Assembly: GCF_963921235.1 (NCBI RefSeq)
Contig: NC_086108.1
Location: 2,480,001-2,544,000 of the forward strand
Direction: 5' to 3'
DNA length: 64,000 nt
Source of the DNA: Mobula hypostoma
Lineage: Eukaryota
The first letter of the stretch is position 1, and every line of letters begins with the position of its first letter. Below are positions 1 through 64,000 of this stretch, piece after piece. The notes under the pieces are model-generated. The model searched no databases and was not told where the DNA came from. It worked only from the letters and a program-made list of their open reading frames with translations. The translations under genes and the position numbers were made by a program.

Positions 1-2092
1 GTCTGTGTTGGGACCAATTCTTTTTACGGTATATGTCAGTCATTTGGATGTTGGAATTGATGGCTTTGTTGCAAAGTTTGCAGATGCTATGAAGATAGAT
101 GGAGGAGCAGGTAGTTTTGAAGAAGTAGAGAGGCTACAGAAGGACTTGTACAGATTAGGAGAATGGGCAAAGAAATGACAGCTGAAATACAGTGTCGGGA
201 AGTGTATGGTCATGTAGTTTGGTAGAAGAAATGAAAGGGGTGACTATTTTCTAAGTGGAGAGAAAATAGTCAAATCTGAGGTGCATAGGGACTTGGGAGT
301 CCATGTGCAAGATTCTCTAAAGGTTAATTTGGAGGTTGAATCTGTGCTGAGGAAGGCAAATGCAGTGTTCGCATTTATTTCAAAAGGACTAGAATATAAA
401 AGCAAGGATGTAATGTTGAAAACTTCATAAAGCACTGATGAGGCCCCACTTGGAATATTGTGAGCAGATTTGGGTGCCTTATCTTAGAAAAGATGTGCTG
501 AAATTGGAGAGGGTTCAAAGGAGGTTCATGAAAATAATTCCAGGATTGAAAACACAAAATAATCTGCAGATGCTGGGGTCAAAGCAACACTCACAACACG
601 CTGGAGGATCTCAGCAGGTTGGGCAGCATCCGTGGAAAAGATCGGTCGACTTTTTAGGCCAGAACCCTTCGTCAGGACTGTAGGGGGAAGGGGCAGAGGC
701 TCTATAAAGAAGGTGGGGGGAGGGTGGGAAGGAGAAGGCTGGTAGGTTCCAGGTGAAAAACCAGTAAGGGGAAAGATAAAGGGGTGGGGGAAGGGAGGCA
801 GGGAGGTGATAGGCAGGAAAAGTGAAGAAGGAATAGGGGAAAACACAATGGGTAGTAGAAGGAGGCGGAACCAAGAGGGAGGTGGTAGGCAGGGGGGAGG
901 GGGCAGAGTGACATAGGGATAGGGGAAGGGAAGGGGAGGGAATTACTGGAAGTTGGAGAATTCTATGTTCATACCAAGGGGCTAGAGACTACCTAGGGGG
1001 TATATGAGGTGTTGCTCCTCCAACCTGAGTTTAGCCTCATCATGGCAGTAGAGGAGGCCATGTATAGACATATCTGAATGGGAGTGGGAAGCAGAGTTGA
1101 AGTGGGTGGCTACTGGGAGATCCTGTCTGTATTGACGGATGGAGCGGAGGTGCTCGACGAAGCGGTTCCCCAATCTGCGTCGGGTTTCACCAATATAGAG
1201 GAGGCTGCATCGGGAGCACAGGATGCAATAGATGACCCCAACAGACTCACAAGTGAAGTGTTGCCTCACTTGGAAGTACTGTCTGGGGCCCTGAATGGTG
1301 GCAAGAGAGGAGGTGTAGCACTTGCGCTTACAGGGATAAGTGCCAGGTGGGAGATCCGTGGGGAGGGACGTGTGGACCAGGGAGTCGCGGAGGGACCGAT
1401 CCCTGCGGAAGGCAGAGAGGGGTGGAGAGGGAAAGATGTGCTTAGTGGTGGGATCCTGTCGAAGGTGGCGGAAGTTGCAGAGGATAATGTGCTGGATCCG
1501 GAGGCTGGTGGGGTGGTAGGTGAGGACAAGGAGAACTCTGTCCCTGTTGTGGTGGCGGGAGGATGGGGTGAGAGCCGAAGTGCGGGAAATGGAGGAGATG
1601 CGGGTGAGGGCATCATTGATGACAGCAGAAGGGACAGCAGAAATTCCAGGGTTGAATGGCTTGTCATTTGAAGAGTGTCTGATGGCTCTGGGCCTATATT
1701 CACTGGAATTCAGAAGAATGAGGGGTGACCTATTTGAAACCTATCGAATCGTGAAAGGGCTTGATAGAGTGGATGTGGAGAGGATGTTTCCTATGGTGGA
1801 CTGGTCCAAGACCAGAAGACGCTGCGTTAGAATAGAGGGGTGTCCTTTTAGAATGGAGATGAGGAGGAATTTCTTTAGCCAGACAGTGGTGAATCTGTGG
1901 AATTCTTTGCCACAAGCAGCTGTGGAGGTCAAGCCTTTATATTTAAGGCAGAGGTTGATAGATTCTTGGTGGATCAGGGCATGAAAGGATATGGGGAGAA
2001 GGCGGGATGTTGGGGCTGAGAGGAAAATTGGATCAGCCATGGTAAAATGGTGGAGCAAACTCAAGGGGTCAGATGGCCTAATTATGCTCCAA
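1..2092 (+). mobile_element. CR1 LINE 3' fragment (RT C-terminus and 3' UTR), split by a PLE at 551-1641
   Basis: Degenerate VAKFAD, RPHLEYC and YSLEFRRMRGDL motifs. The sequence resumes after the duplicated aattccagg(a/g)ttgaa. Confidence 0.88.
551..1641 (-). mobile_element. Penelope-like element 3' fragment (GIY-YIG endonuclease and terminal repeat)
   Basis: ORF 982-1269 has GVIYCILC..C.LLYIGETRRRLGNRFVEH (GIY-YIG). The tail carries a degenerate hammerhead core (ctgacgaaggg on -). A 15-bp duplication flanks it at 536-550 and 1642-1656. Confidence 0.88.
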
Positions 2093-2295
2093 TACGAGGG
2101 GTGATTGATAAGTTCGTGGCCTAAGGTAGAAAGAGTCAATTTTAGAAAACGTAGCCCATTTATTTTTCAACACAGTCCCCTCCTACATGTATACACTTAG
2201 TCCAGCGGTTGTGCAGCATACAGATCCCTTCTTTGTAGAAGTGGTCCACAGCAGAGGTGAATGATAAGTTCGTGGCCTAAGGTAGAAGGAGATGA
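2093..2295. mobile_element. Possible mariner-type terminal fragment / MITE remnant
   Basis: Starts TA-cgagggg..., typical of mariner ends. The motif tgataagttcgtggcctaaggtagaa occurs twice. No opposite TIR found. Confidence 0.4.
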
Positions 2296-2553
2296 GTAAA
2301 AGTAAATGTGCTAGACTGCTCAAAAACAGTTTTTTAAAAAAAGTAACCAGAATCAAGGAACACGTGCAACAGGAACCTGAAATTCCCCTAAAATGAACCT
2401 ACAGCCTCTCTGATCAATTCTTACAACATGGATCCCAAGACTCCTGCACTCCGACAGCAACTAGCAAGAGGAAGAGGAAGATCGGTCAAACGCTGGCAGA
2501 CGGTGCCAAGCACCTGCTAGTCCTCCATTCTCATTCATGTTAACTTCAACCTT

Positions 2554-3568
2554 GCTCAATGCCCGAATCGGAGAGAAGCCATGGAGTCGAACATGGGCTC
2601 ACGGCCTCAACGCCTCAATCAGAGAGAAGCCATGGAGTCAATCATGGGCTCACGCCCTCAACGCCTCAATCAGAGAGAAGCCATGGAGTCAATCATGGGC
2701 TCACGCCCTCAACGCCTCAATCAGAGAGAAGCCATGGAGTCAATCATGGGCTCACGCCCTCAACGCCTCAATCAGAGAGAAGCCATGGAGTCAATCATGG
2801 GCTCACGCCCTCAACGCCTCAATCAGAGAGAAGCCATGGAGTCAATCATGGGCTCACGCCCTCAACGCCTCAATCAGAGAGAAGCCATGGAGTCGAACAT
2901 GGGCTCACGCCCTCAACGCCTCAATCAGAGAGAAGCCATGGAGTCAATCATGGGCTCACGCCCTCAACGCCTCAATCAGAGAGAAGCCATGGAGTCGAAC
3001 ATGGGCTCACGCCCTCAACGCCTCAATCAGAGAGAAGCCATGGAGTCAATCATGGGCTCACGCCCTCAACGCCTCAATCAGAGAGAAGCCATGGAGTCAA
3101 TCATGGGCTCACGCCCTCAACGCCTCAATCAGAGAGAAGCCATGGAGTCAATCATGGGCTCACGCCCTCAACGCCTCAATCAGAGAGAAGCCATGGAGTC
3201 AATCATGGGCTCACGCCCTCAACGCCTCAATCAGAGAGAAGCCATGGAGTCGAACATGGGCTCACGCCCTCAACGCCTCAATCAGAGAGAAGCCATGGAG
3301 TCAATCATGGGCTCACGCCCTCAACGCCTCAATCAGAGAGAAGCCATGGAGTCGAACATGGGCTCACGGCCTCAACGCCTCAATCAGAGAGAAGCCATGG
3401 AGTCGAACATGGGCTCACGCCCTCAACGCCTCAATCAGAGAGAAGCCATGGAGTCGAACATGGGCTCACGCCCTCAACGCCTCAATCAGAGAGAAGCCAT
3501 GGAGTCGAACATGGGCTCACGCCCTCAACGCCTCAATCAGAGAGAAGCCATGGAGTCGAACATGGGCT
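2554..3568 (+). repeat. 51-bp minisatellite, about 20 copies, two interspersed variants
   Basis: Unit agagagaagccatggagtc(aat/gaa)catgggctcacgccctcaacgcctcaatc. It shows as a 17-aa periodicity in all three + frames. Confidence 0.97.
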
Positions 3569-4284
3569 TGAGTCCTTGATGCCACAATTGGAAAGAACCA
3601 ATAAGGTTGATCATGGGCTTGTGCCCTCAGGTCTCAGTTGGAGAGAAGCAAGGGAGTTGATCCTGTCTCCAGTCTGCACACTCCTCTCCAAACCTCACTG
3701 AACTCCCTCAGAGACAGCAAAACGCCAGATCGCTCAATTGGTCCAAAAATGCACCATCAAAATGTAAATCGCAGGTTCCAATCGCATGCAGCTTAGTAGC
3801 AGAATCATATTTGGAAGAAGAAGTGAAAGTAGGTTTGTAAACTGTCTGCAGGACTTCGCCTTTGGTCGCATTATTCGCTGGCGCCACCTTGAAGATATCA
3901 GGGACTTTTCCAGTGGATCTAGAACATTAACCATATTTCTCTTTCATAGGTGCTACTTGACCTGAAAAGTGTCTGTACCCTTTTCTCTTTTCAATCACTA
4001 AATGCAAAAATGATGTTTTATTGCTCCTTACTGAATTGCATTAATGAAGTGTTTGTCCAAAGATCAAAATGAATTTATTATCAAGATATGTATATGCTAC
4101 CATATACTGCCTTGAGATTCATTTTTCTTGCAGGCATTGCAGGGGGAAAAACATACAGTAGAATTTATGAAAAATTATATTTACATAGACAATGACTGAC
4201 AAACAACCAATGTGCAAAAGAAGATAAGCTGTGCAAATAAAAACATAATACTGAGAACATGAATTCCATCTCTGAAACTTAGCT

Positions 4285-7155
4285 AAAGGATGGCTGCCAT
4301 TGAGAGCTGAACATCTAAGGATATACGGTGTGTCGGAAAGATAGGATAGTAGGCAGAGGGGGTGGTGTGGCCCTGTGTATAAGAAATAATATTAAATCAT
4401 TAGAAAGGGATGACATAGGATCAGAAGGTATGGAGTCTCTATAGATTGAGTTAAGAAATGCTAAAAGGACCCTAATGTACAGGCCTCCAAACAGCAGCCA
4501 GAGGTAGATTAAAAATTGCAGCGTGAGATGGAAAAGACATGTCCGAAGGGCAATGTCATGATAATCATTGGGGATTTTAACATGAAATTGGGTTGGAAAA
4601 ACCAAGCCAGTACTGGGCCTCAAGAGAGAATTTGTAGAATTTTTAAGGGATGGATTTTTAGAATGCTTGTTGTTGAGCGCAGTAGGGGATCAGCTGTGCT
4701 GGATTGGGTGTTGTGCAATGATCCTGAAGTGATAAGAGAGCTCAAGTTTAAGGAACTCTTGGGGAACAGTGATCACAATATGATTGAGTTCACTTTGAAA
4801 TTTGAGAAGGAGAAACTAAAATTCAATGTATTGGTATTTCAGTAGAATAAAGGAAATTACAATGGCACGAGAGGGGAACTGGCCAAGGTTGACTGGAAAG
4901 AGACACTAGCAGTAAGGGCAGCAGAGCAGAAATGGCTGGAGTTTCTGTGAAAAATGAGGGAAGTGCAAGACAGATATTTTCCAAATAAGAAGAAATTTTC
5001 AAATGGAAGAAGAATACTACCGTGGCGACACGTGAGGTCAGAGCCAAAGCAAAAGCTAAAGAGAGGGTATACAAGGAAGCCAAAGCTAGTGGGAAGTTAG
5101 AGAATCGGGAAGCTTTTAAAAATTTGCAGAAGGAAACTAAGGAGGTCATTAGGAAGGAAAAGATGAATTATGAAAGGAAGCTGGTGACTAATATCAAAGA
5201 CACTAAAAGCTTTTTTAAGTATATAAGGGGTAAAAGAGAGTTGAGGGTAGTTCTAGGACCAATACAAGATGACACTGGAGATATTGTAATGAGAGACACA
5301 GAGATGGCAGAGGAACTGAATGGGTTTTTTGCAGTATTCAAGCGTGTCAAGAAAGTGAAGTATGTGCAGTGAAAATTACGACTGAAAAGGTACTCAGGAG
5401 GCTTAATGGTCTGAGGGTGGATAAATCTCCTGGACCTGATGGAATGCACCCTCAGGTTCTGAAGGAAGTAGCTGGAGAGATTGGGGAGGCATTAACGATG
5501 ATCTTTCAAGAATCGATAGATTCTGGCATTGTACCGGATGACTGGAAAATTGCAAATGTTACTCCCCTATTTAAGAAGGGTGGGAGGCAGCAGAAAGGAA
5601 ACTATAGCCTGACATCAGTGGGTGGGAAGTTGTTGGAATCGATTGTTAGGGATGAGATTACGGAGCACCTGGAGGCATACGACAAGATAGGCCAAAGCCA
5701 GCATAGTTTCCTGAAAGAAAAGTCCTGCCTGACAAACCTACTGCAATTTTTTGAGGAAATAACAAGCAGGGTAGACAAAGGAGATACAGTAGATGTGGTG
5801 TACTTGGATTTTCAGAAGGCCTTTGACAAGGTGCCGTGCATAAGGCTGCTTAGCAAGATAAGAGCCCATGGAATTACAGGGAAGTTACTAGCATTGGAGC
5901 ATTGGCTGATCAGCAGAAAACAGAGTGGGAATAAAGGGAAACAACAGGAATTCTGCAGATGCTGGAAATTCAAGCAACACACAAAAGTTGCTGGTGAACA
6001 CAGCAGGCCGGGCAGCATCTCTAGAAATAGGTATAGTCGACGTTTCAGGCCCAGACCCTGAAACGTCGACTGTACCTATTCCTAGAGATGCTGCCTGGCC
6101 TGCTGCGATCACCAGCAACTTTTATGTGTGTTGGGAATAAAGGGATCCTATTCTGGCTGGCTGCTAGTTACCAGTAGAATCCTACAGAGGTCAATGATGG
6201 CACTGCTGCTTTTTACGATGTACGTCAATGACTTGGACTATGTGATTAATGGAATTGTGGCTAAATTTGCTGATGATACAAAAATAGGTGGAGGAGCGGG
6301 TAGTGTTGAGGAAACAGAGAGCCTGAAGAGAGACTTAGTTCAGGGGAATGGGCAAAGAAGTGGCCAATGAAATACAATGTTGGAAAGTGTATGATCATGC
6401 ACTTTGGTGGAAGAAATAAACGGGCAAACTATTAGTTAGATGGGGAGAGAATTCAAAATGCAGAGATGCAAAGGGACTTTGGGAGTCCTTGTGCAGGATA
6501 CCGTAAAGGTTAACCTCTAGGTTGAGTTGGTGGTGCAGAAGGCAAATGCAATGTTACATTCATTTCTAGAAGTATAGAATATAAGAGCAGGAATGTGATG
6601 TTGAGGCTCTATAAGGTACTTGTCAGACCACACTTGGAGTATTGTATGAGTTTTGGGCTAATTTTGGAAAGGTTGTACTGACATTGGTGAGGGTTCAGAA
6701 AAGATTCACAGGAATGATTCCAGGAATGAAAGGGTTACCATATGAGGAACGTTTGACAGCTCTTGGGCTAAATTCCCTGGAGTTCGGGAGAATGAGGGGA
6801 TCTGATTGAAACATTCCAAATGTTAAAAGGCCTGAACAGATTTGATATGGCAAAGTTATTTCCCATGGTAGGGGAGTCTAGGACTAGAGGGCACAACTTC
6901 AGGATTGAAGGATGTCTTTTTGGAACAGAGATGCGGAGAAATTACTTTAGTCGAAGGGTGGTAAATTTGTAGAATTTTTTGCCACGAGTGGCTGTGGAGG
7001 CCAAGTCATTGGGTGCATTTAAGGCAGATATAGATAGTTTCTTGATTAGCCAAGGCATCAAAGGGTGTGGGGAGAAGCAGGGGAGTGGGGATGACTGGAA
7101 GAATTGGATCTGCCCGTGATTGAATGGCCTACTTCTGCTCCGGTATCTTATAGTC
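4285..7155 (+). mobile_element. CR1 LINE ORF2 (APE endonuclease and RT) with 3' UTR, degenerate
   Basis: GDFN and SDHN (APE); KSPGPDG, SCLTNLLQFFE, YLDFQKAFDKV and KFADDTK (RT). Multiple frameshifts and stops. Confidence 0.93.
5940..6131. mobile_element. Short fold-back (palindromic) PLE terminal-repeat insertion
   Basis: Inverted arms of about 73 bp around the loop cccagac. Perfect 14-bp TSD tgggaataaaggga at 5926-5939 and 6132-6145. Confidence 0.88.
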
Positions 7156-7159
7156 TTAA

Positions 7160-7880
7160 GGAGTTGAAAGTCCATAGGTTGAGTCATTTCTGAGTTGAGA
7201 TGAGTGAAGTTATCCACTCCAGTTCAGTTACCTGATAGTTGTAGGGTAATACTGCCTGTGTGGAACCAAAGGCTTCTGTACCTTCTGCCAGATGGTAGTA
7301 GTGAGGAGAGGGGATAGCCTGGATAGTGGAGATTTCTGATGGATGCTGTTTTATTGTGCACACTCCATGTAAATATGCTCAATGATGGGGAGAGCTTTTG
7401 TGGTGTTGGACTGGGTTGTATCCACCACTGTTCAGAGCTAAGGTGAGTGAAGTTATCAGTGTTGGTTCAGGAGCCTGATGGTTGAAGGTTAATAACTCTT
7501 CTTGAACTTGGTGGTGTGGGGCCTGAGGCTTCTGCCCGATGATGGTGAGAAGAGGTCCTGGTCTGGATAGATTCTGCTTTCTTGTGCCATGCTCCATGTA
7601 AATTGTACTCAGTGGTGAGGAGGGTTTTTCATGTGTTGGATTGGGCTGTATCCAGTACTTTCTGTAGCCTTTTCCATTCCTGGCCATTGGTGTTTCCATA
7701 CCAGGCCATGACTCAACCAGTCTGGATACTCTTCTCTGCGCATCTATAGAAATTTGTCAGTTTTATCTGAGGTTATGAATTAAAGTGCAAAATTCTAAGA
7801 AAGTAGAGGTGCTGCATTGTCTGATTAGTGATGACACTTGTGTGCTGGTCCCAGGACAAATTCTCTTACATGTTAAATCC
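7160..7880 (-). mobile_element. Rex1/Babar-type LINE 3' fragments
   Basis: Degenerate matches to the TTRFRNSYYPSAIRLLN-type C-terminus that is clearer at 18909-19139. Confidence 0.6.
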
Positions 7881-9570
7881 GAGGGATTAATGTTATTGTT
7901 GTGTTGCTGCACTACCCTCAGCTATGATGCAATTATTTTATGCATCGTATTTGTGCACAGATCCACCTAATGCAGTAAGATTACTGCAGCCCATTTTGAA
8001 ATACTGCTTCATCAATAATTAATGGGGGGGGGAATGTCGACTCAGACCATGAGAGGCCTGCGTCGGGCATTTTCATGCCTTACAAGGTGCAGATCAATAA
8101 TTAATAGATTGAGTTAAAATTTCCAAGGATAGTGTGTTCTGCCACGGTGGTACGAGAATCTGAGTTTTATTTTACAATCTGGCATTTAAAAATAAAGTGG
8201 AACCACACAGTGAGCTATGTTGTAGTTTTAAACCACTTTTTATAAAGCTGTTTACATTGTCAATACATACTGGGATTTATTCCAAATCCATACTTCTAAC
8301 TTGATTTTTGCTTAATTCTTTATAATTGTTGAATGTTGTTTTTTTTGTGTTACATGTTGTGTCCTGACCAACGCACCACAGCAAATTCCTAATACATGTA
8401 AATGTATATGCTGAATAAGTTGATCCTTATTGTGTAACTGGATACCTAACTTGAAAAGTAAACCTCTTTTCAGTAATTACTCTGGCCTATATTGTCTCCT
8501 GTCCCACAATGTCTTAACTAGTATCTTTTCAAGTTCGTTCAACCATACACATGCACACAAATATTATTATATGTGCTATATGTTCAAAGTATATTTTATT
8601 ACCAAAGTACATATAAATTAAACAACCTTAAGATTCGTACCTCTGGGAACAAAGTGCAAAACACAGTACGTAACAAAACACAAAATGCTGGAGGAACTCA
8701 GCAAGCCAGGCAGCATCTGTGGAAAAGAGTATAGTTTCGGGCTGAGACCCTTCAGCAGTACAGAGACCACATATCAGCATTTTTTTATGCACTAGCAATA
8801 ACAATCGTATTTGGAAAATTGTGGTAAATGATCACAGCAAATAATGAAGAGGCAAGCAAAGGCAAGGCTGATCCGAGGGTCAAGGCGCAGGTGCGAAACA
8901 GAGCCGGAGCAAGTTGGAAGTATGCTTCAGGAGAAGATGGAGTTGGAGACAGAATCAGACACATATCTGAGTGGGGAGAAAAAGCTGAAGTGGAGCTGTT
9001 TTGGAGCCCACCCATCTAAACTGGGAGCGGGATTTGATCTATCTAAGCGCCGCACTGATTTGGAAAGGTCGAGTACACGCCGGAAGCAGCTCAGAGCGTA
9101 TCACTGTGGCGGGGCCTGGCTCCAAGTTCGGGGAATAACACAGTGCTTGGATAATTTAGACTCCCGGCTGGATGGACTGAAAAGGCAAGATGTCGAGACT
9201 GGAGGCAAGGGTTGAGCCGGTTCTGTTCTGCGACGTTTTAGTCTGCTCTGCTTGATGCTGAGGTTGTGTCATGCCCTGACTGTTCTGGTCTTAGTGTCTG
9301 CGAGCTTCGAGGCAATTTCCCTCTTTGTGAGATGAACTGAGAATATGGGCCTACTCCGGCTGCTCCCGACTTCGGGTTCATAGATCAATTTCATTCTGGA
9401 TGCTGATGCTTGCTTTAATGTTTGCACGATATGATTTGTTATCTTTTCTCTGCACATTGGGTGTTCATCTTGTTTTTGGGTTTTTTGCATTGTGGCTGCC
9501 TATAAGCAAACGAATTTCAAAGTTGTATGAGTATACCTACAGCACATACCACAACATTAACACACAGTAC

Positions 9571-9885
9571 GGCACGGTAGCATAGTGATTCACACACTTT
9601 ACAGTAGAGGTGGCCCGGGTTCAATTCCCACCGCTTCTTGTAAGGGGTTTGTATGTTCTCTGTAGTGGTTAGCACAGCGCCTTACAGTGCAGGTGGCGGG
9701 TTCAATTCCCACCACTGTCTATAAGGAGTTTGTACGTTTTCCCTGTGACTGCGTGGGTTTCCTCTGGGTGCTCTGGTTTATTCCCACAGTCCAAAGACGT
9801 ACCGGTTGGTAGGTTAATTGGTCATTGTAAATTGTCCCGTGATGAGACTAGAGTTAAATCTGGGACTGCACTGTATCTCAATAAA
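9571..9885 (+). mobile_element. tRNA-derived V-SINE with duplicated head
   Basis: B-box-like gggttcaattccc occurs twice, followed by the V-domain gtgggtttcctctgggtgctctggttt..cccacagtccaaagac. Confidence 0.8.
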
Positions 9886-12800
9886 TAATATTAACAGATA
9901 TTTTAAAAATATATGACATTTAGTTAAATATACAACAGTAGATTGCTACTGGCACTGTCATAAATAATGTATACTGAGTGGTAACAGCGTGTTCCCAAGT
10001 CTCTCAGCCTGGGAGAGGAAGCTGTTACCCAGCCTAACGGTCCTTGTTCTCATCCTGCATTACCTTCTGCCTGATGGTAGGAAGTCAGCAAGATTGTGGG
10101 ACAGATGTTTGAACACCAGTCACTTTCGCCAAGTCACAAGTGGGATCTTGTGCTCAACAGGGTCTGCCCCTGACTGGCAGGGAGATCAAAAGAATCTGCA
10201 TCCATTCTCCCTCCCTCCCCCCCCGTCCCCCCTTCCCCCCCCCACCCTTACCCCTCCCCTCCTCTCTCCATGCGTCTTGGATCTGGTAGACATTCATTTT
10301 CCCTGTGTCAGTTTCTGATTTTGACTTGGGTGCAGAGCCTAAATGCCTTGTGAAATGGAGCTTTCTTGAGATGCCTCGTCCAGTAATAGTATTTGACGCA
10401 GTGTAATTGATTTAATTTTACATGAGGTATTAAGCAATTCTTGGAGGTGGTGTAGGATTTAAAATCTTCCTTTCTCTGAGGCATTTTATCCTGGAAATGT
10501 AATAGCAATTTTGTCTGAGTGGTTGGGGGGAGGGGGTGTGTGCAAGAGGAATGCTAAATTCTACAGTGTTAACATCATTTGGTCTGAATGTTGGTTTTAA
10601 AGATTGTTTTGAATGCCTGACTATATTTGTCACTGAGTGTTACAGCAATGTGTAAAATACTGCTGAGCTAATTCATCTTGGTATATTTCTTATTGCATGA
10701 AACATCTTTATTTGCCATGAACAGCTGGAATGAGGCCTAATCCAACTCACTTGCTTCAACCATATTTGCTCACTTCAGACAAAGGAAATGCAACAGACTG
10801 ATATACTTAGATGCCAGGGTACATGATTTGAAATGTTCATCAAAATATAACGTGGTAAAAATTTGAGACTATTTCTCAATTAGGTTGGAGCAGTTCTACC
10901 CGCTGCTCTGGGCTTTGTGTCTGCGGACCCTTCGACGTTTACTGGGCCATGAGTTAAACTGACACTGTGGCCTGTGGCCTGCTCCAGCTGCTCTGGGCTT
11001 TGTGTCTGCGGGCCCCATGATATTTACTCTGTGATGAGCTGAACAGAGGCGGTGCCCTGCTCTGAGCTTCACATCTGAGGACTCACTTTTTGCACTAAAT
11101 GCTACGGGCTTTATTTTATTGTTTGCATGATTTGTTTCTTTTTCTCTCTGTACATTAGGTGATTGATCTCAAGGTTCTATAAATGTATACATACTTTGAT
11201 TTTTAATATGCTCTGAACTTTGACCACTGAAATAAATTGTTCATTCTATCAGATTATTTTATTTATTGCATGTACATTGAAACAGACAGTGAAATGGGTC
11301 ATTGGTGTTAATAACCATCACACCTAAGGATGTGCTGCAGGCATCCCTCAAGTGTCCTTATTTAGAGAATCAGCACAGAATAGGCCTTTTTGGCCCTTCG
11401 AGCTGTGCTGCCTCAACGACCCCAGACAACCCTAATTTAACCCTAGCCTATTCACGGGACAATATACAATGACCAATTGACCAACCAGTATGTCTTCAGG
11501 CTGTAGGAGGAAACCTGCGGACCAGAGAGGGAATATCTGCGCATTCTATTGGGAGGACTTATGAGATTCCTTACAGAGAACGCTGGAATTTCTTAATGCA
11601 TGTATGCATTTCTAAATGACAATAAAAGAGGACTGAGTGTTCTCATAATGTCAAAAATCTAAATCTAATTGAATTCAGAGCACTGGCATCCCAAGCTGTA
11701 ATAGTGTGGTGCCATCCGCTACACTGCGTGTTGCCGCACATTTTGTCACCAGATGGTATGCCCACGATGCTTGGCCAAACAACACAGAACACAGCAAGCA
11801 ATGAACAACAACAGCAAAACAAGCCCCTTTTCCTCCCTCCCTCCCTCCCTCCCTCCCACCCACACACATGGACAGTCCTCCAACTCCATGACAGGTTTCC
11901 AGGCTTCGGTCATTGGGCTTCGACTTCTGCTCTTACGATCGACCTTCAATATCGATCCCCCTTTGACAGCTTTGATCCAGCTTTGACAGAACCCCGAACT
12001 CTGGATGTGTCAAATGACTGGCCCTCCTGCCTTCTCGCATCCATTCCCAGGGCCCACCAACCTGGGATGGTCCGATATGTGCAGATGTCCTTCGTCATTA
12101 GCCTTTGAGTGTGGAGCAGAAATGTAAACTCTGAATTTAGAACTCCACGTCATTGGCATTCATACATGGAGTGGAGGCCTGACCCCTTACTCCACATTCT
12201 TAACCCTAAACTCTAATCTCTAACTCCTATGGCTGTCCCTAAAACCATCCTGATGAACTTCAACAAAGCAACTAAGACCAAGCCTCAATCTCGACAGGGA
12301 CCAAGACTCACCGTCTTCTTGACCGCTTATGGCTGAGTGTTGACATCTGCTGCTTATTTCTGTTGTAAGCCCTTATCAGCACACTTATCTGAGCAAGCCA
12401 AAATGAACTTGCTTGATCTCTTCAGGGTGTTGTAGTACTTGGGGTTCTTCTCAGCTGACATCATTTGATAAGAAGGATCAGCTTTATTTACCACACGTCC
12501 GTTGAAATATTCAGTGAATTGCATCAACGACCAACACAGTCGGAGGATGTGCTGTCAGTCAACCCACAAGTGTTGCTATGTTTTGGCGCCAGCAATGCAT
12601 GTCCATTGCTCGTTAACCCTAATCCATAGGGTTTTGGATTAGCAGAGAAGGAGTGCCGGGTTACGTGGGGGGCGGGGGGGGGGGATGTGGGTGCTGACAG
12701 ACCAAGCCCTGAGACACCAAGCAAGGTCATTTGATTCCAAATAACTGGTTTATTGATCATTATAAAATGTCTCTCCGATGCTTCCTGCTCCTTCCCTTCC

Positions 12801-13539
12801 CTTTTTCCCAACCATGATTCCTCTGTCAGTCCATAATAGAAACCCCTAACAGAAATAGTGCAATACATAAAATTACTAAAGTACTGTACAAAGGTCTTAG
12901 GCACCCTAGCTCTATATGTGTGGCTAAGACTTTTGCACAATACTGCATGTCTTATGATCTTTTTACCCAAGTAAACCTCTAATAATCTGTTCCCTAACTC
13001 AGTATAGTCTCCTTTTCTGTGTATCCTTTTTAAAGCTTTTGGTTGACAATATCAACCACAGATTTGCATGGTTCTCTTCTGATAACTCCCTAAACAAACA
13101 TATTGAAATAGACGCTATCTACAAACCCCGAAGAACCAAAGAAATGCGAGCCAGTAGAAGTCAGGTCAACTGAAGGGGTAGCCAGTCAGAACCGAGGCAA
13201 GCAAATGGGGGTGGGGGAGGCCTATATAAACAGAGAGAAGCACCAACAACTGTACACTAAGGATGTCACCTTGACTGGTGATGAAATGTTTGCAAGCTAA
13301 TTGCCAAGTTCAGTGAACACCTCAAGATCAAATGCCTCAAACTGAGTTGCCAATATTCTCCACCTTCCTAACAACAATCTATCAACCACACATTTGAAGT
13401 TAACAGATGATGTGAAATCCATTGTTTTGTATCTATAACTCCTTCCATAAATTTACTATACTTGTGTGTAGTATGGAAACGGGCTCTTTGGATCATCTTG
13501 TTCATGCTCACTGTGTTGCCCAGCTAGTGAGTCCCATCT

Positions 13540-13722
13540 ACTCAGGCAGCATCTATGGACAACAGAAAACAGTCAACGTTTTAGGCTGAGTTCCTTCAGC
13601 AGGAGCCCTGATGAAGGGTCTCTGCCTGAAACATCAATTGTTTACGCTTTTCCATAGATGTTGCTTGGCTGACTGAGTTCCTTCAGCAATTTGATGTCCA
13701 GCATCTACAGATTTTCTCATGT
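13540..13722. mobile_element. Fold-back PLE terminal-repeat insertion with back-to-back hammerhead cores
   Basis: + strand ctgatgaagggtctctgcctgaaac and a degenerate inverse copy just upstream. 15-bp TSD tagtgag(t/a)cccatct at 13525-13539 and 13723-13737. Confidence 0.8.
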
Positions 13723-13956
13723 TAGTGAGACCCATCTGCCTGTCTAGATGTATTGCCTGACTCAGTCCATGACAGGCTTTTTGTTTGGCTCATCCCCCAT
13801 GTCCTAGCTTCTCTAGACCATAGAAATGATTTCTCCCCATTTACCCAAGCATTCCCACTTCAGCTTCAATTAAAATACCCCATGGCTTTTGACATTCCCA
13901 AGAAGAGAATCGTAGACAGATGCACTATTGAAAATGGGGCCCTCCTACCTACTGAG

Positions 13957-14802
13957 TCAAAGATTCAAAGTACATTTATTATCAAAGTATGTATACAGAA
14001 TACAACTCCGAGATTCGTCCTCCCGCAAACAGCCACAAAACAAAGAAACATCATGAAACCTGTTCAAGAAAACATCAAACACCCAACAGGAAAAAAGATC
14101 AAATTGTGCAAATGATAAAAAGCAGCGAACCGCACACAGAATATCAAACATCAAACCAGTAGTATTCAGGGTAGTGTAGTTCAGTTCAGCACCACACTGC
14201 TAGCCGATGCAGGCTACAGAGCCATTCTTTGCTGAAGTGCCTTAGTTCACTTCAATCGCCCCGATCAAACCACTCAAAAACAGCAAAAAAAAAGCAACCA
14301 GCATACAGAGATGCATGCAACACGAACCTCAAAGTCCCCTAAGACGAGTCCTGGGTCTTTGCCAATCAATCCTGGCAACGTAGATCCCAAGACTGCTGCA
14401 CTTTGCTCTGACAAAAGCTAGTGAGAGAGAAAGACTAGTCAAATGCAAGCAGAAGGCATTGAACACCTGCCTGTCCTCATTGACTTCACCCTTGCTCGAT
14501 GCCTTCGCTGGCGAGAAGCAATGGAGTCGATCACGGGCGTACCCCCTCGATGTTTCTTGCTGATTGAGGCAATGGGTCAATCATGGGCTCCAGGCTTCCA
14601 GCACTCACCAAACTCCCTCAGAGACAGCAAAGCACCAGACCACTCAGTCAGCCCAAAACCACACCATCGAAATATAAATCGCAGCTTCCACTGACATGCA
14701 GCTTAATAGCAGAATCATATTTGAAAGAAGAAGTAGTAAAAGCAGTAGTTTCGTAAGCAGGACATTGCTGTTGATCGTATTGTTCGCTGGCGCCATCTTG
14801 AG
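13957..14802 (-). mobile_element. Non-coding dispersed element (5' caagatggcgcc, 3' aataaatgtactttga tail), same family as the host of the 51-bp minisatellite
   Basis: Shares blocks with 2430-2560 and 3690-3890, e.g. gatcccaagact, aactccc(c)tcagagacagcaaa, catgcagctta.tagcagaatcatattt, ttcgctggcgcca. Similar tails occur near 4070, 18670, 56085 and 57090. Confidence 0.7.
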
Positions 14803-17724
14803 TCTGCACTGATCGTCGGCCATCTATTTGCACTAAACCAAAATGATTTTTATTCTCAGTACATTCCCATTGACTTAGATTATTATCACTCACTTACAAA
14901 CAAGAGACAATTTATAACAGCCAATTAACTGTCCAACCGGCAGAATGATAAGAAATCCACACCGTCACAGAGAGCATGCAGACTCCACACAGATGATACC
15001 CAAGGTCAGGATTGACTACCTCTGCTGCTGAATCAGAATCAGGTTTAATATCACTGGCGTACATCATGAAACTTCTTGTTTTGCAGTAGCAGGATAATGA
15101 AATACATAATTTTTTTTAGATTATGAGAACACTCAGTCCTCTTTTATTGTCATTTAGAAATGCATACATGCATTAAGAAATGATACAATGTTTCTTCGGA
15201 GTGATATCACAGAAAACAGGACAAACCAAAGACTAACACTGACAGAACCACATAATTATAACATATAGTTACAGCTGTGCAAAGCAATACCATAATTTGA
15301 TGAAGAACAAATCATGGGCACGGTAAATAAAGTCTCAAAAGTCCCCAAGTCGATCGAGTCCCCGGTAGCAGGCGGCAGAAGTCTATGCATATATGTGTGT
15401 GTGTGTGTGTGATGGACGTTGCCTTTCTAAGGCATCACTTCTGGAGGCTGTCCTGGATGCTATGGAAGCTAGTACCCATGATGGAGCTGACTAAGTTTAC
15501 AACTCTCTGCAGCTTACTTGGACCTTGTGCAGTGCCCCCCACCCCCACCCCCCCCCCCCATTCCAGGCAGTGATGCAGCCCGTTGCAATCCTCTCCACAG
15601 TACATCTGTAGAAATAAGTAATGCAAAAAGAGAGGGGGTGAGATACTGAGATAGTGTTCATGGGATCATTGTCCATTCATAAATGAATGGTGGAGGGGAA
15701 GAAGCTGTCCCTGAATCGTTGAGTGCCTGACTTGAGGTTTCTGTACCACCATCTTGATGGTAGCGATGAGAAGAGGGCATGTCTAGGGTAGTGGGGGTAA
15801 AGAAGGATACAGCCTTTTTGAGGCATCGGCTTTTGTGACTGCCCCATCACCTGAATGTTTATAATCTCTCGTAGTTTAACCCTTGGCATATAGGGATCAT
15901 TCTTCTAAATGTATGCAGTTATTTCTTCAAAGATGTTCTATCCTTCACCGAATTGTGTCCTCCAGGTATAGCTACCTGGGATTTTGAGTCACTGTGACAT
16001 CACCCACTTTTACGTTCATGAGATCAGACACAGGAGCAGAGTTGGGCCATTTGGCCCATCGAGTGTGCTCTGCCATTCCATCATGGCTGATTTATTATCT
16101 CCATTCTCCTACATTCTCCCCTAACCTTTGACATCCTGACTAAGCAAGAACCTATTGACTTCCGCTTTGATAATTTAGTTTTTTAAGCCAAAGATGCTGT
16201 ATGGGTCCATTAGCAGCCTGAGCATTAGAAGCTAAGGAAGGAAATGAGTTGCAGTTTTGCTTCAAATTGTAGGGCATAGAACATCACTCTCAAGAGCGGT
16301 CCCTTCAGCCCACAATGTCTGTGCTGTCTAATGTCAATTTGACCTCCATCTCCTGTCCATTTGTATTGACACTCCTATTCTAAGGCTCTCCTTCTATCCA
16401 CTAGCCTGCAGGTCACCCTTGGGTAAGGTGTAGCACCTGCTTAGCCCCGCCACCACCGATCAGAGTCACGTGAGGCTATGAGGGCAGGTGGTACATATCA
16501 CGCGTCCTGGTTATCTGATCAGTAGCGCCAGGCAGAATCTCTGAAGAATATTGATAATGACTGGGGGTCACCCATCTTGTAAAGACACTGTCCAGAAGAA
16601 GGCAATGGCAAACACTTCAACAGAAAAATTTGCCAGGAGCAATCATGGTCTTGGAAAGCCCAGGATTGCAAACGTCACACGAAATGAACCACAGTCCAGT
16701 TTATTATCATCAGCATTTCTCAGCGGCAGTACAATGCAATACATGAGAATATAGAAATAAATAAATTACAGTAAGTATATGTGTATTACATAGATTAAAA
16801 ATAGTGCAAAAATAGAAATATATTAAAAATTGAGGTGGTGTTCATGGGTTCATTATCCATTTAGAAATTATACGGCAGAGGGGAATTGCACCAGGGACTT
16901 GATTGATTTGGCTTGTCACAACAATTCATGTCCTCATCATTCAGTGGCATTGTGGGGGAAATTAGACCAAGTTGTTCCAGGAACAGCAATTGGGCTCTCC
17001 TGATCCATTAAGATCAACCTCTTTCAAACAACCTGCCACACATAACTTTCTAAATCCCCTCTAGTACTGAACCACAGTTCTTCCACACAAACTATCTCCA
17101 ACTGATTCTCGTCTTGACCCTTTATCACATGCCTGGGCAGTGTTTGGTAGAATTGCAGAATGATGTTACAGACTGCTTGTTCTACTCCCCATTAAGGAGG
17201 AGGCTACGTAGCACCCACGCCAGGACCAACAGACTTTAAACCCCAGTAAGGCTGATCAACACCTCCACCCACTAACCCATTCCTCCACACCTGCAACCAC
17301 CACTACTTTATCAGCTCCTGTCAGAGTCACCGAATGTACAGACACTCTTGAGCCTACCGTCACATTATGGACATACAATCATTCTATATATCTTTGATAA
17401 TTTGTATCTCTCTGAAGAAATAATCCTTATGAGAAAAGACTAAATTAATCTTGGTTATTATTCTAATTGGTCTGTTGACATTTTTAATTTTATTTAGAGA
17501 CATAGCGAGTTAACCCTGAGTCCGCCCACCTCCAGAGCCACAAAATCCCGGAACCCTGAAGGTGCGCTAGTCTTCTAGGCCGCGTCCTTGGTATATCGAA
17601 GTCAGCGTGTAAGTCCAGGTCAAGGTCTTCAAAAGAACCCTGAAAGGGGAAAATAGAAATAGAGCTGTTTCCGAAGATGCAAGCTAAGAGTCGCTGTTAG
17701 GTGCCATCGTCCTTCTGAGCTCCT

Positions 17725-18323
17725 TCCTAAGTTGCATGTGTTCGTGTTCAAAAAATGATGATTTTTGTCACTGATAGTTGGCAAGAAATAAGCCATAAGA
17801 CAATTCAGAACTGTTTTGCTCACTGCGGTTTCAAGCATTCAAGCTTGGAGATGCCAGAAAATTCTGGAAATGAAAATGAAACTATTTCATTACATCAACA
17901 AGTTAAGAACAATGATGAATTTGAATGTAACAATAATCATCTTGAATGTTACAATGAAAGTGAAGATTTGGAAGGATGCAGTTGTCAAAAGCATTGTATG
18001 AAGGCAATCCATATCTGCATTGATTTTGTTCATTTAATGTAAAGTCTCTCAAATGAACACAGCAGTGTACACTGGAACAATTCCTTACTCAATAGCAATT
18101 AGGAACTAACACAGTTTTATAATACTGTAGTAGTATTGATAGTGTTCTAATTTGCTCTGTAGTTCATTTAGATGCATAATTCATTACTCAGTTAAATGGT
18201 AGTTTGTCTTTTTTTTAAATACCTTTTTAACTATTTCCATGGAACTTCAGCTAATTGTGGCAGTCATTTAATTGGGCCAAAATGTACTGGTCCTGATGTG
18301 TCCCAATTAACCGGAATCTACTG
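17725..18323 (+). mobile_element. Tigger/pogo-type DNA transposon 3' remnant
   Basis: DSWQEISHKTIQNCFAHCGF resembles a pogo/Tigger transposase C-terminus. It ends ...ccggaatctactg-TA. A second copy is at 49185-49944. Confidence 0.7.
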
Positions 18324-18664
18324 TATTACAAACCTCAAGGGGCCAAGAATTCAGCCCTGTGAAATCCCATTGATGACTACCTTTCAGTTGTCGAAGGAAC
18401 CATGAACTATTCTCCTTTGCTTCAATTTTGGATCCAGTTTGCCACATACCATTGGGTCCCAGAGACTTTTACATTTTTTACCCACCTTTGTCAAAAGTTT
18501 GCAAAGGTTCAAAAACTAAACTTTAAGAAAGCACTATTTGATGACCTGGGGCATTTAAAGGTTGCACACTTAGCACAATGACCAGTGTACTGTCCTCTCT
18601 GGCTTCGACTGAGGTGAAACTCATGATGTAAAAGACTTAACGATTTGTGTTGTTGGAGGTATAG

Positions 18665-19220
18665 TTCAAAGTAAATACATTATCAAAGTACAATTATATC
18701 ACCATATACAACCCTGAGATTCATTTTCTTGTAGGAATACTCAATAAGTCTATAGAATAATAATCATTAAAAAAATCAATGAAAGATCACCAGAGTGCAG
18801 AAAACAACAAACTTGCAAATACAGAAGAAATAATAATACTAAGCATTAAATATCAAGAACATGAGATGAAGAGTCCTTGAAAGTAAGTTCTTTGGTTGTG
18901 GGAAAGTTTCAATGATGGGGCAAGTGAAGTTCCCTTTGGTTCAAGAGCCTGATGGCTGAGGGGTAATAACGGTTCCTGAACCTGGTGGTGTGAGTCCTGA
19001 GGCTCCTGTACCTTCTTCCTGATGGCAGCAGTGAGAAGAGAGCACATTCTGGATGGTGGCGGTCCCTGATGATGGATGCTGTTTTCATGCGACAGCATCC
19101 TATGTAGATGTGCTCAATGGTGGGGAGGGCTTTACCCATGATGGACAGGCTGTATCCACTACCTTTTGTAGGACTTTATGTTCAAGGGCATTTGTGTTTC
19201 CATATCAGGTTGTGATGCAC
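18665..19220 (-). mobile_element. Rex1/Babar-type LINE 3' fragment
   Basis: ORF 18909-19139 ASIIRD..HP..ALFSLLPSGRRYRSLRTHTTRFRN.YYPSAIRLLN, plus tail. Confidence 0.78.
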
Positions 19221-19317
19221 CCAGACTTCTCAGTTTTGGAGTGGAAGGTAGGGGGCACAGTATTTTTAAAAATGTATGTGAGACTAATGTTAATGTGATG
19301 TGTCTCATTCCTTGTAG

Positions 19318-19393
19318 GCAAGTGAGCAGGATATCCTGAAGGCTGTGATTAAATGGGCTGAACACCAACTGGCGAAACGTCTGTCTGATGAGG
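19318..19393 (+). CDS. BTBD7: BTBD7-like gene, internal coding exon (76 bp; ASEQDILKAVIKWAEHQLAKRLSDE + 1 nt)
   Basis: Acceptor ccttgtAG ends at 19317 and donor GTgagt starts at 19394. The peptide matches the BACK-region segment I recall from vertebrate BTBD7 (ASEQDILKYLIKWGEHQLMKRIADR). The phase-1 end joins the next exon in frame. Orthologue versus paralogue is not resolved. Confidence 0.9.
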
Positions 19394-19636
19394 GTGAGTT
19401 GTGTGCAGGAGTATTGAGAGAGGTGGAGACTCGCTAGCTACATGCATTGGTCTTTTCATACCAAATCTATAGAATCCATGATGGATCTACTGCACCTCTA
19501 TAGAATTGTATGTATCTGCCTTTCTTGACCCATTCTGCAATTACACCAGTTCCCCTTAATCCCAACCTTGGCAGATCTGCTCCATTACAGTTGTGTGTTT
19601 TTTTTTTGCCCAAGCTTTCAGTCAGCTGTACCAGTA

Positions 19637-20120
19637 CAGGTGTCCCCTGCTTTCCGAACGTTCTCTTTACGACATTTCGCTTTTACGAAAAAAGACACTC
19701 ACTTTAAATTTGTGTTTACCCTGAGAAAGACTACCATGACCATGAAGTCTTGCGTGGGCAAGTGTGTGCGTATGCGTGACATGCGAATGCGTGTACGTGC
19801 TAATGCGTGCTGATTTTTTTCAACAAATCGATTTTGGCTCAAACTTCCTGATTCTGTTAAGTGAAACTACACTGTACATACATTATTTCTATTTTATATA
19901 GGCTGTGTATTTATCATATCATTCCTGCTTTTACTGTATGTTAGTGTTATTTTAGGTTTTATGTGCTATTTGGTATGATTTGGTAGGTTATTTTTTGGGT
20001 CTGGGAACGCTCAAAAAATTTTCCCATATAAATTAATGGTAATTGCTTCTACACTTTACGCCATTTTGGCACGAATGGTTTCATAGGAATGCTCTACATT
20101 TGGATAGCAGGGGAAACCTG
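19637..20120. mobile_element. Tc1/mariner/Tigger-type MITE
   Basis: TIRs caggtgtcccctgct and agcaggggaaacctg, preceded by TA. Confidence 0.65.
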
Positions 20121-20199
20121 CATTAATTTGTGGCTGCATGTGAAATACCAGTGGTTATCTCGACTATACCTCTTCCCACTGTATCTCCTTTAAAAAAAA

Positions 20200-21295
20200 T
20201 GTAATTCCCTTTTCTCAGTTTCTTCGCCTCCTCCGCATTTCTTTCTGGGATGCGGCTTTCCAATCCAGGACATCAGAGATGTCCTCCTCCTTTTAAAGAA
20301 CAGGGTTTCCCTCCCTCTACTGTTGATGCTGCCCTTTCCGCTGCTGTAATAGTGATAAGAGTCCCTCTTGTCCTTACCTCCACATCCAACAGACTATCTC
20401 CCTCAACTTCTGCCATCTCCAAAGGGATCCTACCGCTAAACATGTCTTTACCTGCCCCCTTCTGCTTTCCACAGGGATTGCTCTTCGTAATTCCCTTGTC
20501 CATTCATTCCTCCCCACTAATCTCTGCCCGGCACTTATCCCTTTCAACTGGCCAAAGTGCTACAACTGCTCATTCAGCTCCTCTCTCACCTCCATTTAGG
20601 GCCCCAAACAGTCCTTCCAGGTGAGGCAACACTTCACCTTTGAAGCTGCTGGGATTGTCTATTGTGTCTGGTGCTCCCAATATGGCTTCCTCTGCGGTAG
20701 TAAAACCCATTATAAATAGGAGGACAGCTTCATCAAACACCTCTGCACCATCCGCCGCAAGCGGAACTTCCCAGTGGCCAAACATTTTAATTCCCATTCC
20801 CATTCTGACACATCAATCTATGGCCTCCTCCTCTGCCAAGATGAGGCCACCCTCAGGGTGGAGGAGCAACACCTTATATTCCATCTGGGTAGCCTCCAAC
20901 CTGATGGTATTCCTAAAGCTAAACAAATCTCCCAGTGCCCACCCACCTTCCTCTATTCCCCACTCTGACATTTCACTTCTTCCCCCTGGATCCCCCTCCT
21001 TCCCCTTCTCCTGTTGTCCACTCTCCTATCTTATCAGATTCCTTCTTCTCCAGCCCTTGACCTTTCCCACACACCTGGCTTCACCTATCACCTTCTGGCT
21101 AGCCTCTCTCCCCTTCCCCCAACCTTTTTATTCCGGCATCTTCCCCCTTCCTTCTCAGTGCTGAAGAAGGGTCTCTGCCTGAAACGTCAACTGTTTACTC
21201 TTTTCCAGAGATGCTGCCTGACCTGCTGAGTTCCTCCAGCGTTTTGTGTGGGTTGCCTTGGATTTCCAGCCTCTGCAGACTTTCTTGTGTTTGTG
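20200..21295 (+). mobile_element. Penelope-like element 3' fragment
   Basis: RVPLVLT, HFNSHSHS and LRVEEQHLIFHLGSLQPDG motifs. Tail has ctgaagaagggtctctgcctgaaac. Confidence 0.85.
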
Positions 21296-21354
21296 ATCTA
21301 TAGAACTGTATGCATCTGTCTTTCTCAGCCCAGTCTGCAATCCCATCGACCACC

Positions 21355-24300
21355 TCCCCTGGAGCAGAGGGCAGGGATTCAGATTCCTGGATCATTGGGA
21401 CCTTTTTTGGGGCAGGTGTGACCTGTACAAAAAGGACGGGTTGCACTTGAATCCCAAGGGGACCAATATCCTGACGGGGAGGTTTGCTAAGGCTATTGGA
21501 GGGAATTTAAACTAGAATTGCTGGGGGGTGGGAACTGAACTGAAGTGACGGAGGGAGTGGAGGTTGGCTCACATATAGAGAAAGCTTGGAGACAGTGTGA
21601 GAGGGAGGATAGGCAGGTGGTAGAGAAGAGTGCGCTCAGACCAATGATTTAAGATGTGTCTATTTTAATGCAAGGAGTATTATGAACAAAGTGGATGAGC
21701 TAGAGCGTGGATCAGTACTTGGAGCTATGATGTTGTGGCCATTACAGAGACTTGGATGGCCCAGGGGCAGGAATGGTTACTTTGAGTGCCAGGCTTTAGA
21801 TGTTTCAGAAAAGACAGGGAGGGAGGCAAACGAGGTGGGGGCGTGGCACTGCTGATCAGAGATAGTGTCACAGCTGCAGAAAAAGAGGAAGTCATGGAGG
21901 GGTTGTCTACGAAGTCTCTGTGGGTGGAAGTTAGGAACAGGAAAGGGTCAGTAACTTTACTGGGTGTTTTTTATAGACCACCCAATAGTAACAGGGATAT
22001 CGAGGAGCCGATAGGGAGACAGATTCTGGAAAGGTGTAATAATAACAGGGTTATTAACAGGGTGGGAGATTTTAATTTCCCAAATATCGATTGGCACATC
22101 CCTAGAGCAAGGGGTTTAGATGGGGTGGAGTTCGTTAGGTGTGTTTAAGAAGGTTTCTTGACACAATATGTAGATAAGACTACAAGGGGAGAGGCTGTAC
22201 TTGATCTAGTATTGGGAAATGAACCTGGTCAGGTGTCAGAGCTCTCAGTGGGAGAACATATTGCAGATAGTGATCACAATTCTATCTCCTTTACCAGAGC
22301 ATTGGAGAGGGATAGGAACAGACAAGTTAGGAAGACGTTTATTGGAGTTAGAGGAAATATGAGGCTATCAGGCAGGAACATGGAAGCAAAAATTGGAAAC
22401 AGATGTTCTCAGGGAGACGTACGGAAGAAAGGTGGCAAATGTTCAGAGTATATTTGCGTGGGGTTCTGCATAGGTATGTTCCAAAGAAACAGGGAAAGGA
22501 TGGTAGGGTACAGGAACTGTGGTGTCCGGAGGCTGTTGTAAATCTAGTCAAGAAGAAAAGAAGAGCTCACGAAAGGTTCAAAAAACTAGGTAATGATAGA
22601 GATCTGGAAGATAATAAGGCTAGCAAGAAGGAGCTCAAGAATGAAATTAGAAAGCTAGAAAAGGCCATGAGAAGGCCTTGGAGGACAGGATTAAGGAAAA
22701 CACCAAGGCATTACACAGGTATGTGAAGAGCAAGAAGGTAAGACGTGAGGGAAGAGGACCAATCAAGTGTGACAGTGGAAAAGTGTGTATGGAACCGGAG
22801 GAAATAGCGGAGGTACTTAATGAGTACTTTGCTTCAGCATTCACTGCAGAGGACGATCTTGGCAATTGTAGGGATGACTTACAACAGACTGAAAAGCTTG
22901 AACATGTAGATATTAAGGAAGAGGATGTGCTGGAGCTTTTGGAAAGCATCAAGTTGGATAAGTCACTGGGACCAGACGAGTTGTACCCCAGGCTACTGTG
23001 GGAGGCGAGTGAGGAGATTGCTGAGCCTCTGGCAGTGATCTTTGCATCATCGATGGGGACAGGAGAGGTTCTGGAGGATTGGAGGGTTGCGAATGTTGTT
23101 CCCTTATTCAAGAAAGGGCGTAGAGATAGCCCAGGAAATTATAAACCAGTGAGTCTTACTTCAGTGGTTGGTAAGTTGATAGAGAGGATCCTGACAGGCA
23201 GGATTTATGAACGTTTGGAGAGGCATAATCTGATTAGGGATAGTCAGCATGGCTTTGTCAAAGGCAGGTCGTGCCTTATGAGCCTGATTGAATTTTTTGA
23301 GGATGTGACTTAAACACATTGATGAAGGTAGAGCAGTAGATGTAGTGTATACGGATTTCAACAAGGCATTTGATAAGGTACCACGCGAGGCTTATTGAGA
23401 AAGTAAGGCGGTATGGGATCCAAGGGGACATTGCTTTGTGGATCCAGAACTGGCTTGCCCACAGAAGGCAAAGAGTGGTTGTAGATGGGTCATATTCTGC
23501 ATGGAGGTTGGTGACCAGTGGTGTGCCTCAGGGATCTGTTCTGGGACCCCTACTCTTCATGATTTTTATAAATGACCTGGATGAGGAAGTGGAGGGATGG
23601 GTTAGTAAATTTGCTGATGACAGAAAGGTTGGGGGTGTTGTGGATAGTGTGGAGGGCTGTCAGAGGTTACAGCAGGGCATTAATAGGATGCAAAACTAGG
23701 CTGAGAAGTGGCAAATGGAGTTCAACCCAGATTTTAGTAGGTCAATGATGATGGCAGAATATAGTATTAATGGTAAGACTCTTGACAGTGTGGAGGATCA
23801 GAGGGATCTTGGGGTCTGAGTCCATAGGACACTCAAAGCTGCTGCGCAGGTTGACTCTGTGGTTAAGAAGGCATACAGTGCTCAGGCCTTCGTCAATCGT
23901 GCGATTGAGTTTAACAGCCGAGAGGTAATGTTACAGCTATATAGGACCCTGGTCAGACCCCACTTGGAGTACTGTGCTCATTTCTGGTCGCCTCACTATA
24001 GGAAGGATGTGGAAACCATAGAGAGGGTGCAGAGGAGAATTACAAGGATTGTTGCCTGGTTTGGGAAGCATGCCTTGTGGGAATAGGTTGAGTGAACTCG
24101 GCCTTTTCTCCTTGGAGCGACAGAGGATGAGAGGTGACCTGATTAAGGTGTATAAGATGATGAGAGGCATTGATAGTGTGGATAGTGTGGCTTTTTCCCA
24201 GAGCTGAAATGGTTAGCACGAGAGGGCACAGTTTTAAGGTGCTTGGAAGTATGTACAGAGGAGATGTCAGGGGTAGGTTTTTTTACGTAGAGAGTGGTGA

Positions 24301-24452
24301 GAGTGTTTAATGGTCTACCGGCAACGATGGTGGAGTTGGAAACGATGGGGTCTTTTAAGAGACTCCTGGATAGGTACATGGAGCTTAGAAAAATAGAGGG
24401 TTTTGTGGGCTGAAAGGCCTGTATTCTGCTGTAGCATTTCTGTGTTTCTATG
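21355..24452 (+). mobile_element. CR1 LINE (ORF1 esterase C-terminus, ORF2, 3' UTR), degenerate
   Basis: GFRFLDHW..DGLHLN (esterase); FYRPPNS, GDFNFP and SDHN (APE); GVPQGSVLGPLLF and KFADD (RT). Confidence 0.93.
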
Positions 24453-24702
24453 TGAAAAACCTTGTGGTGTAATCAAGATCTTAATTAATAATTCAATGTG
24501 GAAATAATCTGATGGTCATTATCTACTTTGTATATAAAGTGTAGCAGTGAACAGTGAAGTACCACAGGATAAACTGCAGAACATTAACCACTTGGCACCA
24601 CATCATTGAGTTTGTTAAACATATCTGATAATCTCCTACAGATCTCCTCCTTGAAAACGGTGATTCAGGGCACAATTTGTGGCAGCTTTGACAATAGTGA
24701 TT

Positions 24703-24990
24703 CGGGGCCAGCTGGTGGCGCAAAGACATCAGCACCAGGCTCTGAAACGGAGGTTCCCAGGTTCGAACCCAGCCAGGTCCGCTCCTGAGTACGCTTTCCA
24801 TCCGTGCCAGGTTGAGTGTCGTGATTGCAACTCAACCTTGTAAAATAAAGGGAAAAATACTGCGAAATGTCTATGTGAGGAGTGGCGTGCTGCACAGTCT
24901 CTCTCCCTCACTGCATGCCTTGTAAAGGCATGAAAAAGACATCGTCGCGCCAACATCACGCACGCAGGCAGACGCACACGCCAAAAAAAA
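24703..24990 (+). mobile_element. tRNA-derived SINE
   Basis: A-box-like ggtggcgcaa, B-box ggttcgaaccc and an A-rich end. Confidence 0.55.
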
Positions 24991-25044
24991 GAAAATAGTG
25001 ATTCGACCACAATCTGTGGGAATTGGTGATGATATCTCCTCCTC

Positions 25045-27632
25045 ATTGACGATCAACAGTAGCGCATCTTCCACTGCTCTGCTCACTCTATACCCATGAC
25101 CTTTGTGGCTAGGTTTTGCTCAAATACCATAAATTTGCTGATGATACAACTATTGTTGGTAATATCTCAGATGGAAATGAAAGGGCATACAGGAGCAAGA
25201 TATACTAGTTATTTGAGTGTTGTCGCAGCAACAACCTTGTACTCAATGTCAGTAAGAGCAAAAAGCTGATTCTGGACTTCAGGAACAGTAAGATGAGGGA
25301 TTATGAACCAATTCTGATAGTGGGATCAGAAGTGAGCGATTTCAAGTTTCTGCATATCAAGAACTTTGAGGATCTAATCTGGTCCCAGCATACTGATGCA
25401 GCTATAAAGAAGGCAAGACAGCGGATGTATTTCATTCGGAGTTTGAAGAGATTTGGTTTGTCAGCAAAAACACTTGAAAACTTCTGTAGATATACCATGG
25501 AGAGCATTCTGACAGGCTGCATCATTGTCTGGAATGGGGAGGTGGGGGAGGGTGCTACTACACAGGATTGAAAAAAGCTAAAGAAAAGTTGTAAAATTAG
25601 TTAGCTCTATATTGGATACTAGCCTCCATAGTATCCAAGACATCTTCAAGGAGCAGTGCCTCAGAAAGGTGACATCCATTATTAAAGACTCCCCCATCAC
25701 TCAGGTGCCCTCTTCTCATTGTTACTGTTAGGAAGGAAGTACAGAAGCCTGAAGGCACACATTCAGCAATTCAGGAAAAGCTTCTACCCCTCTGCCATAC
25801 GATTCCTAAATGGACATTGAACCCATGAGCACTACCTCACTTTTTTAAAATACATATTACTTAGGTTTTTGTACTACTTTAAATCTTTTATGTATATATG
25901 ATATATATACAGTGGCGTGCAAAAGTTTGGGTGCCCCGGTCAAAATTTCTGTTACTGTGAATAGTTAAGTGAGTAGAAGATAGACTGATCTCCAAAAGTC
26001 ATAAAGTTAAAGATGAAACATTCTTTTCGACATTTTAAGCAAAATTAATGTATTATTTTTGTTTTGTACAATTTTAGAGTGAAAAAAAGAAAAGGAGCAC
26101 TGTGCAAAAGTTTGGGCATCCCAAGAGATTTGAGTTCTCAGATAACTTTTACCAAGGTCTCAGACCTTAATTAGCTTGTTAGGGCTATGGCTTATACATA
26201 GTCATTGTTAGGAAAGGCCAGGTGATGCAAATTTCAAAGCTTTATAAATACCCTGACTCCTCAAACCTTGTCCCAACAATCAGCAGCCATGGGCTCCTCT
26301 AAGCAGCTGCCTAACACTCTGAAAATTAAAATAAATGATGCCCACAAAGCAGGAGAAGGCAATAAGAAGATAGCAAAGCGTTTTCAGGTAGCCGTTTCTT
26401 CAGTTTGTAATGTAATTAAGAAATGGCAGTTAACAGGAATGGTGGAGGTCAAGTTGAGGTCTGGAAGACCAAGAGAACTTTCCGAGAGAACTGCTCGTAG
26501 GATTGCTAGAAAGGCAAATCAAAACCCCCGTTTGACTGCAAAAGACCTTCAGGAAGATTTAGCAGACTCTGGAGTGGTGGTGCACTGTTCTACTGTGCAG
26601 CGACACCTGCACAAATATGACCTTCATGGAAGAGTCATCAGAAGAAATCATTTCCTGCGTCCTCACCACAAAATTCAGCATCAGAAGTTTGCAAAGGAAC
26701 ATCTAAACAAGGCTGATGCATTTTGGAAACAAGTCCTGTGGACTGATGAAGTTGAAATAGAACTTTTTGGCTGCAATCAGCAAAGGTATGTTTGGAGAAA
26801 AAAGGGTGCAGAATTTCATGAAAAGAGCACCTCTCCGACTGTAAAGCACAGGGGTGGATCGATCATGCTTTGGGCTTGTGTTGCAGCCAGTGGCACAGGG
26901 AACATTTCACTGGTAGAGGGAAGAATTAATTCAATTAAATACCAGCAAATTCTGGAAGCAAACATCACACTGTCTGTAAAAAAGCTGAAGATGAAAAGAG
27001 GATGGCTTCTACAACAGGATAATGATCCTAAACACACCTCAAAATCCACAATGGACTACCTCAAGAGGCGCAAGCTGAAGGTTTTGCCATGGCCCTCACA
27101 GTCCCCCGACCTAAACTCATTGAAAATCTGTGGATAGACCTCAAAAGAGCAGTGCATGCAAGACCGCCCAAGAATCTCACAGAACTAGAAGCCTTTTGCA
27201 AGGAAGAATGGGCGAAAATCCCCCAAACAAGAATTGAAAGACTCTTAGCTGGCTACAGAAAGTGTTTACAAGCTGTGATACTTGCCAAAGGGAGTGTAAC
27301 TAAGTACTGTTATGCAGGGTGCCCATTTGGGCCCTTTTCCTTTTTCGTTATTTTGAAAGTGTAAAAGATGGAAATAAAAAAGTAATCTTGCTTAAAATAT
27401 TAAAGAAATATGCCATCTCTAACTTTATGCCTTTTGGAAATCAGTTCATCTTTTACTCGCTTAGCTATTCACAGTAACAGAAATTTTGACCAGGAGTGCC
27501 CAAACTTCTGCATGCCATTGTATATTAGTGTAATTGATTTATTTTTTTCATTCTATATTATCTTGTATTGTATTGTACTGCTGCTGCTAAGTTAACAAAT
27601 TTCACAACACGTGCTGGTGATAATAAACCTGA
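25045..27632 (+). mobile_element. Rex1/Babar-type LINE 3' part, split by the Tc1 element
   Basis: LLCSLYTHD, KFADDTT and KKARQRMYFIRSLKRF..ESILTGCI motifs. The tail resumes after the Tc1 at 27521. Confidence 0.8.
25910..27520 (+). mobile_element. Full-length Tc1-like DNA transposon (1611 bp), transposase frameshifted near its C-terminus
   Basis: TA-cagtggcgtgcaaaagtttggg ... cccaaacttctgcatgccattg-TA with long TIRs. ORF from ATG 26289 has a paired-like HTH, RSGRPR, WTDE, QQDNDPKH and SPDLN/IENLW (DD34E). Confidence 0.95.
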
Positions 27633-29143
27633 GCAATACAGACAAAATGTTGAAGGAACTCAGCAGGCCAGGCAGCATCTAGGAAAAAAGTACAGTTGAT
27701 GTTTCAGGCTGAAATCCTTCGGCAGGACTGGACAAAAAAAGCTGAGGAGTAGGTTTAAAAGATGTGGGGAGGGGAAAGGGAAACACAAAGTGACAGGTGA
27801 AACCTGGAGGGGGAAGGATGAAGTAAAGAGCTGGGAAGTTGACTGGTGAAAGAGACCAAAGGCCGTGGAAGAAAGAAAAAGTGGGAGGGGCACCAGAGGG
27901 AGGCGATGGGCAGGCAAGGTGATAAGGTGAGAGAGGGAAAAAGGGATGGGAAATGGTGAAGTGGGGGTGGGGGGGCATTACCAGAAGTATGAGAAATCGA
28001 TGTTCATGCCACCAGGTTGGAGGCTACCCAAACGGAATATAAGGTGTTGCTCCTCCACCTGGAGTGTAGCCTCATCACGATAATGGAGGAGGCTATGAAT
28101 GGACATATCAGATAGGAATGGTAAGTGGAATTAAAATAGGTGGCCACTGGGAGATCCCGCTTTTTTCTGGCAGATGGAGCGTAGGTGACTGGCGAAGCTG
28201 TCTCCCAATCTTACGTCAGGTCTCACCGATATACTGGAGGCCACACTGGGGGCACTGATCACATTATATGAACCCAACAGACACACAGGTGAGGTGTCGC
28301 TTCTACTGGAAGGACTGTTTAAGACCCTGAATGGTAGTGAGGGAGGAGATATAGGGGCAGGTGTAGCACTTGTTCCACGTGCAAGAATGAGTACCAGGAG
28401 GGATGAATGGATAAGGGAGTCATGTAGGGAGCGAGCCCTGTGGAAAGCAGATATGGGGGGGAGGGGTGGGAAAGTTGTGCTTGGTGGTGGGATCTTGTTG
28501 GGGTGGCAGAAGTTTTGGAGAATCATGTGTTGGACACAGAGGCTGGTGGGGTGGTAGGTGAGGACAAGAGGAACCCTATCCCTAGTAGGGTGGCGTGAGG
28601 ATGGGATAAGAGCAGACATGCATGAAGTGGAAGAGATGCAGTGTCTGTTGGGGTCATGTACTGTGTTTGTGCTCCCGGTGTGGCCTCCTGTACATTGGTG
28701 AGACCCGACGTTAATTGGGAGACCACTTCATCGAGCACCTACACTCTGTCCGCCAGAAAAAGCGGGATCTCCCAATGGCCATCCATTTTAATTCCACTTC
28801 CCATTCCCATTCCGATATGTCCATCTATGGCCTCCTCCACTGTTGTGGTGAGGCCACACTTAGGCTGGAGGAATGACGCCTTATATTCTGCTTGGATAGT
28901 CCCCAACCTGATGCATGAACATCAATTTCTCAAACTTACGGTAATGTCCCCACCACCCCCTCTTCACTATTTCCCATCCCCTTTTCCCTCCCTCATGTTA
29001 TCTGCTTGCCCACCCATCGCCTCCCTCCCTCCCCCTTCTTTTATCCATGGCTTTCTGTCTCTTTCACCGTCCCAGTTCTTCACTTCATCCCTCCCCCTCC
29101 AGGTTTCACCTGTTACCTTGTGTTTCTCTCTCTCTCCCCCCCC

Positions 29144-32100
29144 CACCTCAATGATTAGCCATTTGATCCGTGAGGCCAAGCAGAAAAAAGGTGACCTAAC
29201 AGTTGTCTGGTTAGACCTCGCGAACTCCTACAGGTCTATTCCACATGACCTCATCCTAGAAGGACTCGACCACTTCTATATCCCAGTGGCTATTCGAGAC
29301 ATGATCACCAGCTACCTAGGAGGATTCAAACTCAGATTTACAACAGCCCATTTCACAACTAGTTGGCAGGCCCTCCAGAAGGGGATTCCAACAGGGTGCA
29401 CCACCTCCCCCATCCTATTTATTATGGGAATGAACCTCCTATTATCAGCAGCAGAAGATGTAACCCGTGGCCTGACGCTGGAGTCGGGCATTGTTCAGCC
29501 GGCTCTACGAGGGTTCATGGACGACATCACTATAACAACTGTGTTACATGTCCAAGCAAGATGGGTATTGGAAACCCTGGGTAATGTAGCCACTTGGGCG
29601 AGGATGTCTTTCAAGGCCAAGTAGTCCAGGTGCATGGTGATGAGAAAGGGCAAAGTTACTAGCAAGTTTAGCCTCCAAGTTCCGGGTGAGGTCATCCCTT
29701 TCATCGAAGATAATCCGATAAAACGTTTGGGGAAGTAGTTTAATGTGTCACTGACAGATGGGGCCAATGTCACCAATGCTGTGAAGCAGACAGACGAATG
29801 GTTGAAGAAGATCGACAAATTCAGACTTCTGGGTAAATTCAAGACCTGGCTGTACCAATACAGCCTTCTGCCCAGGCTTCTCTGGCTCTTCACACTTTAT
29901 GAGATCCCCTGACTGCCGTAGAGGGCATCAAGAGGAAAACCAACAAGCACCTGCGGAGATGGTTGGGAGTTCCCCCAAGCTTCTCTTCAGTGGGCCTCTA
30001 CATTCGTTCTGGGCAACTGCAGCTTCCCCTGTCATCTGTTGTGGAGGAATTCAAGGTGGCAAAATACAGAGCTTTATTAAGCTTGGGAGATTCCAATGAC
30101 GTCTTGGTAAAGCAAGCAGGTGTTACAACCAGATCTGGGTGCAAGTGGGCAGCCAACGCAGCTGTGGAGGAGGCAGTGTGTTCTCTGAAGCTGCGAGATA
30201 TCAGTGGCAACCCCTGCATCGGGTGGCAAGACCTCGGCTCAGTTCACTTCCAGCAGTGGGGAAACGCAAGCATAAGGAACAAGCGAGACATGGTATAGGC
30301 GTCCGTGAGGAAGTGAAGCAGATGTCAAAGGCAGTGTGTTACATACTCCGTAACTGGGTTGCCAAACCAGCAGAAATGGATCACTTAGTTGGAGTCAGGT
30401 TTAACAGAAACTAATAAAGTTTTATTAAAGAAATAAGTAACACAGTACTCTGATCGTAAAGATATAAATGCAACAGGATAAAACACACATGTAAACAGGA
30501 CTAGGGTAATAGGAATCAATCAAGCTCTATCGCAGTCTAGGGGTAAAATGATCAGTCTCGAGTGATGCAGAGTTCAGTTCATCTTAGTGCAGTTTGCAGT
30601 AATCGCTGTTGTGCCATTGGAGAGAGAGAGAGAGTGCAAATTTTGATTCAAACAGACCTTTGTTCTTCACAGTTAGCTTTCGGGTGAACCCTGTTATGTC
30701 TTCTGTGGTCACCGACTGTGACCCCTGCGTTCTGGATACGACCGTTCTTCCGCGGTGAACCCGGCACCCAGGCAAGGGCGGACACACACACCAGGTTCCC
30801 GCTGATCGTACCTTTTCACCCTGTGCGTCTATGGTCAGTTCCCGCGACCAGACCTCCAAACACGCACCAACTTGTGGGGGCACACCGCTCTTCCAGGGTC
30901 TCGTTATCTCGTGATCTCGTGGTGTGTGTCGTGCCTTAGCAAACCTGTTCTTTTTATCCCTCTGCTGGGGTATCGCCTGTCCATCAAACTTCAAACAGTT
31001 CAGGTTCAAAGCAACCGGTCTGTCAATATTCTGAAATGTGTTTCTTTCTCGTTAATCTCTTTCTTCTCTCTCATTAGCATTTTGAATGTTTCTCCATTAT
31101 CTCACTCATCTCTGTCATCAGCATCAATCTTCTGATAACTTGGTTTGTCGTCACACCCCTATCCTTCAAAGGATTTTTACCGGGGTAAAAATTATAGGCA
31201 TGAATATATTATTAGATACATACTAATATACAGGGTCATCAGCTATTCGGCTAATACAGAGAACTTAAAGTTGTCAACACCTTGACAGACAGTCAGCAAT
31301 TACATTTTCCGGTCCTTTTATATGTTTTATTTTAATATCAAGTCCCTCTAAGACCAGGCTCCAACTGAGTAACCTTTTGTTTTTATCCTTCATAGTGACC
31401 AAAAACACTAATGGGTTATGATCAGTGTAAACTCTCAGTGGTTTCCGTACCGGACAAATATAGCAAAGGTCGTCCCACGCAAACTTAGCATTCTTTGGCA
31501 AGAGCTTAGTAAGAGGGAGGGTAATATCTGCCAAGTTTTTTGCAAAACTTCCGATAGTACCCCACCATCCCCAAGAACCTTCTCAGGGCTCTCTTGTCTG
31601 TCGGGGTGGGGACTTCAGAGACAGCCCGCACCTTAGCCTGCATCGGTGCCAGCTGCCCCGTCCTACCACAAATCCCATATAAGTGACCGTCGTGTGGCCG
31701 AATTCACTTTTTGCGAGGTTCACTGTCAGGCTGGCTTCAAACAGCTTTTTAAACAGTTCCTCTACTGCCACAATGTGCCCCTCCCACGTGTCACTCCAGA
31801 CCACTAAATCGTCAATATACGCTTCTGCGTTCCTTAGCCCTTTTGTCACTGAATTAATCATCCTATAGGGGTATTGCTTACTAGGCTGACCTGATGTGAC
31901 AACAACACCATGTCCCGGCTCTTTGCATCGCCTCGGGACATCCGGACATAACGTCTGCGTGCCAGTTAGTTAGCTTTATCAGCGGCTCGCTCTGTTCAGG
32001 GGTTATGTGAGAGAACTCATCAGCAAAGTTGGCCAAAACAATAGAGTTCTCCCATCTGGTCGGCACCATACTTATCTTTCCAAAATGGGTTTTCCCCTTA

Positions 32101-35100
32101 TCAGGTGGCACCCTAGCCTCATTAATTTTCGTGATAAGACCAACTAGATCTGTTTTCTGATCGTGGTAAGCTTTAAACATGTTAATAACTTGTAACTGTG
32201 TGAGCTCACGTCTACAATAGTCAATAGCATCCTTCCTCCTGTGCGGCCAGTAAAACTCTTTCATGATTCTATCGACTGTTTTCTTCACCCCAAAATGTCC
32301 ACCGAGGGGTATCTTGTGGGCCAGGTTACAAATCTCATCCCCATAAATTTTCGGTACTACCACCTGGTGTACCACCCCCCATTCCTCATCTGCGGGCACA
32401 GTACGTGGTTTCCATTTCCTTATTAGTACTCCCTCCTTCACATAATAGCCCACTGGCTCCCTTTTTAATTCTGCTTCAGAGAGAGCTGCCTCCGCCAAAA
32501 CCATCAGCTCCTCGTCTCGCTCCTGTGCCTGTATAAATTCCTTCCTTGCTAATGATAAGTCTACCTCAACTTCCGTTTCACTACGCCCCTTCTCACTTTC
32601 TAACCCCTCCTGGTACAAGGCTGGTAAAAACGTCTCAGCTAAATCTACATTCGCTTCGTCAGCCTTTCTGGACATGCGCCGAGTCACTGCGCAAACGGGA
32701 TAAACCTGTGAGTCCATGGGCGGGGCCTCAATGCTGGCAGGCTGGCTTGTCAATCTTACTGCTGAGAACACATTTCCGCCGGCGAGGTCATTACCGAGTA
32801 AGACCTCCTCGTCATCCATAAGTAGTTCATGCCTCACCCCGATTGTGACCGGTCCGGAGACCAAGTCGCTTTTTAGATGTATCTGGTGCAAAGGTACTGC
32901 TTCAGTCCCTTTCCCAATGCCTTTTATCACCCTGACCTCCCCAGTCTGGGTCTCTGAGCTAAAGTCTAACACACTCTTTAAGATCAATGACTGACAAGCT
33001 CCAGTGTCTCTCCAGATCCGTACTGGAACCGGGTTTAACCCCTTCTTCACCGACACCAATCCGACCGAGATAAACTTCTCGCGCTCTTCCTGAACTTTAT
33101 CAGATCTCTTCTCCCCTGGCGGTTTGTTTGCCAGCTCAGTACAGCCAGTCAGAACCGTCGTTTTTCCTTTCCCTGTCTCCTTCTTTGGGGCAAAGCACCT
33201 GGACGCAAAGTGTCTGGCTTTCCCACAATTATAGCATACGACCCCAGGAGACTTCTTACCAAACTGTTCCCGATCTTCCTTATCCTTCTCACTAGTCCCC
33301 GGCTTACTTTCTGACTTTTCTGGCGGACTCTCTCCGCCCTCTTGACTACCCTTCTGGTAGCTTTTACTGGGGGTAAACTTCGCTTTGTGCGTTAACGCGT
33401 ATTCATCCGCTAACTTAGCAGTTGCGGCTAAGGTTTCTGCCTCTCTCTCATCTAGATAGGGCCTCATACCTTCAGGGACACAACCTTTAAACTGCTCAAT
33501 CAGTATTAGCTTTAGCAGTCTGTCATAATCCCCACTGACCCCTTTCGAGGTGCACCAATGCTCACAATATGTCTGCATCTCACGGGCAAACTCTAAATAC
33601 GTGCAGCCCCACTGCTTCCTCACATTCCGGAACTTCTGCCCGTATGCCTCCGGGACCAACTCATAAATCCCGAGTATCGCCTTTTCCACCACATCATACC
33701 TCTGGGCATCTTCTGCAGACAATGCCGAGTAAGCTTGCTGGGCTTTTCCTTTAAGTACGCTCTGAAGCAAAACAGCCCACTTATCCCTCGGCCAGTCCTG
33801 ACTTGCAGCGACTTTTTCAAAATGGAGAAAGTACCGATCAACATTGGCCTCCTCAAATGGGGGAACCAGCCTAACCTCCTGGGTCGCCCTGAACCCTCCA
33901 CCTTGGTTCGGCATGGGCCCCTGCGCTAGCGTCATCCTTGACTTTTCCAGCTCAAATTCCCTTTCCTTCTGTTTCTCTCTCTCTCTTGTCGCTCTAACTG
34001 CCTCTCTCTCTCTTGCCGTTCTAACTGTTTCTCTTCTTGTTCTAGCTGCCTTACCCGGAACTCGTGCTCGAGTCTCAATTTTTCTATCTGCAGCTGCACC
34101 GCTTCTCCACCAGGTTTTCCTATAGATACCACCTCCAGCTCCCCTTGGGGAAACACACCTCTTGATACATAATGCTGTATGATAGATCTGTGCATCTCTG
34201 CCCTCCTCATTGTCGACTTCCCCTTAAAAAGATTCAGCTGTTTGGCCACAGTTGCCAATTCTGATTTCCTGGCATCCTCTAATGCCTCCAAGGTTGGCGC
34301 CTTTAGAAATTCCTCAATCTTCATTTCTGCTGTTTGCCCTTCCTTTCTTTCGGGAATTTTAACCCAATCAATTTACCCGGTCCCAAATTTGGCGTTCAAA
34401 ATCCCGGACGGGATCTCCACTTACCTTACGTACCCCGTAACTGGGTTGCCAAACCAGCAGAAATGGACCACTTAGTTCGAGTCAGGTTTAACAGAAACCA
34501 ATAAAGTTTTATTAAAGAAATAAGTAACACAGTACTCTAATCGTAAGGATATAAATGCAACAAGTTAGCAATGATAAAACACACATGTAAAACAGAACTA
34601 GGGTAATAGGAATCAATCAAGCTCTATCGCAGTCTGGGGGTAAAATGATCAGTCTCGAGTGACGCAGAGTTCAGTTCAGCTTAGTGCAGTTCGCAGTAAT
34701 CGCTGTTGTGCCGTTGGAGAGAGAGAGAGAGAATGCAAATTTTGATTCAAACAGACCTTTGATGTTCTTCACAGGTAGCTTTCGGGCGACCCCTTTTATG
34801 TCTTCTGTGGTCACCGACTGTGACCCCTCCGTTCCGGATACGACCGTTCTTCCGCAGTGAACCCGGCACCCAGGCAAGGGCGGACACACACACCAGGTTC
34901 CCGCCGATCGTACCTTTTCACCCTGTGCGTCTATGGTCGGTTCCCGCGACCAAACCTACAAACTCCACCAACTTGTGAGGGCACACCGCTCTTCCAGGGT
35001 CTCGTTATTTTGTGATCTCGTGGTGTGTGTCGTGCCTTAGTGAACCTGTTCTTTTTATCCCCCTGCTGGGGTATCGCCTGTCCATCAAACTTCAAACAGT

Positions 35101-36067
35101 TCAGGTTCAAAGCAACCGGTCTGTCAATATTCTGAAATGTGTTTCTTTCTCGTTAATCTCTCTCTTCTCTCTTATTAACATTTTAAATGTTTCTCCATTG
35201 TCTCACTTCTCTCTCTCATCAGCATCAATCTTCTGATAACTTGGTTTGTCGTCACAAGTGGAACAAGGGTCCCAGGGTGCATGGACAAAATGGGATCTCC
35301 CTAAGTGCAAGATCTTATGGTGAGAGTTATGGAGGCTGGAGCCCCTCCGTATTTCCTTCCTCTTATGATCCGTGTATAACACCCTTCCTTCACCATTACA
35401 TCTGTACACATGGGGGATGAGAGAGGACCCAAACTATAAGCTCTGTGGTCAAGAGGGGACACAGGCTCATATACTGTCTGAGTGTAAAACATCTCTAACT
35501 CAAGGACGGTATAGGTGGCGCCATGATAAGGTGCTTCTGGCTCTTGCTGACACACTAGAGTGGGAGAGATGCAAGAAGAGGACAGCTGGCACAGATTTGA
35601 GGAAGGCCATCACCTTCATCAAAGAGGGAGCCAGGCCTTTCGTAACCAAACAACCAAAGCCCAATCTGCTGCTAACAGCCAGGTTCTGGGAGATGAGGGT
35701 CGATGTGGGAAGGAGATTGTAGTTCCCGGGTGTGATGCACACAACCCTACGCCTGGACATTGTACTGTGGTCAACCAAAGACAAGAAAATAATTCTGGTT
35801 GAGCTGACTGTGCTGTGGGAAGAGGCCCACGAGATAAAGGCCTTGAAGTACCAGCCCTTAGTGCAGGAGTGTAAAGACAAGGGATGGCAGGCATGGTTGT
35901 TCCCTGTGGAGATCGGCTGCAGAGGTTTCCCAGCCAAATCAGCATGGCTGTTGTTGTCAGATCTGGGCCTGGACGAAAGGAGCAAAAAACAAGCAACTCG
36001 TAGGATGGGGGAAGAGGCAGAACGAGCCTCTTGTTGGATTTGGAGTAGGCGAGAGGAGGGGAGCTGA
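29144..36067 (+). mobile_element. HERO-like (R2 superfamily) non-LTR retrotransposon, 3' half: RT core, CCHC, restriction-like endonuclease; split by the Gypsy element
   Basis: VWLDLAN, KGIPTGCTTSP and GFMDDIT (RT); CKTSLTQGRYRWRHDKVL; R.DIVLWS..KIILVELTV.WEE..KALKY..FPVEIGCRGF (RLE). Stop at 36065-36067. Frame continuity MSKAV|EQGSQG across the LTR insertion. Confidence 0.9.
30337..35256 (-). mobile_element. Gmr1-like Gypsy LTR retrotransposon, internally deleted (4.9 kb)
   Basis: LTRs at 30337-31155 and ~34424-35256, TG...CA outer ends, 4-bp TSD AGTG (30333-36 and 35257-60). Degenerate tRNA-Pro-like PBS at ~34401-34419 and PPT next to 31156. Gag with SCAN-like region and CYNCGKARHFASRC knuckle, protease RDTGA, integrase zinc-binding region, then RT YIDD and RNase H (TDHNPL, NVIADCLSR). 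Confidence 0.93.
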
Positions 36068-36191
36068 AGCCAGGAGCAGATGGGCAGTGATTTGGCCACC
36101 ACTGCTGGCCCACCAACTGGAGAGTGTCGTGGTTAAGGTTCGAAACACTCGGTGAAGGTTGGGAACCACCTGATGACATCTGCTCCTGGCT
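36068..36191 (+). ncRNA. Putative hammerhead ribozyme with permuted/pseudoknotted topology; predicted cleavage after GUC at 36128
   Basis: CUGAUGA at 36170-176, GAAA at 36142-145. Stem III gagtgt/acactc, stem I gtggtt/aaccac. A 15-bp perfect stem (36068-82 with 36177-91) closes it. Activity is untested. Confidence 0.65.
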
Positions 36192-36413
36192 GAAGGCTAC
36201 AGTTACCTTATACGGTAACTGGAGAATGCACCCTAACAGGTGTATGTAACAAGTAATCTCTGGTATGTATCAGTGGCTTCCAGGAAAGACTGGATGGTAA
36301 CCGAGGAAGGTTGGTGACACTGGAGAGACAGCTGACCTCCAGGAAAGACTGGCACCGGCTCACAAGGCTAGCAACCTTGTGGGCAGCGCTCACAAGAGGG
36401 CACCACTCAAGTT

Positions 36414-38416
36414 ATGACTGAACACGAAGAGCAATACCCCCAGAGTCTCCGGAGAGCGGGGGAGGATGAGAGACTCAACAGGATGGTCATACTGGCAATG
36501 GCCAGGACAGGAAACACGACCACGAGGAAACTAAAGCAAACAACACTGACCAAAGAGGAATTCACAGTAAGGTGTCATTGTGGGAAAGTCTGCAAAAACA
36601 TCAATCAGAGAGCTCAAGATACACGGGAGCAGGTCTAGATGTGGATCAATGGTGACCCAAGTGCAGCACATGAACTTAGTGTCCGGTGAGACGGAGGAGA
36701 ATTCCAGCCAGGAAGCACCCCACAGAGCTGAAGATCTCTCTGTACTTGAGTCGCCTCAGCACCAAACAACAGACCAAGTGAGTTCCTCTTCGGCTACCCC
36801 AATCCATTCGTCAAGGAAAGACGGGATCAAATGGCCTAGATCGTCAGACAACGTCGCCTGGATGCAGTTCAATGATGATCTAGACAGCATCCTGGAAGTT
36901 GCCTTAGCAGGTCCAGTACACAGAAAGGTCAACTCACTCACAGCCATAGCGTACAAACTCGCTAAGGAACGATTTGGCCCAATGGAGCAGAGAAGCCAGC
37001 CCGAGTTACCGCGGCAACCAAATAGGAGGGAAGCGGAGATTCGTTGCTTGAGAGGCGAATTAAAGGCGCTCAACAAGAGGTTTAAAACCAGCTCACCGGC
37101 CGAAAAAGAAGGTATCAAGGACATAACCAGTATGCTGCGGGAAAAGCTGTGCAAACTCCGGAGGGCGGAACATCTGCGACAGCAAAGAAGGAAGAAAGAG
37201 AACAGGCAAGTGCAGTTTGTGAGAGATCCATTCAGCTTCACCAGGACTCCTCTCGGCCAACAAAAATTTGGTATACTATTCAGCTTGAAGACAGAGGTAG
37301 AGGAGTTCCTGCGGGAGGCACACAGCGATCCACGGAGCGGTCAGGGAGTAGGAACCAATCGGCCTGTGCGTAGACTGGAAAATCCATCAATTGAGCTGAA
37401 TGTGAAGGAGCCTACATGGCAGGAAATCCAGGACATCATCCGGAAAGCTAAAGCATCAGCTGCCCCAGGCCCAAGCGGCATACCTGATAAAGCCTAAAAC
37501 TTCGGAGGCTGTGGAAGATCATGAGAAAGAGCTGGGCCAAAGGTACTATTCCATCAAGTTGGTGTCGGAGAGCTGATCAGAGCTCGAAATTTTCAGATGA
37601 CTCAGAGTCGGACTGGGGTCGGGCATGGCAGGGAGAGTTTTTCTTCCTTCTCCCGTCTGTGTGAGAAGAGGGACATTTGAGAAACTTTGAACTTTACTGT
37701 GCTCATGGACTTCTTCATCAAGTTACGGTATTGTTGCACTGTTGTAACTATATGTTATAATTGTGTGGTTTTGTCAGTGTTTTTCAGTCGTGGTCTGTCC
37801 TGTGTTTTGTGATATCACACCGGAGGAAATATTGTATCATTTCTTAATGCATGCATTACTAAATGACAATAAAAGAGGACTACGTGTCTTCATAATCTAA
37901 ATTGGCAGAGGGATGCTTTATTCCAAAAGAAGAGGATTCTTCCACAATTGCCCAGATTAGGACAATTTCTCTCCTGGATGTGGAACATAAGATTTTCTTT
38001 TCTGTGCTCACAAGGAGGCTGATTTCTTACATGACGCAGAACTGCTATATCAACACATCCATCCAGAAAGGCGGTATTCCAGGCCTTTCAGGGTGTCTGG
38101 AACACACCTCAATGATTAGCCATTTGATCCGTGAGGCCAAGCAGAAAAAAGGCGACTTAACAGTTGTCTGGTTAGACCTCGCGAACACCTACGAGTCTAT
38201 TCCACATGACCTCATCCCAGAAGGATTCGACCACTACTACATCCCTGTGGCTATTCGAGACATGATCACCAGCTACCTAGGAGGATTCAAACTCAGATTT
38301 ACTGCAGCCCATTTCACAACTAGTTGGCAGGACCTCCAGAAGGGGATTCCAACAGGGTGCACCACCTCCCCCGTCCTATTTATTATGGGAATGAACCTCC
38401 TATTATCAGCAGCAGA
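36414..38416 (+). mobile_element. HERO-like retrotransposon, 5' half (N-terminal zinc finger to RT domains), lying downstream of its own 3' half
   Basis: ATG at 36414; CHCGKVCKN..LKIH zinc finger (frameshifted); KAKASAAPGPSGIP, FIPKEE, QIRTISLLDVE and QKGGIPGLSGCLEH. The last 312 bp (38105-38416) repeat 29144-29455. Confidence 0.9.
37563..37900 (+). mobile_element. Short retroposed 3'-tail insertion inside the HERO 5' half
   Basis: Ends ttcttaatgcatgcattactaaatgacaataaaagaggact...cataatctaa. Related copies at ~11590-11667 (+) and ~15118-15380 (-). It interrupts the HERO frame (IPSSW | LAEGCFIPKE). Confidence 0.7.
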
Positions 38417-39179
38417 TCTACTCCTCAGCTTTCTTTTTTCCAGTCCTGCCGAAGGGTTTCGGCCCAAAACGTCGACTACTCTTTTCCTTGATGCTGCCTG
38501 GCCTGTTGAGTTCCTCCAGCATTTTGTGTGTGATGCTCGGATTTCTGGTATCTGCATATTTTCTCGCTTGTGATAATAGACCTGATTCCAATTCTGATAT
38601 TAAACTTATTCTGATAGTGAAAAGTAGTGAAGTAATTTCAGAATCAGATTTAATACCACCGGCATATGTCGTGAAATTTGTTAAGTTTGTGGTAGCAGTA
38701 CAATGCAATGCATAATAATATAGAGAAAAATAATTGTAGTCAGCTCTGGATCACTTCATATGTCTACTAGTATGGTGCCAGATTCAGTGTGTGTTGGTAT
38801 TGGTCCTACTGTGATCATGATTATTTATTTGTGAAGAATCAGTGTTTGGATTAACACTTTGGAGCACATACTGAGTTTGTTTGTACATGTTAATTCACTT
38901 TCATTAATATTTATCACACCCCCTCTTGTAGAGTAGTGACTCAACTCTTGCGGACCCCACCCCCCCATCCCTCATTTTGATTTTATTGGCTGCTCTGCTT
39001 TGAACTGTGCCTTTTTATTGTTTTGCGGTTTAATTAGTGCAAAATACTGTGTGTGTGTGAATCTCAAGATGATTTGTAACAGAGCCAGATTAACTGGTTT
39101 ACAGTAAATTTCTCCCATTGCATTCTAGGATTGTGTGTGACTCTTTTCTATTAGAATATCCACTCCCTCACTGTTTTAT

Positions 39180-39435
39180 TTTTTTTATTGCGATATGACG
39201 TGGAACGGGCCTTCCAAGGTATGCCACTCAGGAACCCCGATTTCATCCTAACCCAATCGTGGGGCAATTATCCTGCCAACCAGCATGTCGTTGGACTGTG
39301 GGAGGAAGCCCAGAGGAAACCCACGTGGTCACGGAGAGAACATACAAACTCCTTTTACAGGCAGCAGCAGGAATTGAACCTAAGTCACCTGTACTGAAAA
39401 GTGTTGTGCTGACCACTATACTACCATGCCACCCT
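39180..39435 (-). mobile_element. V-SINE
   Basis: Reverse V-domain ggactgtgggagg..cccagaggaaacccacg and tRNA-like head. Confidence 0.75.
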
Positions 39436-39689
39436 GTAGCCACTCCCATTCCCATGTAAATTTATTTTCAAAAAATGCATCTAACACCTGATACTAACCG
39501 AAAAGGCTAAGATGGTGGCGTGCTCAGATACAGCAGCCTCTACGAGGTCAACCAAAGGCACTATTGTCTTTTTAAAATTTTTATTTGATTGCAAGACCCT
39601 GTTGGACATTAAGAACTTAAATGACAGCAGATCTACCAAATCAGTGAGCTGCTCGTTGGCAGAGAAACTGAAGGAGCTGGACTTACGAC

Positions 39690-42600
39690 CATGAGACATA
39701 GGAGCAGAATTAGGCCATTTAGCCCAGCAAGTCTGCTCCACCATTTAATCATGACTGATCCTTTTTTTTTTACCCTCCTCAGCCCTTTCCCCATAGCCTT
39801 TGAACTGTGGTCAATCTACACCCTATCAATCTCTGCTTTAAATACCTCCAGTGACCTGGCCTCCACAGCTGCCTATGTAACACACTTAAGCTCTATCTAG
39901 TTCTTTCAACATTCGATAGGTTTCAGTGAGATCCTCTGCATTCTTCTAAAATCCAGTGAGTACAAGTCCAAAGCTGCCAAAAGCTCCTCGTATCTTAACC
40001 CCTTCATTCCCGGAATCATCCCCATGAACCTCCTCTGGACTCTCCCAATGACGACATATCCTTTCTGAGAGATGGGGCCCAAAACTATTGACAATACTCC
40101 AAGTACGGCATGACTAGTGCCTTACAGTGAGAGTAAGAGTTCGGCACGGACTAGAAGGGCCGAGATGGCCTGGTTCCGTGCTGTAATTGTTATATGGTTA
40201 TATGGTTATAAAGTCTCAGCATTATCTCTTTGCTTTTATATTCTATTCCCCTTGAAATAAATGTTAACATTGCATTTGCCACCTTTACCACAGACTCAAC
40301 CTGTAAATTAACCTTCTGGGTGCCTTGCACAAGGACTCCTAAGTCCCTCTGCACCTCTGATGTTTGAACTTTCTCCCCATTTAGATAATAGTCTGTGCTA
40401 TTGTCCCTTTAGTGAAAATGTATTATCATACATTTCCCAACACTGTATTCCATCTGTCACTTTTTTTTGTCCATTCTTCCAATTTGCCTAAGTCCTGCTG
40501 CAATTGCATTGCTTCCTCAGCACTACCTACCCCTCCACCTATCTTCGTATCATCCACAAACTTTGCAACAAAGCCATCAATTGCATTAAACAAATCATTG
40601 ACAATGTGAAAAGTAGCAGTCCCAATACTGGCCCATGAGGAAAACTGCTAGTCACCGGCAGCCAACCAGAAAAGGCCCCTTTTATTCCCACTCGCTGTCT
40701 CCTGCCTGTCAACTATTCCGCTATCCGTGCCAATATCTTTCCTGTAATGCCATAGGGTTTTATCTTGTTAAGTAGTCTCATCTATGGAACCTTATCAAAC
40801 ATCTTCTGAAAATCCGAGTATATGACATCCACTGCCTCTCTTTTGTCCACCCTGCTTGTTGCTTCCTCAAAGAGCTCTAGCAGATTGTCAGGGAAAATTT
40901 TCCTTTACAGAAACCATGCTGACTTTGATTTAGTTTATCATTAGTCTCCAATTACCCCGAAACCTCATCTTTAATAATAGACTCCAACACTTTCCCAGCT
41001 AGTGAGGTTAGGCTAACTGGCCTATAATTTCCTTTCTTTGTCTTTCTCCCTTCTTAAAGTGTGGAGTGACATTTGCAATGTTCCAGTCCTCCGGAACCAT
41101 GCTAGAATCAAGTGATTCTTGAAAGATCATGGCCAAGGCATCTGTTATCTCTTCAGCAACCTCTCTGGACTCTGGAATGTAGTCTGTCTGGTCCAGATGA
41201 CTTATCCACCTTAAGACCTTTCAGTTTGCCTAGCACAGGGGTCCCCAACCTTTTTTGCACTGCGGACCGGTTTCATACTGACAATATTCTTGCGAACTGG
41301 CCGACTGGGGGGGAATGGTTGCCAACGGACAAGAGTAGCAATCAAATATATTGTTTACCCCAAGAAAGACTACAATGACCATGAAGCCTTGCACGGGCTC
41401 CAGTGCACATGCGTGAGCGTGCACGTGCCGATTTCTTTTCTGCAAATCGTTATTGGCGATTCTGTCTGGGGAGGGGGCTGTTAATCACGACCGGAATATA
41501 GGTGATGGGTGGCTAATACACTCAATTTCGTTTCTGAAAGGGTTTATCTAACGAATTTAATATTAAACACACAGCGCATATTTTCCTCGCATGAATATAG
41601 CGATGTCAATTATCAGGGGAGGACAGGGGAGCTTGAAGTAAGTGTTGAACGAACTTCCAGTAGAAGTGGTAAAGGCAGGTTCAATATTATCATTTAAAGT
41701 TAAACTGGACAGCTATATGGACAGGAGAGGAATGCAGGTTGGTGGGACGAGGTGAGTGTAGCGTTTGGCACGGACTAGAAGGGCAGGGATGTTCTATATC
41801 CATGCTGTAATTGTTATATGGTTATATAAGTCACTTCTAAGTTAATAGCATCATAACATTTTAAGTAATGTTTGGATATTAAACACACAGCACATGTTTT
41901 CCTCGTTATGAACATATAAAATTATTGCAACGCACCAATATCGCTGAATCAGTGGGAGCCCTGGGCTGAATACTTGTTTCCCTGCAACAAGACGGTCCTA
42001 TGGAGGGGTGATGGGAGACAGCGATACTCGAATGGGTTCCTTATGTCCAGTCTATTCCGCAACTTAGTTTTCGTTGCATTCATTGCAGGGTTATGTTGGA
42101 AATGGAAGCAATGTTTTCAGTGCTTCCGTGTCTATCTCAGGATATTTAGCCTTGACTTTGATCCGGAATGCCGGCAGAGATGTTATGTCAAACATACTTT
42201 TCAGCCTGGCCTGCTGCGTTCACCAGCAACTTTGATGTGTGATACTTTTCAGCCCGCCGTCATTGGCAAACTCAAGGAGTTGATCTCCTTCCCGCTCTGA
42301 CATGGATGACGCATGCGTAATAAGCTCGCGTGCATTCGAGCTCAACAATGGGCGTGACAGGGGATGAGGAAAGGTGCAGCTGACTCATATCACCAATCAT
42401 ATCGTTCCCTCGCGACCCGGTAGCACATGCCTTGTGGCCCAGTGGTTGGGGACCGCTGGCCTAGCAGTTCTACCTTTGTAATAGCAATGACGCTCACTCC
42501 TGCTTCCTGATACTCATGGACCTCTGGCACACTGCTAATGTCATCCACAGTGAAGACAAATGCAAAGTACCCATTAAGTTCATCTGCCATTTCTTTGTCC

Positions 42601-44600
42601 CCCATTACTACCTCACCAGCATCATTTTCTATTGGTCCAATATCAACTCTCATCTCCCTTTTACTCTTTATATAACTGAAAAGACTTTTAGTATCCCACT
42701 TAATATTGTTGGCTAGTCTGCCCTCATATTTCATCTTTTCCCTACTTGTAGCTTTTTCAGTGGCCTTTTGTTGGATTTTAAAAGTTTCCCAATCATCCAA
42801 CTTCCCCACCCACTTTTGCTCTGTAATTCCTTTTATTTCATTGTGATACTGATACATGTGACTTAACGTTTCTCCCTCTCAAATTGCAGCATGAATTTAA
42901 TCATATTGTGATCACTGACTCCTAAGAGGTCCTTCACATTAAGATCCCTAATAAGATCTGGGTTATTTCACAACACCCAGTCTAAGATAGCCTTTCCCTG
43001 AGTAGACTCAAATCACAAGCTGCTCTAAAAAACCATCTCTTAGCCATTCAAAATTCCCTCTCTTGCAATCCGACACTAACCTGATTTTCCCAATCCCCTT
43101 GCATATTGATGTCCCCCATTACATTACCCTTAGTACATAGCTTTTCCAGACCCCCATTGCAATCTCAATCCCACACCTTGGCTACCATTTGGAGGCCTGT
43201 ATATGATTCCCAAAATGGATATTTTACCCTTGCAGTTTTTTAACTCCATCCACAAAGATTCAACATTCTCTGACCCTATCCTTTCGATACAAAATATATC
43301 CTTTGATATTAAACTCCCAGCTATGGCCTTATTTCAGCCACAAGTTCGTCCACCTTATTCTGAATACTGTGTGCATTTAAATACAGCACCTTCGGTCCTG
43401 CATTCTTTGCCCTTTTGAATTTTGTCTCTGTGGTACAATTTAACTCTTTGCTCTGTCTGCATTTGTACCCAATCATTGGTTTGTCCTTCCTTACATTCAT
43501 GTTACACCCATCATCTACTTGTAAACCTGCTGCCTCATCCTCAGTTCTATCATCCTGGTTCCTATCCCCCTGACATATTAGTTTAAACCACTCCCAACAG
43601 CTCTAGTAAATCTGCCTGTAAAAATATTGGTCCCTCTTGGATTCCCTTTTGTACAGGCCCCAGAAGGGGTCCCAATTATCCAGGAATCTGAATCCCTGCC
43701 CCGTGCTCCAATCCTTCAGCCAAACATTTATCTGCCACCTTATTCTATTCCTGTCCTCACTGTCACGTGGCACAGGCAGCAATCCCGAGATTACTACCCT
43801 TGAGGTCCTGCTTCTCAGCTTCCTTCCTAACTCCCTGTATTCTGTTTTCAGGACCTTCTCCCTTTTTCTACCACTGTCATTGGTACAAATATGTACCACC
43901 ACTTCTGGCTGCTCCCCCTCCCTTTTCAGGATATTGTGGACTTGTCCAGAAACATTATGGACCCGGGCACCTGGGAGGCAGACTGAAGAGGATGGCAACA
44001 GGATAGGGGACTCTATAGTCGAGGGACAGATGTGCTTTTCACGTCCACAGAATCGCCTATCTGTCCCCCTGACTATAGAATCCCCTATTCTGCTGCCATC
44101 CTCTTCAGGTCCCTACGGTTCTGAGCTACAGGGCCAGACTCAGTGCCAGAGGCATGGCTGCTGTTGCTTTCCCCAGATAGGTCTCCCCCACCGCCACAGT
44201 ACACAAAACGGAGTAATTGTTATTGAGGGGTATGGCCCACAGGGGTGCTCTCCACTATCTGATGTTCTCTCTTCCCTCTCCTGACAGTCACCCGTTTAAC
44301 CATCTCCTGTAGCCTTGGGGTGACTACCTCCCTGTAGCTCCTGTCTTTAACTGCTTCACTTTCCCTAACAAGTCAAAAGTCATCGAGCTGCAGCTCTAGT
44401 GCCCCAGCACGGTTTCTAAGGAGCTGTATCTCGATGCACCTGGTGCAGATGTGGCCATCGGGGATGCTAGGAGTCTCCTGGAAATCCCACATCTGACACC
44501 CAGAACAGAACACTGTAGACATGTCCCCTATTCTTTCTAGTGTTAAATAAGAAATAAGGAATGAGCCTACCTTCTTGCCTTGCCTCTGCCTGTTCTCGAC
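39690..44600 (-). mobile_element. Near full-length degenerate CR1 LINE (ORF1 zinc finger and esterase, ORF2), split by a hAT element and a short + strand CR1 tail (~40125-40210)
   Basis: CSGCQMWDF..HICTRC; VCLPGARV..VVVHICTND..ISGLLPVPR (esterase); KSLFSYIKSKR; RT fragments. Confidence 0.9.
41236..42458. mobile_element. Non-autonomous hAT (Charlie-like) DNA transposon
   Basis: TIRs caggggtccccaacc and ggttggggaccgctg. Perfect 8-bp TSD gcctagca (41228-35 and 42459-66). Confidence 0.9.
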
Positions 44601-45879
44601 GAAGCCTTGTTGAGCCAAAGCCTGACAACTCTGACTCAAGACTATTCTGACAATGACCGCTCCGCTAGGCAATGCTTCTTTTTAAAGAGACTGGGTTTTT
44701 AAAAATCTTCTCCAGACCTGTGCGGGAACGCTTCTGTTGCAACTTGGTGTAGACCTTGATGCTGTCTGTGACAGAAAGACATTGGTGCACAAAAGAGTGT
44801 GCAGTCTTAACCGCGAGTCACTTTTCTTGTGATCGCAGGACATTGGTAGTGTGGAATGTTGCAAGTCCCAATTCATTGGTTTATTGGTGAACGGCGGGAA
44901 AACTGCGGGCCATAGTCATACAGAGGACTAGCTGCAGTGTTGCCTTTTTGAAGCTGACCGAGGCAGGTGTCGGAGTCAGGGGCTTCACCGGAGTGCCGGA
45001 GGCAGTGTTGCGTGGCAAAATGCTGGAGTCAGTGCTGTATCTCCTCCATCCCCGCCCTGTGTTTGCTTGGCTGAAGACGAGTATGCTGTGTTCGACTGCA
45101 GACTGCTACAACATTCATAGTCTCAGGGACTTGGACTGTATCTACTGCTGTCTTGTGTGTGCTATATGTGCCTTGTGCTGTGTATGATTGTTGGTACTAT
45201 ATTTTGTACCTTGGCCCTGAAGTAACACTTGTTTCATTTGGCTGTATTCATGTATGGCTGAATGACAATTAAACCTGAACTTGAACTGCTACCCTTGGAT
45301 TCATTATCTTGCAGGCATTCACAGTAGGACAAAAACACAATACAATCGATGAAAAACTACATACAAAGACTAACAAGCAACCAATGTGCAAAAGAAGACA
45401 AATTGTTCAAATATATTAAAAATAAATAAATACTGAGAACTTGAGTTGTAGAGTTGTGATGTGGGACCTAAGGCTCCTGTACCTCCTTTCCAATGTTATT
45501 AGCGAGAAGGGAGCCTGGCCTGATTAGTGGGGATCCTTGATCGATTCTCCTTTCTTGTGGCAGCGCTCCTTGTAAATGTGCTCAATGGTGGGGAGGGCTT
45601 TTTTGTGATGAACTGGGCTATATCGCCACTTTCTGTAGCCTTTTCTAATCCTGGGTATTGGTGTTTCTGTACCAGAGCATGTACAACCAGTTAGGATACT
45701 ACTGATCAGTACACTGTATGTATCTGTTCTGTATGATCAGAATTACGTATTTATTTATGGAGAATCAGCACGGAAATGGCCTGGCTCGCTGGTAGTGTAA
45801 AGCGTTGTGCTAGCCACTACACTACTATGCCGTTAAGTACTCTCTAACCTCAGATTTCCATTTCTTGGTTCTGATGGTT

Positions 45880-46150
45880 GGCACGGTAGCATAGTGGTTA
45901 GCACAATGGTTTACTGTACGAGTGTCGCAAGTTCAGTTCCCGCTGCTGTCTGTAAGGAGTTTGTACGTTATCTGAGTAAACACGTGGGTTTCCTCCAGGT
46001 GCTCTGGTTTCCTCCCACAGTCCAAATGCATACTGATTGTTAGGTTAATTGGTCATTGTAAGTTTTTCCGTGATTAGTCTGGAGTTAAATCTGGGTGGCA
46101 TGGCTCAAAGGGCTGGAAGGATCTATTTCACACTGTATCTCAATAAATAA
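45880..46150 (+). mobile_element. V-SINE
   Basis: Head ggcacggtagcatagtggttagc, V-domain gtgggtttcctccaggtgctctggtttcctcccacagtccaaa, (aata)n tail. Confidence 0.8.
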
Positions 46151-46654
46151 AATAATATCACTCCCTCTTTTTCATCTGCCCATCATCCCTCACCTATCCC
46201 CCACCAACATTTGCTCCACTCCTCTCCCACCACTATTTTTATGTTTGCTATCTGCCCTCCTTCCATGCTGAAAGGTCTCAACTCAAACCCTGACTGTCCA
46301 TTTCCCTCCATCGATGCTGCCTGACCTTGCTGAGTTCATCCAACATTTTGTGTGTTGCACCAGACTGCAGCATCTGCAGTTTCCTGTATCTCCATTATTT
46401 CTCACTGGTCACAGGTAGCAGGTCGGAATAAGGCCCAAATATAAGATAAAGGAGGAAAGAAACTTGCATTTCTATTCCATTTTTCACATCCCTTTTTATT
46501 CCAAAACACTTCCCAGGGAGTAAATCACTTTTCCGTGTTGCTTCTCTTTGCTGCAATGTGACGAGCAGTAGCCTGCCTTTGCCCTGCAAAATTCCATAGT
46601 CTGGTGGTGATGACCTTTGAGGAACAGATATCAGCTCTGCCCTATGAAATCAAC

Positions 46655-48545
46655 CTCGTAGTTCGTGCACCCCGCATCTCCCGTTTCTACCTTCTACCCA
46701 AGATCCACAAACCCGCTTGTCCAGGTAGACCCATTGTTTCAGCTTGTTCCTGCCCCACTGAACTCATATCTGCATACCTCAACTCTGTTTTATTCCCCCT
46801 AGTTCAGTCCCTTCCTACCTACTTCTGTGACACTTCACAAGCTCTTTACCTTTTCAATGATTTCAAATTCCCTGGCCCCCATCATCTTGTTTTTAACTAT
46901 GGATGTACACATCCCTGTACACATTCATCCCTCACCAGGAAGGCCTCAACCCTCTCTGTTTTTTTCTGGACACCAGACCTAACCAGTTCCCCTCCACCAC
47001 CACTCTCCTCTGTCTAGTGGAACTTGTCGTCAATCTTAGTAATTTCTCCTTTGGCACCTCCCACTTCCTCAGACAAAAAGGTGTAGCCATGGGCATTCAC
47101 GTGGGTCCCAGCTATGCCTGCCTTTTTGTCGGCAATGTGGAACAGTCTATTTTCCAAACCTACACTAGTGGCTATCCCCCACTTTTCTTACACTACATTG
47201 ACGACTGCATTGGTGCTGCTTCCTGCACACATGCGGAACTCGTCAACTTCATCCATTTTGTCTCCAACTTCCACCCTGCCCTCAAATTTACCTGGTCCAT
47301 TTCCGACACTTTCCTCCCCTTTCTCAATCTCTCTGTCTCTTTCTCTGGAGACAACTTACCTACTGATATGTATTATAAACCCACGGACTCTCACAGCTAC
47401 CTGACTATCTCTTCCCACCCTGTTACTTGTATAAACACCACCCCCCTCTCTCAATTCCTCCACATTTGCTTTCAGAATGAGGCTTTTAATTCCAGAACGA
47501 AGGAGATGTCCACTTCCTTAAAAGAAAGAGGCTTCCCTTCCTCCACCATCAACACCTCTGTCATGCACATCTCTTCCATTTCGCGCACATCTGCTCGCAC
47601 CCCATCCTCCCACCACCCTAACAGGGATAGGGTTCCTCTTGTCCTCACCTACCACCCCACCAGTCTCTGCGTCCAACACGTAATTCTCCACAACATCTGC
47701 CATCTCCAACGGCGTCCCACCACCAAGCACCTTTCCCTCCCCCCACTATCTGCTTTCTGCAGGGATCGCTCCCTATGCAACTCCATTCTCCATTCATCCC
47801 TCCCCACTGAGCTGCTTTCTGGCACTTATCCTTGCAACTGGAACAAGTGCTACACCTCCTACCTCACTACCATTCAGGACCAGGTGAGGTGACACTTCAC
47901 CTGTGAGTCTTTTGGGGTCATATACTGTGTTGGTGCTCCCTGTGTGGCCTTCTGTATATCGGTGAGACCCAATGTATATTAGGAGACCACTTCGCCAAGC
48001 ACCTACACTCCGTCTACCAGAAAAAGCAGGATCTCCCAGTGGCCACCCAGTTTAATTCCACTTCCCATTTCTATTCTGATATGTCTATCCATGGCCTTCT
48101 CTACTGTCTCAATAAGACCACACTCAGGTTGGAGGAACAACACCTTATATTTTGTCTGGGTAGCCTCCAAAATGATGCCCCCCCACCCACCATTCCACAT
48201 CCCCTTTTCCCTCTCTCACCTTATCTCCTTGCCTGCCCATTGCCTTCCTCTGGTGCTCCTCCCCTTATTTCTTTCTTCTATGGCATTCTGTCCTCTCCTA
48301 TTAATTCCCCCATCTCCAGCCCAGTATCTCTTCTCACCAATCAGCTTTCCATCTCTTTATTTCACCCCTCCCCCCTCCTGGTTTCACCTATCACCTTGTG
48401 TTTCTCCCTTCCCTCCACCCAACTTTTGACTCTACTCCTCATTTTTTTTTCTTCAGTTGTGCTAAAGGGTCGGCCAGAAATGTCAACTGTAATCTTTTTC
48501 GTAGATGCTGCGTGGTCTACTGGGTTCCTCCAGCATTTTGTGTTT
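46655..48545 (+). mobile_element. Penelope-like element (RT, GIY-YIG, terminal repeat), 5'-truncated and degenerate
   Basis: FYLLPKIHK..PGRPIVS, SLYT.IP, GVAMG, YIDD and YYKPTDSHSYL (PLE RT), followed by the GIY-YIG region. Confidence 0.92.
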
Positions 48546-49184
48546 CATTAAATGTACACAGCTTCTGTGAGCAAGTGGAAGGGAAAGAGAAGTCTAACTA
48601 TTCCAAGTCCCCCATTCAGTGTTAATACTTAATGCCTGTTACGCCACTGGTATATAGGGCAGCATCTGGAGGTGTTCAGGGCTTCCTTCATCATGTCAGT
48701 AGTGTCCTCTCAGTCTTCACTGCTGTCAGTCATGCAAGTACCGGGTGGAGACTCAGGAATACCGTCGCACTCAGATGTAGAAGGATTCTTCATTGCTGTT
48801 TCTGTAACAGTTTTGTTTTACCAGTCAGGGTTGTTAGCTCTGAACTGAACTGCCTGAACCTGGACAACCAGTGGACCACTCTTAGTCTGGCCTTTACTCT
48901 TTGATCTCTTTGGCAGGTGACCTTACCAAGAGCTAACGCATAAAGCCCTGACTCCAGCCAACATAGCTCTTCGGGTCACTGAGGCACATAAGCCTCCAAA
49001 CCCAATGACGAGGAGGTCCTGTAGGAGGATTCAATGTTAATAACTCTGATAGTTCTTATTCATTTGGTTATGTGGATCCAGTAAGAATGCAGCCCACTGA
49101 ACCAATGGCTGACACCATGAAAGATTGATATTCGTTTAGACACAGATATGAACATGAGAGATGTGCATCATGTGCAGACAATGG

Positions 49185-49944
49185 ATTGGGCCATCATTTA
49201 ATTGGGCAGCTGCTTATTTAGGCCAACTCTTAAAGACCAAAAACTAATCGGGAAAGTAGCCAGAATTTCCTTCATTTATTTGGACACTATGCCGCTAATT
49301 GGGGCAGGAGACTGTTGCCAAACAATTTTTAGCTAGCATCAGATGTGTGTGCCTGTGTGACCAATAGACCTACACCATACTTTGAAAGCACAGTTTTTAA
49401 ATAGTTATGTGTGTTTGTATTCAAAAAAGCAGTGATTTGTTTCACTGTTAGTTGGAGAGAAATAAGCAGTAAGACAATTCAGAACTGTTTTGCTCACTGC
49501 AGTTTCAAGCAGTCAGGCTTGGAGATGCCACAAACGACTGGGCGTGAAAATAAAACTACTTCACTACTTCAAGTTAAGAACTATAAAAAAAAGTTTGAAG
49601 GTATCAACAATCATCTTGAGTGTTACAATGAAAATGAAGATTTGGAGGATGCAGTCGATAGCATTTTATGAAGGCAGTTCAAAGATAGTCTGATTTTGTT
49701 TATTTACAGTCAAGAGAACATGGCAGCGGCATTTATAGTCAATCACAAGAATGAGGCAATTTTATAGTACTGTAGTATAATTGATTGTGTTCTAATTTAT
49801 TCTGTATTTCATTTAAATACATAATTTGTTACCCAGTTAAGTGGTAGTTTGTCTCTTTATAACTTTTAAGTATTTCCATGAAACTTCAGCTAATTGAGCA
49901 AAATATACTGATCCCGATGTGTCCCAATTGACCAGAATCCACTG
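49185..49944 (+). mobile_element. Tigger/pogo-type non-autonomous element
   Basis: SWREISSKTIQNCFAHC; homologous to 17725-18323; ends ccagaatccactg-TA. Confidence 0.7.
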
Positions 49945-52247
49945 TATTTCATTTGGCATCATGATCAGCACAGAGATTATGGGCTGACAAGTGTGCTCCT
50001 GTGCTGTACTGTTCTGTTTGAAGGCACATTGCTTTAAGTGTTCAAAAAATATATGGTGGAAGTACTCAGCAGTCGGGTAGATGCTGCCTGACTGCTGAGT
50101 TTTATATCTGATTTACAGGATCCACCTCATTTTTAAACATGCTGCAGATACTGGAAATCCAGAGTAACACACACAAAATGCTGGAGAAACATGGCAAGTC
50201 AGGCATCTAGAGAGGAATAAACAGTCAAAGTTCGGGCCTGGGCACCTTCATTAGGACTCTCTCTGAGTTTCCAGTCATTAAGTCGTAAAAGCAGAGCAAA
50301 ACAGTTCAGGGGTCTCATTTCCAAAAAGCAAAATCAAATGCCGGGAAGTCCTGCCTTTTACAAAGTTATCAAAGCATTGAGAGAATTGTGACATGACAGA
50401 ACCGAAATCATGCTGAGAAACAAAACAAAGATTTACAATCGTGCATCTCGGGTTGATTGAATGGCTGCCCTCTTTTGTAGTAGTATTCTTTAGTGGCGAG
50501 ATGAGAAGGTTGATGAGGTTGTGGTTTGTGGTAATACAACATTGAACTCCTCTGGATCCATATAACCAAATGGAAAAGAACCTACCAAAGAAATGTGCAG
50601 AGCTATTGACATTGAATTGGGGACTTTGAACTGAAACCATCTGTTTTGGACTTTTCTTTGCCTTCAAGCTTGCTGACAGGAGCTGCTTGTATTTAATGTA
50701 TTGTCATTCAAGTTCCATGCCGTTTGCTGGTGATATTAAACCTGATTCTGATACCTTATTATGTACCATATCGTATGACGTAGGTGATCATGGTCCCATG
50801 ACCACAATTATTCCTGGCAAATTTGCCTACAGAAGTGATTTGCCATTGCCTTCTTCTGGGCAGTGTCTTTGCAGGACGAGTAACCCCAGCCATTATCAAT
50901 ACTCTTCAGAGATCCAGTAGGGGAATAGGGTTTGGCCTTTTGAAATTGTTCCTCTTCAGTAATGTCTGCATTCTATGATGCCATACTTCCAGTACAGAGT
51001 GTATTAGATTGGTTGAGGGACGGAGCTTCTGCTTTTAGATTTTGTAAAACTAACCAGCTCCGTTATGGGCATTAGCCTCTGCAGTATCCAGGATGTCTTC
51101 AAGGAGTGATGCCTCAGGAAAGTGGTGTCCATCATTAAGGACCCTCATCACCCAGGACGTTCCCTCTTCTCATTGCTACCATCAGGAAGGATGTTTGGAA
51201 GCTGAAGACACACACTCAATGATTCAGGAACAGCTTCTTCCTCTCTCCCATCTGATTTCTGAATGGACACTACCTCACTACTTTTTTTTAATTTCCAATT
51301 TTTTTGTGCTGCTTATTTACTTTATTTATATATACTGCTTATTAATATATATTAAATAAAGTAAAAATCAGTGCAAAAAAAATTGGAAATTAAAAAAGTA
51401 TGGTAGTGTTCATATATATATAAAACTACTATTTTCTTTTCCTCTCTATGATCATGTATTGCACTGTACTGCTGCAGCGTTAACAAATTTCACAACACCT
51501 GCTGGTAATGTTAAACCTGATTCTGATTCCTCAGTGGACCATCGACTTCCTCATTGTGAACCTTACTTATCTCATAGCAAGATTGTTATCCAATGATGCA
51601 TATGAAAGAGAGGCCACTGCACCGTAAACTACTTAAAATTACATTTTTTTAATAATTAGTACAACAAATTTGAAAGCTCATTTGGTAGCTGTGAAATCCC
51701 AGTACAACTGGACTGTACTGTTATATGTTAATCCACACGCTGACTCTTATCTAGCCTTCCTCTCACTGCCAGATTGTTTACGTTCTACACTTCCTCCACC
51801 ACCTATCTTTCCGTCCTGCCCCCACTCCAAAATCCCATTAAAACTTCAAATGCTGGGAACTTGGGACTACCTACCATCAAGGGCATATGTATAGAAAAAT
51901 GCTGGAAAAAGGGCCAGCAACGTCATGAAGGATCCCACCCACCCTGTTCAAGCACTGTTTGTCCCACCCCCATCAGAGAGGATGCGACATAGCATCCACA
52001 CCAGGACCACCAGACTCAGAACAGTTACTTTACCCAAGCAGTAAGGCTGATTAACAGCTCCACCCACTAACCCACCCCTCCACACCCCCAATCACCACTA
52101 CTTTATCATTTCCTGTCAGTCATCTTATATGCATATATTCCTATACCTAGCATCACCTTATGGACATACAAGTAAACTATGTATATAAACTATATTGTCC
52201 ATTTATATTTGTTGTGTTTTTTATTATTATGTTCTTTATATATAAAT

Positions 52248-55045
52248 GGACCCAGGGTTGAGATTTTTGATTGGAGAAAGGCTAACTTTAAGGAGATGCG
52301 AAAGGAGTTAGAAGGAGTGGATTGGAACAATTTGTTTTATGGGAAGGATGTAATAGAGAAATGGAGGTCATTTAAAGGTGAAATTTTGAGGGTACAGAAT
52401 CTTTATGTTCCTGTTAGGTTGAAAGGAAAGGTTAAAAGTTTGAGAGAGCCATGGTTTTCAAGGGATATTGGAAACTTGGTTCGGAAAAAGAGAGAGATCT
52501 ACAATAAATATAGGCAGCATGGAGTAAATGAGGTGCTCGAGGAATATAAAGAATGTAAAAAGAATCAAGAAAGAAATTAGAAAAGCTAAAAGAAGATACG
52601 AGGTTACTTTGGGAAGTAAGGTGAAAATAAATCCAAAGGGTTTCTACAGTTATGTTAATAGCAAAAGGATAGTGAGGGATAAAATTGGTCACTTAGAGAA
52701 TCAGAGTGGACAGCTATGTGTGGAGCCAAAAGAGATGGGGGAAATTTTAAACAATTTCTTTTCTTCGGTATTCACTAAGGAGAAGGATATTGAATTGTGT
52801 AAGGTAAGGGAAACAGATAGGGAAGTTATGGAAACTATGATGATTAAAGAAGAGGACGTATTGGCGCTTTTAAGGAATATAAAAGTGGATAAGTCTCTGG
52901 GTCCTGATAGGATATTCCCTAGGACCTTGAGGAAAGTTAGTGTGAAAATAACAGGGGCTCTGACAGAAGTATAGTCATAGTCATACTTTATTGATCCCGA
53001 GGGAAATTAGTTTTTGTTACAGTTGCACCAACCAAGAATAGAGTATAAATATAGCAATATAAAACCATAAATAATTAAATAGTAATATGTAAATTATGCC
53101 AGGAAATAAGTCCAGGACCAGCCTACAGGCTCAGGGTGTCTGACCCTCCAAGGGAGGAGCTGTAAAGTTTGATGGCCACAGGCAGGAATGACTTCCTATG
53201 ATGCTCAGTGTTGCACCTCGGTGGAATGAGTCTCTGGCTGAATGTACTCCTGTGCCCAATTAGTACATTATCTAGTGGATTGGAGACATTGTCCAAGATG
53301 GCATGAAACTTGGACAGCATCCTCTTTTCAGACACCACCGTCAGAGAGTCCAGTTCCATCCCCACAACATCACTGGCGTTACGAATGAGTTTGTTGATTC
53401 TGTTGATGTCTACTACCCTCAGCCTGCTGCCCCAGCTCACAACAGCAAATATGATCGCACTGGCCACCACAGACTCGTAAAACATTCTCAGCTTCGCCCG
53501 ACAGATGTTAAAGGACCTCAGTCTCCTCAGGAAATAGAGAGGGCTCTGATCCTTCTTGTAGAAATATTTCAAATGTCATTAGAAACAGGGATGGTGCCGG
53601 AGGATTGGCTGATGTTGTTCCATTGTTTAAAAAGGGTTCTAAGAGTAAACCTAGGAATTATCGGCCTGTGAGTTTGACGTCAGTGGTGGGTAAATTCATG
53701 GAAAGTATTCTTAGAGATAGCATATATAAGTATCTGGATGGACAGGGTCTGATTAGGAACAGTCAACATGGATTTGTGTGTGGAAAGTCATGTTTGACAA
53801 ATCTTATTGAATTTTTTGAAGAAGTTACTAGGAAAGTTGACGAGGGTAAAGTGGTGGATGTTGTCTATATGGACTTCAGTAAGGCTTTTGACAAGGTTCC
53901 ACACGGAAGGTTAGTTAGGAAGGTTCAATCATTAGGTATTAATATTGAAGTAGTAAAATGGATTCAGCAGTGGCTAGATGGGAGACGCCAGAGAGTAGTG
54001 GTGGATAACTATTTGTCAGATTGGAGGCCGGTGACGAGTGGTGTACCTCAGGGATCTGTACTGGGTCCAATGTTGTTTGTCATATACATTAATGATCTGG
54101 ATGATGCGGTGGTAAATTGGATTAGTAAGTATGCAGATGATACTAAGATAGGTGGAGTTGTGGATAATGAAGTAGGTTTTCAAAGCTTGCAGAGAGATTT
54201 AGGCCAGTTAGAAGAGTGGGCTGAAAGATGGCAGATGGAGTTTAATGCTGATAAATGTGAGGTGCTACATTTTGGTAGGACTAATCAAAATAGGATATAC
54301 ATGGTAAATGGTAGGGCATTGAAGAATGCAGTAGAACAGAGGGATCTCGGAATAATGGTGCATAGTTCCCTGAAGGTGGAATCACGTGTGGATAGGGTGG
54401 TGAAGAAAGCTTTTTGTATGCTGGCCTTTATAAATCAGAGCATTGCGCATAGGAGTTGGGATGTAATGTTAGAATTGTACAAGGCATTGGTGAGGCCAAA
54501 TTTGGAGTATTGTGTATAGTTCTGGTCATCGAATTATAGGAAAGATGTCAACAAAATAGAGAGAGTACAGAGAAGATTTACTAGAATATTACCTGGGTTT
54601 CATCACCTAAGTTACAGAGAAAGGTTGAACAAGTTGGGTCTTTATTCTTTGGAGCGTAGAAGGTTGAAGGGGGACTTGATAAAGGTATTTAAAATTATGA
54701 GGGGGATAGATAGAGTTGACGTGGATAGGCTTTTTCCATTGAGAGTAGGGGAGATTCAAACAAAACGACATGAGTTGAGAGTTAAAGGGCAAAAGTTTAG
54801 GGGTAACATGAGGGGGAACTTCTTTACTCAGAGAGTGGTAGCTGTGTGGAACAAGTTTCTAGCAGAAGTGGTTGAGGCAGGTTCGATATTATCACTTAAA
54901 GTTAAATTGGACAGCTATATGGACAGGAAAGGAATGGAGGGTTATGGGCTGAGTGCAGGTCGGTGGGACTAGGTGAGAGTGAGCGTTTGGCACAGACTAG
55001 AAGGGCCGACATGGCCAGTTTCTGTGCAGTAATTGTTATATGGTT
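52248..55045 (+). mobile_element. CR1 LINE ORF2 3' part, relatively well preserved
   Basis: 304-aa RT ORF at 53605-54519 (NYRPVSLTS, GVPQGSVLGP, KYADDTK) and a CR1 3' tail. Confidence 0.94.
52971..53559 (-). mobile_element. Rex1/Babar-type 3' fragment inserted in the CR1
   Basis: LYFLRRLRSFNI..FYESVVAS..RKSFLPVAIKLY; (gactat)n tail; flanked by agaa(g/a)tat. Confidence 0.85.
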
Positions 55046-55888
55046 TATCTTATTGTATTTTTTGTGCTGAAGCAGAACTAGAGTAACAATTATTTTGTTC
55101 TCCTTTACACATGTGTACTGAAAATGACATTAAGCAACCTTGAATCCTGAGCTTGTACAGGAAATGTTCTCTTTACCACCATTGGAATTAAGTGATATCA
55201 CTTTGTCACTCCACTGTCAGTGAAACACAGAACAGTACATGCAGTACAGGCTTTTCAGACCATTATTTTGTGCTAGCCTTTTAACCTGTTTCAGGATTAT
55301 TCTGACCCTTGCCTCCTGCATGGCACTCCATTTTTCTATCATCCATGTGCCTATCTAAGAGTCTTATAAATGTCCCTAATGTACCTGCCATCACCACCAT
55401 CCCAGGGCATTTCACACATCCACCTCTTCCTGTGTGTGAAAAAGAACACCTACCTCTGACATCCCCACCACCCCCCAATCCTTGCCTCTAAACAACATAA
55501 AATTTTAAACACAAAGTCTGCAGATGCTGGAAATCTAAAGCAACACATCCAAACTGCCCCTTTGTGTTGGCCTTTTCTGCTCTGGGGAAAGAGGTCTCTG
55601 GGTATCCACTCTGTCCATCCCTCTTGTCATCTTGTACATAACAATCAAGTCGCCTCTCATCCAAAGACAAAAGCCCTAGCTCACTCAACCTTTTCTTATA
55701 AGCCGTACTCTCTAATCCAGGTAGCTGGGTTGTAAAAGGATGTCAAATGTGAGGCAAAGAGGGAAGAAAAGAATATAGTATGTGTGGTTCTGCTTTGTTT
55801 CAATTGGTGTCTTGGTCAGAAAAGCACCTCAGTTGGAGAAATAGCAAAACTGTTTTGTAACTAAGGTTGTGTTTTCTTATTTACCCAG

Positions 55889-56049
55889 AGCCCAATTTGT
55901 TGAATGGGACAGCACACAGTGTTAACAAACGTGGAGTGAAGAAACGTGATTTGGACTGTGCGCAGCTCCGCGAGATCGTCTGCGACCTGGTGCCACACAT
56001 TCGCATTGCTCATGTCCTTCCAGCGAAGAGCGAGGCCCTGTCTGATGCA
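55889..56049 (+). CDS. BTBD7: BTBD7-like gene, next coding exon (161 bp; EPNLLNGTAHSVNKRGVKKRDLD...SEALSDA)
   Basis: Acceptor ttacccAG ends at 55888 and donor GTaagt starts at 56050. G(19393)+AG(55889-90) rebuilds a Glu codon. GTAHSVNKRGVK is the BTBD7 motif. The intron 19394-55888 is 36,495 bp. Confidence 0.92.
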
Positions 56050-56579
56050 GTAAGTGACCTTACCTAGACCACAATTTAAAATTCAAAGTACATTTATTAT
56101 CAAAGTATGCATACCATATACAGCCTTGCGAGTCATCCCCTTACAGGCAGTGAGTAAACAAACCCAATAGAATCCATCAAAAAAAACAAATCCTGCAAAC
56201 AATCGAGGTAAGAAAATAGCATTCAGAAATGAAGTTCACAGAAGTGAGTTAACTGACACAAAGCCAGCAGCTGATTGAGGAGGCTTACCTGCAGGCTGCA
56301 GCTTCAGTTCAGCACAGAGATGAGTAAACCTCATGGAGCAGTGAGCTGAACACCAGTCTGTCCCTCGTCTCCGGCCTTTCCAATCTGGCCTGGCACTTAA
56401 ATCATCCAAACCATGGATCATTCTTTGTTCACAGACCCAGGCCCTGACACTTCGATACTCTCCTGAACCCGGGCCCACCGGCTTGATTCAGCTCATACCT
56501 GACCTTTCCAATTCATTCTACATATGTATGTATCTATTTATGTATTGATTTATTCATTGATTCCTTAATTAATTCACTG

Positions 56580-56850
56580 AGATGCAAAACAGAATAGGCC
56601 CTCTGGCCCTTCGAACCACACCACCCAACAACCCCCAGTTTAATTGTAGCCTAATCATTGGACAATTTACAGTGACCAACTAACCTACCAACCAGTAAAT
56701 CTTTGGACTGTGGGAAGAAACCGGAGCACCCGGAGGAAACCCACGCGGTCACGGGGTGGATGTACAAACTCCTTACAGACAATGACATTAATTGAACCCG
56801 GATCACCTGTACCATGAAGCATTGCGCTAACCACGATGCTACAGTGCTAC
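56580..56850 (-). mobile_element. V-SINE
   Basis: ctttggactgtgggaagaaaccggagcacccggaggaaacccacgc (reverse V-domain) and tRNA-like head. Confidence 0.8.
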
Positions 56851-57419
56851 CCCATCTTGGATCTAGTGATCATAATTCAGCCTGGTGCTTAAATCGATCA
56901 GACCTCTGGTCTTTTCTCGCTCGGGCCCAAGCCATGACTTGGTTCTGCCACATCGACCCGCCTCCAATTCCACTCCAGCCATGGGCAAACTTTGGCTCAT
57001 TTCCTGCTCTTGTTCCTGGCCTAAGCCGCCCTGATTCAGCCTGTGCATGTTCATTGGCTCAACTGGTCTTTGCAAGTATTAATATTTCATATTCAAAGTA
57101 TATTTATTATCAAAGTATGTATACCATATTCAACCTTGAGATTCATCTTCGTGCAGGCAGCCACAAAACCAAGAAACACAATAGAATCTATTAAAAAAAA
57201 ACTCAATTCAACTAATACTATCAAACATCCAATGTGCGAAAAAAGAACAAATCGTGCAAACGATAAAAAAGTAAGCAAGTAAAACATGGAACATGAGCTG
57301 CAGAGGTCCTGAAAGTGAGTCCACAGCCGTAGCCAGGAGCCAGTTCATTGAATGTGCCCCTCCCCCATCTTTATCATACACTCTCATAGAATGCTAACCA
57401 AGCCATACAAACTTTCTTC

Positions 57420-58130
57420 CTATGCCTAGTCAATAGTCAGTGGGATTTGAAGGAGCAAATTTGCAAAAAGATAGCCAGCACTTGCCAGGAAATATAAAGT
57501 TATGGTAGTAGGTGGCTTTAACTTTCCACATTGACTGGGACTTCCCTACTGTAATAGGACTGGGTGGGATAGTGTTTGTTAAATGCATTCAGAAAGGTTT
57601 CCTTAATCTATACCTGGAGATCCCAACTAGAGAGAGTGCGATACTGGGTCTCCTCTCGGGGAACGAGACAGGACAGTGACAGAAATGTGTATAGGGAACA
57701 CTTTGGATCTAGTGATCATAATTCCATTAGTTTCAAGATAATTAAGGAGAGGTATAGGATGGGATGGGATCTTGTGTTGTAAACTGGAGGAAGGCCAGTT
57801 TGGATGGCATCAGAAAGGATCTGCCAGGTGTGAATGGCTGTTTTCTGGCAAAGGGGCGCTTGATAAATGGGAACCTTCAAAAGTGGAAATATTAAGGGTA
57901 CGGAGTCTTAGAATAAAAACCAAGCCAGCAGGTTTGGGGAACCTTGGTTATTGAGTGAATATTGAAGCTCTGGTAAAGAAAAAGAAAGAGCCTCATATCA
58001 CGTATAAGCAGTTTGGATCAAATGTGGTGTTTGAGGAGTCTAAGAAATATAAGAGAACACTTAAGGGAGAAATTAGGAGGGTTAAAAGAGGACATGACTT
58101 GCTCTTCCAGACAAGGTGAAAGGGAATTCC
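57420..58130 (+). mobile_element. Old CR1 ORF2 fragment (endonuclease region)
   Basis: EHFGSSDHNSISFKI motif; highly degenerate. Confidence 0.65.
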
Positions 58131-59679
58131 AAGAGCAGGTAGCTGGAAGTAGGCTGACATGGACTAAGTGGGCCTGAAGGAGCTGGTTCTGTGCTGATGT
58201 GACTCTGACTCAACCTCTGGTTCTGATGTACCCCATTTAATGTACAGTAAATGGTAACTGAACCTTGCCTAGATGGAAATAATCTTATCTATTTAACCAT
58301 CATTATTACGTGCCATGTCATATGACTAGGGCGATCATGGTCTTTCTGTGACCATGATTATTCTTGGCAAGTTTTTCCAAGTGGAAGTGGTTTGCCATAG
58401 CCTTCTTCTGGGCAGTGTCTTTACGAGATGGGTGACTCACAGCCATTATCAATACTCTTCAGAGATTGTCTCCCTGACATCAGTGGTCACATAACCGGGA
58501 CTTGCGATATGCATCGGCTGCTCATATGACCATCTACTACCTGCTCCCATGGCTTCACGTGAGCCTGATCTGGGTGGTTGGGGGGGGTGGGCTAAGCAGG
58601 TGCTGCACCTTGCTCAAGGGTGACCTGCAGTCTATTGGAGGAAAAGAGCGCCTTACACCTCCTCTGGAAGAGATGTATCTCCACCCCGCCACTGGGTTTA
58701 CTGTTCATTTAGTTACTTGACTTTGAACTTGTCCACCAACTCCAATTTTCCTTACCGTATACTGTAAGTCTTTCATCTCTGATACTCTTCTCCAGTGTTC
58801 TAGCAATGCAGGTAACTGGCCATTTGGTGGGGAGGATGTTCCCTATGGTGGGGGAGTCTAGGACCAGAGTACACAGCCTCACAATACAGGAGTGTCCTTC
58901 TGGAACGGAAATGAGGAAGAATTTATCAAAGTGGTGAATCTGTGGAATTCATCACCACAGGTGGCTATGGAGGCCAAGTCATTGAGTATATTTAAGGCAG
59001 AGGTTGATAGTTTCTTGATTAGTCAGGGCATGAAGGGATACGAGGAGGAGGCAGGAGATTGGGACTGACAGGGAAATGGATCAGCCATGATGAAATGGCG
59101 GAGAAGACTTGATGGGCCAAATAGCCTAATTCTGCTCCTATATTGTATGGTCTTATTCTGGCCCAACGACCCATGCCGCCCACTTACACGTATGTAACAA
59201 ATGAATCTACTAACCCATATGTCTTTGGAATATGGAAGGAAATTGGAGCACCCAGAGGAAACCCATGCAATCATGGGGAGAATGTACAAACTCCTTGCAA
59301 TCAATGTTGAAAATTGAACGGAGGTCACAGGCACTGCAATAGAGTTAGGCTGACCACCAACCTATGTGCTATTGTGCTGCCCTATATTCTCAAATCCATT
59401 ACGTATATAGCTAGCTTTTTTAGGGTGTGGAGTAACCATTGGTATATTCTCTTCAGCTCTATTAATTACGAGTTGGGTTGTCCTGTTGTGTTAATTATTG
59501 TTGTACTAACTCCTGATTCACTGATCATGTGTTTGAATAAACAGCAGTTGTCTAAATCATTGAAGACTTTGTCCAGGATCTTTCAGAAGCATGCTTTTAG
59601 CCACATCTGCTGATGTCATCTGGCACTGTAGAAGAGGTCCATGGGCGACTCCGGAGTCCAAACTGATAATTGCTCCAAG

Positions 59680-59965
59680 CAGCACACACAAAATGCTGGA
59701 TGAACTCAGTAGGTATCTCTGTAAGGGATAAATAGCTAATGTTTTGGTTCAAGCCCCTTCATCGGATTGGAAAGGAAGTGGGTAGCCAGAATAAGGTGGT
59801 GGGGGAGGTAAAGAAGAACTTCCCCTCTTACTCTGCCTTCTTCCCCCTTTCTTCCCAGTCCTAATGAAGGGTTTCAGCAGAAAAGTTGATTATTCATTCC
59901 CTTCCATAGATTCCTGCTGAGTTCCTCCAGCATTTTGCTCTGGTTTCAGAACCTTTTGTGTTTGT
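59680..59965. mobile_element. Degenerate fold-back PLE terminal-repeat insertion
   Basis: caaaatgctggatgaactcag on the left versus ctgagttcctccagcattttg on the right; decayed hammerhead-like cctaatgaaggg. Confidence 0.65.
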
Positions 59966-60023
59966 CTAGAAAGGAGAGTTTGTGCCTTTTATGTTCCTAA
60001 TCATAGTACTTCATTACCTAGAG

Positions 60024-60094
60024 CAGGAGTTCCCAACCTTTTTTATGCCATGGATCCTAACCATAGTCTTTGGACCCCAGGCTGGGAACCGCTG
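60024..60094. mobile_element. 71-bp hAT mini-MITE
   Basis: TIRs caggagttcccaacc and ggctgggaaccgctg; 8-bp TSD (a/t)cctagag. Confidence 0.7.
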
Positions 60095-60819
60095 TCCTAG
60101 AGATAGGAGACCAAGGGGGAGATTTGATTGAGGTATAACAAAATTATGAGCGGTACAGAATAGAGTAAATGCAAGCAGGATTTTTCCACTGAATTTGGGT
60201 GGGAGTGCAATCAAAAGTCATGGGTTAAGGGTGAAAGGTGAAAAGTTTAAGAGGGATGTGAGAGCGTGGAATAACTTGCCAGCACAAGTGATGCATGCAA
60301 GCTCAATTTCAACATTTAAGTTTGGATAGGTATGTGGATGGTAGGAGTATGGAGGGCTATGGTCCCAGTGCAGGTCGATGGGAGTAGGCAGTTTAAACAG
60401 TTTGGCACAGACAATTTGGGCCAAAGGGCCTTTTTTCTGTGCTGTTCTTCTTTATGACTCTACAGAAAAATACGATAAGTGGAGAATGGTTGCATCAGGC
60501 TTGATCTTTTGCAGTATGGTACTGGTGGGCTTGATTTATGCAAGGTGGTGAAGAAAAGTACATGGACATTCCTCAACTTAGCCCTACTCTGCCTCAGAAG
60601 ATCACCATCGTGATGTGTGGCTTTGCAGATCAACAGGGTGAGACATGTTGCCGATTGCCAGGTCAAGGAAATAGGTTACAGGAGTGATAGTACGATTCTG
60701 AACCTCCCTAATCTTTTCACTGGTGATGGCCACCGTCAGATTTCATTAATCCCACCCTAGTGAAGTTGTAAACTTAGTCCCTGTTACCCTTACTGGCATT
60801 GCAGTCAACAGGAAATTGA

Positions 60820-62700
60820 GAGGGTGAAGTATGAGGTGACCATAATACATAGTAGCATAATTAGGCCATTCAACCCATTGAATCTGTTCCGTCTTTCTAT
60901 CATGGCTGATATATTATCACCCTCAACCTCATTCTCCTGTCTACTCCCCATTATCTTTGATGCCCTTACTGAACATGAGTCTATCAACCTCTGCTTTAAA
61001 ATATACCAAATGACTTGGTCTCAACTGCTGTCTGTGGCAATGAATTCCACAGATTCTCTACCTTCTGGCTCAAGGAATTCCTCCTCATCTATGTTCTGAA
61101 GGGATGTATTTCTGTTCTGAGGCTGTGGCATCTGGTCCTAGACTCCCCTACTATAGGAAGCATCCTCTTCATGTCCACTCCATCTAGGCCTTTAAATATT
61201 TGATAGGCTTCATTCTTCTAAACACCTGCAAGTACAGGCCCAAAGTTATCAACACTTCTCTTAAACTTCTTGAAATCATTCTTGTGGATATCTTCAGTAC
61301 ATCTTTTCTAAGTGGGCCAAAACTGCTCACAATACTCCTAAGTGCAGACTGACCAATGCCTTATAAAGCCTCAGCATTAAATCCTTGCTTTTATATTCAG
61401 TCTTCTCGAAATGAGTGCTGACATTGCATTTGCCTTCCTTCAGAATCAGAATCATGTTTATTATCACCGGTATGTGATGTGAAATTTGTTAACTTAGCAG
61501 CAGTAATTCAATGCAATACAAAATCTAGCAGAGAGAGAAAAAATAATAATAAATAAACAAGTAAATCATATTGGAATAGATTTTAAAAAACGTACAAAAA
61601 CAGAAATTCTGTATGTTAAAAAAAGTGAGGTAGTGTTCAAAGATTCAATGTCCATTTAGGGAAGAAACTGTTTCTGAATTGCTGAGTGTGTGCCTTCAGA
61701 CTTCTGTACCCACTACCACTACCTGATGATAACTGTGAGAAAAGAGCATGTCCTGGATGCTGGAGGTCCTTAATAATGGACGCTGCCTTTCTGACACACC
61801 GCTCCTTGAAGATGTCCTGGGTACTTTGTAGGCTAGTCGTCATGGCTATCTCTCGAGTTCAACGATGTTGGTCTTTGTTCTGAAGAAGTGGCCCACAGAG
61901 CGAAGACGCCTGTGCGTGTATTTGTTTAACATGTACTTGATGTTGTGCTCCAAGAAGCACACGATCCTCAGAGATCTTGACACCCAGGAACCTGAAACTG
62001 CTCACTCTCTCCTCTTCCTCTATGAGGATTGGTATGTGTTCCTTCACCTTACCCTTCCGGAAGTCCACAGTCAGCTCTTTCATCTTACTGACGTTGAGTG
62101 CCAGGTTGTTGCTACGACACCACTCCACTAGTTGGCATATCTCACTCCTGTACGCCCTCTTGTCACCACCTGAGATTCTACCGACAATGGTTGTATCATC
62201 CCCAAATTTATATAGATGGTATTTGAGCTGTGCCTAGCCACACAGTCATGTGTATACAGAGAGTAGAGCAGTGGGCTAAGCACACACCCCTGAGATGCGC
62301 CAGTGTTGATCATCAGCGAGGAGGATACCGCCAACTCAACCTTCAAGTTAACCTTTAGGGAATTCTGCATGAGGACTCCCAAGTCCCTTTGCATCTCTGA
62401 TTTTTGAATTTTTTCCCCGTTCAGAAAATAGTCTACACCTATATTCCTTCCTAAAGTGCATGACCATGCACTCCCCTACACTGTATTTCATCTGCCACTT
62501 CTTTGCCCATTCTTTTAATATACAGTAAGTCCTTTTACAAACTCCCTACTTCCTCAACACTATCTGCCCATCCATCTATCTGTGTATCATACTCAAAATT
62601 TGGCCTCAAAGTCATCAATTCCATTATCCAAATCCATTGACATATAACTTGAAAAGCAGCAGTCCCAACAGCGACCCCTGTGGAACATCACTAGTCACCG
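60820..62700 (-). mobile_element. CR1 3' fragment interrupted by a Rex1/Babar fragment (~61442-62325)
   Basis: CR1 RDLGVLMQNSLKV; Rex1 GASQGCVLSPLLYSLYTHDC, WC..NNLALNVSK.KEL.VDFRK and (tctga)n tail. Confidence 0.8.
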
Positions 62701-64000
62701 GCAGACCATCATTGTAGACCCCCCCTTCCCCCCCCCGCTCCTAACAGCAAGTCAACTTTGATTCCATTTTGCATTGTCACCCTCAATCCTTACAGATGAG
62801 CTTGCCCACAGAAGTTTGACAAAGGTCTTGCTAACATCCTGTGGGCAATGTCTACACCACTGCCCTCGTCAATCTTTTCAGTCACATTCTCAAAATATAA
62901 ACTTAAGTAAGACATAATCTCCCAAAAAGTCATTCTGATTTTCCCTAGTAACTCCTTACCTTTCCAAATGTAAATATGGCCTGCCCACAGAGTCCTTTCC
63001 TGTGGGTGCTATGGTACCATATACTATTACAGCACAAGTGATGCAGGTTCAGTTCTGCTGCTGTCTGGAAGGAGTTTATACGTTCTCTCCGTGACCACTT
63101 GTGTATCCTCCGAGTGCTCACAGTTTCCTCCCACGTTCCAAAGGTTAGTAACATTGGTCCCATGGGTGTAATTGGTTGGCAGGGGCTTGTTAGGCCAGAA
63201 GATCCTGTTACTGTGATGTACTGCTAATTAATTTTTTTTTAATTCAGAGCACTGTAATTCCCTGACTTGTCCTTACAGCCCTCCTTAAACATCAGCCTTC
63301 CCTCAGTCTTTGGTATTTTGCCATTGATAAAGGAAAACACAAAACATCTTTCCCAGGGCTTCAACAATATCCTCCTTTACTTCCCACAACGTCCCAGGAT
63401 GATGAAGGGTCATGGCCCGAAACTGGTTATTCCTTTCCATGGATGTTGCCTGACCTGCTGAGTTCCTCCAGCATTTTGTGTGTGTTGCTCTAGATTTCCA
63501 GAATCTTTTATCTCTTAAAATAATCTGGTTAGAGGTTTATCCATAAAACATAGGAGCAGAATTGGGCCATTTGGCCCATCAAATATGGTCCTGCCATTCC
63601 ATCATGGCTGATTTCTACCCCATTCTCCTGCCTTCTCCACATAATCTTAGACATCATTACTTATCAAGAGCCTATCAATCTCCATTTTAAGTATACCCAA
63701 TGACTTGCCTCCATAGCCGTCCATGCCAATGAATTCCACAGATTCACCACTCTCTAGGTAAAGAAATTGCTCCTCAACTCTGTTTTAGGGGGATGTCCTT
63801 CTACTTTGTGCTCTTCAAGTCTGCCGATACCGCCTTCATAATGTCAGTATGCTTCAGGATATCATCGTTCTCTTTTCTGAACCCACTGGCGTCCAGGTCC
63901 TTAAAATGCAAACAAAGTATTCATTAAGGCCTTGCCCATCTCCTGTGGCTCCATGCAGATAATATAGGTATCTGTTTTCAAAACGTTCCATTACCAGAGA

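What the first reader, a model, noticed from the sequence alone, without database searches (positions are those of the whole stretch)
29144..38416. Circularly permuted non-LTR retrotransposon with 312-bp terminal redundancy, a rolling-circle-like signature
Seen in sequence: the element starts mid-RT (29144) and runs through the RLE domain and stop (36067). It passes with no poly(A) or microsatellite tail into its own 5' UTR and ATG (36414). It then continues to the starting point and overshoots by 312 bp: 38105-38416 repeats 29144-29455 with no indels and about 14 substitutions by my count (~4.5%). Removing the nested Gypsy and the ~340-bp insert leaves a monomer of ~3.7 kb, so the insert is ~1.08 units. 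The divergence is roughly that of the nested element's LTR pair (spot check), consistent with both repeats arising in one event. Standard TPRT starts at the 3' end and gives 5'-truncated copies, not this layout. Inference: reverse transcription went slightly more than once around a circular RNA (retrozyme-like), or a cDNA was copied from a head-to-tail multimer. The junction ribozyme would supply the processing step.
Basis: partly seen in the sequence, partly recalled or inferred. Interest (0 to 1): 0.87.

Follow-up and report, generated by a model that had tools for sequence, protein, structure and literature searches.

The report
Head-to-tail LINE copy with hammerhead motif
This is one clean insertion of slightly more than one unit of an R2-type jumping gene whose family, in this genome and in distant relatives, usually carries a head-to-tail joint and a conserved hammerhead-ribozyme-like RNA fold beside it, an arrangement so far described for a different class of retroelement.

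Summary
29144-29455 repeats at 38105-38416 (312 bp, 14 substitutions, no indel). The block is 1.08 units of a 3705-bp non-LTR element with an R2-like RT and a restriction-like endonuclease. A nested LTR element and a 336-bp repeat interrupt it. It sits at one point of a host repeat whose paralogs are uninterrupted there, so it is a single insertion.

The layout is a family trait. At least 76 genomic copies carry the same indel-free 3'-to-5' joint (36254|36255). Most copies end at a fixed, tail-less 3' end (36252-36257), and their 5' ends run continuously across the joint, up to about 1.5 units. Eleven of 16 informative contigs of distant relatives show the same joint.

Directly after the stop codon (36068-36192) lies a domain with the complete hammerhead catalytic core and three covarying stems, in a strand order that is none of types I-III. 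Rfam does not detect it. The predicted cut is 36128|36129.

Best reading: a cDNA copied from a longer-than-unit, head-to-tail RNA, started at a non-canonical site, as in Penelope-like elements. A ribozyme-made RNA circle is not excluded, but nothing here requires it.

The parts
29144..30336 (+). Upstream unit: 5'-truncated start inside the RT domain, running to the point where the LTR element is nested
   Evidence: Pfam RVT_1 E 5.4e-14. Other copies read 30336 directly into 35257.
29144..29455 (+). First copy of the 312-bp terminal redundancy
   Evidence: 95.5% identical to 38105-38416, with 14 substitutions and no indel.
30337..35256 (-). Nested Ty3/Gypsy-type LTR retrotransposon (LTRs about 30337-31155 and 34426-35256), inserted later; not part of the element
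   Evidence: SCAN, Integrase_H2C2 and RVT_1 on the minus strand. TG...CA ends and a 4-bp duplication AGTG. LTR pair 93.3% identical.
35257..36067 (+). Upstream unit continued: zinc-knuckle and restriction-like endonuclease region, stop at 36065-36067 (frame broken in this copy)
   Evidence: Translation. The intact relative P0001 shows RPDIV...ELTVPWE...K. A profile stretch aligns to the RLE of an R2 structure.
36068..36192 (+). Hammerhead-core RNA domain in the 3' UTR: closing helix 36068-36082/36177-36191, GUC at 36126-36128, GAAAC at 36142-36146, CUGAUGA at 36170-36176; predicted cut 36128|36129
   Evidence: Alignments A3 and A4. Covariation counts. RNAalifold. Core letters. Unselected census.
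36193..36254 (+). Rest of the 3' UTR with two hairpins; the canonical tail-less 3' end of the family is at 36252-36257
   Evidence: Fold z-score -3.1. 3' ends of 16 of 20 and 11 of 19 other copies. Unrelated flanks follow the end.
36254..36255 (+). Head-to-tail joint (…GTAACAAGT|AATCTCTGG…)
   Evidence: Same joint in 31 of 31 copies. 76 genomic matches within 3 mismatches. 20 of 20 have the same spacer length.
36255..37562 (+). Downstream unit: 5' UTR, ATG at 36414, N-terminal zinc-finger region
   Evidence: Sequence. Collinear with other copies. P0002.
37563..37898 (.). 336-bp interspersed repeat inserted into this copy only
   Evidence: Other copies join 37562 directly to 37899. Copies of the repeat occur elsewhere.
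37899..38416 (+). Downstream unit: first half of RT, ending at a non-canonical 3' end; 38105-38416 is the second copy of the redundancy
   Evidence: RVT_1 E 9.1e-11. Host sequence resumes at 38417.
27543..29143 (.). Host foldback repeat, left side of the insertion
   Evidence: 27761-28284 is inverted against 28641-29149. 29064-29141 matches 48341-48420.
38417..38733 (.). Host foldback repeat, right side of the insertion
   Evidence: 38417-38529 matches 48431-48543, and 38418-38544 is inverted against 27625-27752. About 10 host bases are missing and there is no target duplication.

Best explanation
The block is one retrotransposition product of an abundant non-LTR element with an R2-type reverse transcriptase and a C-terminal restriction-like endonuclease. 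In this family the RNA template is longer than one unit and already contains the head-to-tail joint. Normally cDNA synthesis starts at a fixed internal-looking position (36252-36257, no tail) and runs upstream for a variable distance. If it runs far enough it crosses the joint into the 3' part of a preceding unit. The result is a 'partial unit + full unit' copy, the same architecture as the pseudo-LTR of Penelope-like elements. In the window copy, synthesis instead started at a non-canonical place in the RT region of the downstream unit (38416). It crossed the joint and stopped in the RT region of the upstream unit (29144). So 312 bp were copied from both units by chance of length. The conserved hammerhead-core domain just upstream of the joint is probably a processing element of this longer-than-unit RNA.

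Shown: one insertion, the family-wide constant joint, the fixed 3' end, and the conserved covarying hammerhead-core domain. Inferred: that the template was linear multi-copy RNA, that priming was non-canonical, and that the domain cleaves.
For: Single event:
- The host repeat is continuous in its paralog at 48341-48543 and in the opposite arm at 27625-27800. The insert lies between 29143 and 38417 with about 10 host bases lost.

Family structure:
- Other copies are collinear through the joint.
- The joint is identical in 31 of 31 copies. There are 76 joint 30-mers against 934 3'-end 30-mers in the genome. Spacer length is invariant in 20 of 20.
- The 3' end is fixed in 16 of 20 and 11 of 19, with unrelated flanks and no tail.
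- 5' ends run from 36431 back over the joint to 2232 nt upstream of it, with no pile-up at the joint.
- Other copies also end past a joint: L002 at 38160, L017 at 38052, L025 at 37949, L011 at 36965 and c15 at 36354. Total lengths therefore run from about 0.4 to 1.5 units.

Relatives:
- 11 of 16 informative metagenome contigs have a C-terminus followed 416-484 nt later by an N-terminus.
- Unit-length contigs carry terminal redundancy of 55-265 bp.

Hammerhead domain:
- In 12 junction sequences chosen without regard to the motif, the invariant columns are GU, AAAC and CUGA-GA.
- 87.6% of cells pair against 63.2% in shuffles (0 of 500) and 35-45% when slid.
- Pseudoknot stems I and II alone give 90.6% against 62.0% (0 of 500), with 11 of 11 pairs showing compensatory changes.
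- 30 of 45 unselected 3' UTRs carry the full motif. By my reading of the 15 printed sequences, 3 of the misses are AUA-triplet variants and 8 differ at one core position.

Precedents:
- A Penelope-like element uses a multi-copy RNA, starts reverse transcription at an internal site and has a hammerhead by the joint (PMC11167929, abstract and passages).
- R2 proteins jump between templates and give head-to-tail tandem insertions (PMC11371274, passages).
Against: - No genomic source long enough for the window copy was seen. Among the 76 joint matches only one locus has two joints a unit apart. The longest upstream parts in my sample are 2232 and 1919 nt. A purely linear, inherited template can only shorten from one generation to the next, so something must renew longer-than-unit templates.
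- Only the window copy's non-canonical 3' end is verified by an empty site. The other five could be cut by later events.
- The two 312-bp copies are no closer to each other (95.5%) than to the best other family member (95.8%), and they share only one private variant. Sequence alone therefore does not prove a common source.
- Only 1-2 of about 52 copies start at the predicted ribozyme cut.
- My samples were chosen with queries that span the joint, so proportions among them are biased.
- The 28 sequences of alignment A4 were picked with a pattern that requires the core letters. Core invariance therefore rests, not.
Confidence: 0.5

Rival explanations
1. Circular RNA template (retrozyme-like). 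A transcript of a 'partial unit + full unit' copy is cut at both hammerhead sites (36128|36129), and the unit-length RNA is ligated into a circle. Reverse transcriptase then runs round it. It usually starts at 36254, but in the window copy it started at 38416 and went 1.08 times round.
For: - A hammerhead-core domain is conserved beside the joint in this family and in relatives.
- Copies that reach at least 187 nt upstream of the joint carry two such domains.
- Products longer than one unit are common, yet genomic arrays are almost absent: 1 locus with two joints among 76 joint matches.
- c15 has two joints.
- The joint and the ribozyme site show no length scars: 20 of 20 and 100 of 100 listed. 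A circle or an uncut RNA would give this.
- Two copies are permuted at just over one unit: the window at 1.08 and L002 at 1.03.
Against: - There is no direct evidence for circles.
- The fixed 3' end in most copies and the continuum of lengths (0.4-1.5 units) do not require a circle.
- The ribozyme's activity is untested and its strand order is unorthodox.
- In the Penelope-like element studied in vitro, hammerhead cleavage was not needed and uncut RNA was the main substrate (PMC11167929, passages).
- Few 5' ends lie at the predicted cut.
Confidence: 0.22
2. End-to-end template jumping. The enzyme copied the 5' part of one unit-length RNA from 38416 to its 5' end, then jumped to the 3' end of a second RNA and copied it back to the equivalent of 29144.
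For: [quoted passage not shown]
- Contig L101 holds two full units only 68% identical in tandem. Joining two different RNAs explains this more easily than a circle does.
Against: - The joint is strictly invariant in length and sequence (31 of 31; 20 of 20). Yet the free 3' ends of solo copies vary over 36252-36257.
- There is no pile-up of 5' ends at the joint, as a defined RNA 5' end would give.
Confidence: 0.12
3. DNA-level event. A break in the host foldback repeat was repaired by copying or capturing about 4 kb from a genomic partial-tandem copy or an extrachromosomal fragment.
For: - No target duplication, about 10 host bases lost, and 1-3 bases of microhomology at both ends.
- The site lies in a large inverted repeat.
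- c15, another copy with a non-canonical 3' end, lies between two 1.8-kb inverted repeats that are 93.7% identical.
Against: - Absence of a target duplication is normal for this family: 15 of 19 canonical copies have none.
- No donor with the required span was found.
- The copy's divergence matches the family's burst, when RNA-mediated insertion was frequent.
Confidence: 0.1
4. Two independent or tandem insertions later trimmed by deletions, or an assembly artefact.
For: - The two 312-bp copies are about as diverged from each other as unrelated family members are.
- Read support could not be checked: the laid contigs were too short to bridge the junctions.
Against: - The host repeat resumes within about 10 bases on the two sides of the block. 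Deletions would have to end exactly there.
- The internal joint is the family's standard one.
- The assembly has long contigs (200 contigs for 3.48 Gb).
Confidence: 0.05

Closest known systems
Penelope-like elements (pseudo-LTR architecture with hammerhead motifs)
   Same: - Frequent 5' truncation.
- A full copy preceded by a partial copy joined head to tail.
- A hammerhead-type motif by the joint.
- A fixed start of reverse transcription with no tail.
- A multi-copy RNA as the proposed template.
Sources: PMC8557442 passages; PMC11167929 abstract and passages.
   Different: - The protein is not Penelope-like. The best solved relatives are R2 proteins (E 6.6e-45) and then LINE-1 ORF2p.
- The C-terminus aligns to the R2 restriction-like endonuclease.
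- No GIY-YIG domain was found at E up to 0.1.
- The hammerhead strand order differs from the type I minimal motifs of Penelope-like elements.
[quoted passage not shown]
R2 and other restriction-like-endonuclease LINEs (R2, R4, NeSL, CRE, HERO)
   Same: - A single ORF of about 1090 aa with an N-terminal zinc finger, RT, a zinc knuckle and a PD-(D/E)xK-type nuclease.
- A structured, tail-less 3' UTR.
- A self-cleaving ribozyme tied to RNA processing.
- An enzyme family known for template jumping.
Sources.
   Different: - R2 is site-specific in rDNA and has an HDV-like ribozyme at its 5' end. This family is dispersed (unrelated flanks) and has a hammerhead core in the 3' UTR.
- HERO is the one clade described as mostly non-specific (PMC4640811 passage) and is the likely home. 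I did not place the RT on a tree with reference sequences.
Retrozymes and other hammerhead circular RNAs
   Same: Hammerhead motifs in direct repeats that flank a unit would allow excision of a unit-length RNA and its circularisation. Rolling-circle-like copying has been proposed for animal retrozymes (abstracts seen in the listing).
   Different: Retrozymes are short and non-coding and depend on other elements. This element is 3.7 kb and encodes its own enzyme. No circle has been shown here.
Hammerhead ribozyme types I, II, III
   Same: - Core C3 U4 G5 A6 N7 G8 A9, G12 A13 A14, and the A15.1-U16.1 pair.
- H17 is never G.
- Position 7 is the only free core position.
- The G10.1-C11.1 pair is mostly kept.
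- Three stems covary.
Sources.
   Different: - The strand order is 10.x, 16.x-H17-1.x, 11.x-GAAA-15.x, 2.x-CUGAUGA, which is not a circular permutation of the known types.
- Stems I and II form as pseudoknots with the loop of the stem III hairpin.
- Two further helices are conserved: a closing helix after A9 and a helix that extends stem III.
- Rfam models find nothing.
HeT-A 'promoting in tandem' (recalled; only a search listing was seen)
   Same: A non-LTR element whose RNA starts in the 3' end of the upstream neighbour, so new copies carry a 3'-end tag at their 5' end.
   Different: HeT-A lives in telomeric arrays and has poly(A). Here copies are dispersed and tail-less. Whether the clustered 5' ends (35876-35883, 35983-36020, 36214) are transcription starts is unknown.

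Membership tests
Non-LTR retrotransposon with restriction-like endonuclease (R2 superfamily) | LINE-type reverse transcriptase closest to R2 | tested here: met
   RVT_1. The profile of 9 relatives hits R2 structures at 6.6e-45 and 1.3e-44, ahead of LINE-1 ORF2p at about 1e-29.
Non-LTR retrotransposon with restriction-like endonuclease (R2 superfamily) | C-terminal zinc knuckle plus PD-(D/E)xK nuclease | tested here: inconclusive
   Profile positions 933-1020 align to residues 1052-1142 of an R2 chain (RPD.../KPD..., ELTVPWE/VDVTVRYE, K..KY), but only at i-E 0.088. No Pfam model matches.
Non-LTR retrotransposon with restriction-like endonuclease (R2 superfamily) | Variable 5' truncation with a common 3' end; no LTRs or integrase of its own | tested here: met
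   The only integrase belongs to the nested minus-strand element.
HERO clade | Placement of the RT within the HERO clade on a tree with reference sequences | not tested
   No reference sequences were at hand. The only indication is the dispersed, non-specific insertion and the host range of the relatives (teleosts, amphioxus, bivalves).
Penelope-like elements | Partial tandem (pseudo-LTR) organisation | tested here: met
   In relatives.
Penelope-like elements | GIY-YIG endonuclease and telomerase-like RT | tested here: not met
   No GIY-YIG hit at E up to 0.1. The nearest solved proteins are R2 and LINE-1.
Hammerhead ribozyme | Conserved catalytic core (C3-A9 with free N7, G12-A14, A15.1-U16.1, H17 not G) | tested here: met
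   These are invariant columns in 12 junction sequences chosen without the motif. The full motif is in 30 of 45 unselected 3' UTRs; by my reading of the 15 printed sequences, 3 are AUA variants, 8 differ at a single core position and 3-4 lack the domain. The letter counts come from a set selected for the motif.
Hammerhead ribozyme | Three helices meeting at the core, supported by covariation | tested here: met
   Stem I has 6 of 6 pairs with compensatory changes, stem II 5 of 5, and stem III 4 of 6 plus 2 invariant. The alignment was made by MAFFT and not fitted to a structure.
Hammerhead ribozyme | Strand connectivity of type I, II or III; match to curated models | tested here: not met
   Strand order was read from alignment A4. 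No Rfam hammerhead hit at E up to 1-5 in the window, in 14 family copies or in 15 relatives.
Hammerhead ribozyme | Self-cleavage after H17 | not testable with these tools
   Needs an in vitro or in vivo cleavage assay. One copy starts exactly at the predicted 5' product (L022) and one starts a base later (L018), out of about 52.
Retrozyme-like circular RNA replicon | Unit-length circular RNA made by paired ribozymes | not testable with these tools
   No RNA holder was listed. Joint-spanning reads would not be informative, because the joint is genomic.

The most novel reading that the evidence does not exclude
This clade of autonomous R2-type LINEs replicates through longer-than-unit RNA that a new, pseudoknotted form of the hammerhead ribozyme processes into unit-length circles. 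Reverse transcription then runs round the circle. The window copy would be a 1.08-turn product started at an unusual place, and the 'partial unit + full unit' copies would be what lets the next generation make circles again. That would make it a protein-coding counterpart of retrozymes. It would also show that Penelope-like elements and R2-type LINEs arrived at the same solution.
Probability: 0.2. Interest if true: 0.9.

Novelty: new variant of a known kind. Interest (0 to 1): 0.66.

Why it matters
Textbook non-LTR elements lack terminal repeats. Partial tandems with hammerhead motifs are treated as a hallmark of Penelope-like elements; PMC8557442 says they are not observed in non-LTR TPRT.

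Here an R2-type LINE clade, present in a vertebrate genome and in many marine relatives, shows the same architecture. It also carries a strongly covarying hammerhead-core domain in a strand order that the curated models do not cover.

If the domain cleaves, it adds a new topology to the best-known ribozyme class and a new ribozyme-LINE pairing. If the template is multi-copy or circular, it bears on three points:
- how R2-type enzymes choose their start site;
- how tandem insertions arise when these enzymes are used for gene insertion;
- how pseudo-LTRs evolve.

My five literature searches on this point found no description of it. Those searches cover open-access text only.

Tried and rejected
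- **Rfam at permissive thresholds.** Run on window 26000-40000, 14 family copies and 15 relatives. No ribozyme family matched; there were only chance hits (a microRNA, isrG, a lncRNA).
- **tRNA-like 3' end.** ARAGORN found nothing in 35800-36600.
- **Read support for the locus and RNA evidence.** No RNA holder was listed. The laid contigs were short unitigs of many family copies, and none bridged 38416|38417. This is uninformative.
- **Within-copy test of common origin.** The upstream partial unit was compared with the same copy's own 3' part and with other copies. The ranks were 11, 4, 4, 1, 6, 2, 1, 4, 7, 10 and 3 of 11. The family's star-like divergence leaves no power.
- **Shared private variants in the two 312-bp copies.** Only one was found: 38365 C, in 0 of 30 others.
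- **Target duplications as a marker of the insertion route.** 4 of 19 canonical copies have long duplications (39, 62, 64 and at least 178 bp). 15 of 19 have none. The window copy's lack of one is therefore not diagnostic.
- **Scars at the ribozyme site.** 100 of 100 listed matches have the same spacing, out of 448 in all.
- **5'-UTR probe at +69.** It gave 180 matches against 76 for the joint. It also picks up sequence variants that may be other subfamilies, so no ratio was drawn from it.
- **Inverted-repeat context as a rule.** The window and c15 lie in or between inverted repeats. L002 and three canonical copies do not. The sample is too small.
- **Self-targeting, with new copies landing at the 3' end of old ones.** Flanks after canonical 3' ends were unrelated sequence in all 16 ends printed.
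- **Longer fetches.** As a result only 51 other copies were mapped, all chosen with joint-spanning queries.
- **Earlier findings of this scan.** Three look-ups returned nothing.

Full report
**1. The observation**

- 29144-29455 and 38105-38416 are a 312-bp direct repeat, gap-free and 95.5% identical. There are 14 differences, 9 of them transitions.
- Between the two copies the + strand reads as follows:
  - the second half of a reverse transcriptase (RVT_1);
  - a nested minus-strand LTR element (30337-35256; SCAN gag, integrase zinc domain, RT; 4-bp duplication AGTG);
  - the zinc-knuckle and nuclease region, up to a TGA at 36065-36067;
  - 346 bases without any tail;
  - an ATG at 36414;
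  - the N-terminal region and RT again.
- 37563-37898 is a 336-bp repeat found only in this copy.
- The unit is 3705 bp. The insert without the two intruders is 4013 bp, or 1.08 units.

**2. It is a single insertion**

The block lies inside a foldback repeat.
- Its left flank (29064-29141) and right flank (38417-38529) match adjacent stretches of an uninterrupted paralog (48341-48420 and 48431-48543).
- The same flanks match the opposite arm of the foldback (27625-27752 next to 27761-28284).
- The alignment shows about 10 host bases missing, no target duplication, and 1-3 bases of possible microhomology at each end.

Trimming by later deletions would have to stop exactly at the original insertion point on both sides. 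I therefore reject the 'two copies plus deletions' reading.

**3. What the element is**

- An intact relative in the same genome gives a 679-aa reading frame with RT, a CCHC knuckle and the motif RPDIV...ELTVPWE...K.
- A profile of nine relatives finds R2 structures best (6.6e-45), ahead of LINE-1 ORF2p. A second, weak stretch (i-E 0.088) lies on the R2 nuclease domain.
- No GIY-YIG domain is present.
- Homologs at 45-66% identity occur in teleosts, amphioxus and bivalves.

It is a LINE with a restriction-like endonuclease. HERO is the only such clade described as mostly non-site-specific (PMC4640811, passage). I did not test that placement.

**4. The rest of the family**

The family is abundant, with 7116 first-look candidates. 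I mapped 51 other copies on window coordinates. All were found with queries that span the joint, so proportions among them are biased.

*3' ends*
- 16 of 20 end at 36252-36257. The other four end at 35733, 35825, 36090 and 36206.
- In the second set, 11 of 19 end there. One runs on through a second joint, and seven could not be judged because insertions shift them.
- Sequence after the end is unrelated from copy to copy. There is no poly(A) and no microsatellite.

*5' ends*
- They are spread continuously from 36431 back across 36255|36254 into the nuclease and RT regions of a preceding unit, with no pile-up at the joint.
- The furthest reach 1094 to 2232 nt upstream of the joint: L003, c19, L004, c15, c07, c13, the window and L002.

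*The joint*
- It is the same in 31 of 31 aligned copies, without indels.
- Genome-wide there are 76 matches to a joint 30-mer (3 mismatches or fewer), against 934 for a 3'-end 30-mer.
- 20 of 20 exact-flank matches have the same spacer length when 0-20 bases were allowed.
- Only one locus (c15) has two joints a unit apart.

The window's layout is therefore the family's usual 'partial unit + joint + unit' layout. The one difference is that its 3' end is not the canonical one.

*Other non-canonical 3' ends*
- Five other copies also end past a joint: L002 at 38160 (a second permuted copy, 1.03 units), L017, L025, L011 and c15. Total lengths range from about 0.4 to 1.5 units.
- Only the window's end is verified by an empty site.

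**5. Relatives elsewhere**

I examined 69 metagenome contigs that encode relatives.
- 11 of the 16 informative contigs show a C-terminus followed 416-484 nt later by an N-terminus on the same strand. Five have at least 1 kb upstream of the ORF without one. The other 53 are uninformative.
- Upstream units start at various residues, as 5' truncation would give.
- Unit-length contigs carry terminal redundancy with periods of 3.6-3.8 kb, at 89-100% identity.
- One contig holds two full units only 68% identical in tandem.

The architecture is a property of the clade, not an accident of one master copy.

**6. The hammerhead-core domain**

I aligned the stop-to-ATG spacers of the window and 11 relatives, chosen only because they have a joint. 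The invariant columns were GU, AAAC and CUGA-GA. These match the hammerhead core, and the only free position is position 7.

*Strand layout (alignments A3 and A4)*
- 16.x-H17-1.x and 11.x-GAAA-15.x lie in one hairpin, whose stem is stem III.
- 10.x lies upstream.
- 2.x-CUGAUGA lies downstream.
- After A9 comes a long helix that closes the whole domain directly behind the stop codon.
- Two more helices are conserved: a small hairpin, and a helix that extends stem III beyond an internal loop.

*Covariation (28-sequence MAFFT alignment, not structure-fitted)*
- 87.6% of cells pair, against 63.2% in shuffles (0 of 500) and 35-45% with slid partners. 37 of 41 pairs show compensatory changes.
- The two pseudoknotted stems alone give 90.6% against 62.0% (0 of 500). 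All 11 pairs show compensatory changes.
- RNAalifold independently finds the four nested helices.

*Caveat and unbiased census*
- The 28 sequences were picked with a pattern that demands the core letters. Core invariance therefore rests and on an unselected census.
- In that census, 30 of 45 3' UTRs carry the full motif. The breakdown of the 15 misses is my reading of the printed sequences:
  - three have an AUA triplet with a compensating U15.2;
  - eight differ at one core position;
  - three or four lack the domain.

*In the window*
- The domain is 36068-36192. The core is intact and there is one mismatch in stem II.
- The predicted cut is 36128|36129, which is 126 nt upstream of the 3' end.

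*What does not fit a standard hammerhead*
- The strand order is not a circular permutation of types I-III.
- Rfam's models find nothing.
- From helix and linker lengths I infer that the helix extending stem III cannot coexist with stems I and II. If so, the domain may switch between two folds. That is inference only.

Whether the domain cleaves is untested.

**7. How the locus most likely arose**

- The constant joint, with no length variation, says that the joint is in the template rather than made anew each time.
- The fixed tail-less 3' end says that reverse transcription normally starts at a defined place next to a structured 3' UTR (fold z-score -3.1).
- The closest worked-out system is a Penelope-like element. 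There a multi-copy RNA is bound by the protein, synthesis starts at an internal site, a minor product starts at the RNA's 3' end, and a hammerhead sits by the joint but is dispensable in vitro (PMC11167929).

On that model, the window copy is a cDNA started at a non-canonical site in the downstream unit and ended in the upstream unit. The 312-bp overlap is incidental.

**8. What keeps the circle alive**

- A template that is only inherited can only get shorter. Yet products up to 1.5 units are common and genomic arrays are nearly absent. Something renews long templates.
- A circle made by paired hammerhead cuts would do so. Precise template jumping, which R2 enzymes are known for (PMC11371274), would do so too.
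- The joint and the ribozyme site show no scars, and 5' ends at the predicted cut are few. These data do not separate the models.
- The tandem of two 68%-identical units is easier to explain by joining two RNAs than by a circle.

My odds are: linear longer-than-unit template 0.50, circle 0.22, jumping 0.12, DNA-level capture 0.10, and artefact or deletions 0.05.

**9. Age**

- Each 312-bp copy differs from the family majority at 5-7 private sites, and the two share one. Their mutual identity (95.5%) is like that between family members (median 93.6%, maximum 96.2%).
- The LTR pair of the nested element is similarly diverged.

The insertion dates from the family's single burst, and the LTR element entered soon after.

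**10. Novelty**

- Partial tandems with hammerheads are regarded as special to Penelope-like elements (PMC8557442, passages).
- I found no report of either feature for LINEs with a restriction-like endonuclease, nor of this hammerhead strand order. This rests on five full-text searches. They cover open-access papers only, and I did not consult Repbase reports or supplements.

Noticed in passing
window 27543-29149 and 38418-38733; also 861-1601, 20405-21256, 46790-48543: The host of the insertion is a foldback made of two inverted copies (about 80-85% identical) of a roughly 1-1.8-kb repeat family that is common in the window. A second copy with an odd 3' end (c15, loci L093/L094) lies between two inverted 1.8-kb members of the same family that are 93.7% identical. 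It is unclear whether such inverted repeats attract non-canonical insertions.
   Followed up: partly
window 38431-38485, 27686-27740, 48450-48500 and at least 8 further places: A short interspersed repeat core reads CCAGTCCTGCCGAAGGGTTTCGGCCCAAAACGTCGAC. It looks like a decayed minimal hammerhead of the Penelope/retrozyme kind (stem I, a CUGAUGA-like box, stem II, GAAAC, GUC). Rfam gives no hit at E up to 1.
   Followed up: partly
window 26226-27137 (+), inverted repeats 25905-26095 / 27333-27525: A Tc1/mariner transposase remnant (Sleeping Beauty-type HTH, HTH_Tnp_Tc3_2, DDE_3) with terminal inverted repeats. A 92%-identical copy lies beside L002 (locus L054 907-2526).
   Followed up: no
window 30337-35256 (-): The nested LTR element has a gag with a SCAN domain. 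LTRs of the same family lie at or near other copies of the LINE (loci L084, L046, L026).
   Followed up: no
family copies, window coordinates 36214, 35876-35883, 35983-36020, 36099-36130: 5' ends of independent copies with different flanks coincide or cluster: four at exactly 36214, four within 35876-35883, nine within 35983-36020. These could be RNA 5' ends (transcription starts in the upstream unit), pause sites, or subfamily founders.
   Followed up: partly
loci L008/L033, L009/L034, L023/L039, L006/L032: Four of 19 canonical copies have unusually long target duplications (39, 64, 62 and at least 178 bp), while 15 have none. Second-strand cleavage seems to be widely staggered or variable.
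   Followed up: partly
locus L101 85-7266: Two complete units of related but only 68%-identical families lie head to tail in one metagenome contig, each with its own hammerhead-core domain.
   Followed up: partly
family copies at window 36128-36129: The predicted cleavage dinucleotide C17-G1.1 is a CpG. It has decayed to CA or TG in many genomic copies (listing), so most old copies would have an altered H17 or first stem I pair.
   Followed up: no
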